Numbered from the stretch's first letter, positions 1 to 64,000 are shown. The stretch is 64,000 nucleotides of DNA from Bacilli bacterium (GCA_050953065.1 JBMNLZ010000003.1:365544-429543); one strand, 5' to 3'. Translations and numbers: made by a program. The notes: a model not told the origin generated them from the letters alone.

Positions 1-857
1 TTTTCAGCTTTTAATTCTTTCTTTATTGACTCTTTATATTCTTCTACTGTATTAACATTATCAATTTCTAAAGTCTTAACAAATTCATCATTTAATTCAG
101 GATATTCTTTTTTCTTAACTTCGTGCACCTTTACTTTAAATGTTGCAGCTTTGCCCTTTAAGTTTTCTGCTTGATAGTTTTCAGGAAAAACCACATTAAC
201 ATCTTTTTCTTCATTTGCTTTCATTCCAATCATTTGGTCTTCAAAGCCAGGAATAAATTGGCCACTTCCAATTTCTAAACTATAGTTATTGGCTTGTCCG
301 CCTTCAAATGCTACTCCATCAACAAATCCTTCAAAATCAAAAACGGCAGTATCACCTTTTTCAATAGGTGAGTTTTCAGCTAATTTTAAAACAGCATTTG
401 AACCTAAAACTTTTTTAATTTCATTTTCAATTTCTTCTTCTGTTACTAAAGTTGATAACCTTTCAACTTCTAACTCTTTATATTGACCTAAAACAACTTC
501 AGGATAAACTTCTACTTCAGCAGAAAACGTAAAACTATTATTTTCAAGTGGTGTTACTAAATCAATAACTGGATCTGAAACCACTAAAATATTATTTTCT
601 TCAACCGCTTTAAAATATGCTTCTTGAATAGTTATATTAATTGCTTCTTGATATAAAGCACTTTCTCCAAACATTTTTAAGTAAACATCTTTTGGAACCT
701 TACCTTTTCTAAAGCCCTTAACGCTTACATCTTTTGAAACTTTTTCAAAAGCAGGATCTAATGCTTTTTCAAAATCTTCTTTTGTAACTGCAATAGTTAA
801 TTTTACCTTACAGCCTGATACTTTTTCTAAATTAAAAGTCTTGTTTTTTTCACTCAT
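1..857 (-). CDS. tig: trigger factor, N-terminal part (3' end lies beyond window edge)
   Basis: Not in the ORF track because it has no stop in the window. The minus-strand ATG at 857 reads MSEKNKTFNLEKVSGCKVKLTIAV...VKGFRKGKVPKDVYLKMFG, the typical trigger-factor N-terminal ribosome-binding signature (GFRxGxxP). The frame stays open to position 1. Confidence 0.9.
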   Translation of the reverse strand, partial: MSEKNKTFNLEKVSGCKVKLTIAVTKEDFEKALDPAFEKVSKDVSVKGFRKGKVPKDVYLKMFGESALYQEAINITIQEAYFKAVEENNILVVSDPVIDLVTPLENNSFTFSAEVEVYPEVVLGQYKELEVERLSTLVTEEEIENEIKKVLGSNAVLKLAENSPIEKGDTAVFDFEGFVDGVAFEGGQANNYSLEIGSGQFIPGFEDQMIGMKANEEKDVNVVFPENYQAENLKGKAATFKVKVHEVKKKEYPELNDEFVKTLEIDNVNTVEEYKESIKKELKAE

Positions 858-929
858 GATTGTATTCTCCTTTTTTTACTGTATGTAATTATATCAATTT
901 AAGGCGATTTATGCAAGCAATTTGTATTT

Positions 930-1529
930 TTATAAAAAAATATGCCTAGCATATTTTTCAATTTCAGAAATAACACTTTCATCATAGCCTAATTCATTTA
1001 TTGAATTAATTAAATCATAAAATCTATATAGCATATACTCCTTATCAATTTTAAACTCCCCAAGCATTTCTTTAAGCATTGCTTTTTGAAAAACTACTAA
1101 TAAAAGAGTAATTACTCTTTTTGAATCTTTAATAGATTTAATGTCTGTATAATTAGTTTTTTCTAAATCATCAAAAAAACATTTATTTTCTGGTAAAGTT
1201 AATAAACTGCTTTTCTCAATTAATAAACTACTAAAAAACAAATCTCTCTTTTCAATATAACTAGCCAACAATAAACTCAACAAATCATATGATTCATACC
1301 CCTTTGTTAATAATAACAAGCCTTTATCAATTACTTCTTTAAAAAGTCTTAAATTAAAAAAAGATGATAAAACTAAATCATAGATATTTGTTTTTTTATA
1401 AAAGTCAAAATCTTCTAATAACTGATTAAAATAAACAATTATTTTTTCATAATTAGAAGTTTCATATAAAGCATAAATTTTGTTTTCTAATACTATTTTT
1501 TCAGTGGGAAATTTAATAATCTTAGACAT
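930..1529 (-). CDS. hypothetical all-helical protein (TPR-like?) upstream of tig
   Basis: 199-aa ORF with no recognisable catalytic motif. It is Leu/Lys/Glu-rich and predicted helical. Its position just upstream of tig recalls the TPR-protein/tig synteny of Bacilli (memory only). Confidence 0.55.
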   Translation of the reverse strand: MSKIIKFPTEKIVLENKIYALYETSNYEKIIVYFNQLLEDFDFYKKTNIYDLVLSSFFNLRLFKEVIDKGLLLLTKGYESYDLLSLLLASYIEKRDLFFSSLLIEKSSLLTLPENKCFFDDLEKTNYTDIKSIKDSKRVITLLLVVFQKAMLKEMLGEFKIDKEYMLYRFYDLINSINELGYDESVISEIEKYARHIFL

Positions 1530-1672
1530 TTTTTCGTTTAAAAACCTTTCAGTTTAATCCTTAATTTTTAGTGCTTACTGATATATATTATACATTATTC
1601 TTAATCTAATTACAAATAAAATACATAAACAAAACCTTTAAACTTAATTTAAGAATTTTTTAAGTTTTCTAC

Positions 1673-1701
1673 TTTACAAAGAGCATAAAATTTAGTATAA
1701 T
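1673..1701 (+). promoter_or_regulatory. sigma-70-type promoter for tRNA-Arg
   Basis: TTTACA (1673-1678), 17-nt spacer, TATAAT (1696-1701), about 24 nt upstream of the tRNA. Confidence 0.55.
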
Positions 1702-1724
1702 ATTAAATGTATTTTGAAAATTTT

Positions 1725-1801
<77 letters not shown>

Positions 1802-1825
1802 ATCTTAATCTCTCTCTTTTTTTAG

Positions 1826-1856
1826 CTACACATAAATTTTTATGTGTAGTTTTTTT
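1826..1856 (+). terminator. rho-independent terminator after tRNA-Arg
   Basis: Stem CTACACATA/TATGTGTAG with loop AATTTT, followed by T7. Confidence 0.7.
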
Positions 1857-1929
1857 ATTAAATTAATATAGTTTTAATTTTTTTTATGATATAATCTAAT
1901 AAAGAAAGTTTTTATTAAAAAGGTGGATT

Positions 1930-2445
1930 ATGGCTGATAAACTATTCATCGCAAAAACTAAAGCAATTGAAAAAACTTTAGCTTTTTGTTCTCAAATTCT
2001 AAAGATGTCACCAATTAAATTAAAGTTCTTAATCTTTGAAGATTCAAGCAATGTTTTTGCTGCTTTTGATGCTTCAAAAAATAGAATTTTAATTGACTCT
2101 GCTTGGGCCAAGGATGCTACAATCATTGAAATAATTGTAGCTGTTGCCCACGAAATGAGACATGCTTACCAATTAAAACAAATCAATCTTTTAAATAAAA
2201 ATAAAAAAACAACAGAACCAAAAAATGTTGTTATGGAATGGCATAATGATTTTGAAAATTATGTCTTTCCCAAAACTGATTCTTTAGATGCCCAATACAT
2301 AAAATCATCAATTGAAATAGATGCTTTAGCCTTTTCTTATTACTTTGTTAAAAAACTTTATAATTATGAAACTGCAATTCCAGAAATTATTAAAGAATCA
2401 GTCTTCTTTCAAGTAAAAGTTTTAGAATCTAAAAAATTAATATAA
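1930..2445 (+). CDS. small putative zinc metallopeptidase-like protein (HEMRH motif)
   Basis: 171-aa ORF with RBS AAGGTGG 4 nt upstream. It has a single HExxH motif (VAHEMRHAYQ). No signal peptide or TM segment is seen. The family was not recognised. Confidence 0.65.
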   Translation: MADKLFIAKTKAIEKTLAFCSQILKMSPIKLKFLIFEDSSNVFAAFDASKNRILIDSAWAKDATIIEIIVAVAHEMRHAYQLKQINLLNKNKKTTEPKNVVMEWHNDFENYVFPKTDSLDAQYIKSSIEIDALAFSYYFVKKLYNYETAIPEIIKESVFFQVKVLESKKLI

Positions 2446-2452
2446 TTAAATT

Positions 2453-2482
2453 AAAAACATTTCGTTAAAACGAAATGTTTTT
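2453..2482. terminator. bidirectional hairpin terminator between convergent genes
   Basis: AAAAACATTTCG...CGAAATGTTTTT inverted repeat flanked by A and T runs, lying between the stops at 2445 (+) and 2502 (-). Confidence 0.6.
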
Positions 2483-2501
2483 AATATCCTTTTATAAGTC
2501 T

Positions 2502-3308
2502 TTAAAACAAATCAATTTTCTCAAGATTTAATTTAAATAATTTGACCTTTTTATTTTCTGAAGATGTTAATATTTTTATTTTTTCCAATTCATTTAACAA
2601 TCTTAAATAATATTGTTTTGAAAAATTATCGTTTGAAAACTCTTTATAATCTTTCCAATTAAAATAACCATTTTTAGTAAAATGAATTATTAAAATATGT
2701 TTTAAAGCAATTTCATTAGAACGAGGCATTTCTATGCCTTTTTTTGTTTTTAATTTATCTAGTATTGTATAAAAATTAATATATATTTTTGAATACTTTA
2801 ATATTATATCTCCCATATATTCTAAAAAGTAAGTTATATCATTTTCTGATTTTCTTGAATTCATAATTGCATTATAATAATCCTTTTTATGAACTTTATT
2901 ATTGATAGCTTCACTAACTAACAACAAACTAAGAGATGGTGCTTTTTTAAAATTATACCAAAAGGATAGCACCCTTCCCATTCTTCCATTATAATCAAAA
3001 TAAGGATGTAAATATACTAAATAATAATGAATTATATGAGAGGCAATCAAGTGTTCCTCATATTCTTTTTTTTGATTAATATAATCAATTAATCCATCCA
3101 TTAATTTAGGCAGCATTTGCCAGTTTACACCTCTATCAATAACTGTATTTAATGCATCTACAATGCTTACCTCAGCATGTCTATAAAAATTATTTGGTAG
3201 TAATTTTTCTTCTTCTTTTAAACATTTTTTAGATAATATTTCATATAATTTAAAAATGTTTTCTTTTGTTATATCATTTTCTTTAACAAACTCATATCCA
3301 AGTAACAT
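2502..3308 (-). CDS. Fic/DOC family protein, core plus C-terminal winged-helix-like part (downstream half of a split gene)
   Basis: The Fic active-site loop HPYFDYNGRMGR is encoded at 2973-3008; the canonical form is HPFx[DE]GNGRxxR. The C-terminal ~70 aa resemble the wHTH tail of long Fic proteins. There is no SD sequence in front of the ATG at 3308. Confidence 0.85.
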   Translation of the reverse strand: MLLGYEFVKENDITKENIFKLYEILSKKCLKEEEKLLPNNFYRHAEVSIVDALNTVIDRGVNWQMLPKLMDGLIDYINQKKEYEEHLIASHIIHYYLVYLHPYFDYNGRMGRVLSFWYNFKKAPSLSLLLVSEAINNKVHKKDYYNAIMNSRKSENDITYFLEYMGDIILKYSKIYINFYTILDKLKTKKGIEMPRSNEIALKHILIIHFTKNGYFNWKDYKEFSNDNFSKQYYLRLLNELEKIKILTSSENKKVKLFKLNLEKIDLF

Positions 3309-3324
3309 ATTTTTAATGATAATA

Positions 3325-3732
3325 TCATTTTTTTTCTTCTAAATCTTCATAATTTACTTTACTTAATTTTTCAATTTCAGCTCTTGTACTTCTAACACCT
3401 TCTATTGCTAAACTAGATTCAATTTCAGAAAAAATAAAACCATTAAGCATTTCTGAATCACTAAAATCAGAAAATTGATTAACTACAGAATTTCTAATCA
3501 AATCTTGACTATCAGCAAACTTTCTAATAATTTTTTTGCTATTCCAATAAAAAAGTTTTTCCCCTTTTTGATCATATAAGTCTAATTTCAAATATTCTTC
3601 ATCTATTAGTTTTCCCTGATAAACTTCAGCCATATCATTATGAGTTAAACCATGTTTATAAATAAGTTCTGATTCTCTAGGATAATGATCTAATTCTTGA
3701 CACAAATTTTTAAATTTATTATACACATTCAT
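3325..3732 (-). CDS. Fic N-terminal (Fic_N-like) fragment carrying the inhibitory-helix motif S-x-x-x-E-G
   Basis: 135-aa ORF with good RBS AGAGGG. SLAIEG, encoded at 3397-3414, matches the [ST]xxxE[GN] auto-inhibition motif of Fic proteins. The ORF ends at a TGA immediately after an A8 run. Confidence 0.75.
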   Translation of the reverse strand: MNVYNKFKNLCQELDHYPRESELIYKHGLTHNDMAEVYQGKLIDEEYLKLDLYDQKGEKLFYWNSKKIIRKFADSQDLIRNSVVNQFSDFSDSEMLNGFIFSEIESSLAIEGVRSTRAEIEKLSKVNYEDLEEKK

Positions 3733-3754
3733 TTTTTTACCCTCTTACAACAAT

Positions 3755-3783
3755 AGTTTACAATACTGTTTACGATATGTCAA
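3755..3783 (-). promoter_or_regulatory. putative promoter of the split Fic operon
   Basis: Minus strand: TTGACA (plus 3778-3783), 17 nt, TAAACT (plus 3755-3760). It sits about 20 nt upstream of RBS AGAGGG and the ATG at 3732. Confidence 0.5.
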
Positions 3784-3823
3784 TATATTTGTTTACGATT
3801 TAGTTTACAATTTTGTTTATAAT
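3756..3823. repeat. five phased direct repeats GTTTAYRAT (12-nt register) overlapping the Fic promoter
   Basis: GTTTACAAT 3756, GTTTACGAT 3768, GTTTACGAT 3791, GTTTACAAT 3803, GTTTATAAT 3815. A degenerate copy, GTCAATATA, fills the 3779 slot. Confidence 0.75.
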
Positions 3824-3841
3824 TAATCTTACAAAATTAAT

Positions 3842-3866
3842 AAAAGGCTTGATACGCAAGCCTTTT
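3842..3866 (-). terminator. rho-independent terminator after rsmD
   Basis: AAAAGGCTTG/CAAGCCTTTT stem with loop ATACG, followed by a T-rich run on the minus strand. Confidence 0.7.
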
Positions 3867-3868
3867 AT

Positions 3869-4417
3869 TTAAACTTTCTCAAATATTATAACTTCACTAT
3901 GACCAAATGATTTATTTTTTAAAACTTCTAAACCCTTAACTTCTAAATTAATTTCCTTTTTCATAATCTGACAAATAATTATAGCCTTATCTTTTAATAA
4001 ATCATCATTAATTAAAGTTTCAATTATTTCATTAATTACCTTTAATTTATATGGTGGATCTAAAAACACAATATCAAACTTTTGTTTATTATCTTTAAAC
4101 TTCTTTAGCGCATCTAAATAATCCATATTTAGAATACTAGAATTACTAGATTCTTTTGCTTTTAAAACATTTTTCTTAACAATTTCTAATGCTAGTTTAT
4201 CTAGTTCCACAAAATAAGTAAAACTTACTCCTCTACTTAATGCTTCAAGCCCTAAAGCACCAGAACCCGCAAATAAATCTAAAGCAATTCCACCTTCAAA
4301 AAAGGGGCCTATAGTATTAAAAATAGATTCTTTCATCCGATCCATCATCGGACGAGTTGTTGCACCTTCTAAAGTATAAAGCATCATCCTTTTATGCTTT
4401 CCTGCAATAATTCTCAT
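3869..4417 (-). CDS. rsmD: 16S rRNA (guanine966-N2)-methyltransferase
   Basis: MRIIAGKHKR...TRPMMDRMKESIFN...DLFAGSGALGLEALSRG...FLDPPY, the classic RsmD motifs. Its ATGA overlaps the upstream gene. Confidence 0.9.
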   Translation of the reverse strand: MRIIAGKHKRMMLYTLEGATTRPMMDRMKESIFNTIGPFFEGGIALDLFAGSGALGLEALSRGVSFTYFVELDKLALEIVKKNVLKAKESSNSSILNMDYLDALKKFKDNKQKFDIVFLDPPYKLKVINEIIETLINDDLLKDKAIIICQIMKKEINLEVKGLEVLKNKSFGHSEVIIFEKV

Positions 4418-5313
4418 TTTTTCTTCTCCTTATAAGTTGGAGCATAAATCCTTAAATGATTATGAAGGTTTTTAACTTTAATACTACCCTTTGGTCCTTC
4501 TTCTCCATCAACACACCAAGTAATATTATCATCACAAACAACTTCAAATTCAGAAGAAGAAAAATATCCTACATATCTATATTGTTTTTTCTTTCTAAAA
4601 GCAAAAATAATTGTTTTAACTAAATTAAGCATTCCTCTAAAAAGACCATACTTAACAGCTATAATATCAAAAACACCATCATTTAAATGTCCTTTTTTAT
4701 TAAATTTAATTCCACCCGCTCTCACAGAATTTAGAATTAAAAGCATTGGGACAACACCTTCAAAGTTAATATCTTCGCCCTTAATAACAATTTTGGCTAC
4801 TTTAGGTTTAAAAAAGTCCTTTACACCATCAAAAAAATAAGCCAGTCTTCCTAATATTTTCTTAGCTTTTTGTTTAGTCCTGTAACTTACTGCAGTAAAT
4901 GTCCCCATCCCTACAACATAGAGAAAATATCTATCGTTTACTACACCAACATCATGATTAATAATATTTCCATCAGTGATTACTTTTACTGATTTTTTAA
5001 TATTCTTAGAAATCTTTAAATTTCTAGCAATATCATTAACAGTCCCAGATGGAATATATCCTAAAACCGGTCTTTCCTCACATGAAGCAATCCCACAAGC
5101 AATATCATTAAATGTCCCATCGCCTCCAGAAAAAACTAAAACATCATATTCCCCACAAACTTCTTTAGCTTTTGTAACAGTATCAAGAGCTGATTTTGTT
5201 GCATAGATATTAACTTCACCAAAAACCTTTTTTAATTCGCTTTTGATGAAATTAACTTTTTTCAAAATCTTTCCCTTGCCACTAATGGGATTATACATAA
5301 AGATACATTTCAT
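4414..5313 (-). CDS. diacylglycerol/lipid kinase family protein (YegS/DagK-like)
   Basis: N-terminal NPISGKGK and the GGDGT motif of the DAGK catalytic domain. Confidence 0.85.
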   Translation of the reverse strand: MKCIFMYNPISGKGKILKKVNFIKSELKKVFGEVNIYATKSALDTVTKAKEVCGEYDVLVFSGGDGTFNDIACGIASCEERPVLGYIPSGTVNDIARNLKISKNIKKSVKVITDGNIINHDVGVVNDRYFLYVVGMGTFTAVSYRTKQKAKKILGRLAYFFDGVKDFFKPKVAKIVIKGEDINFEGVVPMLLILNSVRAGGIKFNKKGHLNDGVFDIIAVKYGLFRGMLNLVKTIIFAFRKKKQYRYVGYFSSSEFEVVCDDNITWCVDGEEGPKGSIKVKNLHNHLRIYAPTYKEKKK

Positions 5314-5498
5314 AATAATTTCTCCAATTACTACTATTATAAACGATTAATTCGCCTTTTAAAAGGAAAACCTTATTAAATAAAGAACTGTCTATTTAAA
5401 ATGTTTATTAATAGCATAAATTTAGCCTATAATCGCCTTTCTACTACTATCTATATAAATTCATGTATAAGGTGTTTTAATCAAAACAACCCATTTTT

Positions 5499-7328
5499 TT
5501 AGATATTTTTAGAAAGTTCTATTTTTGTTGTAATAAACTGATTTTTATATAGTTCAAAGTACTCTCCTTGTAGTTTTAATAAATCACTATGGCTTCCTTT
5601 TTCAATGATTTCACCATTTTTAATCACTAAAATTAAATCAGCATTAATTACCGTTGACAGCCTATGAGCAACCATTAAACATGTTCTATCTTTAGTAATC
5701 TTTTCAATTATTTTTTGAATACTTAATTCAGTCTTAGTATCAACTGAAGAGGTAGCTTCATCTAAAATCAAAATCTTTGGATTACTAATTAAGGCTCTTG
5801 CAAAACAAATTAATTGACGCTGCCCAACAGATAATTTAGAACCACCCTCTCCAACAATTGTATCATACTTATTATCAAATGTTTGAACAAAATCATCTAC
5901 TCCAACTTCTTTAGAAATTTTAATTATTTCTTCATTTGTTGCATCAAGTTTACCATATCTAATATTATCATAAATAGTCCCGTTAAATAAAAACGGATTT
6001 TGAAGAACATAGCCAAGATTAGCATGTAACCAAGAGATACTTCTTTTTTTATAATCTACACCATCAATCTTAATAATACCTTCGGTCGGCTCATAAAAAC
6101 GACTAATCAAATTAACAATCGTTGATTTTCCACTTCCAGTTTCACCAACTAATGCAACATTCATTCCTTTTTTTACTTTTAAATTAAAGTTTTTTAAAAT
6201 TGTTTGGCCCTTTATATAACTAAAACTAACATTCTCAAATTCAATTTCTCCTTTTAGACTTCCCCATGATTCTTTTTTAGGATTTAGAATTGTTCCATAT
6301 TTTTTAATGACATCTTCTGTATCATAAATATCAAGTGGTGTTTCAATCAAAGACATAATTCTTTCAGCTGATGCTTGAGCTTGTTGTAGTTCAGCAACCA
6401 CAGTTGAAATATGCATTACAGGATCAAAGAATTGAATTGTACAAGTAATAAATAAATAAAGTACTCCAAGTCCTAAATCACCCCTCATTACCATGGCTCC
6501 ACCTAGTCTCATGACAAATAAAACACCAACATATGAGACAACCATTAAAATAGGGAATAAAATAGCCGAACGAGTAACTGCTTTAATCGCATTTTTCTTC
6601 ATATCCCCACAAAGATTTTTAAAATCCTTATTAGTTTTATCTTCTAAAACTAACGTTTTAGTAGTTTTAGAACCAGCTATTCCCTCATTATATGAGGCTG
6701 TAATTTTAGAGTTTATTTTCCTTACCTTTCTGTAAGCTTTTAAAATTGTTTTTCTAAAATAAAGTCCTATAATAAATATTACTGGAGTTAATAAAATATT
6801 TACTATAGCTAAACGAATATTAGTTATGATTAGAATTATCATAATTCCACTCATCGTAGCTAGTCCCCAAAGAATATCAACCAATCCCCAAGATAAAATA
6901 CTAGATAACTTTCTAGAATCAGACGTAAGACGTGCCATAATCCAACCAGCTGGAGTCTTATCATAATATGAAAAAGGTAGATTTTGAAGTTTTAAAAAAG
7001 CTTCTTTTCTTATTTCATAGGCCACCTCTACCTCAACTTTTCCAGCCATTTTAATAAATGTAAAAACAGTAACCCCATATCCTAAAACAACTACAGCATA
7101 AAAAACTATAAAAAGAGGTAATTTTTCAAATTCTTCATTTTCAAAAAATGTTGTAATTCCATATGAATTTAAAAGAGGATAAACAACATCTAAAACTGCT
7201 AATCCAATAATTGCAATAATTAAAACAGTAACATGTAATTTATTCTTTAAAACTAATTTTAGAATCTTCTTCCAAACTTTAGAATCTATTTTTGAATTAC
7301 TATAATCATGTTCTTCAAAACGGTTCAT
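5499..7328 (-). CDS. ABC exporter, fused permease/ATPase half-transporter (consensus NBD)
   Basis: Six predicted TM segments. Walker A GETGSGKST, signature LSVGQRQ, Walker B ILILDEATS, H-loop AHRLST. Confidence 0.9.
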   Translation of the reverse strand: MNRFEEHDYSNSKIDSKVWKKILKLVLKNKLHVTVLIIAIIGLAVLDVVYPLLNSYGITTFFENEEFEKLPLFIVFYAVVVLGYGVTVFTFIKMAGKVEVEVAYEIRKEAFLKLQNLPFSYYDKTPAGWIMARLTSDSRKLSSILSWGLVDILWGLATMSGIMIILIITNIRLAIVNILLTPVIFIIGLYFRKTILKAYRKVRKINSKITASYNEGIAGSKTTKTLVLEDKTNKDFKNLCGDMKKNAIKAVTRSAILFPILMVVSYVGVLFVMRLGGAMVMRGDLGLGVLYLFITCTIQFFDPVMHISTVVAELQQAQASAERIMSLIETPLDIYDTEDVIKKYGTILNPKKESWGSLKGEIEFENVSFSYIKGQTILKNFNLKVKKGMNVALVGETGSGKSTIVNLISRFYEPTEGIIKIDGVDYKKRSISWLHANLGYVLQNPFLFNGTIYDNIRYGKLDATNEEIIKISKEVGVDDFVQTFDNKYDTIVGEGGSKLSVGQRQLICFARALISNPKILILDEATSSVDTKTELSIQKIIEKITKDRTCLMVAHRLSTVINADLILVIKNGEIIEKGSHSDLLKLQGEYFELYKNQFITTKIELSKNI

Positions 7329-9146
7329 TTAATTCACCTCCTTAGAAACTAATTCTTTAAATTCATCTTCTAAAGAGCCTTGAATTTCCCATAATGTTTT
7401 ATATAAACCTTCTTTTTTTATTAAATCCTCATGTCGTCCAATTTCTGTGATATAACCTTTTTCTAAAACCATGATTTTATCAGCTTGTAAAGCAGTTGTA
7501 ATCCTATGCGTAATAATAATTGATGTTAATTGTTTTTCTCTCATCTTTAAAGCATTTCTAATATTTAAATCAGTCCTAGTATCAACAGCGCTTAAAGAGT
7601 CATCAAAAATCATAATCGGTTTATTTAAAACAAGCATTCTAGCAATTGCTAAGCGCTGTTTTTGGCCTCCCGATAAAGTTACGCCCTTTTCTCCTACTAG
7701 CGTATTATAACCTTCTTTAAATTGAAGAATATCATTATGAAGGCTGGCAATTTGAGCAGCATTAAAAACAGACTTATTATCAAGAGATGAATCTGCAATC
7801 TTAATATTTTCCATAACAGTTTTTGCATAAATAAATGGGTCTTGTAAAATAATCCCAACATTTTCTCTAACCCATCTTTTTTTAATATCTCTTAATTCTA
7901 CACCATCAAGTTTAATTGAACCTAAGTAATCATACATTCTAACCAAAATATTAACAATCGTAGATTTCCCAGCCCCAGTCTTTCCAACTATAGCAATAGT
8001 CTCCCCACTATTTATTTCAAAACTAACATCATTTAAAATATGTTCTTTATTGTCTTCAAATTTAAAACGAACATTTTTAAAAACTATGTTTCCTGTTATT
8101 TGAGGAGTTAATTTTCCATCATTTACATATTCAGTTGGTTCATTTAAGATTTCTTCAATTCGTTTTGTAGCAACAATTGTTTTAGAAAAATCTCCTATAA
8201 TTCTACCAAGTCTTCTAATTGGATAAACTAACATTCCAACATACATCAAACATGCTATGATATCTCCAATTGAAACAATCCCTGTTTTTGCAAAATAAAC
8301 TGAAACTATAACAGTTAGTGCATATTGACCGATTGTAACTAAATCACTAAAGCCCCAAAAAAAGGCCATTGCATTATTTATCTTTTCAGAACTTTCCGTA
8401 AACTTCCTACTTTCTTCTTCAAATCTACTCATAGCATATTGTTCTCTTGCAAAAGCTTTTACCACTCTAACACCATTAACATTTTCTTGTAAAACGCTAA
8501 TCATCTTAGCTTCGTTTTCTTCACTAATCGTAAATTCCTTATAGATATATCTAAAATAAATAACTGAAGTTACAAAAGTAATTGGAACAGTTACTAAAGT
8601 AACTAACATAATTCTTAAATCAATTAAGGACATTTGATAAACACCTGCTGAAAGTGATGCTATAACAAACAATAACTCAGGCATTTGAACACTTAAAAAA
8701 GCTCTAATTGTTTCAACATCAGATGTACATCTTTGAATTAAATCTCCAGTATCTAGTTTACTGTGGTATGTATATGGTAAATCTTGAATATGAGAAAAAA
8801 GATTTGTTCTAATATCTTTAGCGATGCTTTCTGAATATACGCCTTTAAAATAACCATTTAAAAAAATTATAATTCCTCTTAAAATTAAATAGGCTATTAA
8901 TGTAATACCTAAGGCCCAAATCGCAGTTAGACCATCAAATTTGTTTAAAAAAGCCAATAAAAAAGAAGGGAGATTAATATCGCCTTCAATTATTTCACTT
9001 GAACCTAAAATAACGTCCATTAAATACTTTATGAATTGAGGCACATAAGAATATGTAATCGGTGTAAAAATTGTTAGTAAAGCAATTAGAACTACTAACA
9101 CCCAATACTTCTTAACCCATTTCATAAGTTTGAAAAATGTCGACAT
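7329..9146 (-). CDS. ABC exporter half-transporter with degenerate catalytic site
   Basis: Walker A GKTGAGKST and signature LSGGQKQR. Walker B is IMIFDDSLS, with Asp in place of the catalytic Glu. The track start at 9161 is a TTG with no RBS; the ATG at 9146 follows AGGGGG, so the start is uncertain. Confidence 0.88.
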   Translation of the reverse strand: MSTFFKLMKWVKKYWVLVVLIALLTIFTPITYSYVPQFIKYLMDVILGSSEIIEGDINLPSFLLAFLNKFDGLTAIWALGITLIAYLILRGIIIFLNGYFKGVYSESIAKDIRTNLFSHIQDLPYTYHSKLDTGDLIQRCTSDVETIRAFLSVQMPELLFVIASLSAGVYQMSLIDLRIMLVTLVTVPITFVTSVIYFRYIYKEFTISEENEAKMISVLQENVNGVRVVKAFAREQYAMSRFEEESRKFTESSEKINNAMAFFWGFSDLVTIGQYALTVIVSVYFAKTGIVSIGDIIACLMYVGMLVYPIRRLGRIIGDFSKTIVATKRIEEILNEPTEYVNDGKLTPQITGNIVFKNVRFKFEDNKEHILNDVSFEINSGETIAIVGKTGAGKSTIVNILVRMYDYLGSIKLDGVELRDIKKRWVRENVGIILQDPFIYAKTVMENIKIADSSLDNKSVFNAAQIASLHNDILQFKEGYNTLVGEKGVTLSGGQKQRLAIARMLVLNKPIMIFDDSLSAVDTRTDLNIRNALKMREKQLTSIIITHRITTALQADKIMVLEKGYITEIGRHEDLIKKEGLYKTLWEIQGSLEDEFKELVSKEVN

Positions 9147-9161
9147 ACATCCCCCTATCAA

Positions 9162-9821
9162 TTATTCTTGATAAACAGTGTTAAAATAAGAAACTAATAA
9201 TTCTTTAGCATTTTCAAAATCCTCTAATTTTAGCAAATTACTTCTTGCATAATATACCAAACTACTATCAGGATTAGTTTCTTCATCAAAATAAATATAA
9301 CTAAATGTTGGAATAGAAAAATCACTAGCAACAAGCGAATTTCCATTTGGTTTAATTAACGCTTTTGTTAAGTCGTTTAATTCTTCAGCGGTAATTCTAC
9401 TTGCATTTATATAATAAATTGTTTTAATATCATATTCTTCTTTTGCTAAAGTGTTAGCAGCGCCAACATATTCATCGCAAACTTTCTCACTTGGAGATCC
9501 ATAATATAAATGAAATGTTTCTTTTGCAGCGATTTTTTCCTTTATCTTTTCAATTGTTGTATATTCAAAAACATGTTCTGCACTACCTAAAGAAGGATAT
9601 TCTTTAGCAATTGTTCCCTTGCTAGTTGAAGGAGCAAATGTAATTACATTAAAGATTATAATCAAAGCTATTGCCAGTCCTGCTACTGCAAAAATTATTC
9701 CAAAAACTTTTTTTTCTGTTTTTGTCATTGGTTCTCTATTGCCAATCATTTCCTTAGCACCTTGAGTTGGAATATTACTCATTGCAGTTTTTGGTTGTTT
9801 TTTCTTCCTATTTCTAGCCAT
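9162..9821 (-). CDS. membrane-anchored hypothetical protein (single N-terminal TM, extracytoplasmic domain)
   Basis: 219 aa with RBS GGAGGT. A basic N-terminus is followed by the TM segment FGIIFAVAGLAIALIIIFNVI. No family was recognised. It is directly coupled to the ABC exporter genes. Confidence 0.6.
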   Translation of the reverse strand: MARNRKKKQPKTAMSNIPTQGAKEMIGNREPMTKTEKKVFGIIFAVAGLAIALIIIFNVITFAPSTSKGTIAKEYPSLGSAEHVFEYTTIEKIKEKIAAKETFHLYYGSPSEKVCDEYVGAANTLAKEEYDIKTIYYINASRITAEELNDLTKALIKPNGNSLVASDFSIPTFSYIYFDEETNPDSSLVYYARSNLLKLEDFENAKELLVSYFNTVYQE

Positions 9822-9942
9822 TTTATTACCTCCGAAATTTCTATATGAATTATAACATAGTTTTATTTTTTTTACTAGATTTTAATTATATAATCTTTAT
9901 TCTTTAAAAAGAACTCATATCTTATCTAATTTAGGACAAATA

Positions 9943-9974
9943 AAAATCTTCTAACGTACATGTTAGAAGATTTT
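9943..9974 (-). terminator. terminator of the rRNA/tRNA operon (bidirectional hairpin)
   Basis: 13-bp stem AAAATCTTCTAAC/GTTAGAAGATTTT with loop GTACAT and T/A runs on both sides. It lies 15 nt beyond tRNA-Glu. Confidence 0.75.
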
Positions 9975-9988
9975 TAAATTACTAAAAA

Positions 9989-10064
9989 TGGTGACCCGTA
10001 CGGGATTCGAACCCGTGAGTGCATGCGTGAAAGGCATGTGAGTTAACCGTTTCTCCAACGGGCC
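9989..10064 (-). tRNA. tRNA-Glu (anticodon TTC)
   Basis: The reverse complement is GGCCCGTTGG...CATGC CTTTCAC GCATG...GGTTCGAATCC...CACCA. The anticodon loop is CTTTCAC. Confidence 0.95.
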
Positions 10065-10071
10065 AAAAAAA

Positions 10072-10148
10072 TGGCGCCCCCACTAGGACTTGAACCTAGG
10101 ACCCCATGATTAACAGTCATGTGCTCTAACCAACTGAGCTATGGAGGC
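10072..10148 (-). tRNA. tRNA-Asn (anticodon GTT)
   Basis: The reverse complement is GCCTCCATAGCTCAGTTGGTTAGAGC...CATGA CTGTTAA TCATG...GGTTCAAGTCC...GCCA. Confidence 0.95.
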
Positions 10149-10168
10149 ATTTTAATAAAAATAGAAAG

Positions 10169-10287
10169 GAAGTAAGGCAACTTCCTACTTTTGCGGGGAA
10201 GCCCAACTATCATCGGCGTTAAAGTGCTTAACTTCTGTGTTCGAGATGGGAACAGGTGTTTCCACTTTGCTGTTGTCACCATACTTC
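10169..10287 (-). rRNA. rrf: 5S rRNA
   Basis: It contains CCTGTTCCCATCTCGAACACAGAAGTTAAGC...GATGATAGT...GTAGGA. Helix I pairs GAAGTATGGTGAC (5') with GTTGCCTTACTTC (3'). The ends are accurate to within a few nt. Confidence 0.85.
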
Positions 10288-10319
10288 TCTTTCAAAATTG
10301 AATAGTACTTCATCGCTTT

Positions 10320-13186
<2,867 letters not shown>

Positions 13187-13292
13187 ATTCTTTTTATTTA
13201 AACACTAAAATTTTTAAAAAGTGTTCTTACTTTCTTGCGACAAGTACTATTCAATTTTCAAAGATCTATTTTTATTTCTATTATGTTAGAAA

Positions 13293-13369
<77 letters not shown>

Positions 13370-13483
13370 ACAAATTAAATATTTTAGAAAGACAAAGTCT
13401 CTCAAAACTAAATAGAACATGATGGAGTAAAAAATCAAAGAAATTTAAAATAATTTTTGGTTAAAGGTTTAACCTTTCTCCTT

Positions 13484-15018
<1,535 letters not shown>

Positions 15019-15088
15019 AAGTTTATTCCTTACTCCACCTGTTCTATTTAGTTTTCAAAGACCTTATTTTTTTGTTAGAGCATTTATC

Positions 15089-15116
15089 ATTATACCACAT
15101 TCAGGGGTATTGTCAA
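15089..15116 (-). promoter_or_regulatory. rRNA promoter P2
   Basis: Minus strand: TTGACA, 16 nt, TGG-TATAAT (extended -10). Confidence 0.7.
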
Positions 15117-15167
15117 CATTTATTTTACTTTTTTTACTAAATTACCCATTTTTAGGCAACCTTATAC

Positions 15168-15196
15168 ATTATACTACTTTACATTTTCTAAGTCAA
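15168..15196 (-). promoter_or_regulatory. rRNA promoter P1
   Basis: Minus strand: TTGACT, 17 nt, TATAAT, near-perfect consensus. It lies about 80 nt upstream of P2. Confidence 0.7.
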
Positions 15197-15224
15197 TCAA
15201 TTTATTTTTACTCTTAAAAGGGTT

Positions 15225-15260
15225 AAAAAAGGCTTAAAAGTTTACACCTTTAAGCCTTTT
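15225..15260 (-). terminator. terminator after the 877-aa lipoprotein gene
   Basis: GGCTTAAA/TTTAAGCC stem with a 10-nt loop, followed by T6 on the minus strand. It insulates the rRNA promoters. Confidence 0.6.
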
Positions 15261-15305
15261 AAAATGTTTTTTTCTAAAACATTAACTTCTTTTCCAACTT
15301 AAATC

Positions 15306-17939
15306 TTAAGCATATTTTGAAGTAAAGAATAAATGTTCAACTGTAAGAGTTTCATTTCTTAATATGTCATAAACACCTTGACAGATATATCCTCTTTGAA
15401 GCATAAATCCACCAGGTTTAATTTCGTACTCAGTACCATCTCCGTTCATTGGAACTTCAATTGGAGTACAAAGTTTTGATTCTGAATCGAAGTTAAGGAT
15501 AATAGCTTTGTATGCAGCCATATAGTTAAAGCCACTGAAGTAGTCTTTAGTAGGAGTTGTGCTAAGATCTTTTGGAGTATCTACAACCCAAATTGATGCA
15601 TCTGTTGTGTTCTTAACAACTCTACCAAATGATCCAGATAGACCTGTTGATGCTAGATACATCTTATCTGCGCTTTCACCAATTGCTTCGCTACCTGCTC
15701 TAACGTTTGCACTTGTAAGATTTGCATAATTAGTTTTAGCAGAAACTACATAAATTACATACTCAACATCATTTGCTGTAATAGTTGTTTTGAAGATATT
15801 TCCGCTAAAGCCTTGCCATGAACGATCTCCAATGTTCTTTCCACCATCTGCAGCAGGTGTTTTAAAGCCATTTGTAGCAAGCCATTTTTCATAATTAAAT
15901 CCTGCAAGTGAAACATCTGATGTAATAGTTATAGCAACATCACTAGGTTTTTCCGCAATACCAACGTTAACAGTAAAGTTAACAGTTGCAGTGTTTTCAG
16001 AACCTTCTCTTGTTAGAGTTGCAACGATTGATGTTGATTTATACATAAAGTATTGTTTTAATAAATTAAATTCAGCATCAAAGATTGTAGTATCAGCAGG
16101 AGCCCATGTAATATTATAAGTATATTCTTCATGTACAAATGTTGCATCTAAATTAGTAAGTTGATTAACTGCAGTTTTTCCATATGGGAAGTGTTCTGGG
16201 ATACAAGTTGATGAAAGTCCATAATAGTAAGATGCCTTATCTACATCATGTTCAAATGGATTAATTGTAATAGGGAATGCAACATCTTGAGTAAAGTTAT
16301 AAGGATAATCTGCTTGCTTATAATATACAATAGTTGCAGTTAAAGTTATTTCAGTTGCAGTTTCAACCGGAGCAACTAAAGCACCAGTATTACTAATTAT
16401 ATCTGTATTAGATGAAGCCCAAGTAATTGTTGTACCAAATTTTGAATCTTTAATTGGTAGTGTAATTCCACCTTTTGTAGTATAGCCATCTAAGAATTTT
16501 AAATCACCAGCAGGATCATTAACAATATAATCAATTTTTTCTGCTTGAGTATATCCTGCAGCTAAAACTGAGAATTTTCTAATTTGACTTTGACTAGCTC
16601 TTCTTAAAGATACTTCTAATGGAACTAAAACATCATCATTTCCACGTTTATAAACACCAGCGTTAGAAATTGCATTTGCAAGTCCTGAAACCCAAGTCAC
16701 TGTAACACCTTCAAAAGTAAAGCCTGCAAAATCTAGATTTGCTGCTGCTTTGAAGTCTTCATCTAAATAACCTTTTTCTTCTAAGTATGCATCTAATGCA
16801 GCTAGAGCTTCTGCTACAATAACGTCATCAGTTTTTGCAATAACAACTACTTTTACTTCAAAATTAATAACTGTTTCATTAACTGTTACTGTAGTATCAA
16901 TAGTAACAACAACGTTATTAATTCCTTGTTCTGCAACAAACTCTGTAACAACTTCGCTATCTACTTGATATTCAATTGCAGCACCTGTAAATGTAGGTAG
17001 ATCAAAGTTTTCTCTTGTAGAAGCAGGAATATTAGATAAAATATGGTTCTTAGCTTGATAAGCTTTTAATAAATCAGGTTTACCAGCAGCGATAACTGCA
17101 ATTGTAAATGTATAACTTACTTCACCATCAGTAATAGTAATTACAGCCTCACCCTCATTAACACCAGTAACTTTACCTTCTTGATCAACTGTAGCTACTG
17201 TAACATCACTACTACTCCAAGTAAGTCCAGTACCTGTTAAAGAAGATAATAAAGTTGTTGATTCGCTAATAAACACATAAGATGAACCAGTAATACCAGC
17301 TAGACTAACGTCTTTTGCGATAACAATTGAAACATCGAATGTCTTAGATTTTCCACCATAACTTACATTAACTGAAAATGTTTGTTTTAAATCTGTAGGA
17401 GCTGGTTTGTATTTAAATACAGTGCCAACTGGATGGAATGTTCCATCATAAATATATCTAACTAAAACAACACCATCAGCATCAGGTAATACTAAATCTT
17501 CTGTTAGAACTTCAGGCAATAAATTTCTAATTGTTGCTTCAGCTCCATTTAATTTAGCCATTTTTTGAGCATCTGTTTCAATAATAGTAAATTCGATAGT
17601 TTCAACAATTGTTGTTAATTCACTAGAAGTTACAGTAATACTTACTGTCCCCTCACCTACAGCTGTAAGCAACCCTGCAGCAGAAATTGTAGCAACACTT
17701 TCATCACTACTACTCCAAGTAACTGCTTGATTTGCAATAGCTGGAGCAACAGTAGCCGATAACTGTTTTGTTTCGCCAACAATAAGTGAATCTCCACCCT
17801 CATAAATCATCATAACTTCAGTTGGTGTATCATCAAGTGGTTCGTCTTCTCCACCATCATCACCAATCAAGTCGCACCCTACTAGAAATAATCCTAGTAA
17901 AAAGATTACAAAGAACAACGTAAATTTTTTTACATTCAT
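15306..17939 (-). CDS. surface lipoprotein with Big_2 (bacterial Ig-like group 2) domains and a large uncharacterised C-terminal region
   Basis: Lipobox signal MNVKKFTLFFVIFLLGLFLVGC|D. The Big_2 signature (VTWSSSDESVATISAAGLLTAVGEGTVSITV) occurs at least twice. RBS is AGGAGG. No LPXTG or C-terminal TM is present. Confidence 0.85.
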   Translation of the reverse strand: MNVKKFTLFFVIFLLGLFLVGCDLIGDDGGEDEPLDDTPTEVMMIYEGGDSLIVGETKQLSATVAPAIANQAVTWSSSDESVATISAAGLLTAVGEGTVSITVTSSELTTIVETIEFTIIETDAQKMAKLNGAEATIRNLLPEVLTEDLVLPDADGVVLVRYIYDGTFHPVGTVFKYKPAPTDLKQTFSVNVSYGGKSKTFDVSIVIAKDVSLAGITGSSYVFISESTTLLSSLTGTGLTWSSSDVTVATVDQEGKVTGVNEGEAVITITDGEVSYTFTIAVIAAGKPDLLKAYQAKNHILSNIPASTRENFDLPTFTGAAIEYQVDSEVVTEFVAEQGINNVVVTIDTTVTVNETVINFEVKVVVIAKTDDVIVAEALAALDAYLEEKGYLDEDFKAAANLDFAGFTFEGVTVTWVSGLANAISNAGVYKRGNDDVLVPLEVSLRRASQSQIRKFSVLAAGYTQAEKIDYIVNDPAGDLKFLDGYTTKGGITLPIKDSKFGTTITWASSNTDIISNTGALVAPVETATEITLTATIVYYKQADYPYNFTQDVAFPITINPFEHDVDKASYYYGLSSTCIPEHFPYGKTAVNQLTNLDATFVHEEYTYNITWAPADTTIFDAEFNLLKQYFMYKSTSIVATLTREGSENTATVNFTVNVGIAEKPSDVAITITSDVSLAGFNYEKWLATNGFKTPAADGGKNIGDRSWQGFSGNIFKTTITANDVEYVIYVVSAKTNYANLTSANVRAGSEAIGESADKMYLASTGLSGSFGRVVKNTTDASIWVVDTPKDLSTTPTKDYFSGFNYMAAYKAIILNFDSESKLCTPIEVPMNGDGTEYEIKPGGFMLQRGYICQGVYDILRNETLTVEHLFFTSKYA

Positions 17940-17980
17940 TAATTAATTCCTCCTATATTTTTAAGTCTAAACTCAATATT

Positions 17981-18009
17981 ATTTTACTCTTTTTCTAAAG
18001 AAAAGTCAA
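17981..18009 (-). promoter_or_regulatory. promoter of the 877-aa lipoprotein gene
   Basis: Minus strand: TTGACT, 17 nt, TAAAAT. Confidence 0.55.
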
Positions 18010-18051
18010 CAAAATACAGCAATAAAAGATTTTTTATTTAAAATTCATTCC

Positions 18052-18789
18052 TTATCCTTTTAAAAACTCAACTGTTTTTGTTAATAATTCACTTCTTACA
18101 GCAACATTATCATAACCATGGCCAGCATTTTCGATAACAATTAGTTTAGCTCCTTTAATTGCTTTAGCATATTTTTCACCGAAACTAACATTAACCGCTA
18201 AGTCTTCTTTACCATGAACTATTAAACAAGGACATTTGATTTTTTCTAAATTAAGATATGGTGAAAACTTTTTAAAACTTTTAACTAAGTCCTCACTCAT
18301 TTCAAAACCTAAAAAATCTACATTACCGTTTTCTAGTTTCGGATATTTTGAAAAATAATTTTCAACAATTTGAGCAATATTTCCAGCCGGAGACCATAAA
18401 ACTAATTTTTCTAAAATCTCAGGCATCTTGCTGGCCATATATCCAGCTATTGCTCCACCCATACTAAAACCTAACAAAATTATCTTCTTTATATTTTTTA
18501 TCTTAAAAGCATAATCAATTATTAATTTAGCATCTTCTACTAAAGTATCAAATGTAAATTCATGAAATGCTCCATCAGACTCAGCATTACCATAAAAATC
18601 AAATCTTAAAGAAGCAATATTTTCTTTTGCTAGAAGCTCACTAATTGTTCTAAAAATTCTACCATGTTCTGCTTTATGACCAGTAAAACCATGAAACATA
18701 ACAACAATTTTTTTTGAAGTTTCTGGATTATTAAGGTAGCCTCTTAAATAAACATTTTCTTTTTTCTTTAATTCAACATATTTTTGCAT
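18052..18789 (-). CDS. alpha/beta-fold serine hydrolase (esterase/lipase-like)
   Basis: Nucleophile elbow GFSMGG and the HGFTGH oxyanion region, with a C-terminal His (NAGHGY). It is the last gene of the murQ transcription unit. Confidence 0.8.
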   Translation of the reverse strand: MQKYVELKKKENVYLRGYLNNPETSKKIVVMFHGFTGHKAEHGRIFRTISELLAKENIASLRFDFYGNAESDGAFHEFTFDTLVEDAKLIIDYAFKIKNIKKIILLGFSMGGAIAGYMASKMPEILEKLVLWSPAGNIAQIVENYFSKYPKLENGNVDFLGFEMSEDLVKSFKKFSPYLNLEKIKCPCLIVHGKEDLAVNVSFGEKYAKAIKGAKLIVIENAGHGYDNVAVRSELLTKTVEFLKG

Positions 18790-18790
18790 C

Positions 18791-19699
18791 CTATTTTCCT
18801 ACCTCTTTTAAGGCATTCCTTATATGTCCTTTATTATTAGCCAAATGTTTTTTTATTTTTTCTAGATCTTTTATACCGCTTAAACTAGCAAATAAAGCCT
18901 GTTTAACAGTTTTATATTTTATTAAAGCTTGTTTTGCTTCTTCATTAGAAATTCCTAAAGCCATTTCTAAAATACCTTCTGCTCTTTTAACCAATTTTTC
19001 ATTTGACATTTGAACATCTATCATTAAATTTTGATATACTTTCCCCATTTTAATCATTGAAGCAGTTGATAACATATTACAAATCATTTTTTGAGCAGTA
19101 CCTGATTTCATTCTAGTAGACCCTGTAATTGGTTCTTCTCCTGTGATGGCCTCAATTGGATAATCAACAATAGAAGCTAATTTACTATTAAAAGAAGTTA
19201 CAATCGCTCCAGTTGTTGCACCAATACTTTTAGCATATTCAATTGCACTAATTACATAGGGAGTCCTTCCACTAGCAGCAATTCCAACTACTATATCATC
19301 TTTAGTTAAATTAATTTTCTTTAAATCTTCTATTCCTAGAATCAAAGAATCTTCAGCGCCTTCAACTGACTTTACTACAGCCTCAAACCCACCTGCTATT
19401 AAACATTGAATAGTTTCATAACTAACACCAAAAGTAGGCGGGCATTCTGATGCATCTAATACTCCAATCCTGCCACTTGTTCCAGCCCCCATATAGATTA
19501 ATCTTGCATCTTTATAAAAGGCTTCTACAATTTTATCAACTAATGGTGCAATTTGAGGTAAAGCTTTTTCAACTGCATAAGCAATAGTTTTATCTTCATT
19601 ATTAATTTTTCTTAAAATTTCAATTGTACTAACTACATCAATATCAAGTGTATTTGAATTTCTTTGTTCAGTTCCTATTTTTTTTAAATCTACTGCCAT
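18791..19699 (-). CDS. murQ: N-acetylmuramic acid 6-phosphate etherase
   Basis: GAGTSGRIGVLDASECPPTFGV, GIAASGRTPYV and TGSTRMKSGTAQKMICNMLST are near-identical to the conserved blocks of E. coli MurQ. The ATG at 19699 is preceded by GAAAGGAAG; the track start at 19702 is a TTG. Confidence 0.93.
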   Translation of the reverse strand: MAVDLKKIGTEQRNSNTLDIDVVSTIEILRKINNEDKTIAYAVEKALPQIAPLVDKIVEAFYKDARLIYMGAGTSGRIGVLDASECPPTFGVSYETIQCLIAGGFEAVVKSVEGAEDSLILGIEDLKKINLTKDDIVVGIAASGRTPYVISAIEYAKSIGATTGAIVTSFNSKLASIVDYPIEAITGEEPITGSTRMKSGTAQKMICNMLSTASMIKMGKVYQNLMIDVQMSNEKLVKRAEGILEMALGISNEEAKQALIKYKTVKQALFASLSGIKDLEKIKKHLANNKGHIRNALKEVGK

Positions 19700-20819
19700 C
19701 AAAATCTTCCTTTCTTCTAGGACTTGGTGTAATTTGGCCTAAAATTACTTCTTCTTTTGCATTTGTTACTGTAATTAGATTGCTAGGTTTATTATTTATT
19801 GTTTGATAACCTAAAACAACAAAAGCTAACGCTTCTTTAGAATCAGAAATATCTGATTTTAAAACTTCTATTTCCAATTCCTCTTTTAATCTTTTCATAA
19901 TGTAATCATTATGTGAGCCACCTCCACTAACAATTAACTTATTAAATTTTGGAATAAATTTTTTCAAATTATAAACTATTCCAAAAACTGTGGCTTCAGT
20001 TATTGTTTTAACAACATCATTTGGCTTTTCTTTATCTAAAGCATATTTAATAATTAACTCTTCCATAAAAGAAACACTATATTTTTCTCTACCAGTTGAT
20101 TTTGGTGGATTTTTTAAAATAAAATCATCTTCTTTTAAAGCGTTAAATAGTTTTTCTATTATTTTACCACTACTTGCTATTTCACCAGATTTATCATAAT
20201 TTTTATTAAAATATTTTTTTGTGAAATAATCTATCATAATATTGCCAGGTCCACAATCAAAAGCTATAACGTCTTTCCCACAAGCATTTTTTGGTAAATA
20301 TGTAAAGTTACTAATTCCACCAATATTAAGTAAAACCAAATCCTCTTCTTTACTTACATATAACATATATTCAGAAAAAGGTACTAAAGGTGCTCCTTCT
20401 CCACCTGCTGCAACATCCATCACTCTAAAATTTGAAACAGTTTTTATATTAGTTAAATAACTAATAACACTAGCTTCACCTATCTGTAATGTTGATGGAG
20501 TCGCCCCTTTTGGATCATGCCAAATAGTTTGGCCATGACTTGCAACAAACTCAATATCTTTGTAATCAAGAAGAGTCCCTTCTAATACTTTATCGATAGC
20601 TTCTTTAAAGTAATATCCTAGTTCAAAATTTAGACTTGATACTTCATCTAATTTTGCTGTATCTTTATTTAAATTACGCATTAATTTAGCTCTAAATTTA
20701 TCACTATATTCTAAAGTGATAAAATTAATAATTGAAAATTCTTCATTCAAATTAATTTTTACAAGGCAAGCATCAACTCCATCTAAAGAAGTTCCGCTCA
20801 TCAAACCTATGGCATACAT
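19668..20819 (-). CDS. anmK: anhydro-N-acetylmuramic acid kinase
   Basis: GLMSGTSLDGVDACLV, HGQTIWH, AAGGEGAPLVP, LNIGGISN, CGPGNIMID, PKSTGRE, VSGGGSHN: all AnmK blocks are present. The 3' end overlaps murQ by 32 nt. Confidence 0.93.
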   Translation of the reverse strand: MYAIGLMSGTSLDGVDACLVKINLNEEFSIINFITLEYSDKFRAKLMRNLNKDTAKLDEVSSLNFELGYYFKEAIDKVLEGTLLDYKDIEFVASHGQTIWHDPKGATPSTLQIGEASVISYLTNIKTVSNFRVMDVAAGGEGAPLVPFSEYMLYVSKEEDLVLLNIGGISNFTYLPKNACGKDVIAFDCGPGNIMIDYFTKKYFNKNYDKSGEIASSGKIIEKLFNALKEDDFILKNPPKSTGREKYSVSFMEELIIKYALDKEKPNDVVKTITEATVFGIVYNLKKFIPKFNKLIVSGGGSHNDYIMKRLKEELEIEVLKSDISDSKEALAFVVLGYQTINNKPSNLITVTNAKEEVILGQITPSPRRKEDFDGSRFKKNRN

Positions 20820-20834
20820 TTAATTTTCCTCTTT

Positions 20835-22397
20835 TTAAAAAACTTTAACTGGCAAAATTCCTCTAGTGCCAATTTCTTTTTTCAAAAACTTAACTAAAGT
20901 TCTAATAGAATTAGGAGTATATTCATATAAACAAGAATAATTTTTAACATTTCTCATTTCTAGAATATCATATGGATTTCTAAATGATATTACATAAACT
21001 TCCCTTCCCTTTTCTAGAAGAAGATTAACCAGTTTTGCTTGAGACGGAAAACTTTTTACATTATATGTACAAACTAATACCTCACGAGCTGAACTTGCTT
21101 TTTCTGCTAGTTTTTCTATCTCAATATCTGTCATAATTAAAGGCATTTCAAAACATTTAACCTTAGGCAATTCTTGTTTAACTACTTCAACAAGGTTTCT
21201 AGAAGAAAGCCTATCTTCTGCAATCGTAGTTGCAAAAGGTGTTGGAGCAAAAATTACACTATCATCTAACAGTTCAAATGAATTTCCCATCACTTTAGTT
21301 AAAGATTCATCAACTATTCTTTGAGCTACTCTTTTATGATTAAAATTGTCAACCTTTGCTTTTGCGTAATCAAAATCAAAATTATAATAATGCTTATTTA
21401 AAGATTTTATTGCTTCATTCTTAGCATCTAAAATACGCTTAACTTTTGCATCAATTGCATCCATCGGTATTTCATTATTTAAAACTGCTTTTTCTAATAA
21501 TTCTAAAGCTTTAATTTGCTTTGATTCAGTTTGTGAGATACATGCTAAATCAAGTCCTGCTTTAATCCCCATCACTGTTCCTTTTTCAGTTGTATAAATA
21601 TCATCAATTGCTTTCATTTCCATACAATCGCTTACTATTAAACCTTTAAATCCTAACTCTTTTCTAAGCAAGTCTGTTAAGACTTCTTTAGATAAAGTTG
21701 CTGGCATATTATTAACAGTATATTCTTTAAAATCGATATGAGCAGACATTATTGCTTTCACACCACTATCAATTGCAGCTTTAAAAGGCACTAATTCAAC
21801 TTCTTCAATTCGCTTCCTACTGTGAGTAATTCTTGGTAGACCAAGATGAGAATCAACATTTGTATCTCCATGTCCTGGAAAATGTTTTGCAGTTGCAATT
21901 ACACCTTCCTCTTGAATTCCGTTAATAAAAGAAACACCATATTGAGCAACCTTAGTAGGATTATCTCCATAACTTCTAACCCCAATTACAGGATTAGCAG
22001 GGTTATTGTTAACATCTAAAGACGGTGCTAAATTCATATTGATACCAAGGGCTAATAACTCCTCCCCCATAATCCTACCAATCTCATAAGCATCATCAAT
22101 ACAAGTTGCTCCAAGCGTCATATTCCCAGGGCAAAAAGTTGCTCCTTCCATAATTCTAGTAACCATTCCACCTTCTTGATCAATTGTAATCAGAGGGATT
22201 GTATTTGTTGCTTCTTTTACTTCTTTATGAATTCTTTGACATAATTCATATAATTGCTTAATTGATTTAATATTTCTCGCAAACAAAATAACATTAGCTA
22301 CCTTATATTCTCTAATCATTTTCTTTAAATGATCATTAAATTCATAGCCATGAAAACCTATAATTAATAACTGACCTAATTTTTCTTTTAAATTCAT
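20835..22397 (-). CDS. nagZ: GH3 beta-N-acetylhexosaminidase (NagZ-like), cytoplasmic
   Basis: IDQEGGMVTR and KHFPGHGDTNVDSHLGLP are GH3 NagZ motifs. No signal peptide is present. Confidence 0.9.
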   Translation of the reverse strand: MNLKEKLGQLLIIGFHGYEFNDHLKKMIREYKVANVILFARNIKSIKQLYELCQRIHKEVKEATNTIPLITIDQEGGMVTRIMEGATFCPGNMTLGATCIDDAYEIGRIMGEELLALGINMNLAPSLDVNNNPANPVIGVRSYGDNPTKVAQYGVSFINGIQEEGVIATAKHFPGHGDTNVDSHLGLPRITHSRKRIEEVELVPFKAAIDSGVKAIMSAHIDFKEYTVNNMPATLSKEVLTDLLRKELGFKGLIVSDCMEMKAIDDIYTTEKGTVMGIKAGLDLACISQTESKQIKALELLEKAVLNNEIPMDAIDAKVKRILDAKNEAIKSLNKHYYNFDFDYAKAKVDNFNHKRVAQRIVDESLTKVMGNSFELLDDSVIFAPTPFATTIAEDRLSSRNLVEVVKQELPKVKCFEMPLIMTDIEIEKLAEKASSAREVLVCTYNVKSFPSQAKLVNLLLEKGREVYVISFRNPYDILEMRNVKNYSCLYEYTPNSIRTLVKFLKKEIGTRGILPVKVF

Positions 22398-22404
22398 AAC
22401 TCAC

Positions 22405-23544
22405 CTAATATAATAAATATTTCTTTCTAGTTTTACCGAATTCTTTTGTTTCTTTATCAATAATTGAAAATAGCTTATCTATCTCATATTTATCTTCAGT
22501 CACATACCCACAACCAGTATTATATTCTAACATTCTAGGGCGTCCTTCTACATATGGTGGTAGGACTTCAAAATCATTCGGATACATTCTTCTTACAACA
22601 TAAAGCATTAACCATCCAACCTTAACAGCTTGAAATTTATTTTTATCTAAAACATGAACTTCAACACCACCACATAATTTCTTTTCATTTTTTGAAAATA
22701 CAGGTGTAAAATAAAGCGGTCGGAAATATACTCCAGGAAGCTTATAACTATTAAGTTTTTCCGCATAATCATTAGAATTTATCCAAGGAGCCCCAACATA
22801 TTGAAATGGTGCCGTAGTCCCTCGTCCTTCAGATACATTAGTTCCTTCAAAAATACAAGTTGCATTATAAACAACAGCCGAAAGCGGTGTTGGAAGGTTA
22901 GGTGAAGGCATCACCCAAGGAAGAAGAGTTTCTGAAAAATACATTTCTCTTTTATAATTTTTCATCAAAATCATATGAAGTTTACATCCGATTTCATATT
23001 CTTCATTAAACAGCTTAGCAAGCTCTGCAATAGTTAAACCATGACGTTGTACAATTGGATAATATCCAACAAAAGAACGATATTCTAAATCTAAGATATT
23101 TCCTTCAAAATCTTTAGCATTAACCGGATTTGGCCTATCAAAGATAACAAACTCTTTATCATATTCTTTACATGCCATCATAGCATAAGCCATTGTATAG
23201 ATATATGTATAAAATCTAGATCCAGCATCTTGAATATCCATACATAAAATATCAATCCCATCCATCATTTCTTGAGTTGGCCTTCTAGTTTGTCCATATA
23301 AACTATGAACAATACAACCACTTTCTGGATCAAAATAAGTTTCTAATTTTTCACCAGCTTGAATATTTCCTCTAACGCCATGTTCTGGCGAAAAAAGTGC
23401 TACAAGATTTGTTTTTTCTTTTAAAACTTCAATTGAAGATCTAAAATCACTTGTCATTCCAGTTGGATTTGTAATTAAGCCAACTCTTTTACCTGAAAAA
23501 AGATTTAAATATTCACCAATTCTTTCAATCCCTAATTTTACCAT
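22405..23544 (-). CDS. DUF1343 family protein (YbbC/NamZ-like exo-beta-N-acetylmuramidase candidate)
   Basis: KRVGLITNPTG...LFSPEHG...DIQDAGSRFYTYI is typical of DUF1343. The B. subtilis member ybbC/namZ sits in the MurNAc recovery operon. Confidence 0.82.
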   Translation of the reverse strand: MVKLGIERIGEYLNLFSGKRVGLITNPTGMTSDFRSSIEVLKEKTNLVALFSPEHGVRGNIQAGEKLETYFDPESGCIVHSLYGQTRRPTQEMMDGIDILCMDIQDAGSRFYTYIYTMAYAMMACKEYDKEFVIFDRPNPVNAKDFEGNILDLEYRSFVGYYPIVQRHGLTIAELAKLFNEEYEIGCKLHMILMKNYKREMYFSETLLPWVMPSPNLPTPLSAVVYNATCIFEGTNVSEGRGTTAPFQYVGAPWINSNDYAEKLNSYKLPGVYFRPLYFTPVFSKNEKKLCGGVEVHVLDKNKFQAVKVGWLMLYVVRRMYPNDFEVLPPYVEGRPRMLEYNTGCGYVTEDKYEIDKLFSIIDKETKEFGKTRKKYLLY

Positions 23545-24244
23545 TTTCTTCCTCTCCTTCTAAATCAAATTTATCGACTGTTTTTATATCATCTTCATTA
23601 TCAGATAAATACCAATATACTCCCCTTGTTAAGTTATAAGAAACAAAAAGCGGTCCACTAATACCAATTAAAAACCAGAAAGGTATTAAAAACTTAACTA
23701 AAATCGCTCCTATACTTAAAGCCCACACTAAAAATAAAATAAAGGTTGTAAAGAAAAATTTTAAACACATATAAAAACTCATTTTTAATGTATCTTTAAC
23801 AGAAAAGTTAAAATAAGTCATCACCATTGGTAAATGTATTAACATTAGCCCAACAATAAACATACAAAACAACATATAAAAAAAACCAACTGCATAGACT
23901 AAACTAAAATCTTTAAAACTAAAATTAGCCTCTAACAAACTAGGTGCATAATACCACACAGCAAAACCTAAAATTAAAAAAATACTTAAAAATATTAAAG
24001 TAATAAAAATTGTTTTTTTAAAATCATATGCCATATTCTTAAAATAAATTTTAAAAATATTACCACTTTGTTTACCTTCTTTAAAATCTTTTATAGTTCT
24101 AAAAGTAGCAAGATATGATGGAATAAAACCTATAAAAGCAGTTACTGCCGAAATAAAAATTATAATTACATTCATAACTATCAATCGCCAAAGCCAATCA
24201 ATAAAACTAAAGCCTCTGCTATTGACAAACTTTTCCATATCCAT
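23525..24244 (-). CDS. DUF624/YesL-like polytopic membrane protein
   Basis: Six predicted TM segments. The N-terminus FIDWLWRLIVMNVIIIF... resembles YesL-type proteins that accompany CUT1 sugar ABC operons. It overlaps the next gene by 20 nt. Confidence 0.65.
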   Translation of the reverse strand: MDMEKFVNSRGFSFIDWLWRLIVMNVIIIFISAVTAFIGFIPSYLATFRTIKDFKEGKQSGNIFKIYFKNMAYDFKKTIFITLIFLSIFLILGFAVWYYAPSLLEANFSFKDFSLVYAVGFFYMLFCMFIVGLMLIHLPMVMTYFNFSVKDTLKMSFYMCLKFFFTTFILFLVWALSIGAILVKFLIPFWFLIGISGPLFVSYNLTRGVYWYLSDNEDDIKTVDKFDLEGEEENGKIRD

Positions 24245-24310
24245 AGTTTTCCCTCGTTTTAAAAAACTAAACTATTAATATTATACCATAGAACCTAACT
24301 ATAAACAATA

Positions 24311-24338
24311 AAAAAACTGTGTCTTGCGACACAGTTTT
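24311..24338 (-). terminator. rho-independent terminator after the binding-protein gene
   Basis: AAAACTGTGTC/GACACAGTTTT stem with loop TTGC, followed by T7 on the minus strand. Confidence 0.75.
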
Positions 24339-24348
24339 CATTATTATA

Positions 24349-25998
24349 TTATCCAAATTTTCTAAGTAAAGCAGCTTCAACAACTGGTGCCACTGTAGAC
24401 AATGTTTGTTGATAGTCTCCACCTTGGATAACTGTTCTTAAAGCAGGGCCTAATCCATCAGGTTGTGTAAATGAATATACACCTTCAAGTGGATCATAGA
24501 AATATCTTAAGTTAACTGGATTATCACCTTTATCATTAACATACATAATAGCCTTAACGCTTTCTGGGTCATCAGTTAATCTTTGAGCATTTTGTAATCT
24601 CAAGTCATACTCATCATAACCAGGAGCATTTAGAACGTTTTCTCTAGTTAACAAGTACATTTCATTAATAGCACGATAAACTGCTTCTTGGTCAGCATCA
24701 CGTCCAGTAGCCATAATGTAAACAGCCTCATCTGGCATCGCTACTCTAACGTCTGCTTTTGACATTCCATCAGCATATGGGAATGGAACATAACCAATAT
24801 CAAATAAACTATCACGATAAGTTTTCCATCTATTTTCAGCATTTAAGAACCAGAATTGTCCTGGACAGAAAATTGCATTTCCTGTATTAAATGCTACTGA
24901 ACCAGCATCATGATTCATTGCAGGATCGAATGCGTTTGCTGCATAGATATCTGTTAATATTTGAGCTGCATTAACACAGTTTTCATTTTGATAGTCAACG
25001 ATTAAGTTGTCAAGGTTAGCAACTTTAACACCAGAAGAAATACTCATACCATACCAGTAATAAATTCCATGGCCTGATAATGCATATTGTCCTTCTTCAC
25101 TCATTTTAGCTTGAGCAGCTAATGCCCATGCTTTAAAATCTGAATATGTCCATTCATCATCATTGAATTTCTTAGCAGGTGTATCTAATTCAAGTTGATT
25201 TACTAAGTCTAAGTTATAGAATAAACCATTAATTAATCCAGATCCAGCATTTGTCATACCATATAATTTTCCTTTATATGTACAAGCTTGACGGAATGCA
25301 GCATCCATCTTATCTTCACCATAAGTTCCATACAAATCAGTTAAATCAACTACAGAACCACCTTCAACAAAATCAGGAATCCAGTCACTTCCAACAATAT
25401 AGAAGTCTGCTTCAGGAGTTCCTAAAGAAGCTTGTAAGTTGATATAGTCAATACGAGTTTGTCCCCATTCAGCTCCAGCTGGATAGTCAATAACTGTAAT
25501 ATCACAGTTATACATTTCTTTTACAGCAGTGAAAGCAGCTTTCTTAGCTTCCTTATCACTTGCAGCATAGTCTTCTTCATTGTTTGCATTACGATGGAAA
25601 GGATCATATTCGTTTTGCGCCTTTGCCATAATTGTAATTACATAACCTTGTAAGTCAGGGCGATCACCATCACCAGTACCAGTTCCTCTAACTGTAATTA
25701 AAACTGGTTGTTTCAAATCTGGATTAGCAACTGATGTAGCAGTGATTGAAACTCTACCCGCTGAGATACCTTTAACTAATCCTGTGTCAGTAACAGTAGC
25801 AATTGCAGCATTACCGCTTTCCCATGTTACACTTTGATCAGCTTTCGCAGGTGTAATTTTTGCAGTCAATTGAGTAGTAGCACTAATACTTACTGATAAA
25901 TTACCAGTGATTTCAATTGCCTTAGGTTTTGCTTTTTTACATCCTACTAAAGCGAATAAACTTACCATTAATAATGGTACAATAAGCCATTTTTTCAT
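24349..25998 (-). CDS. lipoprotein: N-terminal Big_2 domain fused to a family-1 (CUT1) extracellular solute-binding protein
   Basis: Lipobox LFALVGC|KK. The Big_2 block is VTWESGNAAIATVTDTGLVKGISAGRVSITAT, followed by a G/D linker and then the SBP_bac_1-like body. RBS is GAGGAGG. Confidence 0.85.
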   Translation of the reverse strand: MKKWLIVPLLMVSLFALVGCKKAKPKAIEITGNLSVSISATTQLTAKITPAKADQSVTWESGNAAIATVTDTGLVKGISAGRVSITATSVANPDLKQPVLITVRGTGTGDGDRPDLQGYVITIMAKAQNEYDPFHRNANNEEDYAASDKEAKKAAFTAVKEMYNCDITVIDYPAGAEWGQTRIDYINLQASLGTPEADFYIVGSDWIPDFVEGGSVVDLTDLYGTYGEDKMDAAFRQACTYKGKLYGMTNAGSGLINGLFYNLDLVNQLELDTPAKKFNDDEWTYSDFKAWALAAQAKMSEEGQYALSGHGIYYWYGMSISSGVKVANLDNLIVDYQNENCVNAAQILTDIYAANAFDPAMNHDAGSVAFNTGNAIFCPGQFWFLNAENRWKTYRDSLFDIGYVPFPYADGMSKADVRVAMPDEAVYIMATGRDADQEAVYRAINEMYLLTRENVLNAPGYDEYDLRLQNAQRLTDDPESVKAIMYVNDKGDNPVNLRYFYDPLEGVYSFTQPDGLGPALRTVIQGGDYQQTLSTVAPVVEAALLRKFG

Positions 25999-26060
25999 TT
26001 TTCCTCCTCATTTTTCGTCTTTTTTTTTAAGAATTTCCTTAAGATAAGGTTTACATCAAT

Positions 26061-26089
26061 ATTATATAACAAATCAAAGATATTTGCAA
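26061..26089 (-). promoter_or_regulatory. promoter of the binding-protein gene
   Basis: Minus strand: TTGCAA, 17 nt, TATAAT. Confidence 0.55.
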
Positions 26090-26092
26090 TAT

Positions 26093-27019
26093 TTAATTTA
26101 AATCTTTTTCCGTATAGATGTAGTTTTTCCATACTTCAAAGCCAAATTTTTGGTAAAATTCTAAAAGCCCAGTCCAATCAATCATGATATCTGTAGTCTT
26201 AGTCTTTTTCAAAAGATTTAAAGCATAAGAGATAATATCCTTGCCTAAACCAAGTTTTCTATGAGATTCTTCTACTCCTAAAGGACCAATCCCAGTTAGT
26301 CTTTCAAACCTTTGATACCAAGTAATATTATATGGTTTTTTATTTAATTCTATTTGATTGCATCTTAGAAATGCTACTACATCTGTATTTTCTTTAGATA
26401 CGGCAACTATATATGATGCTTCAAAATCATTATGTTCAATAGCATCAAGCCCCTCATCATACCACCTTTTAGAAAAAGTTTTTAATAAATCTAAAACTTT
26501 GTCTTTTTCTTCTAGCCTAGCATATCTAAAAATAAAACCTTTATCTAATACCTCATATGTTTTAGATAAATTATTTTTAACAATTAAATCATGTGTATAG
26601 CGGCTCATCTTATATCCCTTTTTCTCAAACCAAGGACAACTTAAATTTACAAAATCACTTGGAATTCCTGGAAAAAAGTTATCATAATCTGAACCTACTT
26701 TAATTTTATTAACTTTTTTTTCTTTAAACTCTTCTTCTAGTTTTAAAAGTAAATTACTTCCTACTCCTTGGTGTCTTTCTTTTTTTGAAACATAAAATAA
26801 ACTAATCCAACCAAGAAGGGTTTCTTCATTTATTTTACTAATAATAAAGCCTATTGCCTTTTCTTCTAAATATGCAATATAACTAGAAAATAAATATTTG
26901 CTTTCTAAAACTCTTTTTAAGAAAATCTCTTCAGCAATAGGATAAATAAACCCCACTTCACCATTCCATAAAGATAAAACATCTTTATAATTAGTAAGAT
27001 TTAATTTCTTAATTTCCAT
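26093..27019 (-). CDS. two-domain GNAT family N-acetyltransferase
   Basis: Two acetyl-CoA motifs are present (RHQGVGSNLL and HRKLGLGKDI). The ATG at 27019 lies 1 nt after the nagB stop; the track start at 27049 is a TTG inside nagB. Confidence 0.8.
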   Translation of the reverse strand: MEIKKLNLTNYKDVLSLWNGEVGFIYPIAEEIFLKRVLESKYLFSSYIAYLEEKAIGFIISKINEETLLGWISLFYVSKKERHQGVGSNLLLKLEEEFKEKKVNKIKVGSDYDNFFPGIPSDFVNLSCPWFEKKGYKMSRYTHDLIVKNNLSKTYEVLDKGFIFRYARLEEKDKVLDLLKTFSKRWYDEGLDAIEHNDFEASYIVAVSKENTDVVAFLRCNQIELNKKPYNITWYQRFERLTGIGPLGVEESHRKLGLGKDIISYALNLLKKTKTTDIMIDWTGLLEFYQKFGFEVWKNYIYTEKDLN

Positions 27020-27020
27020 A

Positions 27021-27743
27021 TTATAAAAGACTAGCTGCGTCTTTATCAACTATAACAATTACATCTTTATGATTCTTTAAAACTGATGCAGGGAAAGCCT
27101 CAGTAATCTCACCCTTTACTAAAGACTTAATTGCTTCTGCTTTTGATTTTCCAGATGCAATAAGTAAGATTTTTTTAGCCTGCATTATGTTTTTAATTCC
27201 CATAGTAATTGCACTAGTTGGAACTTCATCAATACTATTAAAGAATCTCTTATTATCTTCACGAGTTTTTTCTGCTAAAGTAACGATAAATGTTTCTTGG
27301 CTAAATGGAGTCCCTGGTTCATTAAAACCAATATGTCCATTTCCACCAATTCCTAGGATTTGTAAGTCAATACTAGCTTTAGCTAACAACTTATTATAAT
27401 CATCACAAAGTTTATTTAAATCTTTACCATTTCCTTCTGGAATATGAATATTTTCTTCTTTTATATCAATATGATTAAATAAATTTTCATGCATAAAAGT
27501 ATAATAACTTTGAGAATGATTTTTATCTAAATTACAATATTCATCTAAATTATACGTTTTAACATCTTTAAAAGAAATCTCACCTTTTTTATATGACTCA
27601 ATTAAATTTTTATAAAGGCCAATTGGTGAAGACCCAGTTGCTAACCCTAATGTACAACTAGGTTTTGTTTTAATTAATTCAATTAAAATTTTTGCTGCTA
27701 CTTGACTTAATTCTTGATAATCTTTAACTTCAACTATTTTCAT
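27021..27743 (-). CDS. nagB: glucosamine-6-phosphate deaminase
   Basis: LGLATGSSPIGLY...YNLDEY...GIGGNGHIGFNEPG, the canonical NagB motifs. Confidence 0.93.
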   Translation of the reverse strand: MKIVEVKDYQELSQVAAKILIELIKTKPSCTLGLATGSSPIGLYKNLIESYKKGEISFKDVKTYNLDEYCNLDKNHSQSYYTFMHENLFNHIDIKEENIHIPEGNGKDLNKLCDDYNKLLAKASIDLQILGIGGNGHIGFNEPGTPFSQETFIVTLAEKTREDNKRFFNSIDEVPTSAITMGIKNIMQAKKILLIASGKSKAEAIKSLVKGEITEAFPASVLKNHKDVIVIVDKDAASLL

Positions 27744-29238
27744 TTATACCTCCAATTTTTACTGGCAATTTTCCTTTTGCCTTATTTTTTCCATATATAA
27801 TATTCTTACATGCTTCTAACATGTAACTAGATACCTCATACAAACAAATGTAGTTTTCAACACCTTCTAAATACATTACATCATAAGGTGATCTTAGACT
27901 AATTACAAGTGTCTTCTTTTTATCTAATTCTTTAAATATTTTAGTTTGATAATCTTCATCACTTACATTATAAGTAATTAAAATTATTCTTTCATATTCT
28001 AAAACTTTCTCTCTAACTAAATCTAAATTACTTAAATCTTCGTCAATAAATATTTCCTCGCCATTAAAATAATCACTAAACTTAAAATTATCAGGATTAT
28101 TGTTATCAACTAAACTAGACATTTTAATTTTTGGTGAGATTATTAAACATTTATTTGTTTCATCTAACGGCAATATTTCATCTAAAACAACTGTTACAGC
28201 ATCAGTTGAAACCTCTTTTGTTAGAGCATCATCTATTTTTATTTTATTTTCAACCCTATTACAATATTTACCTTTAAGATTAATTATTTTTCGGTATGAT
28301 TCTTCTATTCTTTCAACAGGAATCTTTCCTTCTTCAACTAATCTTACAAAAGTATTAAAAACATTTAATTGATCTTCTAATATAGCTTGTCCACAAAAAA
28401 CAAGCATATCACATCCTGCCATCACAGAATTATAAATAACCTCTTCTAACAAATAATTCTTACTAATTGCTTGCATTGTTAAGGAATCTGTAACAATTAA
28501 CCCTTTAAAGTTTAGTTCATTAATTAAAAAATCTCTCACAATATTTTTAGATAAACTTGCAGGGTAAGTATCAAAACTAGAATAGATGATATGAGACATC
28601 ATAACCCCATCAATTCCTTGTTCTATTGCTTCTTTAAAAGGAATGATTTCTCCTTTTAAAACATCTTCTCTAGATAATCCTACTCGAGGAAGTCCTAAAT
28701 GCGAATCTACATTGGTATTACCATGCCCTGGAAAATGTTTTATCGTAGCAAGTAATCCCGCATCTTGAAACCCTTTAAATGCAGCAGTTGCATATTCTTT
28801 AACAACATTAAAATTATCCGAATAACTTCTTGCATTAATTACAGGATTATAAGGATTATTATTAACATCTCCAACTGGAGCAAAGTTAATATTAAAACCT
28901 AAACTTTTTAAATCTTTGCCTGTTTTTAAACACAAATCATAAGTTTTAGTTGTTCTAGATGCTGCTAATGCCATTGCTCCTGGTAGATGATTAATAGAGG
29001 TAAGTCTTCTAACATAGCCTCCTTCTTGATCTACACAAATAAAAAGTGGAATTTTAGCTTTTTCTTGCATTATATTATTTAATTCTAAAACTTGTTCATT
29101 TGAATCAATGTTATGTTTAAAATATACAATCCCACCAACTTTAATTTTTTCAACTAAAGTTTTAAGTTGCTTATTATAAGTATTGCCCTTAAATGAAAAA
29201 CAAAGCATTTGGGCTATTTTTTCTTTTAGTAATTTCAT
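27730..29238 (-). CDS. second GH3 beta-N-acetylhexosaminidase (NagZ paralogue), cytoplasmic
   Basis: VDQEGGYVRR and KHFPGHGNTNVDSHLGLP. No signal peptide is present. Confidence 0.9.
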   Translation of the reverse strand: MKLLKEKIAQMLCFSFKGNTYNKQLKTLVEKIKVGGIVYFKHNIDSNEQVLELNNIMQEKAKIPLFICVDQEGGYVRRLTSINHLPGAMALAASRTTKTYDLCLKTGKDLKSLGFNINFAPVGDVNNNPYNPVINARSYSDNFNVVKEYATAAFKGFQDAGLLATIKHFPGHGNTNVDSHLGLPRVGLSREDVLKGEIIPFKEAIEQGIDGVMMSHIIYSSFDTYPASLSKNIVRDFLINELNFKGLIVTDSLTMQAISKNYLLEEVIYNSVMAGCDMLVFCGQAILEDQLNVFNTFVRLVEEGKIPVERIEESYRKIINLKGKYCNRVENKIKIDDALTKEVSTDAVTVVLDEILPLDETNKCLIISPKIKMSSLVDNNNPDNFKFSDYFNGEEIFIDEDLSNLDLVREKVLEYERIILITYNVSDEDYQTKIFKELDKKKTLVISLRSPYDVMYLEGVENYICLYEVSSYMLEACKNIIYGKNKAKGKLPVKIGGINENS

Positions 29239-29268
29239 AATGTGCCCCTTAATTTAGATTATAAGATA

Positions 29269-29299
29269 AAAGATGTCATTTAATAAATGACATCTTTTA
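29269..29299 (-). terminator. terminator closing the nine-gene transporter operon
   Basis: 13-bp stem AAAAGATGTCATT/AATGACATCTTTT with loop TAATA and T/A runs on both sides. Confidence 0.7.
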
Positions 29300-29305
29300 T
29301 TTAGA

Positions 29306-30328
29306 TTAACCAACAATACCTGTTCTTTCAATGCTCTCAACAAATAATTTTTGAACAAAGAAATAAGCTATTAGTAATGGTAACATCATTAACAATGCCA
29401 TGGTATTACTTAAAAGTCCTAAGAATTGCGAACTTCTGATTATATCAACATCTATTCCAAGTCTATTCCAATAAGCCATATTACCACCGATAACTGTACT
29501 TGTGTTTTCAGCTAAACCAAATAATTTAGTACCTAAAACTGTAGTATATCTAAATACTTGGGCGAAATAATAATCATTCCATTGCCAAACAAAAGCAAAC
29601 AATCCAACAGTAACAATCGCACCACGAGCGTTTGGAAGCATTACACTCCAGAAAGTTCTAATAACACCCGCACCATCTATTTGAGCAGACTCTTCTAATT
29701 CAATAGGGACTCCCCTAAAGAATTGCCTAAAGATATATATAAAGATAGCAGACCTTATCCCCATACCAAACGCTGACATGATATACATCGCAAACCATTT
29801 TCCAATGAGCATGATTCCAAAGAATCCATTATTAGAAAAATATAGCCTTCTTGCAATATTAAGTGTTTCATTTGGTACTACTAATGTAAATAACACGATA
29901 AAGAATATAATGTTATTTCCAGGAAATTTAAGTCTTGCAAATGAGTACCCTGCAACTGCCGTAGCAATTATTTGAATAAAAGTACTAATTGATGCTAACA
30001 CTAAACTACCAAAGAATGAATCCACATAACTCATTAATTCCCAAGATAGTCTAATATTTATTAAACTAAAAGTTTCAGGAATCCACATTACTCTTGGATT
30101 AGAAATATCTTGTGGTGCACGTAGTGCAAAACTAAATTTCTGGATTAGAGGTAATATAATAATAAAACACAAACCAGTCAACAATAACATTCTTAACAAA
30201 ATTGCGAAGAACATCAAAACCTTTTGGTTTCTAAGTCTTGCAGTGCTTGGATCTCTCCAAGCTGCAGCGAAATCACTTAACTTTTCTTTAAAAGTTTTCT
30301 TCATTACTTTATTCTCATTATTCGTCAT
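29306..30328 (-). CDS. CUT1 carbohydrate ABC transporter permease (MalG-type)
   Basis: EAA loop ESAQIDGAGVIRTFWSVMLPNARG. The probable start is MTNNENK at 30328, overlapping the upstream permease; the track start at 30370 lies well inside the upstream gene. Confidence 0.85.
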   Translation of the reverse strand: MTNNENKVMKKTFKEKLSDFAAAWRDPSTARLRNQKVLMFFAILLRMLLLTGLCFIIILPLIQKFSFALRAPQDISNPRVMWIPETFSLINIRLSWELMSYVDSFFGSLVLASISTFIQIIATAVAGYSFARLKFPGNNIIFFIVLFTLVVPNETLNIARRLYFSNNGFFGIMLIGKWFAMYIMSAFGMGIRSAIFIYIFRQFFRGVPIELEESAQIDGAGVIRTFWSVMLPNARGAIVTVGLFAFVWQWNDYYFAQVFRYTTVLGTKLFGLAENTSTVIGGNMAYWNRLGIDVDIIRSSQFLGLLSNTMALLMMLPLLIAYFFVQKLFVESIERTGIVG

Positions 30329-31436
30329 AGTAGAACACCATCCTTGATAATAAGAATAGAACAATAGCAATTATTAACAACGCTCCTAAGCAGAACAACC
30401 ATGACATCGCTGCATTTATGCCATAATTGGATAGATACGTTTTAACTCCATCATCAATAGGCGTACCTAAGAATGTTGAAACTCCATAATTACTATTAAC
30501 GTTTCCTGCACTGATAAACTTCTTAAGTTCTCTTAAGACATCTGATCTTAAGAAGGCATCAACTATCGTATAAACCCCTGCCGTAAGCATTAAAGGTGAA
30601 ACCATTGGGAAAGTTATTTTCCAGAAAATTTCATACTGAGTTGCGCCTTCAATCTTTGCTGCCTCATACAAATGTTTAGGCACAGATTGAATACCAGATA
30701 GGAAGATTAATATTTGAACACCCGAATAAGAAATTATATCATAAATTCTTGATACTGCATCTCCTAAATAGCCAACAAAAGTAACTGGCAAGTTTGCACT
30801 TAACAAGAAATCTTGGAAACTAAACATTGATGCGAACAATTCTCTTGTTGTTGCATTAATTGAATCTTGCATAACTGTACTAGTTGAAAGTGCTGCCTCA
30901 ATTGCTTGAGAGTTAAAGATAACCGGCATAAAGAAGATTGCTCTTACTAAAGCACGACCTTTAAACTTTGTATTTAGAATAACTGCAATAATTAAACTAA
31001 AGATTAGAATAATTGGAACATCTATTAAAATACTAATAATTGAACTAGACAATGTTTGAGTATAACTTGGATGTTCTAAGAAAATATATTTATAATTTCC
31101 TAATCCTAAAAACTGAGTTTGAACCCCTTCACCAGCTGCTCCTTTTACATAACAAAAACTATAATATAGAGTTTGTATAAAAGGAATAAAGAAGAAATAT
31201 ATAAATCCTATCATCAAAGGAATTATAAAGACAACTCCCCAAAGGGCTTTTCTTTTTCTATAAACAATTTTTGAAGCGATTTTCTTTGGAATATAACCCA
31301 TAATTTCACTAAATTTAATCATAAACTTAGTTTGTCTGAATTTATACCAAACCTCACTCAGCCAAGATCTGAACCTGCTAAATAGTCTACCGATTGGAGC
31401 AAACATTTTAGCAAAAATTGATTTAATTTTTCCCAT
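30318..31436 (-). CDS. CUT1 carbohydrate ABC transporter permease (MalF-type)
   Basis: EAA loop YEAAKIEGATQYEIFWKITFPMVSP. RBS is AGGAGG. Confidence 0.85.
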   Translation of the reverse strand: MGKIKSIFAKMFAPIGRLFSRFRSWLSEVWYKFRQTKFMIKFSEIMGYIPKKIASKIVYRKRKALWGVVFIIPLMIGFIYFFFIPFIQTLYYSFCYVKGAAGEGVQTQFLGLGNYKYIFLEHPSYTQTLSSSIISILIDVPIILIFSLIIAVILNTKFKGRALVRAIFFMPVIFNSQAIEAALSTSTVMQDSINATTRELFASMFSFQDFLLSANLPVTFVGYLGDAVSRIYDIISYSGVQILIFLSGIQSVPKHLYEAAKIEGATQYEIFWKITFPMVSPLMLTAGVYTIVDAFLRSDVLRELKKFISAGNVNSNYGVSTFLGTPIDDGVKTYLSNYGINAAMSWLFCLGALLIIAIVLFLLSRMVFYYDE

Positions 31437-31437
31437 A

Positions 31438-34400
31438 TTAATGACCTCCTGATAAGACTAAATAGCTTTTCGCTTTTACTGTAATTCCGTTTATACTATC
31501 AACATAATCTGCTGTAAGCGATTTGTTAATTAATATTTCAACACCATTAGAATAAACTACCTTAACAACATTTGTTCTTCCACCTACTAATTCATGACTT
31601 ACTAATCTTCCACCATGAATTCCAACTGCATCTAAAGTTTCTTTAGTATTAACAACTTTAGCTTTCCAGTTAGCATAATAAGTTTGAGGATAATGATTGT
31701 ATCTTGTATCATATAAAATCTTTGGATCTTCATATGAGAAAACAAATTGTAAATTAGAACCAGTTTCAAGTAGTTTCAATAATTCCATTTGCTCATCACC
31801 AGTAAGGTTATAAGCTGGTCCAGTGTAATCAAATAATCCACTTATTATTAATTGATAGAAAGGAATTGTATAGTCAATGATTGGATTTTGTGATGAATAA
31901 ATAGGCACATCAACTGCATAGTCAACATATGATAATGCATATTCAAATGGCGCACTTAATTTAACCTTACCAATCTCTTCTTTAAACATTCCAAGAGCTT
32001 GTTTTTGATAAGCACAACCAACCTCAGCATATACTTCTGCTCCTCTTTGATAATCACTAACTTTAACATTTCCTAAGTCAACTGCATATACACCTTCACT
32101 GTTTAACTTCTTAAATGAAGGAAGTAGTGTGTCAACTAGCGAAGTATAATATTTAGCAGAAACATAGTTTGTTCCTATATAAGTTCTCTTATCTTGAACT
32201 TTTGTTGCTAAGTTATAAGGATAATGCGTAGAATATGATGCACCAATACTCTTACCAGTATATTTCATATTACCAAAAGAATAATCATAACCTTTATTTG
32301 TAGTAACATTCATTTCTGGATAAAAATCAATATTGTTTTGATACAAGAAATCTTTGAACTTATTTAAGCCCTTCACTCCTCCTAAAACTTTTGCAACTTT
32401 ATGATTGCTACGAGCTTTAAATTCTAAAGCATCCTCACTCCAACCACGATAACTAACACTTAAATTATGAATATCATAATCCATTAATTCTTCTAATATT
32501 TCTTGTGCTTGTTTGAATGTAGTAAGAGATGATTTAATTTTATGTTTAACTCCTAAAGTTAAGATATATCTTTCATAAGCTCCTAAAAAGTTAACATCAA
32601 CTAACGTATTAGCACTTGTATCATGTGCTTCAAGTAAATATTTATTAACTAAATAAATTCTATATACTTCAGCTACTTTTGAATATGTTAATTGATTAGC
32701 CCTTAAGAATATAAAGTCATATTGAAAATCAATTGTATTTAAAGTTGTACTCCATTTATTAAACTTAGAAGTATTCCATTTATTAGTACCAACTGCAACT
32801 TCTTCCATTTCTCTAAAATAAGTTTGGAATTTAGCATGGTTATATGGTTTACCACGTTGACTATCATGAAGTGTTCCTGCATCAAGAACAGAACTATTAG
32901 CACCATTTGCTACTATTCCAACAACACCCTTTTGATTAGTTGTATCAATGTAACCATACATTGGAAACATCAATTTTTCAGCGTTATCAGAATCAGGCAT
33001 TTGATATGGAGCAATATTCATATCTCTACCATACATCCTCTTCCTAAAATCATTATAGTTTAATTCTTGAGCACCATTATTAAACTTAATAACAGCGCCA
33101 GACCCATCTGGTACAACTAACATACCTTCGCTTGTAGCCTCATCATTAAACGTAAAATATGGTAAAAAGTCAATATATGATAAACGATAATTATGACTAT
33201 AAGGATCATTATAATCAAGTGAACCATTACCTTCTTTTAATATATCACCTAAAAGCATGAATTTAACGCCTTCATAATCTTTTGCTAAAGATACTTCCAT
33301 ACCAACTCTAAATCTAACAGGTACTAAGTCACCTTCAACACCAAAGTATTGGTTTTCATGGTAAGCTTCTTCTATTGAATAATATGCTGGAATTGGCAAG
33401 CCATCTTCATCATAAATAAAGCCATCTTCATCTCGTGCTGCATATCCTGCATTTCTTCTCGCAAGATAATATTTAGGATCATCTTCTAGATTATCAAAAT
33501 TCAAAGATTTAGCTGCTACAAGCTCATCAATTTTATCTTGGTCATCTAAAAGACTTGCATCATAAACATATTTTTCATTTACTAAATGTCTTTCAGATGT
33601 TTCATAAAGCAAATTAAATAAAGCTGTAAATTGTGTGCTAGATGTCGCTTTTAATTTATAAAAACGATATTTATCAGGCTCTTCATCTTTGTTTACTTGA
33701 TCATCTGTTTCGATTTTATAAAATCCATCAAATAATGAGTTTTTAGTTCCTTCATAAATAAACGGGTTAACTATACAAGGAGAGGCTCCTTCTTCGCCAT
33801 AATTAGTTGCATTAATTGTTGTTCCCCAGCCATTAACAAACTCTTCAGTTAAATAAGTTATATTAAAGTAAAGGTTTGTAGCATCTGGTTCAACTGTTTC
33901 TGGAAGCGGATTTACATCTCCATAGTTGTTATCATGAATATATTTTGCAACATCATAATTTGATGTTGTAGCACTATAAGTGCCACTATTTTGATATTCT
34001 CTATATCTAACCACTCTAATAGACATAGTATCACCAAATGAATCCATAATACTTACATTAGCATATTCTTGATTAATTCTAATATTCCCGATGAATTGAT
34101 TAATCATTTTTTCAATTCTCATTTTATCTGGATAATAAGTTTGAGTAAAACGACCTATATCATAAGAGATTTGAACCCCATCATCAATGTAATTAATAGC
34201 ATAATGTTTTTCATATGTATTTGATGTTTTATTATAAAAGTTTACGCTATCAGTCATAGTATTAAGACCAGTTGTAATTTGAGTTCCATTAGCACCATAA
34301 TAGAACAATCTAAAATGGCTACCATAGGCTGAAGATACATCATCATTAGTTGTTGTATATGTCTTACCTGTTCTTTTATCAACAATTGTAATTCTAGTAG

Positions 34401-34638
34401 TTTCTTCATTGATAAACATTTCAAAATTGTCATTTTCAGCAAACTTTTTATTATTATCAAATGTTTCCATTGAAGATGCTTCAACAAAATCTTCTAGATT
34501 TATTTTTTTATTAGTAAAAGCTAATTCTTCTGCTAAAGCAATAGTACTAAGACCTCCAACAAAATAAACTAATAACGTAATCACTAAAACAATAACTAAT
34601 AAAGAAGGAATAATATATTTAGCTTTTAAAAATCTCAT
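31438..34638 (-). CDS. giant N-terminally membrane-anchored extracytoplasmic protein of unknown function (DUF5696-like?)
   Basis: About 1066 aa with one N-terminal TM (IIPSLLVIVLVITLLVYFVGGL). No motif was recognised. Its size and its neighbours (a Yip1 protein, CUT1 permeases) resemble DUF5696-type proteins as I recall them. The second ATG (34638) has better spacing from GGAGGG. Confidence 0.75.
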   Translation of the reverse strand: MRFLKAKYIIPSLLVIVLVITLLVYFVGGLSTIALAEELAFTNKKINLEDFVEASSMETFDNNKKFAENDNFEMFINEETTRITIVDKRTGKTYTTTNDDVSSAYGSHFRLFYYGANGTQITTGLNTMTDSVNFYNKTSNTYEKHYAINYIDDGVQISYDIGRFTQTYYPDKMRIEKMINQFIGNIRINQEYANVSIMDSFGDTMSIRVVRYREYQNSGTYSATTSNYDVAKYIHDNNYGDVNPLPETVEPDATNLYFNITYLTEEFVNGWGTTINATNYGEEGASPCIVNPFIYEGTKNSLFDGFYKIETDDQVNKDEEPDKYRFYKLKATSSTQFTALFNLLYETSERHLVNEKYVYDASLLDDQDKIDELVAAKSLNFDNLEDDPKYYLARRNAGYAARDEDGFIYDEDGLPIPAYYSIEEAYHENQYFGVEGDLVPVRFRVGMEVSLAKDYEGVKFMLLGDILKEGNGSLDYNDPYSHNYRLSYIDFLPYFTFNDEATSEGMLVVPDGSGAVIKFNNGAQELNYNDFRKRMYGRDMNIAPYQMPDSDNAEKLMFPMYGYIDTTNQKGVVGIVANGANSSVLDAGTLHDSQRGKPYNHAKFQTYFREMEEVAVGTNKWNTSKFNKWSTTLNTIDFQYDFIFLRANQLTYSKVAEVYRIYLVNKYLLEAHDTSANTLVDVNFLGAYERYILTLGVKHKIKSSLTTFKQAQEILEELMDYDIHNLSVSYRGWSEDALEFKARSNHKVAKVLGGVKGLNKFKDFLYQNNIDFYPEMNVTTNKGYDYSFGNMKYTGKSIGASYSTHYPYNLATKVQDKRTYIGTNYVSAKYYTSLVDTLLPSFKKLNSEGVYAVDLGNVKVSDYQRGAEVYAEVGCAYQKQALGMFKEEIGKVKLSAPFEYALSYVDYAVDVPIYSSQNPIIDYTIPFYQLIISGLFDYTGPAYNLTGDEQMELLKLLETGSNLQFVFSYEDPKILYDTRYNHYPQTYYANWKAKVVNTKETLDAVGIHGGRLVSHELVGGRTNVVKVVYSNGVEILINKSLTADYVDSINGITVKAKSYLVLSGGH

Positions 34639-34649
34639 AAACATCCCTC

Positions 34650-35339
34650 CTATAAATACCTCAGTGATATTTCACGATAAATGGTATATATGAAACCTAT
34701 TATTGTTTGGAAAAGGTTGAAGCAAAGAAGTAGGATAAATGCAACTACCATCGCTGCAATTGCAGTAGCAACAATAGTAAGAATACATTTAAGTAAACCG
34801 TACTCATGAACTCCAATAATTCCAAAGAAAGCCATATATCCCATCATGAACACACCAAGACTATTTACTAAATGATATAAAGCCATCTCTTCTGCAACAA
34901 GCACATTGCTTAAAACCATTCCTATAATAGTAGTAAATATCATAGGATATAAGCAATAACTTATCATTAAAAAGATATCTTTCATTTTTCCTTTACCATC
35001 AAACAAAGTCGCAACTGACCAGTTTGAAACAGTAAATAAAACAATCGGAGCAACAACATAAGCAATTTCTGCGAATGTGCTCAATTCATTAATATTTCTA
35101 TCACTTACTAAGAATCCCAAAAATTGGAATTTTAGTATTTGAAGTAAAATAATCACAGCAATAAATGTTAAAGCTACTGACCATTTACCTCTATTTTCTC
35201 TTTTGAATTCATCAAAACCTTTAATTGGGTGAGCTAAAATATAACCAGGGAATTTAACGAATTCTGCATAAAAATACTTTAATCTACTTTTTACTTTAGC
35301 ACCAAAGCCAGTTTTATTATTTGTTTCAGTATTATTCAT
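34650..35339 (-). CDS. Yip1-domain polytopic membrane protein
   Basis: N-terminal HPIKGFDEFKRENRGKW followed by five TM segments. Its start overlaps the upstream stop as TAATG. Confidence 0.7.
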   Translation of the reverse strand: MNNTETNNKTGFGAKVKSRLKYFYAEFVKFPGYILAHPIKGFDEFKRENRGKWSVALTFIAVIILLQILKFQFLGFLVSDRNINELSTFAEIAYVVAPIVLFTVSNWSVATLFDGKGKMKDIFLMISYCLYPMIFTTIIGMVLSNVLVAEEMALYHLVNSLGVFMMGYMAFFGIIGVHEYGLLKCILTIVATAIAAMVVAFILLLCFNLFQTIIGFIYTIYREISLRYL

Positions 35340-37045
35340 TATTCATCACCTATTCCTGATTCTTCATAACCACCTCGTTTTACACGTTTGTATATACTCC
35401 ATCCCACTAATCCTACGACTATAGCTAAGCCTATATACATTACAGTTGTAAAATATTCCTTGATTATCTCATCACGATATAATTTATAAGCACGTGAATA
35501 TAAATCTTTATTATAACCAAGTTCGAAGTAATCTAATGCTTCAATGTATTCACCCTCATACATTAAAGTCTTTCCAATACCAACATATGCATATTGATAG
35601 TTAGCATTTTTTTGAACAACTTTTCGCCATTCTCTTGCAGACTCAATATAGTCTCCATCAACATAATACTTAACTGCTTTATTGATAATTGCTCCAATAT
35701 CTGTTGGTTGGAAAACCATTAAAGCTTTTGAGTTTTTATCAATCAGTAAAACATTTTCACCTTGATAAACAAGTGCTACTGGATTATCAAGCTCATTAAT
35801 TTGAGTTCCTTTTCCACCTGAAATATAAAGCAAGTTTCCTTCAGCATCATATGTAAAAAGTCTTCCGTTAGCTGAGTCTGCTACAGTATAAATTCCATAA
35901 TCATTAACTGCAATTGCAGTTAAGTCAGGATGAGATGTTGCTTGAGTTGTTCTTAGGTATACTATATCTCCCTTAGGTACATTATAACCATTTCTCTTTA
36001 AAACATCACTTTCAGCTGGATTTAACTTCTTAATCATTGATCTATCGTTAGTTACAAGACCTTTTGTATTAGTAGTAGGACCAGCTGTTGTATAAATGAA
36101 GTTAGCGCTATCTATACAAAGAGAGTTAAAGATTTGGTTTAATACTTGCGTAGATTGAGAAAGTTGAGCCTCAGTTGCAAGATTTCTCCAGAATATTTCC
36201 CAAACACTTAAAGCAACTTTATTAACCCCAGTAAAACCATAAAATTCTCCAGTTGGACTTAGTTTAATAATCCCTTCATTAATTCCTGAAGAAATTACAT
36301 AAAGTCTTCCTGAACTATCTGCTACCATTTTGAAAGGTAAGAAAGCCTTTGTTTTAAAAGCATGCGCTTGTGGAGTTGAAATTACTCTAATAACTTTAAA
36401 TGTATCACTATCTAAAACAATGACTTGTTGGTTATTAGTATCACAAATATAGATATAATCTTCTCCTGTAGTTCTAACTACACCTCTAAAGACTCCATTT
36501 GGACCATTTAAAACAATACTAGCTCCAGTTGCTTGAAAATCTTCAAAGCTAACTAAACCAACATTTGTTCCATCTACTTCTCTAATAATTAAAGGAGTTC
36601 TAATACCATTATTATTAGTATTAATCTTTAATGCTTCTTCATATGTAAACTTTGTTTTATCAAGTTCAAAGGCATCAATTACATAATCATCTTCTGGATT
36701 ATCATCTACTCCCATTATTTTTAAAAGACTTAAATTCTTATCAAAAATAAACATCTTATTAGAAATTGAGTCTACTAAATAAAGTTTTTCTTCATATCCT
36801 AATAATTCATGGAATTCATTTCTTAATTCTTTTTTAAACAAAAACAAATCAGCTGGTGATCTAAAGTCAGCATCTCTTAACCCTAAATCTCCAAACTTAT
36901 AAACATTTGACACAGTAAGACCTTTATCAGAATAGATTGGTTTATTATCATGAGTATAAATATATCCTGTTTCAGCCTTTACTATCGGCAAAGTACACAT
37001 TAAAACCATTAAAATAAATACAATTAAAATTCTTCTTTTTATCAT
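35339..37045 (-). CDS. secreted beta-propeller-like (NHL/YVTN-type repeats) protein with C-terminal TPR-like segment and TM anchor
   Basis: Signal peptide ...LPIVKA|E. Repeated strand-rich units are present (LYVISSG, LFTYDAEGNLLYISGG, DNPVALVYQGENVLLID). It then has YAYVGIGKTLMYEGEYIEALDYF (TPR-like) and the TM MYIGLAIVVGLVGWSIY. Confidence 0.65.
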   Translation of the reverse strand: MIKRRILIVFILMVLMCTLPIVKAETGYIYTHDNKPIYSDKGLTVSNVYKFGDLGLRDADFRSPADLFLFKKELRNEFHELLGYEEKLYLVDSISNKMFIFDKNLSLLKIMGVDDNPEDDYVIDAFELDKTKFTYEEALKINTNNNGIRTPLIIREVDGTNVGLVSFEDFQATGASIVLNGPNGVFRGVVRTTGEDYIYICDTNNQQVIVLDSDTFKVIRVISTPQAHAFKTKAFLPFKMVADSSGRLYVISSGINEGIIKLSPTGEFYGFTGVNKVALSVWEIFWRNLATEAQLSQSTQVLNQIFNSLCIDSANFIYTTAGPTTNTKGLVTNDRSMIKKLNPAESDVLKRNGYNVPKGDIVYLRTTQATSHPDLTAIAVNDYGIYTVADSANGRLFTYDAEGNLLYISGGKGTQINELDNPVALVYQGENVLLIDKNSKALMVFQPTDIGAIINKAVKYYVDGDYIESAREWRKVVQKNANYQYAYVGIGKTLMYEGEYIEALDYFELGYNKDLYSRAYKLYRDEIIKEYFTTVMYIGLAIVVGLVGWSIYKRVKRGGYEESGIGDE

Positions 37046-37057
37046 TTCAATTCACCT

Positions 37058-38572
37058 CTACTTCATACCCGAATGAGCCATCGTTTCCATAATTTGACTC
37101 TGAGATATTATAAATATAGTAATTGGAACCGAAATCATAATCAAACTAACTGCCGCTAAAACCCCAACACGAGCAGGTCCTGCTGTTGAAATTTGAACCA
37201 GTGCATAACTTACCATTTTTAAGTCTTCACGATAAATAAATGTAGATCCATCAGCTGCCCATAATCTTTGGAATACCAAAATAATTAAAGTAAGCCAAGC
37301 AGGTTTTACTAAAGGCATAACAATAGAAAACCATATCTTAAATTCTCCAGCTCCATCAATCTTAGCTGACTCAATTAACGAAGTCGGCACTTGAGACATA
37401 AACTGTTTCATTAAGAATAGCCCTAACGGGAAGGATATCATCGGCAAGATCATAGCCCAATAAGTATCTATCAATCCAATATAGTTAAATACAATATAGT
37501 TAGGAATACTTGTTACTTCATGAGGGAACATCAATGAATAAACAATTAGTCCAAAGATAATTGATCCACCAGGAACTTTATATTTTGCTAGTGCATAAGC
37601 ACACATCGAAGCAAATATAACGTGTCCAATTGTACCCATAATAGTTATAAAAATTGTATTAAAGAAATATCTTGAGAAAGGTACTAAAGAAGCACCTAAA
37701 ACTCCACCTAAATCCTTAAAGTTTTCTAAACTAGGGTTTCTCGGGAAAAATCTTGGTGGGAATAAGAATAATTCATCAAGTGGTTTAAATGCATTTGAAA
37801 TTGTTAGAATTAATGGTAACAAACTAAATGCTCCACATAATGCTAAGAATAAGAATAAGAAAAAATCTCCAGTCTTTGATCTATTAAGTCTTTTCTTTTT
37901 CTTAGATTTCATTTTTATTTTCAAAGCATTAATTTCAGCAAATGGTCTAGAATCTACTACTCTATGTAGTTTAATTTTAGCTCCATCAACTTCTTCTAAG
38001 CCTTCTTCTTGCATCTTAGTTTTTAATTCTAAATAGAATTCATATTTTGCTAACTCTATTAAAGGGATAACCCAACAAAGCAAAACACCTAAAGTTATGA
38101 TTCCAAGTAAAATTAATGGTAAATAACTAAGATATAATTTAAACAATTCCTTTTTATGTCCATGCATCATCCTTTTACTTTTTTGAATTGCTTTAGATGA
38201 TCCTATCTTTGGTTCATCAAGCAAAATGTAAAAAGACATTGAATAACTTAAGGCTTTAACAATTCCAGGAATTATTAATAAAATTGTCCAAAAAATTTGA
38301 TAAAGTGTCTTTTTAATATATAAAACTATTTTATCGTTAATATGATTAAATTCTGAAAATAGTTTCTTTAAAGATATTTCTTCACCCTTAGAGATACTAA
38401 CTATAACACTTGAAAATCCCATTAATAATGGCCCGCCAATAATCAAGGCACCAAGTAGTGGAGGAATAATCCAAGCTGCTAAAATTATCAACCCACAGAT
38501 AAAGCTAATTAACGCTGCTGTTTTAAAATTGGGTTTAATCTTACTTAATGCAAGACTTCTATATTTTTTCAT
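37058..38572 (-). CDS. fusion: DUF975-like membrane domain + CUT1 ABC permease (MalG-type)
   Basis: Residues 1-185 match the DUF975 pattern (GGPLLMGFSSVIVSISKGEEISLKKLFSEF...). A charged linker (KKKKRLNRSK) follows, then a six-TM permease with EAA loop ESAKIDGAGEFKIWFSIVMPLVKP. Confidence 0.85.
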   Translation of the reverse strand: MKKYRSLALSKIKPNFKTAALISFICGLIILAAWIIPPLLGALIIGGPLLMGFSSVIVSISKGEEISLKKLFSEFNHINDKIVLYIKKTLYQIFWTILLIIPGIVKALSYSMSFYILLDEPKIGSSKAIQKSKRMMHGHKKELFKLYLSYLPLILLGIITLGVLLCWVIPLIELAKYEFYLELKTKMQEEGLEEVDGAKIKLHRVVDSRPFAEINALKIKMKSKKKKRLNRSKTGDFFLFLFLALCGAFSLLPLILTISNAFKPLDELFLFPPRFFPRNPSLENFKDLGGVLGASLVPFSRYFFNTIFITIMGTIGHVIFASMCAYALAKYKVPGGSIIFGLIVYSLMFPHEVTSIPNYIVFNYIGLIDTYWAMILPMISFPLGLFLMKQFMSQVPTSLIESAKIDGAGEFKIWFSIVMPLVKPAWLTLIILVFQRLWAADGSTFIYREDLKMVSYALVQISTAGPARVGVLAAVSLIMISVPITIFIISQSQIMETMAHSGMK

Positions 38573-38586
38573 CTTGTCCTCCTTTC

Positions 38587-39663
38587 CTATGTGCCGACCT
38601 TGCGGATAATCTTTTGAATTGCTTTATTAAGTAGTATCGCTGTTACGAATAATAGTGTTGCGATGGCTGAGGCATATCCCATTTCAAATCTAACACTACC
38701 ATAATCGGTTAAGTGGTTGATGATTGTATGTCCTGAATATTCAATTGAAGGGAATCCTGCCAAAGCTGTTGAAATCGCACCAACACCAAGAGAAGCTGAA
38801 ATTTGAATAACGGCACTAAATGTTAATTGTGGTTTCATATTAGGTAATGTAATAAACCATAATTCTTGCCATCTATTTCTAACACCATCCACGGCAGCTG
38901 CTTCATATTGAGTTTTATCAACGCTCTTTAATCCCGCAATTAAAGCTAGGAAGTTAACACCTAAACTCATCCATAATTGTACTACAATAATAATCGGCAA
39001 AATATATTTTGAGTTTTGAAGCCAAGTAATTGGTTCTGCAATAAATCCAAATTGGATTAAGAATGAGTTCGCATAACCATAAATATCACTATTGAAAATC
39101 AAAGTCCAAATAAGAATCGCATTTCCTGCTAAAGAAGGAGCATAGAATGCTAAAGTAATAAATGGTTTTATTTTTGGAGGTAATTCATTAATTAACCAAG
39201 CAAATACGAAACTCAGTAAATATCCAATCGGTCCAGTAACAACTGCAATAATCAAAGTGTTTTTAACTGCAGTTATAAAAATATCATCATCTAAAAACAA
39301 AGTTAAATAGTTTGAAAAGCCTACCCAACGTGGTGCTTCTAAAAGGTTAAAATAAGTAAAACTTAATCCAAAGCTCATTACAACTGGTAAAACTGTAAAA
39401 ACAGTGAATAGTAGTACATAAGGAAACATCATTAGATATAGAGTTCTATTTAAATATAGTTTTCTTCTAAAAGGTTTCTTTCTACTCCACAGATCAATTT
39501 TCTTTCCAGTGCGCTCTTTCCAAGCAATAAATCTTTTCCATAAATCTTTTAAAGTTTTCTTACCTTGAGAAGAATCATTAGACTTTGTTGATTCACTAAT
39601 TTCTTCAAGATTATTGTTTTCTTCTTTAGAAACATTTAAATCTTTATCAATTACATTTTCCAT
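38587..39663 (-). CDS. CUT1 carbohydrate ABC transporter permease (MalF-type) with ~60-aa acidic/Ser-rich N-terminal extension
   Basis: EAA loop YEAAAVDGVRNRWQELWFITLPNMKP. Confidence 0.85.
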   Translation of the reverse strand: MENVIDKDLNVSKEENNNLEEISESTKSNDSSQGKKTLKDLWKRFIAWKERTGKKIDLWSRKKPFRRKLYLNRTLYLMMFPYVLLFTVFTVLPVVMSFGLSFTYFNLLEAPRWVGFSNYLTLFLDDDIFITAVKNTLIIAVVTGPIGYLLSFVFAWLINELPPKIKPFITLAFYAPSLAGNAILIWTLIFNSDIYGYANSFLIQFGFIAEPITWLQNSKYILPIIIVVQLWMSLGVNFLALIAGLKSVDKTQYEAAAVDGVRNRWQELWFITLPNMKPQLTFSAVIQISASLGVGAISTALAGFPSIEYSGHTIINHLTDYGSVRFEMGYASAIATLLFVTAILLNKAIQKIIRKVGT

Positions 39664-39677
39664 TGATCTTCTCCTTT

Positions 39678-42600
39678 CTAATCAAGTCCAAACTCAGCGC
39701 GTTTTCTAGCAATCTCACTGTTTATAATTTGGATGTATTGTTCTAGTGTTTCGCGTGGTTCTTTATCTTTATTTACAACTTCACGGAAGGCATTTTCTAA
39801 GTTACGTCCTGTATAATATCCACCAGGAACTTCTGGTACACCAACAGTTTTTTTCCATTGAGTAGTTAATACTTCAATTTCTTTTGCTGTCCATGCCATT
39901 CTTCTAAATGCTTTAATATTAGGAGTATTATGACGAGCTGCTGGCCCTAAAACTGATTCCAATTCACGAGCATAAGCAAATTGTGTTTCTTCACTTGTCC
40001 ACCATTTCATAAATTCCCAAGCAGCTTCTTTTTCTCTAGCTTGAGCCATCATTACAACAGCAGTTCCACCTGCTGCACCTCTATGATCTAGAGTACCATC
40101 TTCTCTAATTGTTCCAGGAAGTAGGGCAAAGTCCCATTTACCTCTAATCTCTGGCGCAGAAACCATCAAAGTATTATACATTTCATAGTTAGCAATTCCA
40201 ATTGGAGTTTCCCCAGTTCTAAAACGGTTAAAGAATGATGCTGCAAGAGGGAAACTATATTCACTATAAAATCTTGACCAAGTATCAAAAGCATTCATTG
40301 CTGCAGGGCTATCAAAAGCTGATTCACGATTACCATTCTTATAGAATGTTCCATCTTGTTGATAAAGCATTGAAGCAAAGATTTGGTTAACTACAGAGTT
40401 AGCTAAAACTGTATTAAGTGGTAAATAAAATTGCAAGTTTTTAAGTTGTAATTCTGGAATAATTTCAATTACATCTTCCCAAGTCCAAGGATTTTCTAAA
40501 GTAGGACGTTTCCATTCATATTCATTGAAAATATCTGTTCTATAAAATGTTACTAAAAATGACTGAGTATTAGGTAAAGCATAATATGCACCGTTTAACT
40601 CATATGGAACCATGGCACTTGCTTGGAAGTTTCTATTTTCATCTTCTGGATCTACATTTGCAGTACATGTTCCACGAGCAATTTCATCCGCTGAACAAAT
40701 TCCAGTTGTTTCATAGAATCCCTCATATTTTGAAATATCTTCAATTGCATTACGAAGTGCATAGTTAATTGGAAGTCCATTTGGAACGTTGATTGCTACA
40801 TCAGGCCCTCTTTTTGCAAGTGTTGCTGGAAGTAGTACACCAGGTGCTACTAATTTCAAGCTAACGTTTGCATGATCAAATGTATCTAAAATTAGATTAC
40901 TCAAAGCATTTGCTTGTTCACGTCCAGCTGTCTCACTTGTTAAAAACCAAACTTGAATTGTTGGTAAATTAGCTTTAGCTTCAGTTACACCAATACTTTC
41001 ATAATCAAAGAAGAATGATTTGAAGAATGATTTAATACTAAACCAACTACCTGCAAAGAAATTAGGATTTGCTTTTGGCAAAGCATTTTTCCTGCTTAAA
41101 CTTGATTTATCTGAATGAATAAATAATTGATCAACTACAATTGATTGTTCACTGATTTGTAAAATCCATGTTCCTAAAGCTGAAATGTTGTTACTATAAT
41201 CTTTAAGACGTCTTTGAATCGTTCTAACGTTATTAACAAATGAATCAAGTTGTAGAGCCATTCTATCAAGACTTGCTGTCATATCGCTTTTCCCACCAGA
41301 TAATTCAGCTAAGATTCTATTAACATCTCTTAACTCTTTTGCACATTTTGCAAATGTTTCTTTTAATCCAACAATGCTTTTGCCATCTTCATAATAAACA
41401 GAAACAAAATCAGCTAAGTTTTCTACTAAGTAATAATCAATATATGGGTCTGGGTTTAAAGTAGTAACTGCAATAATTCTACGATAAACTCTATTTAACT
41501 CATCAATTACTGTATTTACTCTACTAACTAAACTACTGTAATCTCCTAAAGTTGCTTCCATTGTAATAGTATTTTTACCAGCATTTAAGTGGAAATAATA
41601 TGGAATTTCTTTTCCTGTCTCATCAAAGCCGCCCAAAGTCATGATTTTCCAATCTCTACTAAACTTGTATTTAGTATTTAGTGCTTCATCAAAAGGTACC
41701 TCACCATTTATTAAAACTTTTCTTGTCGTATAAACACCTCTTGAAACTCCTTGTTTTGCTCTAAATGAAATTTGATATAATCCTTCTTTTTCTACATCTA
41801 CTTTCCAAGAAATCCAATCGCCAGGTGAAGACCATTTAGTTCCACCAATTGCATTATATCTAATCCTTACAGGGTCACACGGAGAGTTCTTCGCACTCGT
41901 TCTATCATTTACTGCATAAAGTGTCGCAGATGAAGATGTTCTAATGTTTGGGTCTTCTGCTTCGTATAAAATCATCGTATCATCAACTTTATCAGCATCA
42001 TCAAACTGACCTATATAATCACTATAAGACATATAATCAGTTTTAGCACAAATATCAATTGCAAAAATACTCATTGGTTCTCTAATTGATTCAATTGTGA
42101 TTGTATTTTCACCTTCAAGCAAATGAATTAAATAAGGTTCAGTAACATACCCTAAATCATCTACAACATAGGCTCTAGTAATTTTTGGTTTTTCAATTTG
42201 AGTTGGTTTCATATCATTGCCCATGGCATCCATAAAGAACATTGATCCTTTAGATGCATCAATTGGACCATCTCCCCAAGTTCTTGAAAACACAATATTT
42301 TTCAAAGCCTCATATGGAGTTACGCCATTGATTTTAATACTTCTTTCAATTGATGCAGAACCACCTTTCTCAGGATAATAACTAAGTCTAATATTATAAT
42401 ATCCTGCATCTGGTACTGTAAATTTCCAAGTTGCACTACCTACTTCTGAAGTATAAAAAGGCTTAACTCCATTTACGATTGTTGCAAGATTAGCAACATC
42501 TGTAAAATCAGAGTGTACTAAGTCAGTATTATTTGTTGTATCAATAGTAATATTATTATTTGGAGTAATCATTTCATATGCTTTTAAATACTCCCCATAT

Positions 42601-42770
42601 TCGCCAACTATTTCATAATCTCCAGGCACTGTTGCTTTTGTATAAACATGGCCCGAAGCATAACTTGTAATCACACTACTTAAAAATAATGCAACTAAAA
42701 GAACTAGTATAATTAGCAAGATACTGCGTTTAACTAATTTAGGTGTGATCAATCCCTTAAGTTTTTTCAT
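39678..42770 (-). CDS. 1030-aa membrane-anchored protein: two CBM-like beta-sandwich modules + helical linker + C-terminal extracellular solute-binding domain
   Basis: N-terminal TM. There is an internal duplication: ATWKFTVPDAGYYNIRLSYYP...RSIKINGVTPYEAL...FSRTW and ISWKVDVEKEGLYQISFRAK...RKVLINGEVPFDEAL...FSRDW (a CBM6/35-like pattern). The C-terminal ~400 aa are SBP-like. Its ATGA overlaps GH20. Confidence 0.82.
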   Translation of the reverse strand: MKKLKGLITPKLVKRSILLIILVLLVALFLSSVITSYASGHVYTKATVPGDYEIVGEYGEYLKAYEMITPNNNITIDTTNNTDLVHSDFTDVANLATIVNGVKPFYTSEVGSATWKFTVPDAGYYNIRLSYYPEKGGSASIERSIKINGVTPYEALKNIVFSRTWGDGPIDASKGSMFFMDAMGNDMKPTQIEKPKITRAYVVDDLGYVTEPYLIHLLEGENTITIESIREPMSIFAIDICAKTDYMSYSDYIGQFDDADKVDDTMILYEAEDPNIRTSSSATLYAVNDRTSAKNSPCDPVRIRYNAIGGTKWSSPGDWISWKVDVEKEGLYQISFRAKQGVSRGVYTTRKVLINGEVPFDEALNTKYKFSRDWKIMTLGGFDETGKEIPYYFHLNAGKNTITMEATLGDYSSLVSRVNTVIDELNRVYRRIIAVTTLNPDPYIDYYLVENLADFVSVYYEDGKSIVGLKETFAKCAKELRDVNRILAELSGGKSDMTASLDRMALQLDSFVNNVRTIQRRLKDYSNNISALGTWILQISEQSIVVDQLFIHSDKSSLSRKNALPKANPNFFAGSWFSIKSFFKSFFFDYESIGVTEAKANLPTIQVWFLTSETAGREQANALSNLILDTFDHANVSLKLVAPGVLLPATLAKRGPDVAINVPNGLPINYALRNAIEDISKYEGFYETTGICSADEIARGTCTANVDPEDENRNFQASAMVPYELNGAYYALPNTQSFLVTFYRTDIFNEYEWKRPTLENPWTWEDVIEIIPELQLKNLQFYLPLNTVLANSVVNQIFASMLYQQDGTFYKNGNRESAFDSPAAMNAFDTWSRFYSEYSFPLAASFFNRFRTGETPIGIANYEMYNTLMVSAPEIRGKWDFALLPGTIREDGTLDHRGAAGGTAVVMMAQAREKEAAWEFMKWWTSEETQFAYARELESVLGPAARHNTPNIKAFRRMAWTAKEIEVLTTQWKKTVGVPEVPGGYYTGRNLENAFREVVNKDKEPRETLEQYIQIINSEIARKRAEFGLD

Positions 42771-44617
42771 TTTTTTACCCCTTCTATGTATTTTAATCTT
42801 TCTTCTGAAAATACAATTAGTTTTTCAATATAATCTAACGTTTCATTTAACATGCTTTCTTTGTTTCTTTGAAGCCATAAAGTTTTTAAATCATTTTTAA
42901 TTTTTAAAGCGTCTTTTAAGGCTTCTTTTAACAGTGTGATTCTTACAGTTTTTTCTAAAGAATCATTCCCACAAACATTAATTTTTAGTAATAAAGAAAT
43001 CATCTCAATTGTCCAAACAACTTCATCTTTAATTAAAGAATCATTAAATTTGATAAGCTCAATTTCTTTTTTCTTATAGTTTAAATATTCTTCTGCACTT
43101 TGATATTTCTTATAACTCAAAGTATTATATTTCATCTTTTCTTTAACATATTCTATCCTATTTTCTTCTTTGAAAGAATAAGTTATCCAAAGCAACATAT
43201 AAAATGTAGCAGTCCCATTACCAATATAAGCATTTTCAAAGCGATTGATTGTTCCTAAATCCATAATAGCATCTGCTATTAGGTTTTCTTTATCTTTGAA
43301 AATAAATCTATTTAAATATTGTTTAACTGATAGATAAACTCCTTCTTCACATCTGTAACTCATTAAGCCAGCATAGACAAGTGGTGCAAAACTAAATGGT
43401 AACATCTGCATATGTCCGACATCTCCCCAATCAGTTAATAAGATTCCTTCACCACCGTTATCCTTAACAGCCCAACAAGCGTTCGCAATGTTCTCAATCC
43501 AATCACTTTGTCTTAGTGATAAACTACACCAAGAAGTAGTTCCAGGAGCTGCCATGAATTTTACTTTGGCTTTTTTTAGCTTTTTAATATTTTTAGAGAA
43601 AGAATAAAAAGCATCATAGCCCCAATCAATAAAAATCATATCTTTTGGAAGCTTTTTAAATAACTCAGGATGATTATTTAAAACATCTCCCCAAATCAAA
43701 GGAATTTTTTTATATTTTTTTATCTCTTTATAAGCTTTTAATGTATAGTCTAAATAAACCTTGCCAAGACCTACTTTCTCACATTCAGCCTTTGACTTAC
43801 CTTTACCTAGTTCAAATGGTTCATCAAAGTTCATATTGAAGTATTTTGAATTAGAATGAGGCAACATATCTTGATACATTTTCTTTAATAACTCTAAAGA
43901 TTTTGGATCAAGTGGATTGAGTGTACTTGGCGCTCTATGAGTCCCCCATAAATGAATTCCTTCAGGACACTCTGCCAAACTAGAAAACTCATCTTTTTTA
44001 AGCCAAGCGGCCATATGACCAAAACCATTTTGATTTGGAACTAAATCTATAAAATGTTTATTAGCATAGTCTTCAATTGCTTTATATTCTTCAACTGTAA
44101 TATATGAATCCTTTTTTAAATAATCTTTAAAACTTTGATATTCAAAAGAAAAACCTTCAACATATAATTCTAAATGATTCATTTTTAAATCACTCATAAT
44201 ATCAATAATTTTAAAAACAGTTTCTATTTTAGGAACTTTATTTCGGCTTATGTCATACATAAAGCCTCTTATTTTTAAATCTGGTTCATCATAGATTTCT
44301 AGACATTCTATTTGATTGTTTTTAATAATTTGTTTTAAAGTCTTAACTGCATAATATGCACCTGGTGCATCTTTATGATAAATCGTAATAACATCTGGTT
44401 TAACTTCAATTTTATATGCTTCAGCACTTAATTTTTTGTCAATAAAAAAACGAACATCGGCTTTTTTAGATTTACCTACTTGCAAATTTAAAAAAGAATC
44501 CAATTCTTTCTTAACTATTTCATTGGGCTTGTCAAAAAAAGCAATGCTCTTTTCTTTCATTTTGTAAACGTCGTTATTATATTTTATTTCTTTTACCTTA
44601 GGAAATATATTTACCAT
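42767..44617 (-). CDS. GH20-like beta-N-acetylhexosaminidase, cytoplasmic
   Basis: TIM-barrel region RGFMYDISRNKVP...MNHLELYVE...NQNGFGHM...FNMNFDEP resembles the GH20 catalytic domain. No signal peptide is present. Confidence 0.78.
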   Translation of the reverse strand: MVNIFPKVKEIKYNNDVYKMKEKSIAFFDKPNEIVKKELDSFLNLQVGKSKKADVRFFIDKKLSAEAYKIEVKPDVITIYHKDAPGAYYAVKTLKQIIKNNQIECLEIYDEPDLKIRGFMYDISRNKVPKIETVFKIIDIMSDLKMNHLELYVEGFSFEYQSFKDYLKKDSYITVEEYKAIEDYANKHFIDLVPNQNGFGHMAAWLKKDEFSSLAECPEGIHLWGTHRAPSTLNPLDPKSLELLKKMYQDMLPHSNSKYFNMNFDEPFELGKGKSKAECEKVGLGKVYLDYTLKAYKEIKKYKKIPLIWGDVLNNHPELFKKLPKDMIFIDWGYDAFYSFSKNIKKLKKAKVKFMAAPGTTSWCSLSLRQSDWIENIANACWAVKDNGGEGILLTDWGDVGHMQMLPFSFAPLVYAGLMSYRCEEGVYLSVKQYLNRFIFKDKENLIADAIMDLGTINRFENAYIGNGTATFYMLLWITYSFKEENRIEYVKEKMKYNTLSYKKYQSAEEYLNYKKKEIELIKFNDSLIKDEVVWTIEMISLLLKINVCGNDSLEKTVRITLLKEALKDALKIKNDLKTLWLQRNKESMLNETLDYIEKLIVFSEERLKYIEGVKK

Positions 44618-44656
44618 AAAAACTCCATTTTGCTATATAAATGTATTACTCTAATT

Positions 44657-44685
44657 ATTATATAACAAAAAGCGTTTTTATTCAA
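44657..44685 (-). promoter_or_regulatory. promoter of the nine-gene GH20/transporter operon
   Basis: Minus strand: TTGAAT, 17 nt, TATAAT. Confidence 0.55.
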
Positions 44686-44780
44686 GTTTTTATTGGCAAT
44701 TTATCTAGTTATTTTGAAGAAAACTTACCATATTTTCTAATAAATTTAGAGTCATTTTTAAATAATATGAATTAAAATTA

Positions 44781-44808
44781 AAAAAGCAAGGTTTTAAAAC
44801 CTTACTTT
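44781..44808 (-). terminator. terminator overlapping the stop codon of the 44802-46142 gene
   Basis: AAGTAAGGTT/AACCTTGCTT stem (one G-U pair) with loop TTAA, followed by T5 on the minus strand. Confidence 0.6.
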
Positions 44809-46142
44809 TCAAATTTTATTGTTATAACAGGCCTTATTCCAATAGTCGAATAAGCATTGTTAAAGCCTGTAACACTAACCTTACCATCAAAGAAAACCCC
44901 TGATAAATATTGCATTGTAAAACCAGGTGATCTTGAGAAATATTTTCCTTGATTAGTAGAAGAATTTTCAACACCTGTTTTAATTGCAAACTCAGTATTA
45001 TAAGCAATCCTATTAGAATCTGCTTCATCTGTTTTTGTTTTAAATCCAAAACGCTTTCTAATCAAATCATTGTATGATAACAAATAAACATAATCTTGTG
45101 TATCATCACCTTCATTAGCAGCATAGGCAGGATAAGAAATTCCTTTATTAGAAACGGTTGTTAAAACAATCCCACTTTTTTCGCTACTACTAAATGAAGC
45201 ATTATAAAAATCATTGTTTAACCAAAATCTTAAATAACTATTCTTCCAAGTTTTATCGTTATTATCAACAATTACAATTTTATAATTAACAACTGTTGTT
45301 TCTTCTGGATGTTCTTTTGTAGGGCCACTTCCAGTTATTGTTACTTCACCTTTTGAAATTGCATTTACCATTACTTGTACTTGAGCTTTTAGTTCTCCTT
45401 TTACTCCATTAATTACCCAATATCCCGCTTCATCAATTTCTAGTTCAGCGCTAGTTGCTTCTCCTACTGGAACATATGTATTTTTACCTTCAATCCACCA
45501 ATTGTTATCAGAGCCAACTGTAGCTTTAATTGTATCGATATTTTTACTTACTAAAGCAAGATTTTCATCACTTGAGGTCCAAGTAGAATTTACTAAATCC
45601 ATATTAGTAGCCCCTATATAAATACTTCTTGTTTCTCCGATTCCAAATAAATAATTATGATAAGAAGCTTTAGAATCTAATATTTTATCAGATACAAGAA
45701 CCGCATTAACCCCATCAATACTTAAAATTTTCCATTCAATTGAATCAACTAAGAAAAACTCTCTTGATTCAATGTAGGTTTCTTCTCCTTCAACTACTTC
45801 TCTTGTAAAAGTAGAAACTTTAGCATAACGATGTCCTTCATATGGGTAATATCCATAACTATCAGCAAGAATTGTCTCTTCATCAATTCCAGCATTTAAC
45901 GATGCAATTATTTCATCATCTGTTACTAATCTTTGAGGATATTCACCATAAAACATTTTACTATAAGTTACAGTATTTTTCTCTACATCAATAATTGGAT
46001 TATGATATCCTGCATCAAAATAATACGTTACCTTTTCTGGAGTAGTTATTGCCTCAGGATCACTATCAACAGGGCTTTTATCACAAGCACTAAGTACTAA
46101 TAATAAAACTATAATCAATGAGCAAAATAATCTCTTCTTCAT
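44802..46142 (-). CDS. lipoprotein of unknown function (Big_2-like middle, DUF6273-like C-terminus?)
   Basis: The start MKKRLFCSLIIVLLLVLSAC|DKS at 46142 has RBS AGAGG. The C-terminus ...YFSRSPG...GKVSVTGFNNAYSTIGIRPVITI resembles the DUF6273 pattern as I recall it. Confidence 0.72.
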   Translation of the reverse strand: MKKRLFCSLIIVLLLVLSACDKSPVDSDPEAITTPEKVTYYFDAGYHNPIIDVEKNTVTYSKMFYGEYPQRLVTDDEIIASLNAGIDEETILADSYGYYPYEGHRYAKVSTFTREVVEGEETYIESREFFLVDSIEWKILSIDGVNAVLVSDKILDSKASYHNYLFGIGETRSIYIGATNMDLVNSTWTSSDENLALVSKNIDTIKATVGSDNNWWIEGKNTYVPVGEATSAELEIDEAGYWVINGVKGELKAQVQVMVNAISKGEVTITGSGPTKEHPEETTVVNYKIVIVDNNDKTWKNSYLRFWLNNDFYNASFSSSEKSGIVLTTVSNKGISYPAYAANEGDDTQDYVYLLSYNDLIRKRFGFKTKTDEADSNRIAYNTEFAIKTGVENSSTNQGKYFSRSPGFTMQYLSGVFFDGKVSVTGFNNAYSTIGIRPVITIKFEK

Positions 46143-46212
46143 TTTATTACCTCTAAACAAATTTATTTGATAACTCATTTTAACAAATATTTAAACAATT
46201 AGCAAGAAAAAG

Positions 46213-46242
46213 AAAGATAGTCTAATTTATTAAACTATCTTT
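46213..46242 (-). terminator. terminator after the GHL10 gene
   Basis: AAAGATAGT/ACTATCTTT stem with a 12-nt loop and a T-rich tail on the minus strand. Confidence 0.6.
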
Positions 46243-46253
46243 TTAATTTATAC

Positions 46254-47558
46254 TTAAACTGGCTTTACTTCTTTTGTCCAAATGGTTTTTAATAATTTCC
46301 TACCTTCAACAAGGGCAACAACATCTTCTTTAACAAAAGAATTATAAGTAAAATAAATTGTTCCAGAAATATTGTCATAATTTTGATTATACCTAAGTTG
46401 ATTAATTATCTCTTCTGGATTACTCCAATTTCCTTTATCGCTATAGCGATAAAATGCTTGACCAATATATAATTTCGTATTAGTTTCTTTACAAATTCCA
46501 CTCCACCATTTTACTAAATCAGCATATTTTACTAAAGTGATTTCTTCTAAAGAACCATCTTCTTTTGGTTTAGAATTATCTAAATCAAAATAAACTTGAG
46601 GTACTACGTAATCAATCCATTTTTCTTTCATCCATAAGTAAACATCTGCATAAAGTCTATCATAACATTGCAAGCATTTCTCATGATTATCAGACCCTTT
46701 ATCCCAACCACCAACTCCAGATTCAAAATATTTTGAATGAGTTCTAAAAATACCAAAAGGACTGATTCCAAATTCTACCTTTTTAGGAAGTCTAGCTAAC
46801 TTATCATGAATAAGTTTAATCATACGATTAACATTGTCTCTTCTAAAGTCACTCAAAGATTCATCATTTTTCTTCCATTTTAAATATTTTTCTTGTTCTT
46901 TATCATCACAAATTTCCTCATAAGGATAAAAATAATCATCGATATGAACAGCTTTTATATCATAGTTTTCAGCAATTTCTAAAACTGAATCAGAAACAAA
47001 TTCCATTACTTCTTCACTTGATGGGTCTAGAATTAGTTTTGTTTCTGAAGTTTCAATTACTAAATCAGGACGCTTGCGAGCAAAGTTTTTCTCACTTAAT
47101 GTTTTTAAAAAGTCATCTTTATTAGTATTTAAATCTTTTAATCTTTTTTGACAAACACGATATGGATTAATCCAAGCATGAACTTCAATGTTTTCCTTTT
47201 TAGCTTCTTCTATAAAGAAACCAAAAACATCAAAGCCAGGATATTTATCCTCAATTCCAGTAATATATGCACTCCAAGGATTTAACTTTGATTTATAAAA
47301 TGCATCATTTGTTGGTCTTGCTTGAAAAATAACTGTATTCATTTTATATTCTTTAACACGTTTTATAACACTTTTTAAATATTCTTTATAACTTTCAACA
47401 CTAGTCATTTTAGCTACATCAATATTAGCAACAGTCGAAAACCAAACACCACGCAATTCTTCTTGCTTTTCTTTATATTCATCTGGTATTAAAACAGCCT
47501 CATCGCTTCCATAATAAGTAACAAAACCTTCTTTTTTAAACTTAGCAATTTTTTTCAT
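46254..47558 (-). CDS. GHL10/DUF187 (YngK-like) glycoside-hydrolase-like protein, no signal peptide
   Basis: ELRGVWFSTVANID, HAWINPYR and KAVHIDDYFYP are the characteristic GHL10 blocks. Confidence 0.78.
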   Translation of the reverse strand: MKKIAKFKKEGFVTYYGSDEAVLIPDEYKEKQEELRGVWFSTVANIDVAKMTSVESYKEYLKSVIKRVKEYKMNTVIFQARPTNDAFYKSKLNPWSAYITGIEDKYPGFDVFGFFIEEAKKENIEVHAWINPYRVCQKRLKDLNTNKDDFLKTLSEKNFARKRPDLVIETSETKLILDPSSEEVMEFVSDSVLEIAENYDIKAVHIDDYFYPYEEICDDKEQEKYLKWKKNDESLSDFRRDNVNRMIKLIHDKLARLPKKVEFGISPFGIFRTHSKYFESGVGGWDKGSDNHEKCLQCYDRLYADVYLWMKEKWIDYVVPQVYFDLDNSKPKEDGSLEEITLVKYADLVKWWSGICKETNTKLYIGQAFYRYSDKGNWSNPEEIINQLRYNQNYDNISGTIYFTYNSFVKEDVVALVEGRKLLKTIWTKEVKPV

Positions 47559-47559
47559 T

Positions 47560-48252
47560 TTATATCTCCTTATTTCTTATAAATTTTTGATAGTCTTCAA
47601 CTGCAAAAGCAGCAGCATTTTTCGTTTTATTTAAAGCACCCCTTACAAAAGATAAATGCGTATAATAATCATAATATTTAAATGAAGGACTATTCATAAT
47701 AAACCAATGTTTTTGAATTGCTTTACACCATAAATCATATCCTTCAGTCCCATCAATATAAACATATGGAACAAAGCCATCTCGATCTTCCCAGTTTTCA
47801 CAGTAATATATAGGAGCATAATGTCTTTCACCTTCTACCTTATCGCCCATATCAACGCCAGCATAAAAAGCTGCATCAACTACGTTTAAATAAGTATTTC
47901 TATGATCTTTATGCATACTGTTTTTCCAATGCGTAAAGATAGCACTTGGTTTATATTTTCTAATTAAACTAGCAATTCTAAACTTAACTTCATCATTAAC
48001 TGGTAACTCTCCATCAGGATATTCAAAAACAATTGCATCCCCTTTTAACATACGAGCAAATTCGCTAGCTTCTTTTTCTTTTTGAAGCCTATATTCTTCT
48101 ACACTCATACCTTTAGGATTACCACGCTCTCCTCCAGTTAAAGCAATAGTTACAATTTTATTTCCCTTTAAACTTTCAGTAGCAAGAATTAACCCTGCCG
48201 TTAATTCCATATCACCAACATGGCCACCAATTGCTAAAAATGTTTTACTCAT
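47560..48252 (-). CDS. PIG-L/LmbE family N-acetylglucosaminyl deacetylase
   Basis: LAIGGHVGDMELTAGL...HKDHRN are the PIG-L zinc-site motifs. Confidence 0.85.
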   Translation of the reverse strand: MSKTFLAIGGHVGDMELTAGLILATESLKGNKIVTIALTGGERGNPKGMSVEEYRLQKEKEASEFARMLKGDAIVFEYPDGELPVNDEVKFRIASLIRKYKPSAIFTHWKNSMHKDHRNTYLNVVDAAFYAGVDMGDKVEGERHYAPIYYCENWEDRDGFVPYVYIDGTEGYDLWCKAIQKHWFIMNSPSFKYYDYYTHLSFVRGALNKTKNAAAFAVEDYQKFIRNKEI

Positions 48253-48255
48253 AGA

Positions 48256-49239
48256 TTATAAATCCTTTCTTAAAATCGCAAAAGATTGCACTAATCTAAA
48301 ACCTGCATAAAAATAAAGATTTCTTGCAGGATTTTCACTACCTGTAAAAAGTGTCATAAACTTAGCACCATTTTGTTTTGAAATATAACACAAATAACAA
48401 AATAGCGTTTTACCTAATCCTCTTCCTTGAACTTTAGGATGAACTCCTACTCCATCAAAATGCCCTCTCCCACCATCCTCAGTATAAACAGCACCAGTCC
48501 AGCCTAAAATTTCTCCATCCTTTTCAACAATTAGCATCGGTTTTGGATCTTTTTTTGCTAGATTATTTTCAGTTACTGCTTTCCAACCAGGATTATTTAA
48601 TGCCTCAAACAATTCATTAAAACCATGATGTTTTTTAGAATCATACATTGTTATATTATAACCATCAGCTTTATTTTGTTCAATTTGTTCTACTACTTTT
48701 TGTGGTAATTCATAATTTTGTAAGTCTAAGAAATAACCATCTAATTGTCCATTATTTGTATAACGATTATTCATAAACAAAAAATAATATTTTGAATTAT
48801 AAGGAATCGCTGGAGCCCCACCATGATAGGCATCCTCATTTGGAATTAACCATTTAAAATTAACTGGATTATAAAACATTAATCTAACAAACTTTTTACC
48901 CTTGTCTTTCAAAAAATCTTCTAAGGCTTTTAAAACAAGTGAACCATAACCATTTTTTTGATGTTCATTTTTAATAAAAACACATGTAATAAAACCAGGA
49001 GTTTCCTCAATGTTTTCATCATTTTTATTAATCATTGCATTCCCATAACCAATTGGTTCTCCTGCTAAAGTTATAGTCAAACTGCCTTCAGAATCATAGT
49101 TAGAATTTTTCATAAAAGTTTGTTTAAATAATTCAACTGTAAAAGGAGCATAAACTGAATTTCCTACTACATCACTATTCCAAATTGAAACTAGCGTTGA
49201 TACATCTTCATCTTTAAATTTTCTAATTTCCATTAACAT
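48256..49239 (-). CDS. two-domain GNAT family N-acetyltransferase (paralogue of 26093-27019)
   Basis: Two GNAT cores are present (HQKNGYGSLVL and VQGRGLGKTLF). Its architecture matches the other double GNAT. Confidence 0.8.
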   Translation of the reverse strand: MLMEIRKFKDEDVSTLVSIWNSDVVGNSVYAPFTVELFKQTFMKNSNYDSEGSLTITLAGEPIGYGNAMINKNDENIEETPGFITCVFIKNEHQKNGYGSLVLKALEDFLKDKGKKFVRLMFYNPVNFKWLIPNEDAYHGGAPAIPYNSKYYFLFMNNRYTNNGQLDGYFLDLQNYELPQKVVEQIEQNKADGYNITMYDSKKHHGFNELFEALNNPGWKAVTENNLAKKDPKPMLIVEKDGEILGWTGAVYTEDGGRGHFDGVGVHPKVQGRGLGKTLFCYLCYISKQNGAKFMTLFTGSENPARNLYFYAGFRLVQSFAILRKDL

Positions 49240-49268
49240 ATATCTTTTCTCCTCTAAGTTTATTTTTT

Positions 49269-50336
49269 TTAAGTAAAGTTAGCGATTATATAATTTCCAA
49301 TTTTACTTCTAAAAGGAATTATCTTATTGTTTTCTCTTGTTGGATGAACTCTATTACTTAACATACAAAAAGCAATTTTATTATCTCTATCAATAAATAA
49401 ATTAGTCCCCGTAAAACCAGTATGTAAAATTGTATTAGGACTTGCTAAGTCTCCACATGATGGATAATCACTCTTTAAGATCCACCCTAACCCTCTTTTA
49501 CTACCAACTAAACTAATTCCTTCTTTTTCTTCTACTTGTGGGGTAAAAAGCAAATCAATACTTGCTTTAGATAAAATGCGTCTACCTTTATATACTCCAT
49601 TATTTAAAATCATTTCCATAAAGTTACCAATATCATCTGCTGTTGAAAATACTCCAGCATGTCCTGCAACACCACCTAAAATATAAGCTTTTTCATCATG
49701 AACTTTTCCACGTAATAAATCCTGACAAATAGCATCATTTCTTTTTTCAGTTGGAGCACATCTTTCAGTATTTTTAGGATTATATGTTGTATCTTTCATA
49801 TCAAGTTTTGAAAAAACATATAATTTAGCTGCTCTATCTAAACCCATTCCTGAAACTGTTTCAATTAGTTTCCCCAGCAAAATAAAACCGATATCTGAAT
49901 ATATTATCTTTTCACTTCTTCCTGCTTTAAGTGGTACTTTATAAGCAAAATCAAAAACCTCTTCAGGCTTTGCTAGTGTATTAGCTTTAGGAATATCAGG
50001 TACTAAACCTGAAGTATGAGTCATTAAATCAAAGATAGTAATATCATCGTTTTTAAAATCAGGCAAGTATTTACTAACACTATCATAAAGCCTTATTTTA
50101 CCCGCTTCTAATAATTGCATTAAAAGTGTAGTTGTAGAAACAACTTTCGAAACTGAAGCCATATCATAAATTGTATTAATATAATTTTCTTCCTTTTTAG
50201 GAAGCAACGCTTTATACCCAAAAGCTCCAGTATAACGCCTCTTTCCTGCAATCAAACAATAAGTCGCACCGGGAAAAACACCATCTTTAACAGCTTCTTC
50301 CATCAAATCATTAAACCCAATCATTTTAGAATTCAT
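49269..50336 (-). CDS. beta-lactamase-fold serine hydrolase (AmiE/YbbE-like MurNAc-L-Ala amidase candidate)
   Basis: SxxK motif MASVSKVV and YSD (YxN-like). No signal peptide is present. The ATG at 50336 is preceded by AAGGGGA and overlaps the upstream stop. Confidence 0.78.
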   Translation of the reverse strand: MNSKMIGFNDLMEEAVKDGVFPGATYCLIAGKRRYTGAFGYKALLPKKEENYINTIYDMASVSKVVSTTTLLMQLLEAGKIRLYDSVSKYLPDFKNDDITIFDLMTHTSGLVPDIPKANTLAKPEEVFDFAYKVPLKAGRSEKIIYSDIGFILLGKLIETVSGMGLDRAAKLYVFSKLDMKDTTYNPKNTERCAPTEKRNDAICQDLLRGKVHDEKAYILGGVAGHAGVFSTADDIGNFMEMILNNGVYKGRRILSKASIDLLFTPQVEEKEGISLVGSKRGLGWILKSDYPSCGDLASPNTILHTGFTGTNLFIDRDNKIAFCMLSNRVHPTRENNKIIPFRSKIGNYIIANFT

Positions 50337-52503
50337 AAACTTTCCCCTTAAATCTATTATAAAAATTATCAAATGTGATTTTTTTAATTACATTATCACT
50401 ATAGCCTTTAACACGAAGCCTTTCAATTAAAAGATTAATTTCAGTTACTTTAGAAATCTCTTTTGTATTAGAACTTGGAAAATCATCCAAATAATCCATA
50501 AAGTCTAACCCTAAACATACATTATCAATCCCAAGTGCATTAATAGCATATTCAATATGTTTAATAAACATATCAATACTTTTATCTTCTTTTGAAATGA
50601 AATTTCCAACTAAAGTTAAACCTAATAAACCATCGGCTTCTTTTAATGCTTTTAATTGAGCATCATCTAAATTTCTTTTATGATCACATAGACTTCTAAT
50701 ATTTCCGTGTGAATAAATAATATTTTTATTTGTTAGTTTTAAAACATCAAAAAAACTTTGATAATTTAGATGAGCTAAATCAATTATCATATCAAGTTTT
50801 TCCATTTTTTTAATTAAATCTTTTCCTTTTTCAGTTAAGCCTCTTTCAGGATTGCCCTTTACTCCAGTAGCATAATCATTTTCTTCATTCCATGTTAACA
50901 TTGCATGACGAAAACCTAATTTATATAAAGTATCTAAATCATTTATGCTTTTTAAATTTCTTAACCCTTCAAAACCTAAAATCAATTTAAAATCAACTAA
51001 TAATTTAAAATCAATTTGAGCAAGAGCCTTTTTAGATGCTTCAATTAAATCAAATTCATCAGGCGAATATAGTGTCCAAAGTCCACCTTTAACTGATGTT
51101 TCTGATAATTGTTGCAAGTGAAAATCAAATCTATTTTCAATTCCCATTTTAGCCTTATCATATAAATCATATAAGATATCAGTGTGAGTATCAAAGATAG
51201 GCAAACTTTTTTGATTAAAACTAGATAAAAGTTTATCATAACTTTCTCTTTTAATTGCTAGATTAACGTTATCCTCTTTTACAAAAACAACAGCTGGTCT
51301 AACATGAGAATTATAATTCATAGACATTGAATATCCATATGCTCCAGTTGAATAAACAACTAAAATATCTCCTCTTTTAAAACTAGGCACTTCTACTCCT
51401 TGAGCTATGATATCACCACTCTCGCAACAAGGTCCAACAATATCACATTTAATAGTTTTTAACTCATTCATCTTATTAGCTACATCAACACTATATTTAG
51501 CTTGATATAAAGCAGGCCTAATATTATCATTCATTCCACCATCAACTGGTAAATATATTTTCTTATTATAAGTTTCTTTCAAATCACCTATTGTATAAAG
51601 TGTACTACAAGCATCGCCTACAATACTTCTGCCTGGTTCAATCATTAAAGTATTTAAAGCAATTTTAAATTTATTAGTTAAATCTTCTACTTCTTTTACA
51701 ACTTCTTTTAAAGTTTTTTCCAAATCAATTTCAGTATCTGTTTTTAAATATTTAATTCCAAAGCCTCCACCTAAATTAAGAACCTTCGCCTCAAAGTCAT
51801 ATTTTTCTTTTACATCTTTTAAAAACTCTACCATTGTTTTAGCTGAATTAATAAAAGAATCAGGAGTTGTTATTTGAGAACCAATATGAGCATGAAAACC
51901 ATCTAATTCAATATAAGATGCATTTTTATAAAAGTCAATTATTTTTTCTATTTTTGCCTCATCAAAGATTGACTCTCCAAATTTAGAATCAACAGATGAT
52001 GTTTGAATATATTCATGAGTATGAGCTGAAATTCCAGGGTTTATTCTAAATAAAGTTTTAACTTGTTTTTTGTTGATTCTAGCAATTTTTTCTAATCTTT
52101 CTAACTCTGGAATATTGTCTACAATAATATATTTTACTCCTAATTTAACTGCAAATTCTAATTCTTCATCCGTTTTATTATTTCCATGAAAAACTGCTTT
52201 AGAAAGAGGAAAGTTAGTTTTATGTAAAATATATAAATCTCCATAACTAACACTATCAATCCCAACATTATATTCTAATAAAATATCATTTAGATAACTT
52301 GAAAGAAAAGCTTTAGATGCATAATATATTTCACAATTAAACTTCTTACTTTTAAAGTTATTAATAAAAGTAGATATTTTATTTCTCAAATGCAATTCAT
52401 CAAAAACCATTAAAGGAGTCCCATAAATTCTTGCTAAATCTTTAGCAGATTTTTTACCAAAATATAATGCGTTTCCTTTAACACTCATTCCTAATGTTTT
52501 CAT
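50326..52503 (-). CDS. fusion protein: diaminopimelate decarboxylase (LysA-type, PLP fold III) + M19 membrane-dipeptidase-family domain
   Basis: The N-terminal ~425 aa carry YASKAF (PLP Lys), HAHIGSQ, LGGGFG, EPGRSIVG, CCESGD and GAYGYSM. The C-terminal ~300 aa carry IFDTHTDILYD...LTWNEEN...DLAHLN...SHGNIRSLCDHKRNLDD (M19). The ATG at 52503 has RBS GAGGA; the track start is a GTG. Confidence 0.88.
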   Translation of the reverse strand: MKTLGMSVKGNALYFGKKSAKDLARIYGTPLMVFDELHLRNKISTFINNFKSKKFNCEIYYASKAFLSSYLNDILLEYNVGIDSVSYGDLYILHKTNFPLSKAVFHGNNKTDEELEFAVKLGVKYIIVDNIPELERLEKIARINKKQVKTLFRINPGISAHTHEYIQTSSVDSKFGESIFDEAKIEKIIDFYKNASYIELDGFHAHIGSQITTPDSFINSAKTMVEFLKDVKEKYDFEAKVLNLGGGFGIKYLKTDTEIDLEKTLKEVVKEVEDLTNKFKIALNTLMIEPGRSIVGDACSTLYTIGDLKETYNKKIYLPVDGGMNDNIRPALYQAKYSVDVANKMNELKTIKCDIVGPCCESGDIIAQGVEVPSFKRGDILVVYSTGAYGYSMSMNYNSHVRPAVVFVKEDNVNLAIKRESYDKLLSSFNQKSLPIFDTHTDILYDLYDKAKMGIENRFDFHLQQLSETSVKGGLWTLYSPDEFDLIEASKKALAQIDFKLLVDFKLILGFEGLRNLKSINDLDTLYKLGFRHAMLTWNEENDYATGVKGNPERGLTEKGKDLIKKMEKLDMIIDLAHLNYQSFFDVLKLTNKNIIYSHGNIRSLCDHKRNLDDAQLKALKEADGLLGLTLVGNFISKEDKSIDMFIKHIEYAINALGIDNVCLGLDFMDYLDDFPSSNTKEISKVTEINLLIERLRVKGYSDNVIKKITFDNFYNRFKGKVYEF

Positions 52504-52542
52504 AAGTTTCCTCACTAAAAATTAATTAAACTATCAAATCAT

Positions 52543-52551
52543 ATTATAACA
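52543..52551 (-). promoter_or_regulatory. extended -10 element (TGTTATAAT) for the lysA-fusion operon
   Basis: This is the only -10-like element between the SRP RNA terminator and the RBS. The -35 is poor. Confidence 0.4.
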
Positions 52552-52600
52552 CAATTTCTATAAAATAAATTGTTTTCTTTAAAACTTTTTAAATAAAAAA

Positions 52601-52717
52601 GATTCTTTACTTAATTTCCCACACTCACATACCAAGTTAAGCTTAAGGCTGCTTCAGTCAAGACCTGACCTGGTTCACTGCCTGATATTGAATGCAGGAA
52701 TCTAAATAAAGAATCCC
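52601..52717 (-). ncRNA. ffs: signal recognition particle RNA, short 4.5S type
   Basis: The minus strand reads ...GTGAACCAGGTCAGGTCTTGACTGAAGCAGCCTTAAGC..., the conserved domain IV. The 5' GGGATTCTTTATTTAGATTCC pairs with the 3' GGGAAATTAAGTAAAGAATC, followed by T6. TGGTATAAT sits 7 nt upstream, at 52725-52733. Confidence 0.85.
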
Positions 52718-52867
52718 TAATTTCATTATACCACTTTTTCATGTTTTTTAAAAGATTTTTTTAAATTAATACGCTAAACTAAGTTAGTAGTTTTCTTTTC
52801 ATCTTTAAAGCCTTAAATTGCCTCTGGTTTAGAGTTTTTATAAAGATTTTAGTATTTATATCAAAAA

Positions 52868-52902
52868 GAAAAACCACTTCCTTAAAAGAAAGTGGTTTTT
52901 TT
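52868..52902 (-). terminator. terminator after the 1130-aa lipoprotein gene
   Basis: AAAACCACTT/AAGTGGTTTT stem with a 10-nt loop and T/A runs on both sides. Confidence 0.7.
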
Positions 52903-52912
52903 AAGTTAAAAA

Positions 52913-55900
52913 TTATTTTTTAGGAATGCTGTAAGTATCCAGTACAGTACCTGATGCATTAAACATTTGACCAGTAATTTGAGTTGAACTAACTGTAATA
53001 GTTGAAATTGTACTGATATCATTATTGTTAGTTGAGCCACCATATACTTTAGCAGAATATGAACTTGCTGCTGTTGCAATTCTACCACGTGCTCCTATTT
53101 GGTTGGCTGTAATATAAACAGTTCCAACAGAAGCTGTTGAGACAGCACCATTTTTAATTGGTTTGCTTCTTACGTATACATGGTCATCTCCTGATAAGAC
53201 TAAATCAACTCCTAGACTTTCTAAAGTACTTCCATAAATATTATAACAATCACTTGACTTAGCAACTCCACTTGGTGCACTAGCAGTTGACCCGTGGAAA
53301 AATTCTCTATGAGAAAAGGCAATTACAAAATCACTTGGATTATTATTAATTACAGTAGAAAGCCATGATTTTTGAGCATTTCTTCTTGTAGTGTCTAGAA
53401 CTTCTGAGTTTATACCAACAAACAATACATTATTATATTTAAAATAATAAGATGAATTTGAAATACCACTTGCTCCATTTTTAGGATTATTAAACATAGC
53501 ATTATAATAAACATCTGATGTATGTTCAGGATATACACTACCTTGAGCTTTATAATAATCATGGTTTCCTGGAACCGAAGCTAAAAAATAATTTTTAGCA
53601 AATGGAGCTGTTGCTAAATGTTTCCATTGATAATAATCACTTCCATGAGCAGTTAAATCACCTGTGAATAAAACAAAACTTAAACCACTTACCTTTGATT
53701 CAGCTCTTGAAACCAATGAATTAGCTGTACTTAATCTAGAACTTAGTGCAGGATAAGCATGGACGTCTGACATATAGATAAAACTAAATGTTGTAGTTGA
53801 AGCAGTTTTAAAATAATAATCACTTGAAGCACTTGAGCCTATAATTCTATATCTATATTCAGTATTAGCTGTTAAACCTGTAATGTTTACAAGTTTTCTA
53901 AAATAACTTACAGTACCATTATATCCTTGACTGTTTCCATCTGATGTACTTACAAAAGAAGCTGAAGTGCTAGATGGAGCTACTTGAACTTTATTTGCAT
54001 AAGTAGTATCGCTTTTTTTAGTATACTCTAAATATCCTCCACTTGTTGTATGATGCCAACTAATATTCATTTGAGAACTAGCATTTGCACCAGGAGATGC
54101 AAACACTAAACTAGATGTACCAGTAGCTGCTGGCATTGTTCCTCCCGGAGGATTTGATCCACCTGTGCCAATTGTTAGAGTAATTGTTCCAGATCCTTTT
54201 GAAGGATGAGTTACAGTAATTGTTACTGTACCATCTTTTAATGCTGAAATTGTTCCATAAGTTGAAACTGTTGCAACACTTGAATCACTTGATGTAAAGA
54301 CACATTCAAGACGAGAAACACTTGTTCCACCTGAATCTCTTACATAAATTTGGTATCCAGAACCACCCACTGGAACATTTGCACTAGGATCAGCTGTGAT
54401 TGTTAGAGTTCCTGCTGGAGGATTTGTTACTGTTATAGTACATGTTGCTTTTACTGATGTATCGGCAACTGAAGTTGCTGTAATTGTTGCTGTTCCTGCT
54501 GCTTTAGCTGTTACAACACCGTTTGTAACAGTTGCAACTGTTGCATTACTTGTTGTCCATGTAACACTTGTATTACTTGCATTTGTTACTGTGGCTGTTA
54601 ATGTTTTTGTTGCATTAACAAGTAATGAGGCTGTTGTATCTGATAGAGTAATAGTTGGTGTAGGTTGAGCGGTAACTGTCACACTTGCTTGAGCTTGAAT
54701 ACTATTATTTGCATTAAGCTTTGCAATAATGTTTGCTGTTCCAGCTGCTACTGCTGTTACTTTTCCATTACTGTCTACTGTTGCAACACTTGTATTACTA
54801 CTGCTCCATGAAACTGATTTATCAGTTAGGGATGCTGCTACTACTGTTGCTGTTAATGTTTGATTAGATCCAGCCACTAGATTTAATGAAGTAGGATTTA
54901 AAGTAATACTCATTTGATCAGTTACTGTTACCTGATGAGTTGCTTTAATGCTTGCACTTACTATTGAAGTTGCTGTGATTGTTGCTGTACCTACTTTCAT
55001 TCCAGTTACTCTACCATTTACATCTATGGTTGCAACTGTAGAATCACTTGAAGTCCACGTAACTATGTTTGTTGCTCCTGTTGGAGTTGCTGTTGCTGTT
55101 AGAATTATATTTTGTCCATAACTAACTGTTGATGCTCCATTAATTGTAATTCCTGTTGGAAGAGGAATTACAGTTACTGTAAAGTTTGCTTTCTTTTCAG
55201 GATCTCCAACAAGTGATGCTGTAATTTGAACAACACCTCCAGAAACTCCTGTTACCCAGCCTGCTGCATCTACTATTGCAACACTAGTGTTGCTTGAAGC
55301 ATAAGTAAACGTTGCAGGTTCATTAGCTGGAGTATATGTTACATTTAATTTAATTTTATTTCCCTGTAATACTTCATTAGCTCCAGAAAGATTAATTGAA
55401 GTAATTGGGCTAGCTGAAGTTTCAGATTCTTTTACGACTAAAGTAAATGTATTTGAAACAGATGTATCATCTGTTAGAGTTGCTGTGATTGTTACAATTC
55501 CTGTTGCAACACCTGTTACAATTCCAAATTCATTTACTGTTGCTTTTGAATTATCACTACTTGTCCAAGTAATGCCTGTTATATTTCCTTGATTTGGAGT
55601 TACAGTTAAAATAACTGAATCACTAACATTAACAAAACTACTTCCGTTAATTATAAGTGATGTTGGTTTAACTACTACCGCCCCATCTGTTCTTACGTTA
55701 ACAACGATTGTTGCAGAACGAGCCCCATATAAAGCTATGATAGATGTAACACCAGCTGCTTTTGCAGTCAAAACACCATTTGATGTTATTGATGCTACTT
55801 CTCCATTACTAGACATCCAAGAAATAGTTCCATTAACTATTTCTCCACCTAATAAAACTTGTAAAGTAACAGTACTACCTACAGTCAAATTTTGATTCCC

Positions 55901-56305
55901 GTTAACTATTACAAAAGTTTGAGTATTAGGGTCTGGTTTGTTTTCGCCTGGGTTATCATCAATTGGATTATCAGTTGATCCATCATCTATAGCAGTTACT
56001 ATTACAGTTATCTTAATAAAGACTTCTGTATTTAAAACTCCAATTGTTAGTTCAGCTTGACCTGCACTAATTCCACTAATAACTCCATTTGAAACTGTAA
56101 AAATAGCCTCGTTAGAAGAAACATAGTAAAGGGCATTAGTTGATCCTACAACTTTAGGAGCAATTGAGACCATATCTTCTTCCTCAACAGTAATAGTATA
56201 ACTATCAACTGTAATTTTAACTTCTCCACTCCCTAAACTTAAACCTTGACAACCAACTAATAAAATACTAATTAACAAAGTAAAAACAATAAAGATTTTT
56301 TTCAT
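52913..56305 (-). CDS. giant surface lipoprotein: about nine Big_2 domains + purple-acid-phosphatase-like metallophosphoesterase at the C-terminus
   Basis: Lipobox LISILLVGC|QG. Big_2 units (VTWTSSDSTVATIDVNGRVTGMKVGTATITAT and similar) are repeated. The C-terminus has the phosphoesterase motifs DVH, GDLTAHG, GNHD, SHREF and GDDHVY after an FN3-like PAP N-domain. Confidence 0.88.
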   Translation of the reverse strand: MKKIFIVFTLLISILLVGCQGLSLGSGEVKITVDSYTITVEEEDMVSIAPKVVGSTNALYYVSSNEAIFTVSNGVISGISAGQAELTIGVLNTEVFIKITVIVTAIDDGSTDNPIDDNPGENKPDPNTQTFVIVNGNQNLTVGSTVTLQVLLGGEIVNGTISWMSSNGEVASITSNGVLTAKAAGVTSIIALYGARSATIVVNVRTDGAVVVKPTSLIINGSSFVNVSDSVILTVTPNQGNITGITWTSSDNSKATVNEFGIVTGVATGIVTITATLTDDTSVSNTFTLVVKESETSASPITSINLSGANEVLQGNKIKLNVTYTPANEPATFTYASSNTSVAIVDAAGWVTGVSGGVVQITASLVGDPEKKANFTVTVIPLPTGITINGASTVSYGQNIILTATATPTGATNIVTWTSSDSTVATIDVNGRVTGMKVGTATITATSIVSASIKATHQVTVTDQMSITLNPTSLNLVAGSNQTLTATVVAASLTDKSVSWSSSNTSVATVDSNGKVTAVAAGTANIIAKLNANNSIQAQASVTVTAQPTPTITLSDTTASLLVNATKTLTATVTNASNTSVTWTTSNATVATVTNGVVTAKAAGTATITATSVADTSVKATCTITVTNPPAGTLTITADPSANVPVGGSGYQIYVRDSGGTSVSRLECVFTSSDSSVATVSTYGTISALKDGTVTITVTHPSKGSGTITLTIGTGGSNPPGGTMPAATGTSSLVFASPGANASSQMNISWHHTTSGGYLEYTKKSDTTYANKVQVAPSSTSASFVSTSDGNSQGYNGTVSYFRKLVNITGLTANTEYRYRIIGSSASSDYYFKTASTTTFSFIYMSDVHAYPALSSRLSTANSLVSRAESKVSGLSFVLFTGDLTAHGSDYYQWKHLATAPFAKNYFLASVPGNHDYYKAQGSVYPEHTSDVYYNAMFNNPKNGASGISNSSYYFKYNNVLFVGINSEVLDTTRRNAQKSWLSTVINNNPSDFVIAFSHREFFHGSTASAPSGVAKSSDCYNIYGSTLESLGVDLVLSGDDHVYVRSKPIKNGAVSTASVGTVYITANQIGARGRIATAASSYSAKVYGGSTNNNDISTISTITVSSTQITGQMFNASGTVLDTYSIPKK

Positions 56306-56323
56306 TTTTAACTCCTCTAAAAA

Positions 56324-56368
56324 AGCTACTTGTACAACACCTCAATTTTTATGTATTAACAAGTAGCT
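56324..56368 (-). terminator. possible terminator/attenuator hairpin between the GDPD and lipoprotein genes
   Basis: 10-bp stem AGCTACTTGT/ACAAGTAGCT with a long 25-nt loop, followed by T6 on the minus strand just before the next RBS. Confidence 0.4.
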
Positions 56369-56376
56369 GATCTGTT

Positions 56377-57177
56377 TTATCTTTTATACTCTACTACTTT
56401 CCCATCTTTAAAATAAAGGTAATCAGTAGTAATCATATCTACTCCCTTTTTAATAAAAGAGAGAGCCTTATTTTTCTTATTTAAAGTATAGGTATTCACA
56501 ATCAACCCTTTAGCATGGAAACAATCAATTATTCTTTTGTTTAAATGTTTATAATCCATATCCAATGAAATTCTTTTTTCAAAACATTCTTCTTTAAATT
56601 CTTTATATCTTTTTTTAGAAGAACATAAGAATTGTAGTCTTGCATCAGGATACTTAGATCTTATCGCTTTTAACACTTCAAACATTGAAGTCATAAAATA
56701 TGTTTTTTGATACATTTCCTTGCTTTTAACAAAATCAACTAATAACGAAACATTTGACTGATCATTATTATTTAATCCAGTTGTCCACTTAATTTCAATG
56801 ATAGCTTCTACATCATATTTTTTACACAAATCTAAGTATTCATCTAGGCCAGCTATTTTTCCATTAAATAGACAAGCTGGCCCAAGAGATGAACCTCTAT
56901 TTTGTGTTACTATCATTTCTTTTAATTCTGAATAATTTTTTGATTCTGGAGTTGATCCGCTTTTTGGTTCTGTTAATACTCTTTCACCATATGTATCATT
57001 TAAATAAGGATTGTGAAAAATAATAAACTTTTTATCTTTTGTGACTCTAATGTCACACTCTAAAGCTTTCGCTCCACGAGCAATCCCTTCTTCAAATGCT
57101 TCCATAGTATTGGCAACAAAAGCACCACCAGCACCTCGATGACCTACCCAAATAAAGTTATTCTTATTTTTTTTCAT
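56377..57177 (-). CDS. glycerophosphodiester phosphodiesterase (GDPD family), no signal peptide
   Basis: VGHRGAGG...ALECDIRVTKD...FHN are the GDPD catalytic motifs. Confidence 0.87.
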   Translation of the reverse strand: MKKNKNNFIWVGHRGAGGAFVANTMEAFEEGIARGAKALECDIRVTKDKKFIIFHNPYLNDTYGERVLTEPKSGSTPESKNYSELKEMIVTQNRGSSLGPACLFNGKIAGLDEYLDLCKKYDVEAIIEIKWTTGLNNNDQSNVSLLVDFVKSKEMYQKTYFMTSMFEVLKAIRSKYPDARLQFLCSSKKRYKEFKEECFEKRISLDMDYKHLNKRIIDCFHAKGLIVNTYTLNKKNKALSFIKKGVDMITTDYLYFKDGKVVEYKR

Positions 57178-57186
57178 TCAAGTTTC

Positions 57187-60100
57187 TTATGCAACTACCG
57201 TAACACTTACTGTACCTACATTACCACCAGTCTTGTGTGTAACAGTAATTGTTACTGGACCACCAGTTGCTAATGTAGTAATATTTCCTGTATCAGAAAT
57301 TGTTAAAATACCAGTGTTGCTAGAAACAATATTACATGCTAAACGGCTAACAGCTTTTTGATTAGTATCCCAGATAAAGACTTGATAATATCCTGCTGTA
57401 CCACCTAAGGCTAGAGAAATTGTTTCTAATGATGGATTTGCATAACTACCACCACCACCTGATTGAGGAACTTGAACCTTAACTGTTAAGGCTCCTGCTC
57501 CAGGAGTAATAGTTAACTCAATTGTAGCTTTTACACTAGGGTTTGCTACTAAAGTAGCTGTTATTATAATTGTACCTGCACTTACTCCTGTTACTAGACC
57601 AGTTTCATTAACTGTAGCAATCCATGCTTTTCCTTCTTCACCTGACCAAGTAACTTGATGTCCACCCACTATTGATAACTGAGAAGTAGTACCAGCAGCA
57701 AACGAAGTATATTGTGCTGATATAGTGATTGATGATGGAGTACCACTACCGCCACCATAAGACCCTACTGCAGTCCATTTTGCATAATACATTGCGGCTG
57801 GAGCAGTTCCTGCTGCAATAACTGATACCGGACTACCTGTTAAGCCTGAATTATCATACCATCCTTCAAAAACATAACCTTCTCTAAATGGTTCTTTTAA
57901 GACTGCAACTTGTCCATGTGGATAAGATGTAGTTTGATAAGTTGTAGCAGCGCTAACTCTTGCTGAACCACTTTCATAATATCTTAAAGTTGGAGTTGGA
58001 ATACAAGAACGGAAGCTATTAGCTAAAGTTGCATTAGCAAATGTAGAACTATTAACATTTTGAGTTCCATAGAAATATCCATCTAAGATAAATCCAAATG
58101 CACTTCTACCATGGAAAACTCCTGCATTTTCAGTTGTAATTGGAGAATATCCACTAGATGCAGCACCTTCTTTTGTACGATATAATTCGTGAACAGTTTC
58201 AAGTAAATTCTTATATTTTGATTGATATGGTTCAGTTCCGAAGAATCCACCCGTTACACTTGTAATCTTCTTAGTTGTAGCATCAGTTGCAATACTGTTC
58301 CAGAAGAATTGAGAATATCCATCAATTTTTGAATATGATACAACTGTTCCTGATACCCAATTATACCATGCTTGTGGGTCAACAGCATTTGCCTTAAAGG
58401 CATCCCAAGTTGTTTTGTGTAGATTTGAAGCAACTAATGATGAACTTAGTAAATTGTTATCTTTCAAATATTTATAGAAGTCTTGCATAAAGATTTCTGG
58501 TAAATTTGAAACTCCATCAATATAATATTCTCCAGCATAATCTCCTGATGGTACAGTAGTTACAGTACCTGATGACCAACTCCATGAACCACCATTTAAT
58601 GTATAATTTAATGTATAGTTAGCTGGATTAACTGTAATTTGACATGTTGCTTTTAAGTTTGTATTAACAGCAGCTGTTGCTGTAATTACTGCTTCACCTT
58701 GAGCAACCGCTGTTACAAGTCCTGATGAAGAAACTGTTGCAACACTTGCATTACTTGTTGACCAAGTAACATTTGTATTACTTGAATAACTAACTGTTGC
58801 AGTTAATTGTAAAGTTGCATCTATTGCTAAAGTTCCAGATGTTGGTGCTACTGTAATTGTTGGAGCTGGATTAACTGTAATTTGACATGTTGCTGTTAAG
58901 CTTGGATCTCCAACTGAAGTTGCTGTAATTGTTACACTACCTTGAGCAACACCTGTTACAACACCTGTTGATGAGTTAACTGTTGCTTTGCTTGTATCAC
59001 CTGATGAATAAGTTACAGAAGTATTACTTAAGTTTTGTACTGTTGCAGTTACTGTAACTGTTTCATTTTGGTTAACTGTTGCTGTAGTTGGTGTCATTGT
59101 AATTGTTGGAGCTGGATTAACTGTAATTTGACATGTTGCTTTTAAGTCTGGATCCACATCAGCTGTAGCTGTGATTGTTACATTACCTTGAGCAACACCT
59201 GTTACAACACCTGTTGATGAGTTAACTGTTGCGATTGAAGTATCACTTGATGAATAAGCTACAACTGTATTGCTTGAATTATGTACTGTAGCTGTTACTT
59301 TTACAGTCTTACCTGCAACAATTGTCGCTGAAGTTGGATCAATTGTAATTGTTGGATAAGGCACGACTGTAACTTCTACTGTTGCTGTAAAGTTTGGATC
59401 TCCATTTGCTGTTGCTGTAATTGTAGCAGTACCTTCAGCAACACCTGTTATCTTACCAGTTTGATCAACTGTTGCGTATGCTGCAGCACTTGTTGACCAA
59501 GTAACTGTAGTATCTGTTAGGTTTGTAACAGTTGCAGTAATTGTTTTTTCTTGAGTAACTGAAATTGTAATTGCTGATTCAGAAAGTGTAATTGTTGGTC
59601 TTGCAGCAACTGTGATATCAACTGTTGCTACTAAACTAGCATTAACATCAGCTGTAGCAATAATAGTTGCAGTTCCTGCAGAAACACCTGTTACAACTCC
59701 TGTTTCTGCATTAACTGTTGCTACTAAAACGTTACTAGATGAATAACTTACACCTGTATTACTTGAATTATGTACTGTACCAGTTACTGTAATTGTATCT
59801 CCAACATATAAAGTTTCAGCTGTAGCCGAAGCTTCAATTGAAGGTCCTGGTGTAACTGTGATTTCTTTATATCCTATTATTTGAGAATTTGATTTTGAAA
59901 CAGCTGTAATCGTTACTGTACCTTCTGTAACACCTGTTACAACACCAGCACTTGTTATAGTAGCCCTACTTGTTTTAAGTGACACCCATGATACCTCATT
60001 AGATGCTCCTTCAGGGCTAGCCACAGCTGTTAATTCTATTGTTGAACCGACTTGAACTGTACTAGGTCCATTAATTGTAATTGATGTTACAGCAGGTGCA

Positions 60101-61191
60101 ACATAGTTAACTGTTACTTCATAAGTATTTGAAATTGAACCATCTTCTTCTAAAGAAACTGTAATTGTAGCAACCCCTGCTGCAAGACCTGTTACTTTAC
60201 CCGTTTGATCAACTGATACGATTTCATCTTGTTCAGTTCCCCAAACTAAAGTTCCAGTTGCACCACTTGGTTGAATTTCTGCAGTAAGGTTAATACTCTT
60301 ACCAGTATCTACACTAGTTGGACCTGAAATTGTAATCCCTGATGGATTAATTATTTCTGATACAACTTGAATTGTTTTTGTTTTTATTACACCTGGGTAA
60401 TCTACTAAAGAAACTAAAATAATTGTTGAACCAACAGAAACACCTGTTACAACTCCTGTTTCTGCATCAACTGTTGCAATTGCATTATTACTACTACTAA
60501 ATGCAGCTGCGAAATCTCCTGCAACATCTGCTGAATAAGTAAGTTGAATAGACTCACCAATTGCTACTACATTTTCGCCATATACTTCAAGTGCAGTCGG
60601 TACAACTATACTTCCTTCTGGAACAACATTAACTGTTACTTCATCATCAGCACCACCAGCTGCTGCTTTAACTGTTGTTGTTCCTTCTTTTAAGGCTGTA
60701 AACTTCCCTGCAGCTGTGATAGTTCCTACAGCTTGATTGCTAGAAGTCCACTTTAACGTGTCTGTATAAGCAACATTGCTTGTAACAGCGAAGTTATGTG
60801 TATCTCCTACTTCCAAAGTTATTTCTCTAGCCCCGTTTATCGTAAGCGTTAAAACAACAGGCGCTGTTACTGAAACAACTAATGTACAAGCCTTTCCTTG
60901 AACATTATTCAACCTTGCAGTAATTGTTGTACTACCAACACCTACTGCCTTTAAATAATAATCATCGCCTACTTGTTCGATAATTACTACTGCTTCATTC
61001 CCCGATGCATATGTTATGCTCGGTTTTTCAGCTAAATTAGTAATTGTTGGAAAAAGTTTTTCCGTTGCATCAACTTCTAATCTATAATTAGTTTTGTTGA
61101 AGGAAAAAGTTATTGGATTCGTATTTTGAAAACATCCAACCAATAAAAATAAGCCCAAAGCTAAAAGCAAAAATTTTCTCATTTTTCTCAT
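57187..61191 (-). CDS. giant surface lipoprotein: about 11 Big_2 domains, an uncharacterised ~260-aa insert with a Listeria-Bacteroides-type repeat, and more Ig-like domains
   Basis: Lipobox LGLFLLVGC|F. Many Big_2 units are present. The insert is ...YVFEGWYDNSGLTGSPVS...YYAKWT (Flg_new-like). There is no LPXTG and no C-terminal TM. Confidence 0.88.
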   Translation of the reverse strand: MRKMRKFLLLALGLFLLVGCFQNTNPITFSFNKTNYRLEVDATEKLFPTITNLAEKPSITYASGNEAVVIIEQVGDDYYLKAVGVGSTTITARLNNVQGKACTLVVSVTAPVVLTLTINGAREITLEVGDTHNFAVTSNVAYTDTLKWTSSNQAVGTITAAGKFTALKEGTTTVKAAAGGADDEVTVNVVPEGSIVVPTALEVYGENVVAIGESIQLTYSADVAGDFAAAFSSSNNAIATVDAETGVVTGVSVGSTIILVSLVDYPGVIKTKTIQVVSEIINPSGITISGPTSVDTGKSINLTAEIQPSGATGTLVWGTEQDEIVSVDQTGKVTGLAAGVATITVSLEEDGSISNTYEVTVNYVAPAVTSITINGPSTVQVGSTIELTAVASPEGASNEVSWVSLKTSRATITSAGVVTGVTEGTVTITAVSKSNSQIIGYKEITVTPGPSIEASATAETLYVGDTITVTGTVHNSSNTGVSYSSSNVLVATVNAETGVVTGVSAGTATIIATADVNASLVATVDITVAARPTITLSESAITISVTQEKTITATVTNLTDTTVTWSTSAAAYATVDQTGKITGVAEGTATITATANGDPNFTATVEVTVVPYPTITIDPTSATIVAGKTVKVTATVHNSSNTVVAYSSSDTSIATVNSSTGVVTGVAQGNVTITATADVDPDLKATCQITVNPAPTITMTPTTATVNQNETVTVTATVQNLSNTSVTYSSGDTSKATVNSSTGVVTGVAQGSVTITATSVGDPSLTATCQITVNPAPTITVAPTSGTLAIDATLQLTATVSYSSNTNVTWSTSNASVATVSSSGLVTAVAQGEAVITATAAVNTNLKATCQITVNPANYTLNYTLNGGSWSWSSGTVTTVPSGDYAGEYYIDGVSNLPEIFMQDFYKYLKDNNLLSSSLVASNLHKTTWDAFKANAVDPQAWYNWVSGTVVSYSKIDGYSQFFWNSIATDATTKKITSVTGGFFGTEPYQSKYKNLLETVHELYRTKEGAASSGYSPITTENAGVFHGRSAFGFILDGYFYGTQNVNSSTFANATLANSFRSCIPTPTLRYYESGSARVSAATTYQTTSYPHGQVAVLKEPFREGYVFEGWYDNSGLTGSPVSVIAAGTAPAAMYYAKWTAVGSYGGGSGTPSSITISAQYTSFAAGTTSQLSIVGGHQVTWSGEEGKAWIATVNETGLVTGVSAGTIIITATLVANPSVKATIELTITPGAGALTVKVQVPQSGGGGSYANPSLETISLALGGTAGYYQVFIWDTNQKAVSRLACNIVSSNTGILTISDTGNITTLATGGPVTITVTHKTGGNVGTVSVTVVA
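58622..59350. repeat. three in-frame tandem DNA repeats (243 and 246 nt) inside the 1334-aa gene
   Basis: The identical 29-mer GCTGGATTAACTGTAATTTGACATGTTGC starts at 58622, 58865 and 59111. Copies 2 and 3 also share a perfect 48-nt run (ACCTTGAGCAACACCTGTTACAACACCTGTTGATGAGTTAACTGTTGC). Confidence 0.85.
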
Positions 61192-61339
61192 AATTATTCA
61201 TCTCCTTTAAATAGATCTTACCCCCATTTTATATCCTTATTATAACATATTTTAGAAAAAGTAAAACCTTTTCATTAAAAAAAATAAAAATTTTTTAAAT
61301 TATCTTAAGGTATCTTTAAACTTCAAATAATAATAATTA

Positions 61340-61366
61340 AAAAATGCCTCTTTTTTAAGAAGCATT
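61340..61366 (-). terminator. possible terminator after dusB
   Basis: AATGCTTC/GAGGCATT stem (one G-U pair) followed by T5 on the minus strand. Confidence 0.45.
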
Positions 61367-61372
61367 AAGTTA

Positions 61373-62323
61373 TTATATTTCTTTAATAATCTCTATAATT
61401 TCAGAACTTTTTTTAGCATTTACTATTTTAAATTTTATTTCTTTAGCATTAACGAAACCTTTTAAGTAAAATCCTGCAATACTTTTAAATTCCAAAACCG
61501 CAACCTTTTCTTGTTTTAAAGTGACTAAATCTATTAAATGTTTAAGCATTTTATTTTTAATTTCTTCCCTAGATGGATTTACTAAAGGAAGACCATCTAA
61601 TGTATTAACAATATTTTCTATTAACCAAGGATTCCCTAAAATACCGCGGCCTATCATTACCATATCACATCCGGTATATTTAAACATTTCTAAAGCATCC
61701 TCAACAGTTTTAATATCACCATTTCCAATGACAGGAATCTTAACACTTTCCTTAACCATCTTTATGTAATCTAGATTTACCTTACCACGGTATAAATCAC
61801 TCTTAGTTCTTCCGTGAATTGTAATAGCACTAGCTTTAGCTTTTTCAATTGCTTGAGCTATTTCAACACAGTTAATTGAATCATGATCCCAACCTGCTCT
61901 AATTTTTACACTAACAGGTAAACCGACACTATCAACTACTGCTTTTACCATTTGATAGACCTTATCTTTATCTAAAAGTAATGATGCTCCAGAATTAGAT
62001 TTTAAAACCTTTTTAACAGGGCAGCCCATATTAAGATCAATCATATCTGCTTTTGTTTTTTCTTCGATTAAAATAGCAGCTTTTTTTAAATCTTCTATTT
62101 CTCCTCCAAAAAGTTGTAATGCTACAGGGCGTTCCTTTTCACTGATTGTAGTTAACTCCCAAGTCTTACTACTTTTATAAAGTAGCCCTTTAGCACTAAT
62201 CATTTCAGTAAAGACTAGTCCTGCTTTATGTTCTTTCATCATTTCTCTAAATACCAAATTACTATAGCCTGCAAGAGGCGCACTAGCAATAGGATTATTT
62301 ATTAGAATATTTCCTATCTTCAT
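61373..62323 (-). CDS. dusB: tRNA-dihydrouridine synthase
   Basis: LAPLAGYSN..FR, DLNMGCPVKKV and HGRT are the Dus family motifs. Confidence 0.9.
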   Translation of the reverse strand: MKIGNILINNPIASAPLAGYSNLVFREMMKEHKAGLVFTEMISAKGLLYKSSKTWELTTISEKERPVALQLFGGEIEDLKKAAILIEEKTKADMIDLNMGCPVKKVLKSNSGASLLLDKDKVYQMVKAVVDSVGLPVSVKIRAGWDHDSINCVEIAQAIEKAKASAITIHGRTKSDLYRGKVNLDYIKMVKESVKIPVIGNGDIKTVEDALEMFKYTGCDMVMIGRGILGNPWLIENIVNTLDGLPLVNPSREEIKNKMLKHLIDLVTLKQEKVAVLEFKSIAGFYLKGFVNAKEIKFKIVNAKKSSEIIEIIKEI

Positions 62324-62777
62324 CTGCTTTCTCTTTTCTTATTTTCTTAAAAAAACTTTGCATTAGATTTTTTATTTCTTCTTCATAAAGCCCACTAACA
62401 ACTTCAACCTTATGATTAAACTCGCATTTGTTAACATCTATCACACTATTAATAGCACCAAACTTTTCTTCTTTTAATCCATAAACTATTTTTTTCATTC
62501 TGGCTTGCATAATCACGCCACTACACATTAAGCAAGGTTCTACTGTAACATAAATTGTAGCATCATCTAATATCCAACGCTTTAATTTTTTACAGGCCTT
62601 TGAAATTGCTAAAACTTCTGCATGGTATAATACTTGTCTTTTTGTATGTCTTAAATTATGAGCTTTTGAGATTACTTTATTGTTAACTACTACAATCGCT
62701 CCAATTGGTACTTCGCCCTTAAGAAAAGCCTTTTTAGCTTCTAAAAAGGCTAGTTTCATATATTCTAAATCGCTCAT
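62295..62777 (-). CDS. tadA: tRNA adenosine(34) deaminase
   Basis: HAEVLAI and PCLMCSG are the zinc-site motifs. The start [10 protein letters not shown] at 62777 forms an ATGA overlap with the tdk stop; the track start at 62801 lies inside tdk. Confidence 0.92.
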
Positions 62778-63346
62778 TTTACAACATGGCAATGACGACA
62801 TCTTGCTTCGTAATGTTCTTTAGCACCAACCATAATAATAGGGTCTTCATATCTTGCTGGTTGTTGATCAATAATTCTTTGAGTTCTAGTAGCTAAAGTT
62901 CCACAAACCTGACAAATCGCACTAAGTTTTGTAACGTATTCTGCTCTTGCCATTAACTCTGGCATCACTCCAAAGGGTTCTCCTCTAAAGTCTCTATCAA
63001 GCCCTGCAATGATTACTCTAACTCCTTTATTGGCTAGATTTTCTGCTACATCAACAATTCCTTTATCTAAGAACTGTACTTCATCAATTGCAACTACTGA
63101 AACATCATTAGTAACGGCTTCTAAGATTTCGCTAGAGTTTCTAATTCCAATTGATTTAGCTCTCTCATTATTATGTGAAACAACTTCTTCGCTACTATAG
63201 CGACTATCTAATATAGGTTTAAATACTAAAATATTTTGTTTAGCATATTCAACCCTTCTAACCCTTCTTAATAACTCCTCAGTTTTCCCCGCAAACATGC
63301 ACCCTGTAATTACTTCTATCCAACCCGGTTTTATTTGAGCTTCCAT
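62774..63346 (-). CDS. tdk: thymidine kinase
   Basis: [15 protein letters not shown]-loop and C-terminal CxxC...CxxC zinc ribbon. RBS is AGGAGG. Confidence 0.93.
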
Positions 63347-63426
63347 TTGTATTCCTCCTTTTACATCCTACCTAAATTATACTACATTTCATTCATTTTA
63401 AAAAGCCATTTTTTATGTTTTTTAAG

Positions 63427-63455
63427 TTGACAAGGAAGTTTTCTTATTGTATAAT
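63427..63455 (+). promoter_or_regulatory. rpmE promoter
   Basis: TTGACA, 17 nt, TATAAT. The TTG start proposed by the ORF track (63447) lies inside this promoter. Confidence 0.6.
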
Positions 63456-63512
63456 CTACTAGTATCTTACTATAGTTACTATTTAATAAACTATGGCGGA
63501 AGGAGTAAACAT

Positions 63513-63725
63513 ATGAAAAAAGGAATTCATCCAAACTACCAAAAAGTTAAAGTTGTTTGTACTACTTGTGGAAACACTTTTGAAACTGGTTCAGTTTTAA
63601 AAGAAATGAGGGTTGATACATGTTCAAATTGTCATCCATTCTATACAGGGCAACAAAAATTTGTTCAAGCTACTGGTCAAGTTGAAAAATTCAAAAAACG
63701 TTTAGCTAAAAAAGAAGAAAAATAG
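63513..63725 (+). CDS. rpmE: 50S ribosomal protein L31
   Basis: [27 protein letters not shown]...[21 protein letters not shown] lies 7 nt upstream of the ATG at 63513. Confidence 0.93.
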
Positions 63726-63739
63726 TTTTCTTTAAAAAT

Positions 63740-63761
63740 AAAACCTACCAATGTAGGTTTT
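63740..63761 (+). terminator. rpmE terminator
   Basis: AAAACCTAC/GTAGGTTTT stem with loop CAAT and a T-rich tail. Confidence 0.75.
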
Positions 63762-63777
63762 TATTTTTTATTAAATT

Positions 63778-63809
63778 AAAAAACTCATAACTTCTGTTAT
63801 GAGTTTTTT
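63778..63809 (-). terminator. terminator of the LemA-like gene (bidirectional hairpin)
   Basis: AAACTCATAAC/GTTATGAGTTT stem with loop TTCT and T/A runs on both sides. Confidence 0.7.
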
Positions 63810-63816
63810 GTTTTAC

Positions 63817-64000
63817 TTAAAAACTTACCTTTACATTTTGTCTTTCTTCTTGCATTACTTCAAAGAAAGCAGCTGATTTAAATCCAAACATTTTAGCGAA
63901 AATAACTCTTGGAAATACTTCTCTAAAATTGTTATATTTAAGAACAATATCATTATAGAATTGTCTTGAATAAGAAATTTTATCTTCTGTATCTTTTAAG
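63817..64000 (-). CDS. LemA family protein, C-terminal part (5' end beyond window edge)
   Basis: Not in the track. The minus-strand frame reads ...FYNDIVLKYNNFREVFPRVIFAKMFGFKSAAFFEVMQEERQNVKVSF*, the typical LemA C-terminus. Confidence 0.78.
   Translation of the reverse strand, partial: LKDTEDKISYSRQFYNDIVLKYNNFREVFPRVIFAKMFGFKSAAFFEVMQEERQNVKVSF

What the first reader, a model, noticed from the sequence alone, without database searches (positions are those of the whole stretch)
52913..61191. Surface phosphoester-scavenging module: Big_2-stalked PAP-like phosphoesterase, GDPD and a 1334-aa Big_2 lipoprotein
Three co-directional genes are involved.
1. The 1334-aa lipoprotein has about 11 Big_2 domains and an unknown ~260-aa insert.
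2. A GDPD-family phosphodiesterase follows 9 nt downstream.
3. After a hairpin comes a 1130-aa lipoprotein. Its about nine Big_2 domains hold a purple-acid-phosphatase-type metallophosphoesterase (DVH / GDLTAHG / GNHD / GDDHVY) far from the membrane.

B. subtilis degrades teichoic acid with the GDPD GlpQ plus the phosphodiesterase PhoD. This module sits beside a peptidoglycan-salvage region, so it could strip poly(glycerol-phosphate) or nucleic acids from neighbouring cells.

A catalytic domain on a ~9-domain Ig stalk anchored only by a lipid is unusual.
Basis: partly seen in the sequence, partly recalled or inferred. Interest (0 to 1): 0.6.

Follow-up and report, generated by a model that had tools for sequence, protein, structure and literature searches.

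The report
Stalked surface phosphoesterases of a wall-less bacterium
A small bacterium without a cell wall of its own carries dozens of lipid-anchored stalk proteins tipped with enzymes that cut other bacteria's walls, and the three genes examined here appear to be the branch of that toolkit that cuts phosphate ester bonds.

Summary
There are three co-directional genes on the minus strand. The first is a 1334-aa Big_2 lipoprotein. A 266-aa GDPD follows 9 nt later. After a terminator-like hairpin comes a 1130-aa Big_2 lipoprotein ending in a Pur_ac_phosph_N + Metallophos cassette.

- **The stalked enzyme is not unusual here.** This 1.55-Mb genome gave no match to PBP, SEDS or MraY families. It has 46 Big_2 ORFs (8.9% of the DNA). 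In 40 scanned, payloads include Amidase_2, NlpC/P60, CHAP, NAGPA, GDPD, GH3 and GHL10.
- **The kind is already in print.** Ig/FN3/NAGPA-fused surface calcineurin-like phosphoesterases are described (ShfP radiation, PMC11488536).
- **The cassette is PAP-fold but not PAP-site.** Plant PAPs match at TM 0.76. The dimetal site is the classical type: DxH in motif I, Ala at the PAP Tyr, Asp for one His.
- **The GDPD is probably cytoplasmic.** It lies in frame behind the first lipoprotein (TAA-GAA-ACT-TGA-ATG). Its closest paralogs are C-terminal tips of Big_2 stalks. It is conserved stand-alone (74-92% identity; dN/dS 0.16), most likely by gene fission.

Most likely the locus forages phosphoesters from other bacteria's envelope debris in digester sludge. 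Substrates are inferred, not shown.

The parts
57187..61191 (-). Gene 1: a 1334-aa lipoprotein with a Big_2 stalk, a nested unknown domain, a further Big_2 domain and a terminal adapter-like domain. It has no enzyme payload.
   Evidence: ORF and translation. Pfam finds 10 Big_2 stretches and my own HMM finds 12. The L032 ortholog is 62% identical over 1334 aligned positions. dN/dS against L032 is 0.42.
61132..61191 (-). Lipoprotein signal peptide of gene 1, ending in the lipobox LLVGC.
   Evidence: Sequence. Lgt and LspA matches are present in the genome.
58621..59450 (-). Tandem array of 246-nt units (3.4 copies, 77% matches), equal to 82-aa Big_2 units of the stalk.
   Evidence: Tandem Repeats Finder, score 841.
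57937..58536 (-). Unknown ~200-aa domain (residues 886-1085) nested inside one Flg_new / List_Bact_rpt repeat. Conserved motifs are LPEIFMQDFY, DGYSQFFW, GGFFGTEPYKSKY and GFILDGYFYGTQ.
   Evidence: Local phmmer found 5 paralogous copies in other giant Flg_new proteins of the genome. Four of them, plus the L032 ortholog, are aligned with gene 1 in A2. There were 26 database relatives at E<=1e-5, 10 of which carry Amidase_2. No Pfam match, no credible PDB match, and the model reached only pLDDT 48.6.
57766..57939 (-). C-terminal half of the Flg_new / List_Bact_rpt repeat that encloses the unknown domain (residues 1085-1142).
   Evidence: Pfam Flg_new 24.3 bits at residues 1085-1137. NCBIfam TIGR02543 30.7 bits at residues 1101-1142.
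57196..57417 (-). Terminal adapter-like Ig domain of gene 1 (residues 1259-1332). It is the domain type that directly precedes the payload in the sister proteins.
   Evidence: phmmer with the adapter of gene 3 gives E 1.2e-8.
57178..57189 (-). Junction TAA-GAA-ACT-TGA. Gene 1 and the GDPD are in the same frame and are separated only by two stops and two codons.
   Evidence: A DNA contig of run X2 covers 55685-58650 with 0 differences. L032 has TAA-TAA-AAT-TGA-AAG-AAT-GAA-TTT, also in frame.
56377..57177 (-). Gene 2: a 266-aa GDPD-family phosphodiesterase with no signal peptide and an intact catalytic set (H13 R14 E40 D42 H55 E128 K130).
   Evidence: Pfam 100.7 bits. Those residues are invariant in alignment A1 and were checked. 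Stand-alone orthologs are 92, 81 and 74% identical at 262-265 aa. dN/dS is 0.157. It is the only one of the genome's 3 GDPD matches without a stalk.
56318..56368 (-). Terminator-like stem-loop with a U-run between the GDPD and gene 3. A GAGGAG ribosome-binding site follows it.
   Evidence: -17.6 kcal/mol, z -2.67. The L032 counterpart folds at -17.0 kcal/mol, z -3.14, with a conserved stem. The consensus scan missed it because its loop exceeds 8 nt.
52913..56305 (-). Gene 3: a 1130-aa lipoprotein made of a Big_2 stalk, an adapter domain, a Gly-rich linker and a phosphoesterase cassette.
   Evidence: P0004 is 73% identical in the cassette, is 1117 aa long and has the same architecture. The L032 ortholog's N-terminus is 61% identical.
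54422..56218 (-). Stalk of gene 3 (residues ~30-628): 7 Big_2 stretches by Pfam, 8 by my own HMM.
54158..54421 (-). Adapter domain (residues 629-716, 'GYQIYVRD..VSRLEC..TVTH').
   Evidence: Local phmmer finds it once or twice, directly before the payload, in at least 12 paralogs of the genome.
53804..54103 (-). Pur_ac_phosph_N (fn3-like) domain of the cassette, residues 735-834.
   Evidence: Pfam 30.0 bits against a cut-off of 30. The model has pLDDT 91.9 and superposes on both domains of plant PAPs.
53174..53782 (-). Calcineurin-like metallophosphoesterase domain, residues 842-1044. Ligand positions are D847, H849, D883, N914, H999, D1040 and H1042.
   Evidence: Pfam 57.5 bits. Column counts over 141 aligned sequences are.
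52916..53173 (-). C-terminal beta-strand part of the cassette, residues 1045-1130.
   Evidence: It is covered by homologs to the last residue. It is modelled as strands with pLDDT of about 90-98.
52869..52900 (-). Intrinsic terminator after gene 3.
   Evidence: 14-pair stem followed by a T-run.
61343..61366 (-). Terminator after the upstream dus gene, so the locus starts its own transcription unit.
   Evidence: The AT-rich spacer and the AAGGAG site before gene 1 are shown.

Best explanation
The locus belongs to a genome-wide modular family of surface proteins in a probably wall-less bacterium found in digesters and sludge.

**The shared design**
Each family member has a lipoprotein signal, about 7-9 Big_2 Ig domains, one or two adapter domains, a Gly-rich linker and a swappable C-terminal enzyme.

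**Gene 3 (shown)**
Gene 3 is the member whose payload is a two-domain phosphoesterase with a purple-acid-phosphatase fold. Its dimetal site is the classical calcineurin-like type (D, H, D, N, H, D, H) and lacks the PAP tyrosine.

**Genes 1 and 2 (inferred)**
Genes 1 and 2 are most likely the two halves of a former stalk-GDPD member. I put fission over the reverse, a fusion, at about 65:35.
- Gene 1 remains as a payload-less stalk. Its nested domain probably binds a substrate or another cell.
- The GDPD has been kept under purifying selection as a signal-less protein. It is therefore most likely cytoplasmic.

**Proposed mechanism (inferred, not shown)**
1. The stalks hold enzymes some tens of nanometres from the membrane, against envelope debris or cells of other bacteria.
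2. The tip of gene 3 hydrolyses phosphoester bonds of extracellular organophosphates. Candidates are teichoic-acid or wall-glycopolymer fragments, including the phosphomonoesters left by the NAGPA-type phosphodiester glycosidases of sister proteins. This releases phosphate and dephosphorylated sugars or glycerol.
3. Imported glycerophosphodiesters are then split in the cytoplasm by the GDPD into glycerol-3-phosphate and an alcohol.
For: **The family**
- 46 ORFs carry 249 Big_2 domains. That is 46,331 aa, or 8.9% of the genome, and 33 of the 46 have a strict lipobox.
- In the 40 ORFs I scanned, payloads were Amidase_2 (7), NAGPA (4 stalked, plus the NAGPA + phosphoesterase chain L096), NlpC/P60 (2), CHAP, Peptidase_C39_2, GDPD (2), GH3, GHL10 (3), GDSL (2) and Cthe_2159.
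- The adapter domain sits directly before the payload in at least 12 paralogs.

**Wall-less host**
- The genome is 94% complete in 3 contigs. It gives no match to Transpeptidase, FtsW/RodA or MraY families, and only one Mur_ligase_M match.

**Gene 3**
- The model has pLDDT 91.9. The best folds are plant PAPs (TM 0.76) and then PhoD (TM 0.59).
- D847, D883, H999 and H1042 are invariant in 141 of 141 aligned sequences. N914 is present in 130 of 141.
- One chain in this genome (L096, 1604 aa) joins NAGPA to the same kind of cassette. Relatives have matches to the cassette in open frames of similar length, 1525-1623 aa. Their domain content was not checked.

**The split**
- Gene 1 and the GDPD are in the same frame, with two stops between them.
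- The two closest own-genome relatives of the GDPD (59-60% identity) are C-terminal tips of stalk proteins.
- The 5 closest 'longer' relatives (58-60% identity) are fused forms, and all 20 are longer proteins in which the GDPD is one part.
- Stand-alone orthologs are 92, 81 and 74% identical and all start right at the domain edge.
- L032 has the same three-gene order and the same in-frame junction.
- dN/dS is 0.157 for the GDPD against 0.42 and 0.22 for its neighbours.
- Composition has shifted. Charged residues make up 0.28-0.30 of the 4 stand-alone forms against 0.18-0.20 of the 2 fused ones.
- It is the only stalk-less GDPD among the genome's 3 GDPD matches.

**Habitat**
- 20 run rows from 13 studies hold part of the stretch. 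They are labelled anaerobic digester, sludge, wastewater or bioreactor.

**Precedents**
- GlpQ and PhoD act as teichoic-acid hydrolases (passages of PMC7086022).
- ShfP-type surface calcineurin-like enzymes are fused to Ig, FN3 and NAGPA domains (PMC11488536 section 7).
- Free-living Acholeplasma assimilates dead bacterial biomass (abstract of PMC4628116).
Against: - No substrate has been tested for any of the three proteins. The cassette could equally be a nucleotidase, a nuclease or a lipid head-group esterase.
- The GDPD tree places the stand-alone clade as sister to the fused clade, not nested inside it. The deeper nodes are unresolved and the root is a midpoint. The direction, fission or fusion, is therefore not proven.
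- Four other Big_2 ORFs also end in an adapter-like domain with no payload. Gene 1 could be complete as it stands.
- 'Wall-less' rests on four Pfam families in a genome that is 94% complete.
- 'Cytoplasmic' rests on the absence of a signal peptide and on composition.
- The stalk length and its purpose are inferred.
- The contigs from RNA libraries that bridge the gene junctions could come from contaminating DNA, and contigs cannot show single transcripts.
- The terminator-like hairpin argues against tight co-expression of gene 3 with genes 1 and 2.
Confidence: 0.6

Rival explanations
1. The three genes form one dedicated, co-regulated surface module. In it the GDPD and the PAP-like enzyme strip poly(glycerol-phosphate) teichoic acid together, as GlpQ and PhoD do in B. 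subtilis.
For: - The gene order is conserved in L032.
- Contigs from RNA libraries bridge both gene junctions: X16 at 57085-57379 and X14 at 56199-56461.
- GlpQ and PhoD are a known precedent.
- The best PDB sequence matches of the GDPD include 832-848-aa chains labelled 'GP-PDE domain-containing protein | ORF58'. I recall these to be phage tail proteins. No call tested that.
Against: - The GDPD has no signal peptide. It is conserved in that form in four lineages, and its composition resembles that of a cytoplasmic protein.
- A conserved terminator-like hairpin precedes gene 3.
- L032 is a close relative, so the shared order may simply be inherited.
- Both large genes belong to a 46-member family scattered over the genome.
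Confidence: 0.2
2. The cassette of gene 3 is a nucleic-acid or nucleotide phosphoesterase. Its job would be to scavenge extracellular DNA, RNA or nucleotides, and it would not act on wall polymers.
For: - Calcineurin-like enzymes act on nucleic acids and nucleotides among other substrates (PMC11488536 section 7).
- One Foldseek hit is a diphosphonucleotide phosphatase (3zk4).
- Wall-less bacteria depend on nucleotide salvage. An earlier scan note, e1-360806, describes a nuclease-importer operon in this same genome.
Against: - No nuclease or nucleotidase family matched.
- The sister payloads are overwhelmingly wall-directed.
- A cassette of the same kind is fused to NAGPA, a sugar-phosphodiester glycosidase, in L096.
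- The genome already has a dedicated nuclease system, according to the unchecked note e1-360806.
Confidence: 0.2
3. The stalk proteins are mainly adhesins or variable surface antigens, like the variable lipoproteins of mycoplasmas. The enzyme-like tips would then serve to grip ligands instead of turning them over.
For: - Gene 1 has no payload, evolves fast (dN/dS 0.42) and contains a 246-nt tandem array.
- Big_2 domains occur in adhesins such as intimin.
Against: - The catalytic and metal-binding residues of the cassette and of the GDPD are intact and conserved.
- Both enzyme parts are under purifying selection where this could be measured.
Confidence: 0.1
4. The split between gene 1 and the GDPD is a recent pseudogenisation or an assembly error of a single 1600-aa gene.
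For: The two ORFs are in the same frame and only 12 nt apart, including the stop codon of gene 1.
Against: - There are two separate stops here and three in L032.
- The DNA contig of run X2 is identical across the junction.
- Stand-alone orthologs exist in three other protein clusters.
- dN/dS is 0.157.
- The linker sequence is unrelated to the linker of the fused paralogs.
Confidence: 0.03

Closest known systems
[quoted passage not shown]
   Same: - Both are secreted or membrane-anchored calcineurin-like phosphoesterases joined to several Ig-like domains.
- The paper lists fusions to an FN3 domain that maps to Pur_ac_phosph_N, and fusions to NAGPA. Both are seen here.
[quoted passage not shown]
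   Different: [quoted passage not shown] Here the anchor is a lipid, the cassette is C-terminal, and an adapter plus linker is shared with non-phosphoesterase paralogs.
- The host here is probably wall-less, so its own wall cannot be the substrate.
- Direct sequence kinship to ShfP was not tested, because I had no ShfP sequence.
B. subtilis teichoic-acid hydrolases GlpQ (GDPD, exo-acting) and PhoD (calcineurin-like with an FN3 domain, endo-acting) (Myers et al. 2016, as cited in PMC7086022; passages read)
   Same: - Both pair a GDPD with a two-domain fn3 + metallophosphoesterase enzyme.
- PhoD is the second-best group of fold matches, after the plant PAPs (2yeq, TM 0.59).
   Different: - GlpQ is secreted, whereas this GDPD has no signal peptide.
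- No PhoD or PhoD_N Pfam match was found for gene 3.
- Those enzymes recycle the cell's own wall during phosphate starvation. This organism appears to have no wall of its own.
Plant purple acid phosphatases (kidney bean 4dhl / 6hwr, sweet potato 1xzw)
   Same: - Both share the two-domain fold (TM 0.76-0.77, 17% identity).
- The profile match is E 1.4e-20.
- Five of the seven ligand positions carry the same residue.
   Different: - Tyr167 aligns with Ala886.
- Motif I is DxH, not DxG.
- His323 aligns with Asp1040.
- A Fe(III)-tyrosinate 'purple' site is therefore not expected.
Cytoplasmic glycerophosphodiesterase UgpQ of E. coli (recalled, not from any call)
   Same: It is a small, signal-less GDPD that hydrolyses imported glycerophosphodiesters. 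This is the role I propose for gene 2.
   Different: - Sequence similarity is only at family level. NCBIfam PRK09454 scores 83 bits against a cut-off of 264.
- The nearest kin of gene 2 are extracellular tips.
PDB chains labelled 'GP-PDE domain-containing protein | ORF58' (9euf, 9eul, 9f49)
   Same: A GDPD domain forms part of an 832-848-aa protein (E 7e-13 to 8e-14 against gene 2). This resembles the stalk-GDPD paralogs of this genome.
   Different: - That these chains are phage tail proteins acting on teichoic acid is recalled, not tested.
- The alignment covers two short stretches only.

Membership tests
Calcineurin-like metallophosphoesterase superfamily (PF00149) | Five motifs that provide the dimetal ligands: DxH, GD, GNH(D/E), H and GxxH. 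| tested here: met
   Pfam scores 57.5 bits against a cut-off of 21.5. D847, H849, D883, N914, H999, D1040 and H1042 are all present. Four of these positions are invariant in 141 of 141 aligned sequences.
Purple acid phosphatase | A two-domain fold: an fn3-like N-terminal domain followed by a metallophosphoesterase domain. | tested here: met
   Pur_ac_phosph_N scores 30.0 bits, equal to the cut-off. The model has pLDDT 91.9. Foldseek gives TM 0.76 to 1xzw and 4dhl over about 435 columns.
Purple acid phosphatase | The seven PAP ligands, including the chromophore Tyr of GDxxY and DxG in motif I. | tested here: not met
   In the profile alignment to kidney bean PAP, Tyr aligns with Ala886, DLG with DVH, and the first His of GHVH with Asp1040. 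At the Tyr column the family shows A 50, D 36, K 19, E 10 and S 8 as its five commonest residues, none of them Tyr.
Purple acid phosphatase | An Fe(III)-containing centre, purple colour and an acid pH optimum. | not testable with these tools
   This needs purified protein.
ShfP-type cell-surface calcineurin-like phosphoesterases (PMC11488536) | An exported calcineurin-like domain fused to Ig, FN3 (Pur_ac_phosph_N), NAGPA or other adhesion domains. | tested here: met
   Gene 3 has a lipoprotein signal, Big_2 domains, Pur_ac_phosph_N and Metallophos. The paralog L096 adds NAGPA. The architecture list is taken from section 7 of the paper.
ShfP-type cell-surface calcineurin-like phosphoesterases (PMC11488536) | Placement of the catalytic domain inside that radiation by sequence or phylogeny. 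| not tested
PhoD-like phosphatase | A match to the PhoD / PhoD_N models. | tested here: not met
   Gene 3 gave no PhoD or PhoD_N match at E<=0.01. The fold match to 2yeq is weaker than to PAPs (TM 0.59).
GDPD family (PF03009) | A TIM-barrel GDPD domain with the catalytic residues HR..E.D..H..E.K. | tested here: met
   Pfam scores 100.7 bits over profile positions 1-241 of 244. H13, R14, E40, D42, H55, E128 and K130 are invariant in A1. That these are the catalytic residues is recalled, not from a call.
Secreted GlpQ-type teichoic-acid hydrolase | Export, by a signal peptide or by fusion to an exported protein. | tested here: not met
   The protein starts MKKNKNNFIWVGHRG, with the catalytic HRG at residues 13-15 and no hydrophobic segment before it. 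The NCBIfam GlpQ equivalogs score far below their cut-offs.
Bacterial lipoprotein | A lipobox with Cys after a hydrophobic signal, plus Lgt and LspA in the genome. | tested here: met
   LLVGC is present in both large proteins. Lgt gives 2 matches and LspA gives 1. Actual lipidation was not tested.
Peptidoglycan-less ('wall-less') Bacilli | Absence of PBP transpeptidase, SEDS polymerase and MraY. | tested here: met
   There are 0 matches to PF00905, PF01098 and PF00953. The controls match in 10 to 12 of 14 genomes. The genome is 93.9% complete. The same-genus genome G001 also has no PF00905 match.

The most novel reading that the evidence does not exclude
A bacterium that has lost its own cell wall spends about 9% of its 1.55-Mb genome on some 40 lipid-anchored Ig stalks with a common adapter and interchangeable tips.

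- The tips include amidases, NlpC/P60, CHAP, NAGPA, GDPD, a PAP-fold phosphoesterase, GH3 and GHL10.
- Together they would form a reach-out apparatus that dismantles the peptidoglycan and teichoic-acid envelope of other bacteria, living or dead, at a distance from its own unprotected membrane.
- The locus studied here would be the phosphoester branch of that apparatus.
- It would also show the design evolving: one tip (the GDPD) was cut off its stalk and moved into the cytoplasm to finish off imported glycerophosphodiesters.
Probability: 0.4. Interest if true: 0.7.

Novelty: new variant of a known kind. Interest (0 to 1): 0.5.

Why it matters
**For the three genes alone**, the result is deflationary. 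The stalked phosphoesterase is an ordinary member of a described class of Ig-fused surface calcineurin-like enzymes, and it is not a true purple acid phosphatase.

**Two points reach further.**
1. The locus is a window onto a modular stalk-plus-tip enzyme family in a peptidoglycan-less bacterium from digesters and sludge. The family gives a concrete gene-level mechanism for how free-living wall-less Bacilli could live on bacterial necromass. That behaviour has been seen by isotope probing for Acholeplasma (PMC4628116, abstract). It is also testable with recombinant tips.
2. The in-frame pair of stalk and GDPD is a clean natural example of a domain changing compartment by gene fission or fusion. 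Intact fused paralogs in the same genome serve as controls.

If the NAGPA-plus-phosphoesterase pairing reflects a two-step attack on sugar-phosphodiester linkages, it would point to enzymes that detach or dephosphorylate wall glycopolymers.

Tried and rejected
- **Locus scans that found nothing.** The genome-contig scan with the cassette found no relatives. The metagenome scan with the single GDPD protein also found none. A repeat with alignment A1 worked.
- **The nested domain of gene 1 stays unidentified.**
  - The AlphaFold model from a 6-sequence alignment reached only pLDDT 48.6, so I ran no fold search on it.
  - The ESM Atlas gave no usable hit.
  - PDB searches gave nothing for the single sequence. 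With the profile, the only hit was a non-credible E 0.083 match to a GST.
- **Whole-protein PDB search of gene 3** returned only Ig-repeat proteins. The cassette alone gave only E ~0.01 to wheat PAP. The profile search and the fold search were needed.
- **Mis-set threshold.** One search used E<=1e-30, so no Big_2 match was counted. Only the rough first-look candidate numbers are usable: G000 257, G001 126, the others 6-79. I draw no firm conclusion from them.
- **Shine-Dalgarno test.** The GDPD has no GGAG/GAGG/AGGA core upstream, here or in L032. Only 446 of 799 ORFs of at least 250 aa have one with my crude start calls, so this is inconclusive.
- **Other split tips.** Among Big_2 ORFs, only this pair has a short in-frame gap to a signal-less enzyme.
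- **Read laying.** All four runs are contigs. Uncovered parts, depth differences and the many 'joints' between Big_2 repeats are uninterpretable, so I use only the bridging pieces.
- **Wall loss versus Big_2 load.** I looked for a link across relatives. No clear pattern appeared outside the window's own genus, and I make no claim.
- **Unused tools.** Complex prediction was not used. The insert and the GDPD have no binding claim that a pass would change.
- **Literature.** Five searches returned no paper that describes stalked wall hydrolases in wall-less bacteria. The library is open-access only, so this is weak evidence of absence.

Full report
**1. What is at the coordinates**

The window has low G+C (about 0.26-0.36 outside the rRNA operon). 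It lies in a 1,554,579-bp genome of 3 contigs with 29.5% G+C. Three minus-strand ORFs fill the finding:
- Gene 1: 57187..61191, 1334 aa.
- Gene 2: 56377..57177, 266 aa.
- Gene 3: 52913..56305, 1130 aa.

A terminator follows the upstream dus gene and another follows gene 3.
- Gene 1 has 10 Big_2 stretches plus one Listeria-Bacteroides repeat.
- Gene 2 matches GDPD at 100.7 bits.
- Gene 3 has 7 Big_2 stretches, Pur_ac_phosph_N at exactly the gathering score (30.0 bits) and Metallophos at 57.5 bits.

Both large proteins begin with a lipobox (LLVGC). Lgt and LspA are encoded elsewhere in the genome. The 9-nt spacing and the hairpin are as described.

**2. The stalk design is the house style of this genome**

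A Pfam search of the whole genome returned 150 scored Big_2 matches out of 257 candidates. With an HMM built from 23 of them I found 46 ORFs carrying 249 Big_2 domains. These ORFs total 46,331 aa, which is 8.9% of the DNA. 33 of the 46 have a strict lipobox, and several more have near-lipobox sequences.

I scanned 40 ORFs against Pfam. Most are Big_2 ORFs. The rest are Flg_new-rich or cassette-bearing relatives. The C-terminal or accompanying enzymes were:

| Payload | Loci |
|---|---|
| Amidase_2 | L077, L078, L079, L084, L089, L090, L105 |
| NAGPA phosphodiester glycosidase | L080, L083, L087, L088 |
| NlpC/P60 | L076, L098 |
| CHAP | L081 |
| Peptidase_C39_2 | L082 |
| GDPD | L085, L091 |
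| GH3 | L095 |
| GHL10 | L098, L099, L107 |
| GDSL esterases | L109, L110 |
| Cthe_2159 | L092 |
| Solute-binding domain | L115 |

An 88-aa 'adapter' Ig domain (gene 3 residues 629-716) recurs once or twice immediately before the payload in at least 12 paralogs of about 900-1250 aa. Gene 3 is thus one member of a modular family with this order:
1. lipid anchor
2. about 7-9 Big_2 domains
3. adapter
4. Gly-rich linker
5. tip enzyme

**3. The host appears to have no wall of its own**

The genome is 93.9% complete. It gives no match to Transpeptidase (PF00905), FtsW/RodA (PF01098) or MraY (PF00953). The same searches match in 10-12 of 14 control genomes. The single Mur_ligase_M match lies in a 428-aa frame. 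I suspect it is a folylpolyglutamate-type ligase, but that is untested.

Among 40 relatives, PBP matches are present in 11 of 24 genomes of the same family and in 16 of 16 of the sister family. This patchy pattern fits the multiple independent peptidoglycan losses reported for orders related to Mycoplasmatales (passages of PMC10868615). I was not given the taxon name and do not assign one.

Public runs that hold the stretch are labelled anaerobic digester, sludge, wastewater or bioreactor (20 rows, 13 studies).

**4. The phosphoesterase cassette of gene 3**

Searched alone against 1.84 billion representative proteins, the 416-aa cassette has 3253 relatives at E<=1e-3 and 143 at E<=1e-30. The usual layout is a signal peptide followed directly by the cassette, then C-terminal Big_2, Big_5, PKD, dockerin, Flg_new or T9SS domains (23 of the 150 listed hits were scanned). 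A few relatives have the cassette at the C-terminus. One is P0004 (73% identity, 1117 aa, same architecture).

The cassette occurs in 37 of 41 related genomes searched, counting the window's own genome, and is often present in several copies. This genome also has two other versions:
- A 69%-identical unstalked copy with an N-terminal signal and a C-terminal hydrophobic anchor (L097).
- A 1604-aa chain that joins NAGPA to a more distant cassette (L096).

The AlphaFold model built on 36 sequences is confident (pLDDT 91.9). It superposes on both domains of plant purple acid phosphatases (TM 0.76, 17% identity), then on PhoD (TM 0.59), and then on mammalian PAPs, SMPDL3, GpdQ and Rv0805.

The active site is not the PAP one. 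In a profile alignment to kidney bean PAP:
- Motif I reads DVH against DLG.
- The chromophore Tyr of GDLSY aligns with Ala886.
- The first His of GHVH aligns with Asp1040.

Across 141 aligned sequences (the query and 140 hits), D847, D883, H999 and H1042 are invariant. N914 is N in 130 and D in 11. Position 849 is H in 95 and Q in 46. Position 1040 is H in 69, D in 44 and N in 28.

The refutation criterion 'lacks metal ligands' is therefore not met. The enzyme looks competent, but it is a PAP-fold enzyme with a classical calcineurin-like site. Substrate specificity cannot be read from this.

**5. The GDPD is a tip without its stalk**

Several observations bear on this.

- *Frame.* Gene 1 ends TAA and is followed by GAA ACT TGA and then the GDPD's ATG, all in one frame.
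- *Paralogs.* The two closest relatives of the GDPD in this genome (59-60% identity) are the C-terminal domains of lipoproteins L085 (979 aa, 7 Big_2 + adapter + linker + GDPD) and L091 (799 aa). An alignment shows that the last domain of gene 1 corresponds to the adapter that precedes the GDPD in L085.
- *Database relatives.* All 20 'longer' relatives at E<=1e-20 are longer proteins in which the GDPD is one part, at no more than 60% identity. The 5 closest carry it at their C-terminus.
- *Conservation of the stand-alone form.* Three protein clusters of 262-265 aa are 92, 81 and 74% identical, and each begins a few residues before FIWVGHRG.
- *Locus L032.* This metagenome locus carries the 81% ortholog in the same setting:
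  - a 1320-aa ortholog of gene 1 (62% identity);
  - then TAA TAA AAT TGA AAG AAT GAA TTT, again in frame;
  - then the GDPD;
  - then a 77-nt spacer with the same hairpin;
  - then the start of a gene 3 ortholog (61% identity).
  The contig lengths also suggest that a gene 1 ortholog (P0192) shares a 24,275-nt contig with the 74% GDPD (P0176). I could not inspect that contig.
- *Selection.* Against L032, dN/dS is 0.157 for the GDPD, 0.42 for gene 1 and 0.22 for the start of gene 3. This is one pair, by Nei-Gojobori counting, with dS of 0.7-1.1.
- *Composition.* The 4 stand-alone forms are richer in charged residues (0.28-0.30 against 0.18-0.20) and poorer in Ser+Thr (0.11-0.12 against 0.18-0.21) than the 2 fused tips.
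- *Uniqueness.* It is the only one of the genome's three GDPD matches that has no stalk.
- *Assembly check.* A DNA contig of run X2 covers 55685-58650 without a single difference. An assembly error is therefore unlikely, although that run may not be independent of the source.

In the tree, the stand-alone clade is sister to a clade of stalk-fused and T9SS-exported forms. Support is 100/99 for the 13-row clade and 89/73 for the fused group. The deeper nodes are open and the root is a midpoint. I therefore favour fission of a stalk-GDPD gene over the reverse (about 65:35), but the direction is not proven. Either way, the protein made today lacks an export signal and is under purifying selection. 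It is most likely a cytoplasmic glycerophosphodiesterase.

**6. Gene 1**

Without its tip, gene 1 consists of a stalk, a nested domain, one further Big_2 domain and an adapter-like end.

The 'insert' is a ~200-aa domain (residues 886-1085) placed inside one Listeria-Bacteroides repeat. It has five paralogous copies in giant Flg_new proteins of this genome. It has 26 database relatives at E<=1e-5, of which 10 also carry Amidase_2.

It has no Pfam, PDB or Atlas match, and my model of it failed. I take it to be a binding module for wall material. That rests only on the company it keeps.

The stalk contains a 246-nt tandem array and evolves fast.

**7. Transcription**

A stem-loop with a U-run lies between the GDPD and gene 3. 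It is conserved in L032, with one A-U to G-U change. A strong GAGGAG site follows it. I found no convincing promoter between the two genes.

In metatranscriptome-library contigs, one piece bridges the junction of gene 1 and the GDPD (X16, 57085-57379). Another bridges the GDPD, the hairpin and the start of gene 3 (X14, 56199-56461). Pieces also lie inside all three genes in a second study (X17).

These are contigs, not reads. They may include DNA carry-over and they cannot show single transcripts. They are compatible with expression and with some read-through, and no more than that. Co-regulation remains open.

**8. How it most likely works**

*Shown:* the architecture, the intact catalytic residues, the family context, the missing wall-synthesis genes, and the conservation of the split.

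*Inferred:* the tips work on other bacteria's envelope material. Three arguments support this:
- The sister tips form the classical toolkit for Gram-positive walls: amidase, endopeptidases, glycosidases, teichoic-acid-type phosphodiesterases and sugar-phosphodiester glycosidases.
- The host has no such wall.
- The window's neighbouring genes encode hexosaminidase, GHL10, deacetylase, acetyltransferases, a DAP-decarboxylase/dipeptidase fusion and an importer.

For gene 3, I propose hydrolysis of phosphomono- or diesters on teichoic-acid or wall-glycopolymer fragments. The NAGPA-cassette fusion in L096 suggests a two-step route: the glycosidase uncovers a phosphomonoester, and the phosphoesterase then removes it. 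That step is speculation.

The cytoplasmic GDPD would split imported glycerophosphodiesters.

The precedents are:
- GlpQ and PhoD (passages of PMC7086022).
- ShfP (PMC11488536).
- Isotope-probing evidence that free-living Acholeplasma rapidly assimilates dead bacterial cells (abstract of PMC4628116).

**9. Comparison and novelty**

As a protein, gene 3 falls within an architecture class already in print: surface calcineurin-like phosphoesterases fused to Ig, FN3/Pur_ac_phosph_N and NAGPA domains. It fails the active-site test for true PAPs and the model test for PhoD.

Three things go beyond what I found described:
- the modular, adapter-linked family of stalk and tip in a peptidoglycan-less genome;
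- its scale;
- the in-frame pair of stalk and GDPD.

Five literature searches returned no paper describing stalked wall hydrolases in wall-less bacteria. The library is open-access only, and I read passages, not whole papers.

This scan has itself noted a wall-degrading gene string with a Big_2 lipoprotein in Acholeplasma laidlawii (note e1-2654128). That note is unchecked by me. The general idea was therefore found before, on other DNA.

**10. Verdict**

The locus is a new variant of a known kind. Interest is moderate (0.5). The single locus is largely ordinary. The genome-wide apparatus it belongs to, and the relocated GDPD, deserve an experimental look.

Noticed in passing
window 52609..52704 (-): The bacterial small SRP RNA gene (Rfam RF00169, 46.1 bits against a gathering score of 40) lies between gene 3's terminator and the lysA-M19 gene. 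It separates the locus from the salvage genes.
   Followed up: no
window 50326..52515 (-): A 729-aa fusion of a diaminopimelate/ornithine-type PLP decarboxylase (Orn_Arg_deC_N + Orn_DAP_Arg_deC) with an M19 membrane dipeptidase. In a genome without wall synthesis, this could make lysine from scavenged DAP-containing peptides.
   Followed up: no
window 37058..42770 (-): An ABC importer with two oddities. Its solute-binding protein is 1030 aa, with the SBP domain only at residues ~650-935. One permease is fused to DUF975.
   Followed up: no
G000:C1:80377-85191 (L096): A 1604-aa chain joins NAGPA (114.5 bits) to Pur_ac_phosph_N + Metallophos. Matches to the cassette lie in open frames of 1525-1623 aa in G001, G007, G022 and G024. 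Their domain content was not checked. This suggests that the glycosidase and the phosphoesterase act in one pathway.
   Followed up: partly
G000:C2:470595-472619 (L097): An unstalked copy of the cassette, 69% identical to gene 3's. It has an N-terminal signal, an acidic linker and a C-terminal hydrophobic anchor. The same enzyme is thus presented in two ways.
   Followed up: partly
G000:C2:24079-27636 and G000:C3:565492-569073: Two Amidase_2 stalk genes (1185 and 1193 aa) have identical first 32 residues and identical Pfam coordinates. The second lies near a contig end. This is either a recent duplication or an assembly repeat.
   Followed up: no
G000:C2:287359-293216: An 1827-aa ORF is followed 2 nt later by a 123-aa ORF that still carries a Big_2 domain. 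It is probably a frameshift-split surface gene.
   Followed up: no
G000:C2:151600-152403: A 267-aa signal-less ORF lies 26 nt downstream of the stalk-GDPD paralog L091. It begins MRKLGICLSGGGGRGAYQIG. By recall, this glycine-rich start resembles patatin-like phospholipases. Not tested.
   Followed up: no
L032 1..3857: In the related metagenome contig, the gene upstream of the gene 1 ortholog is not dus. It is another 957-aa Big_2 protein, preceded by an IS110-family transposase. The left border of the locus is therefore not conserved.
   Followed up: partly
relatives G001-G040: Transpeptidase (PBP) matches are present in 11 of 24 genomes of the window's family and in 16 of 16 of the sister family. 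Wall loss is patchy within the family.
   Followed up: partly
window 54396..54668 (+): A 90-aa plus-strand ORF lies inside gene 3. It is rich in V, A and T and lies antisense to the Big_2 repeats. It is most likely an artefact of the repeat composition.
   Followed up: no
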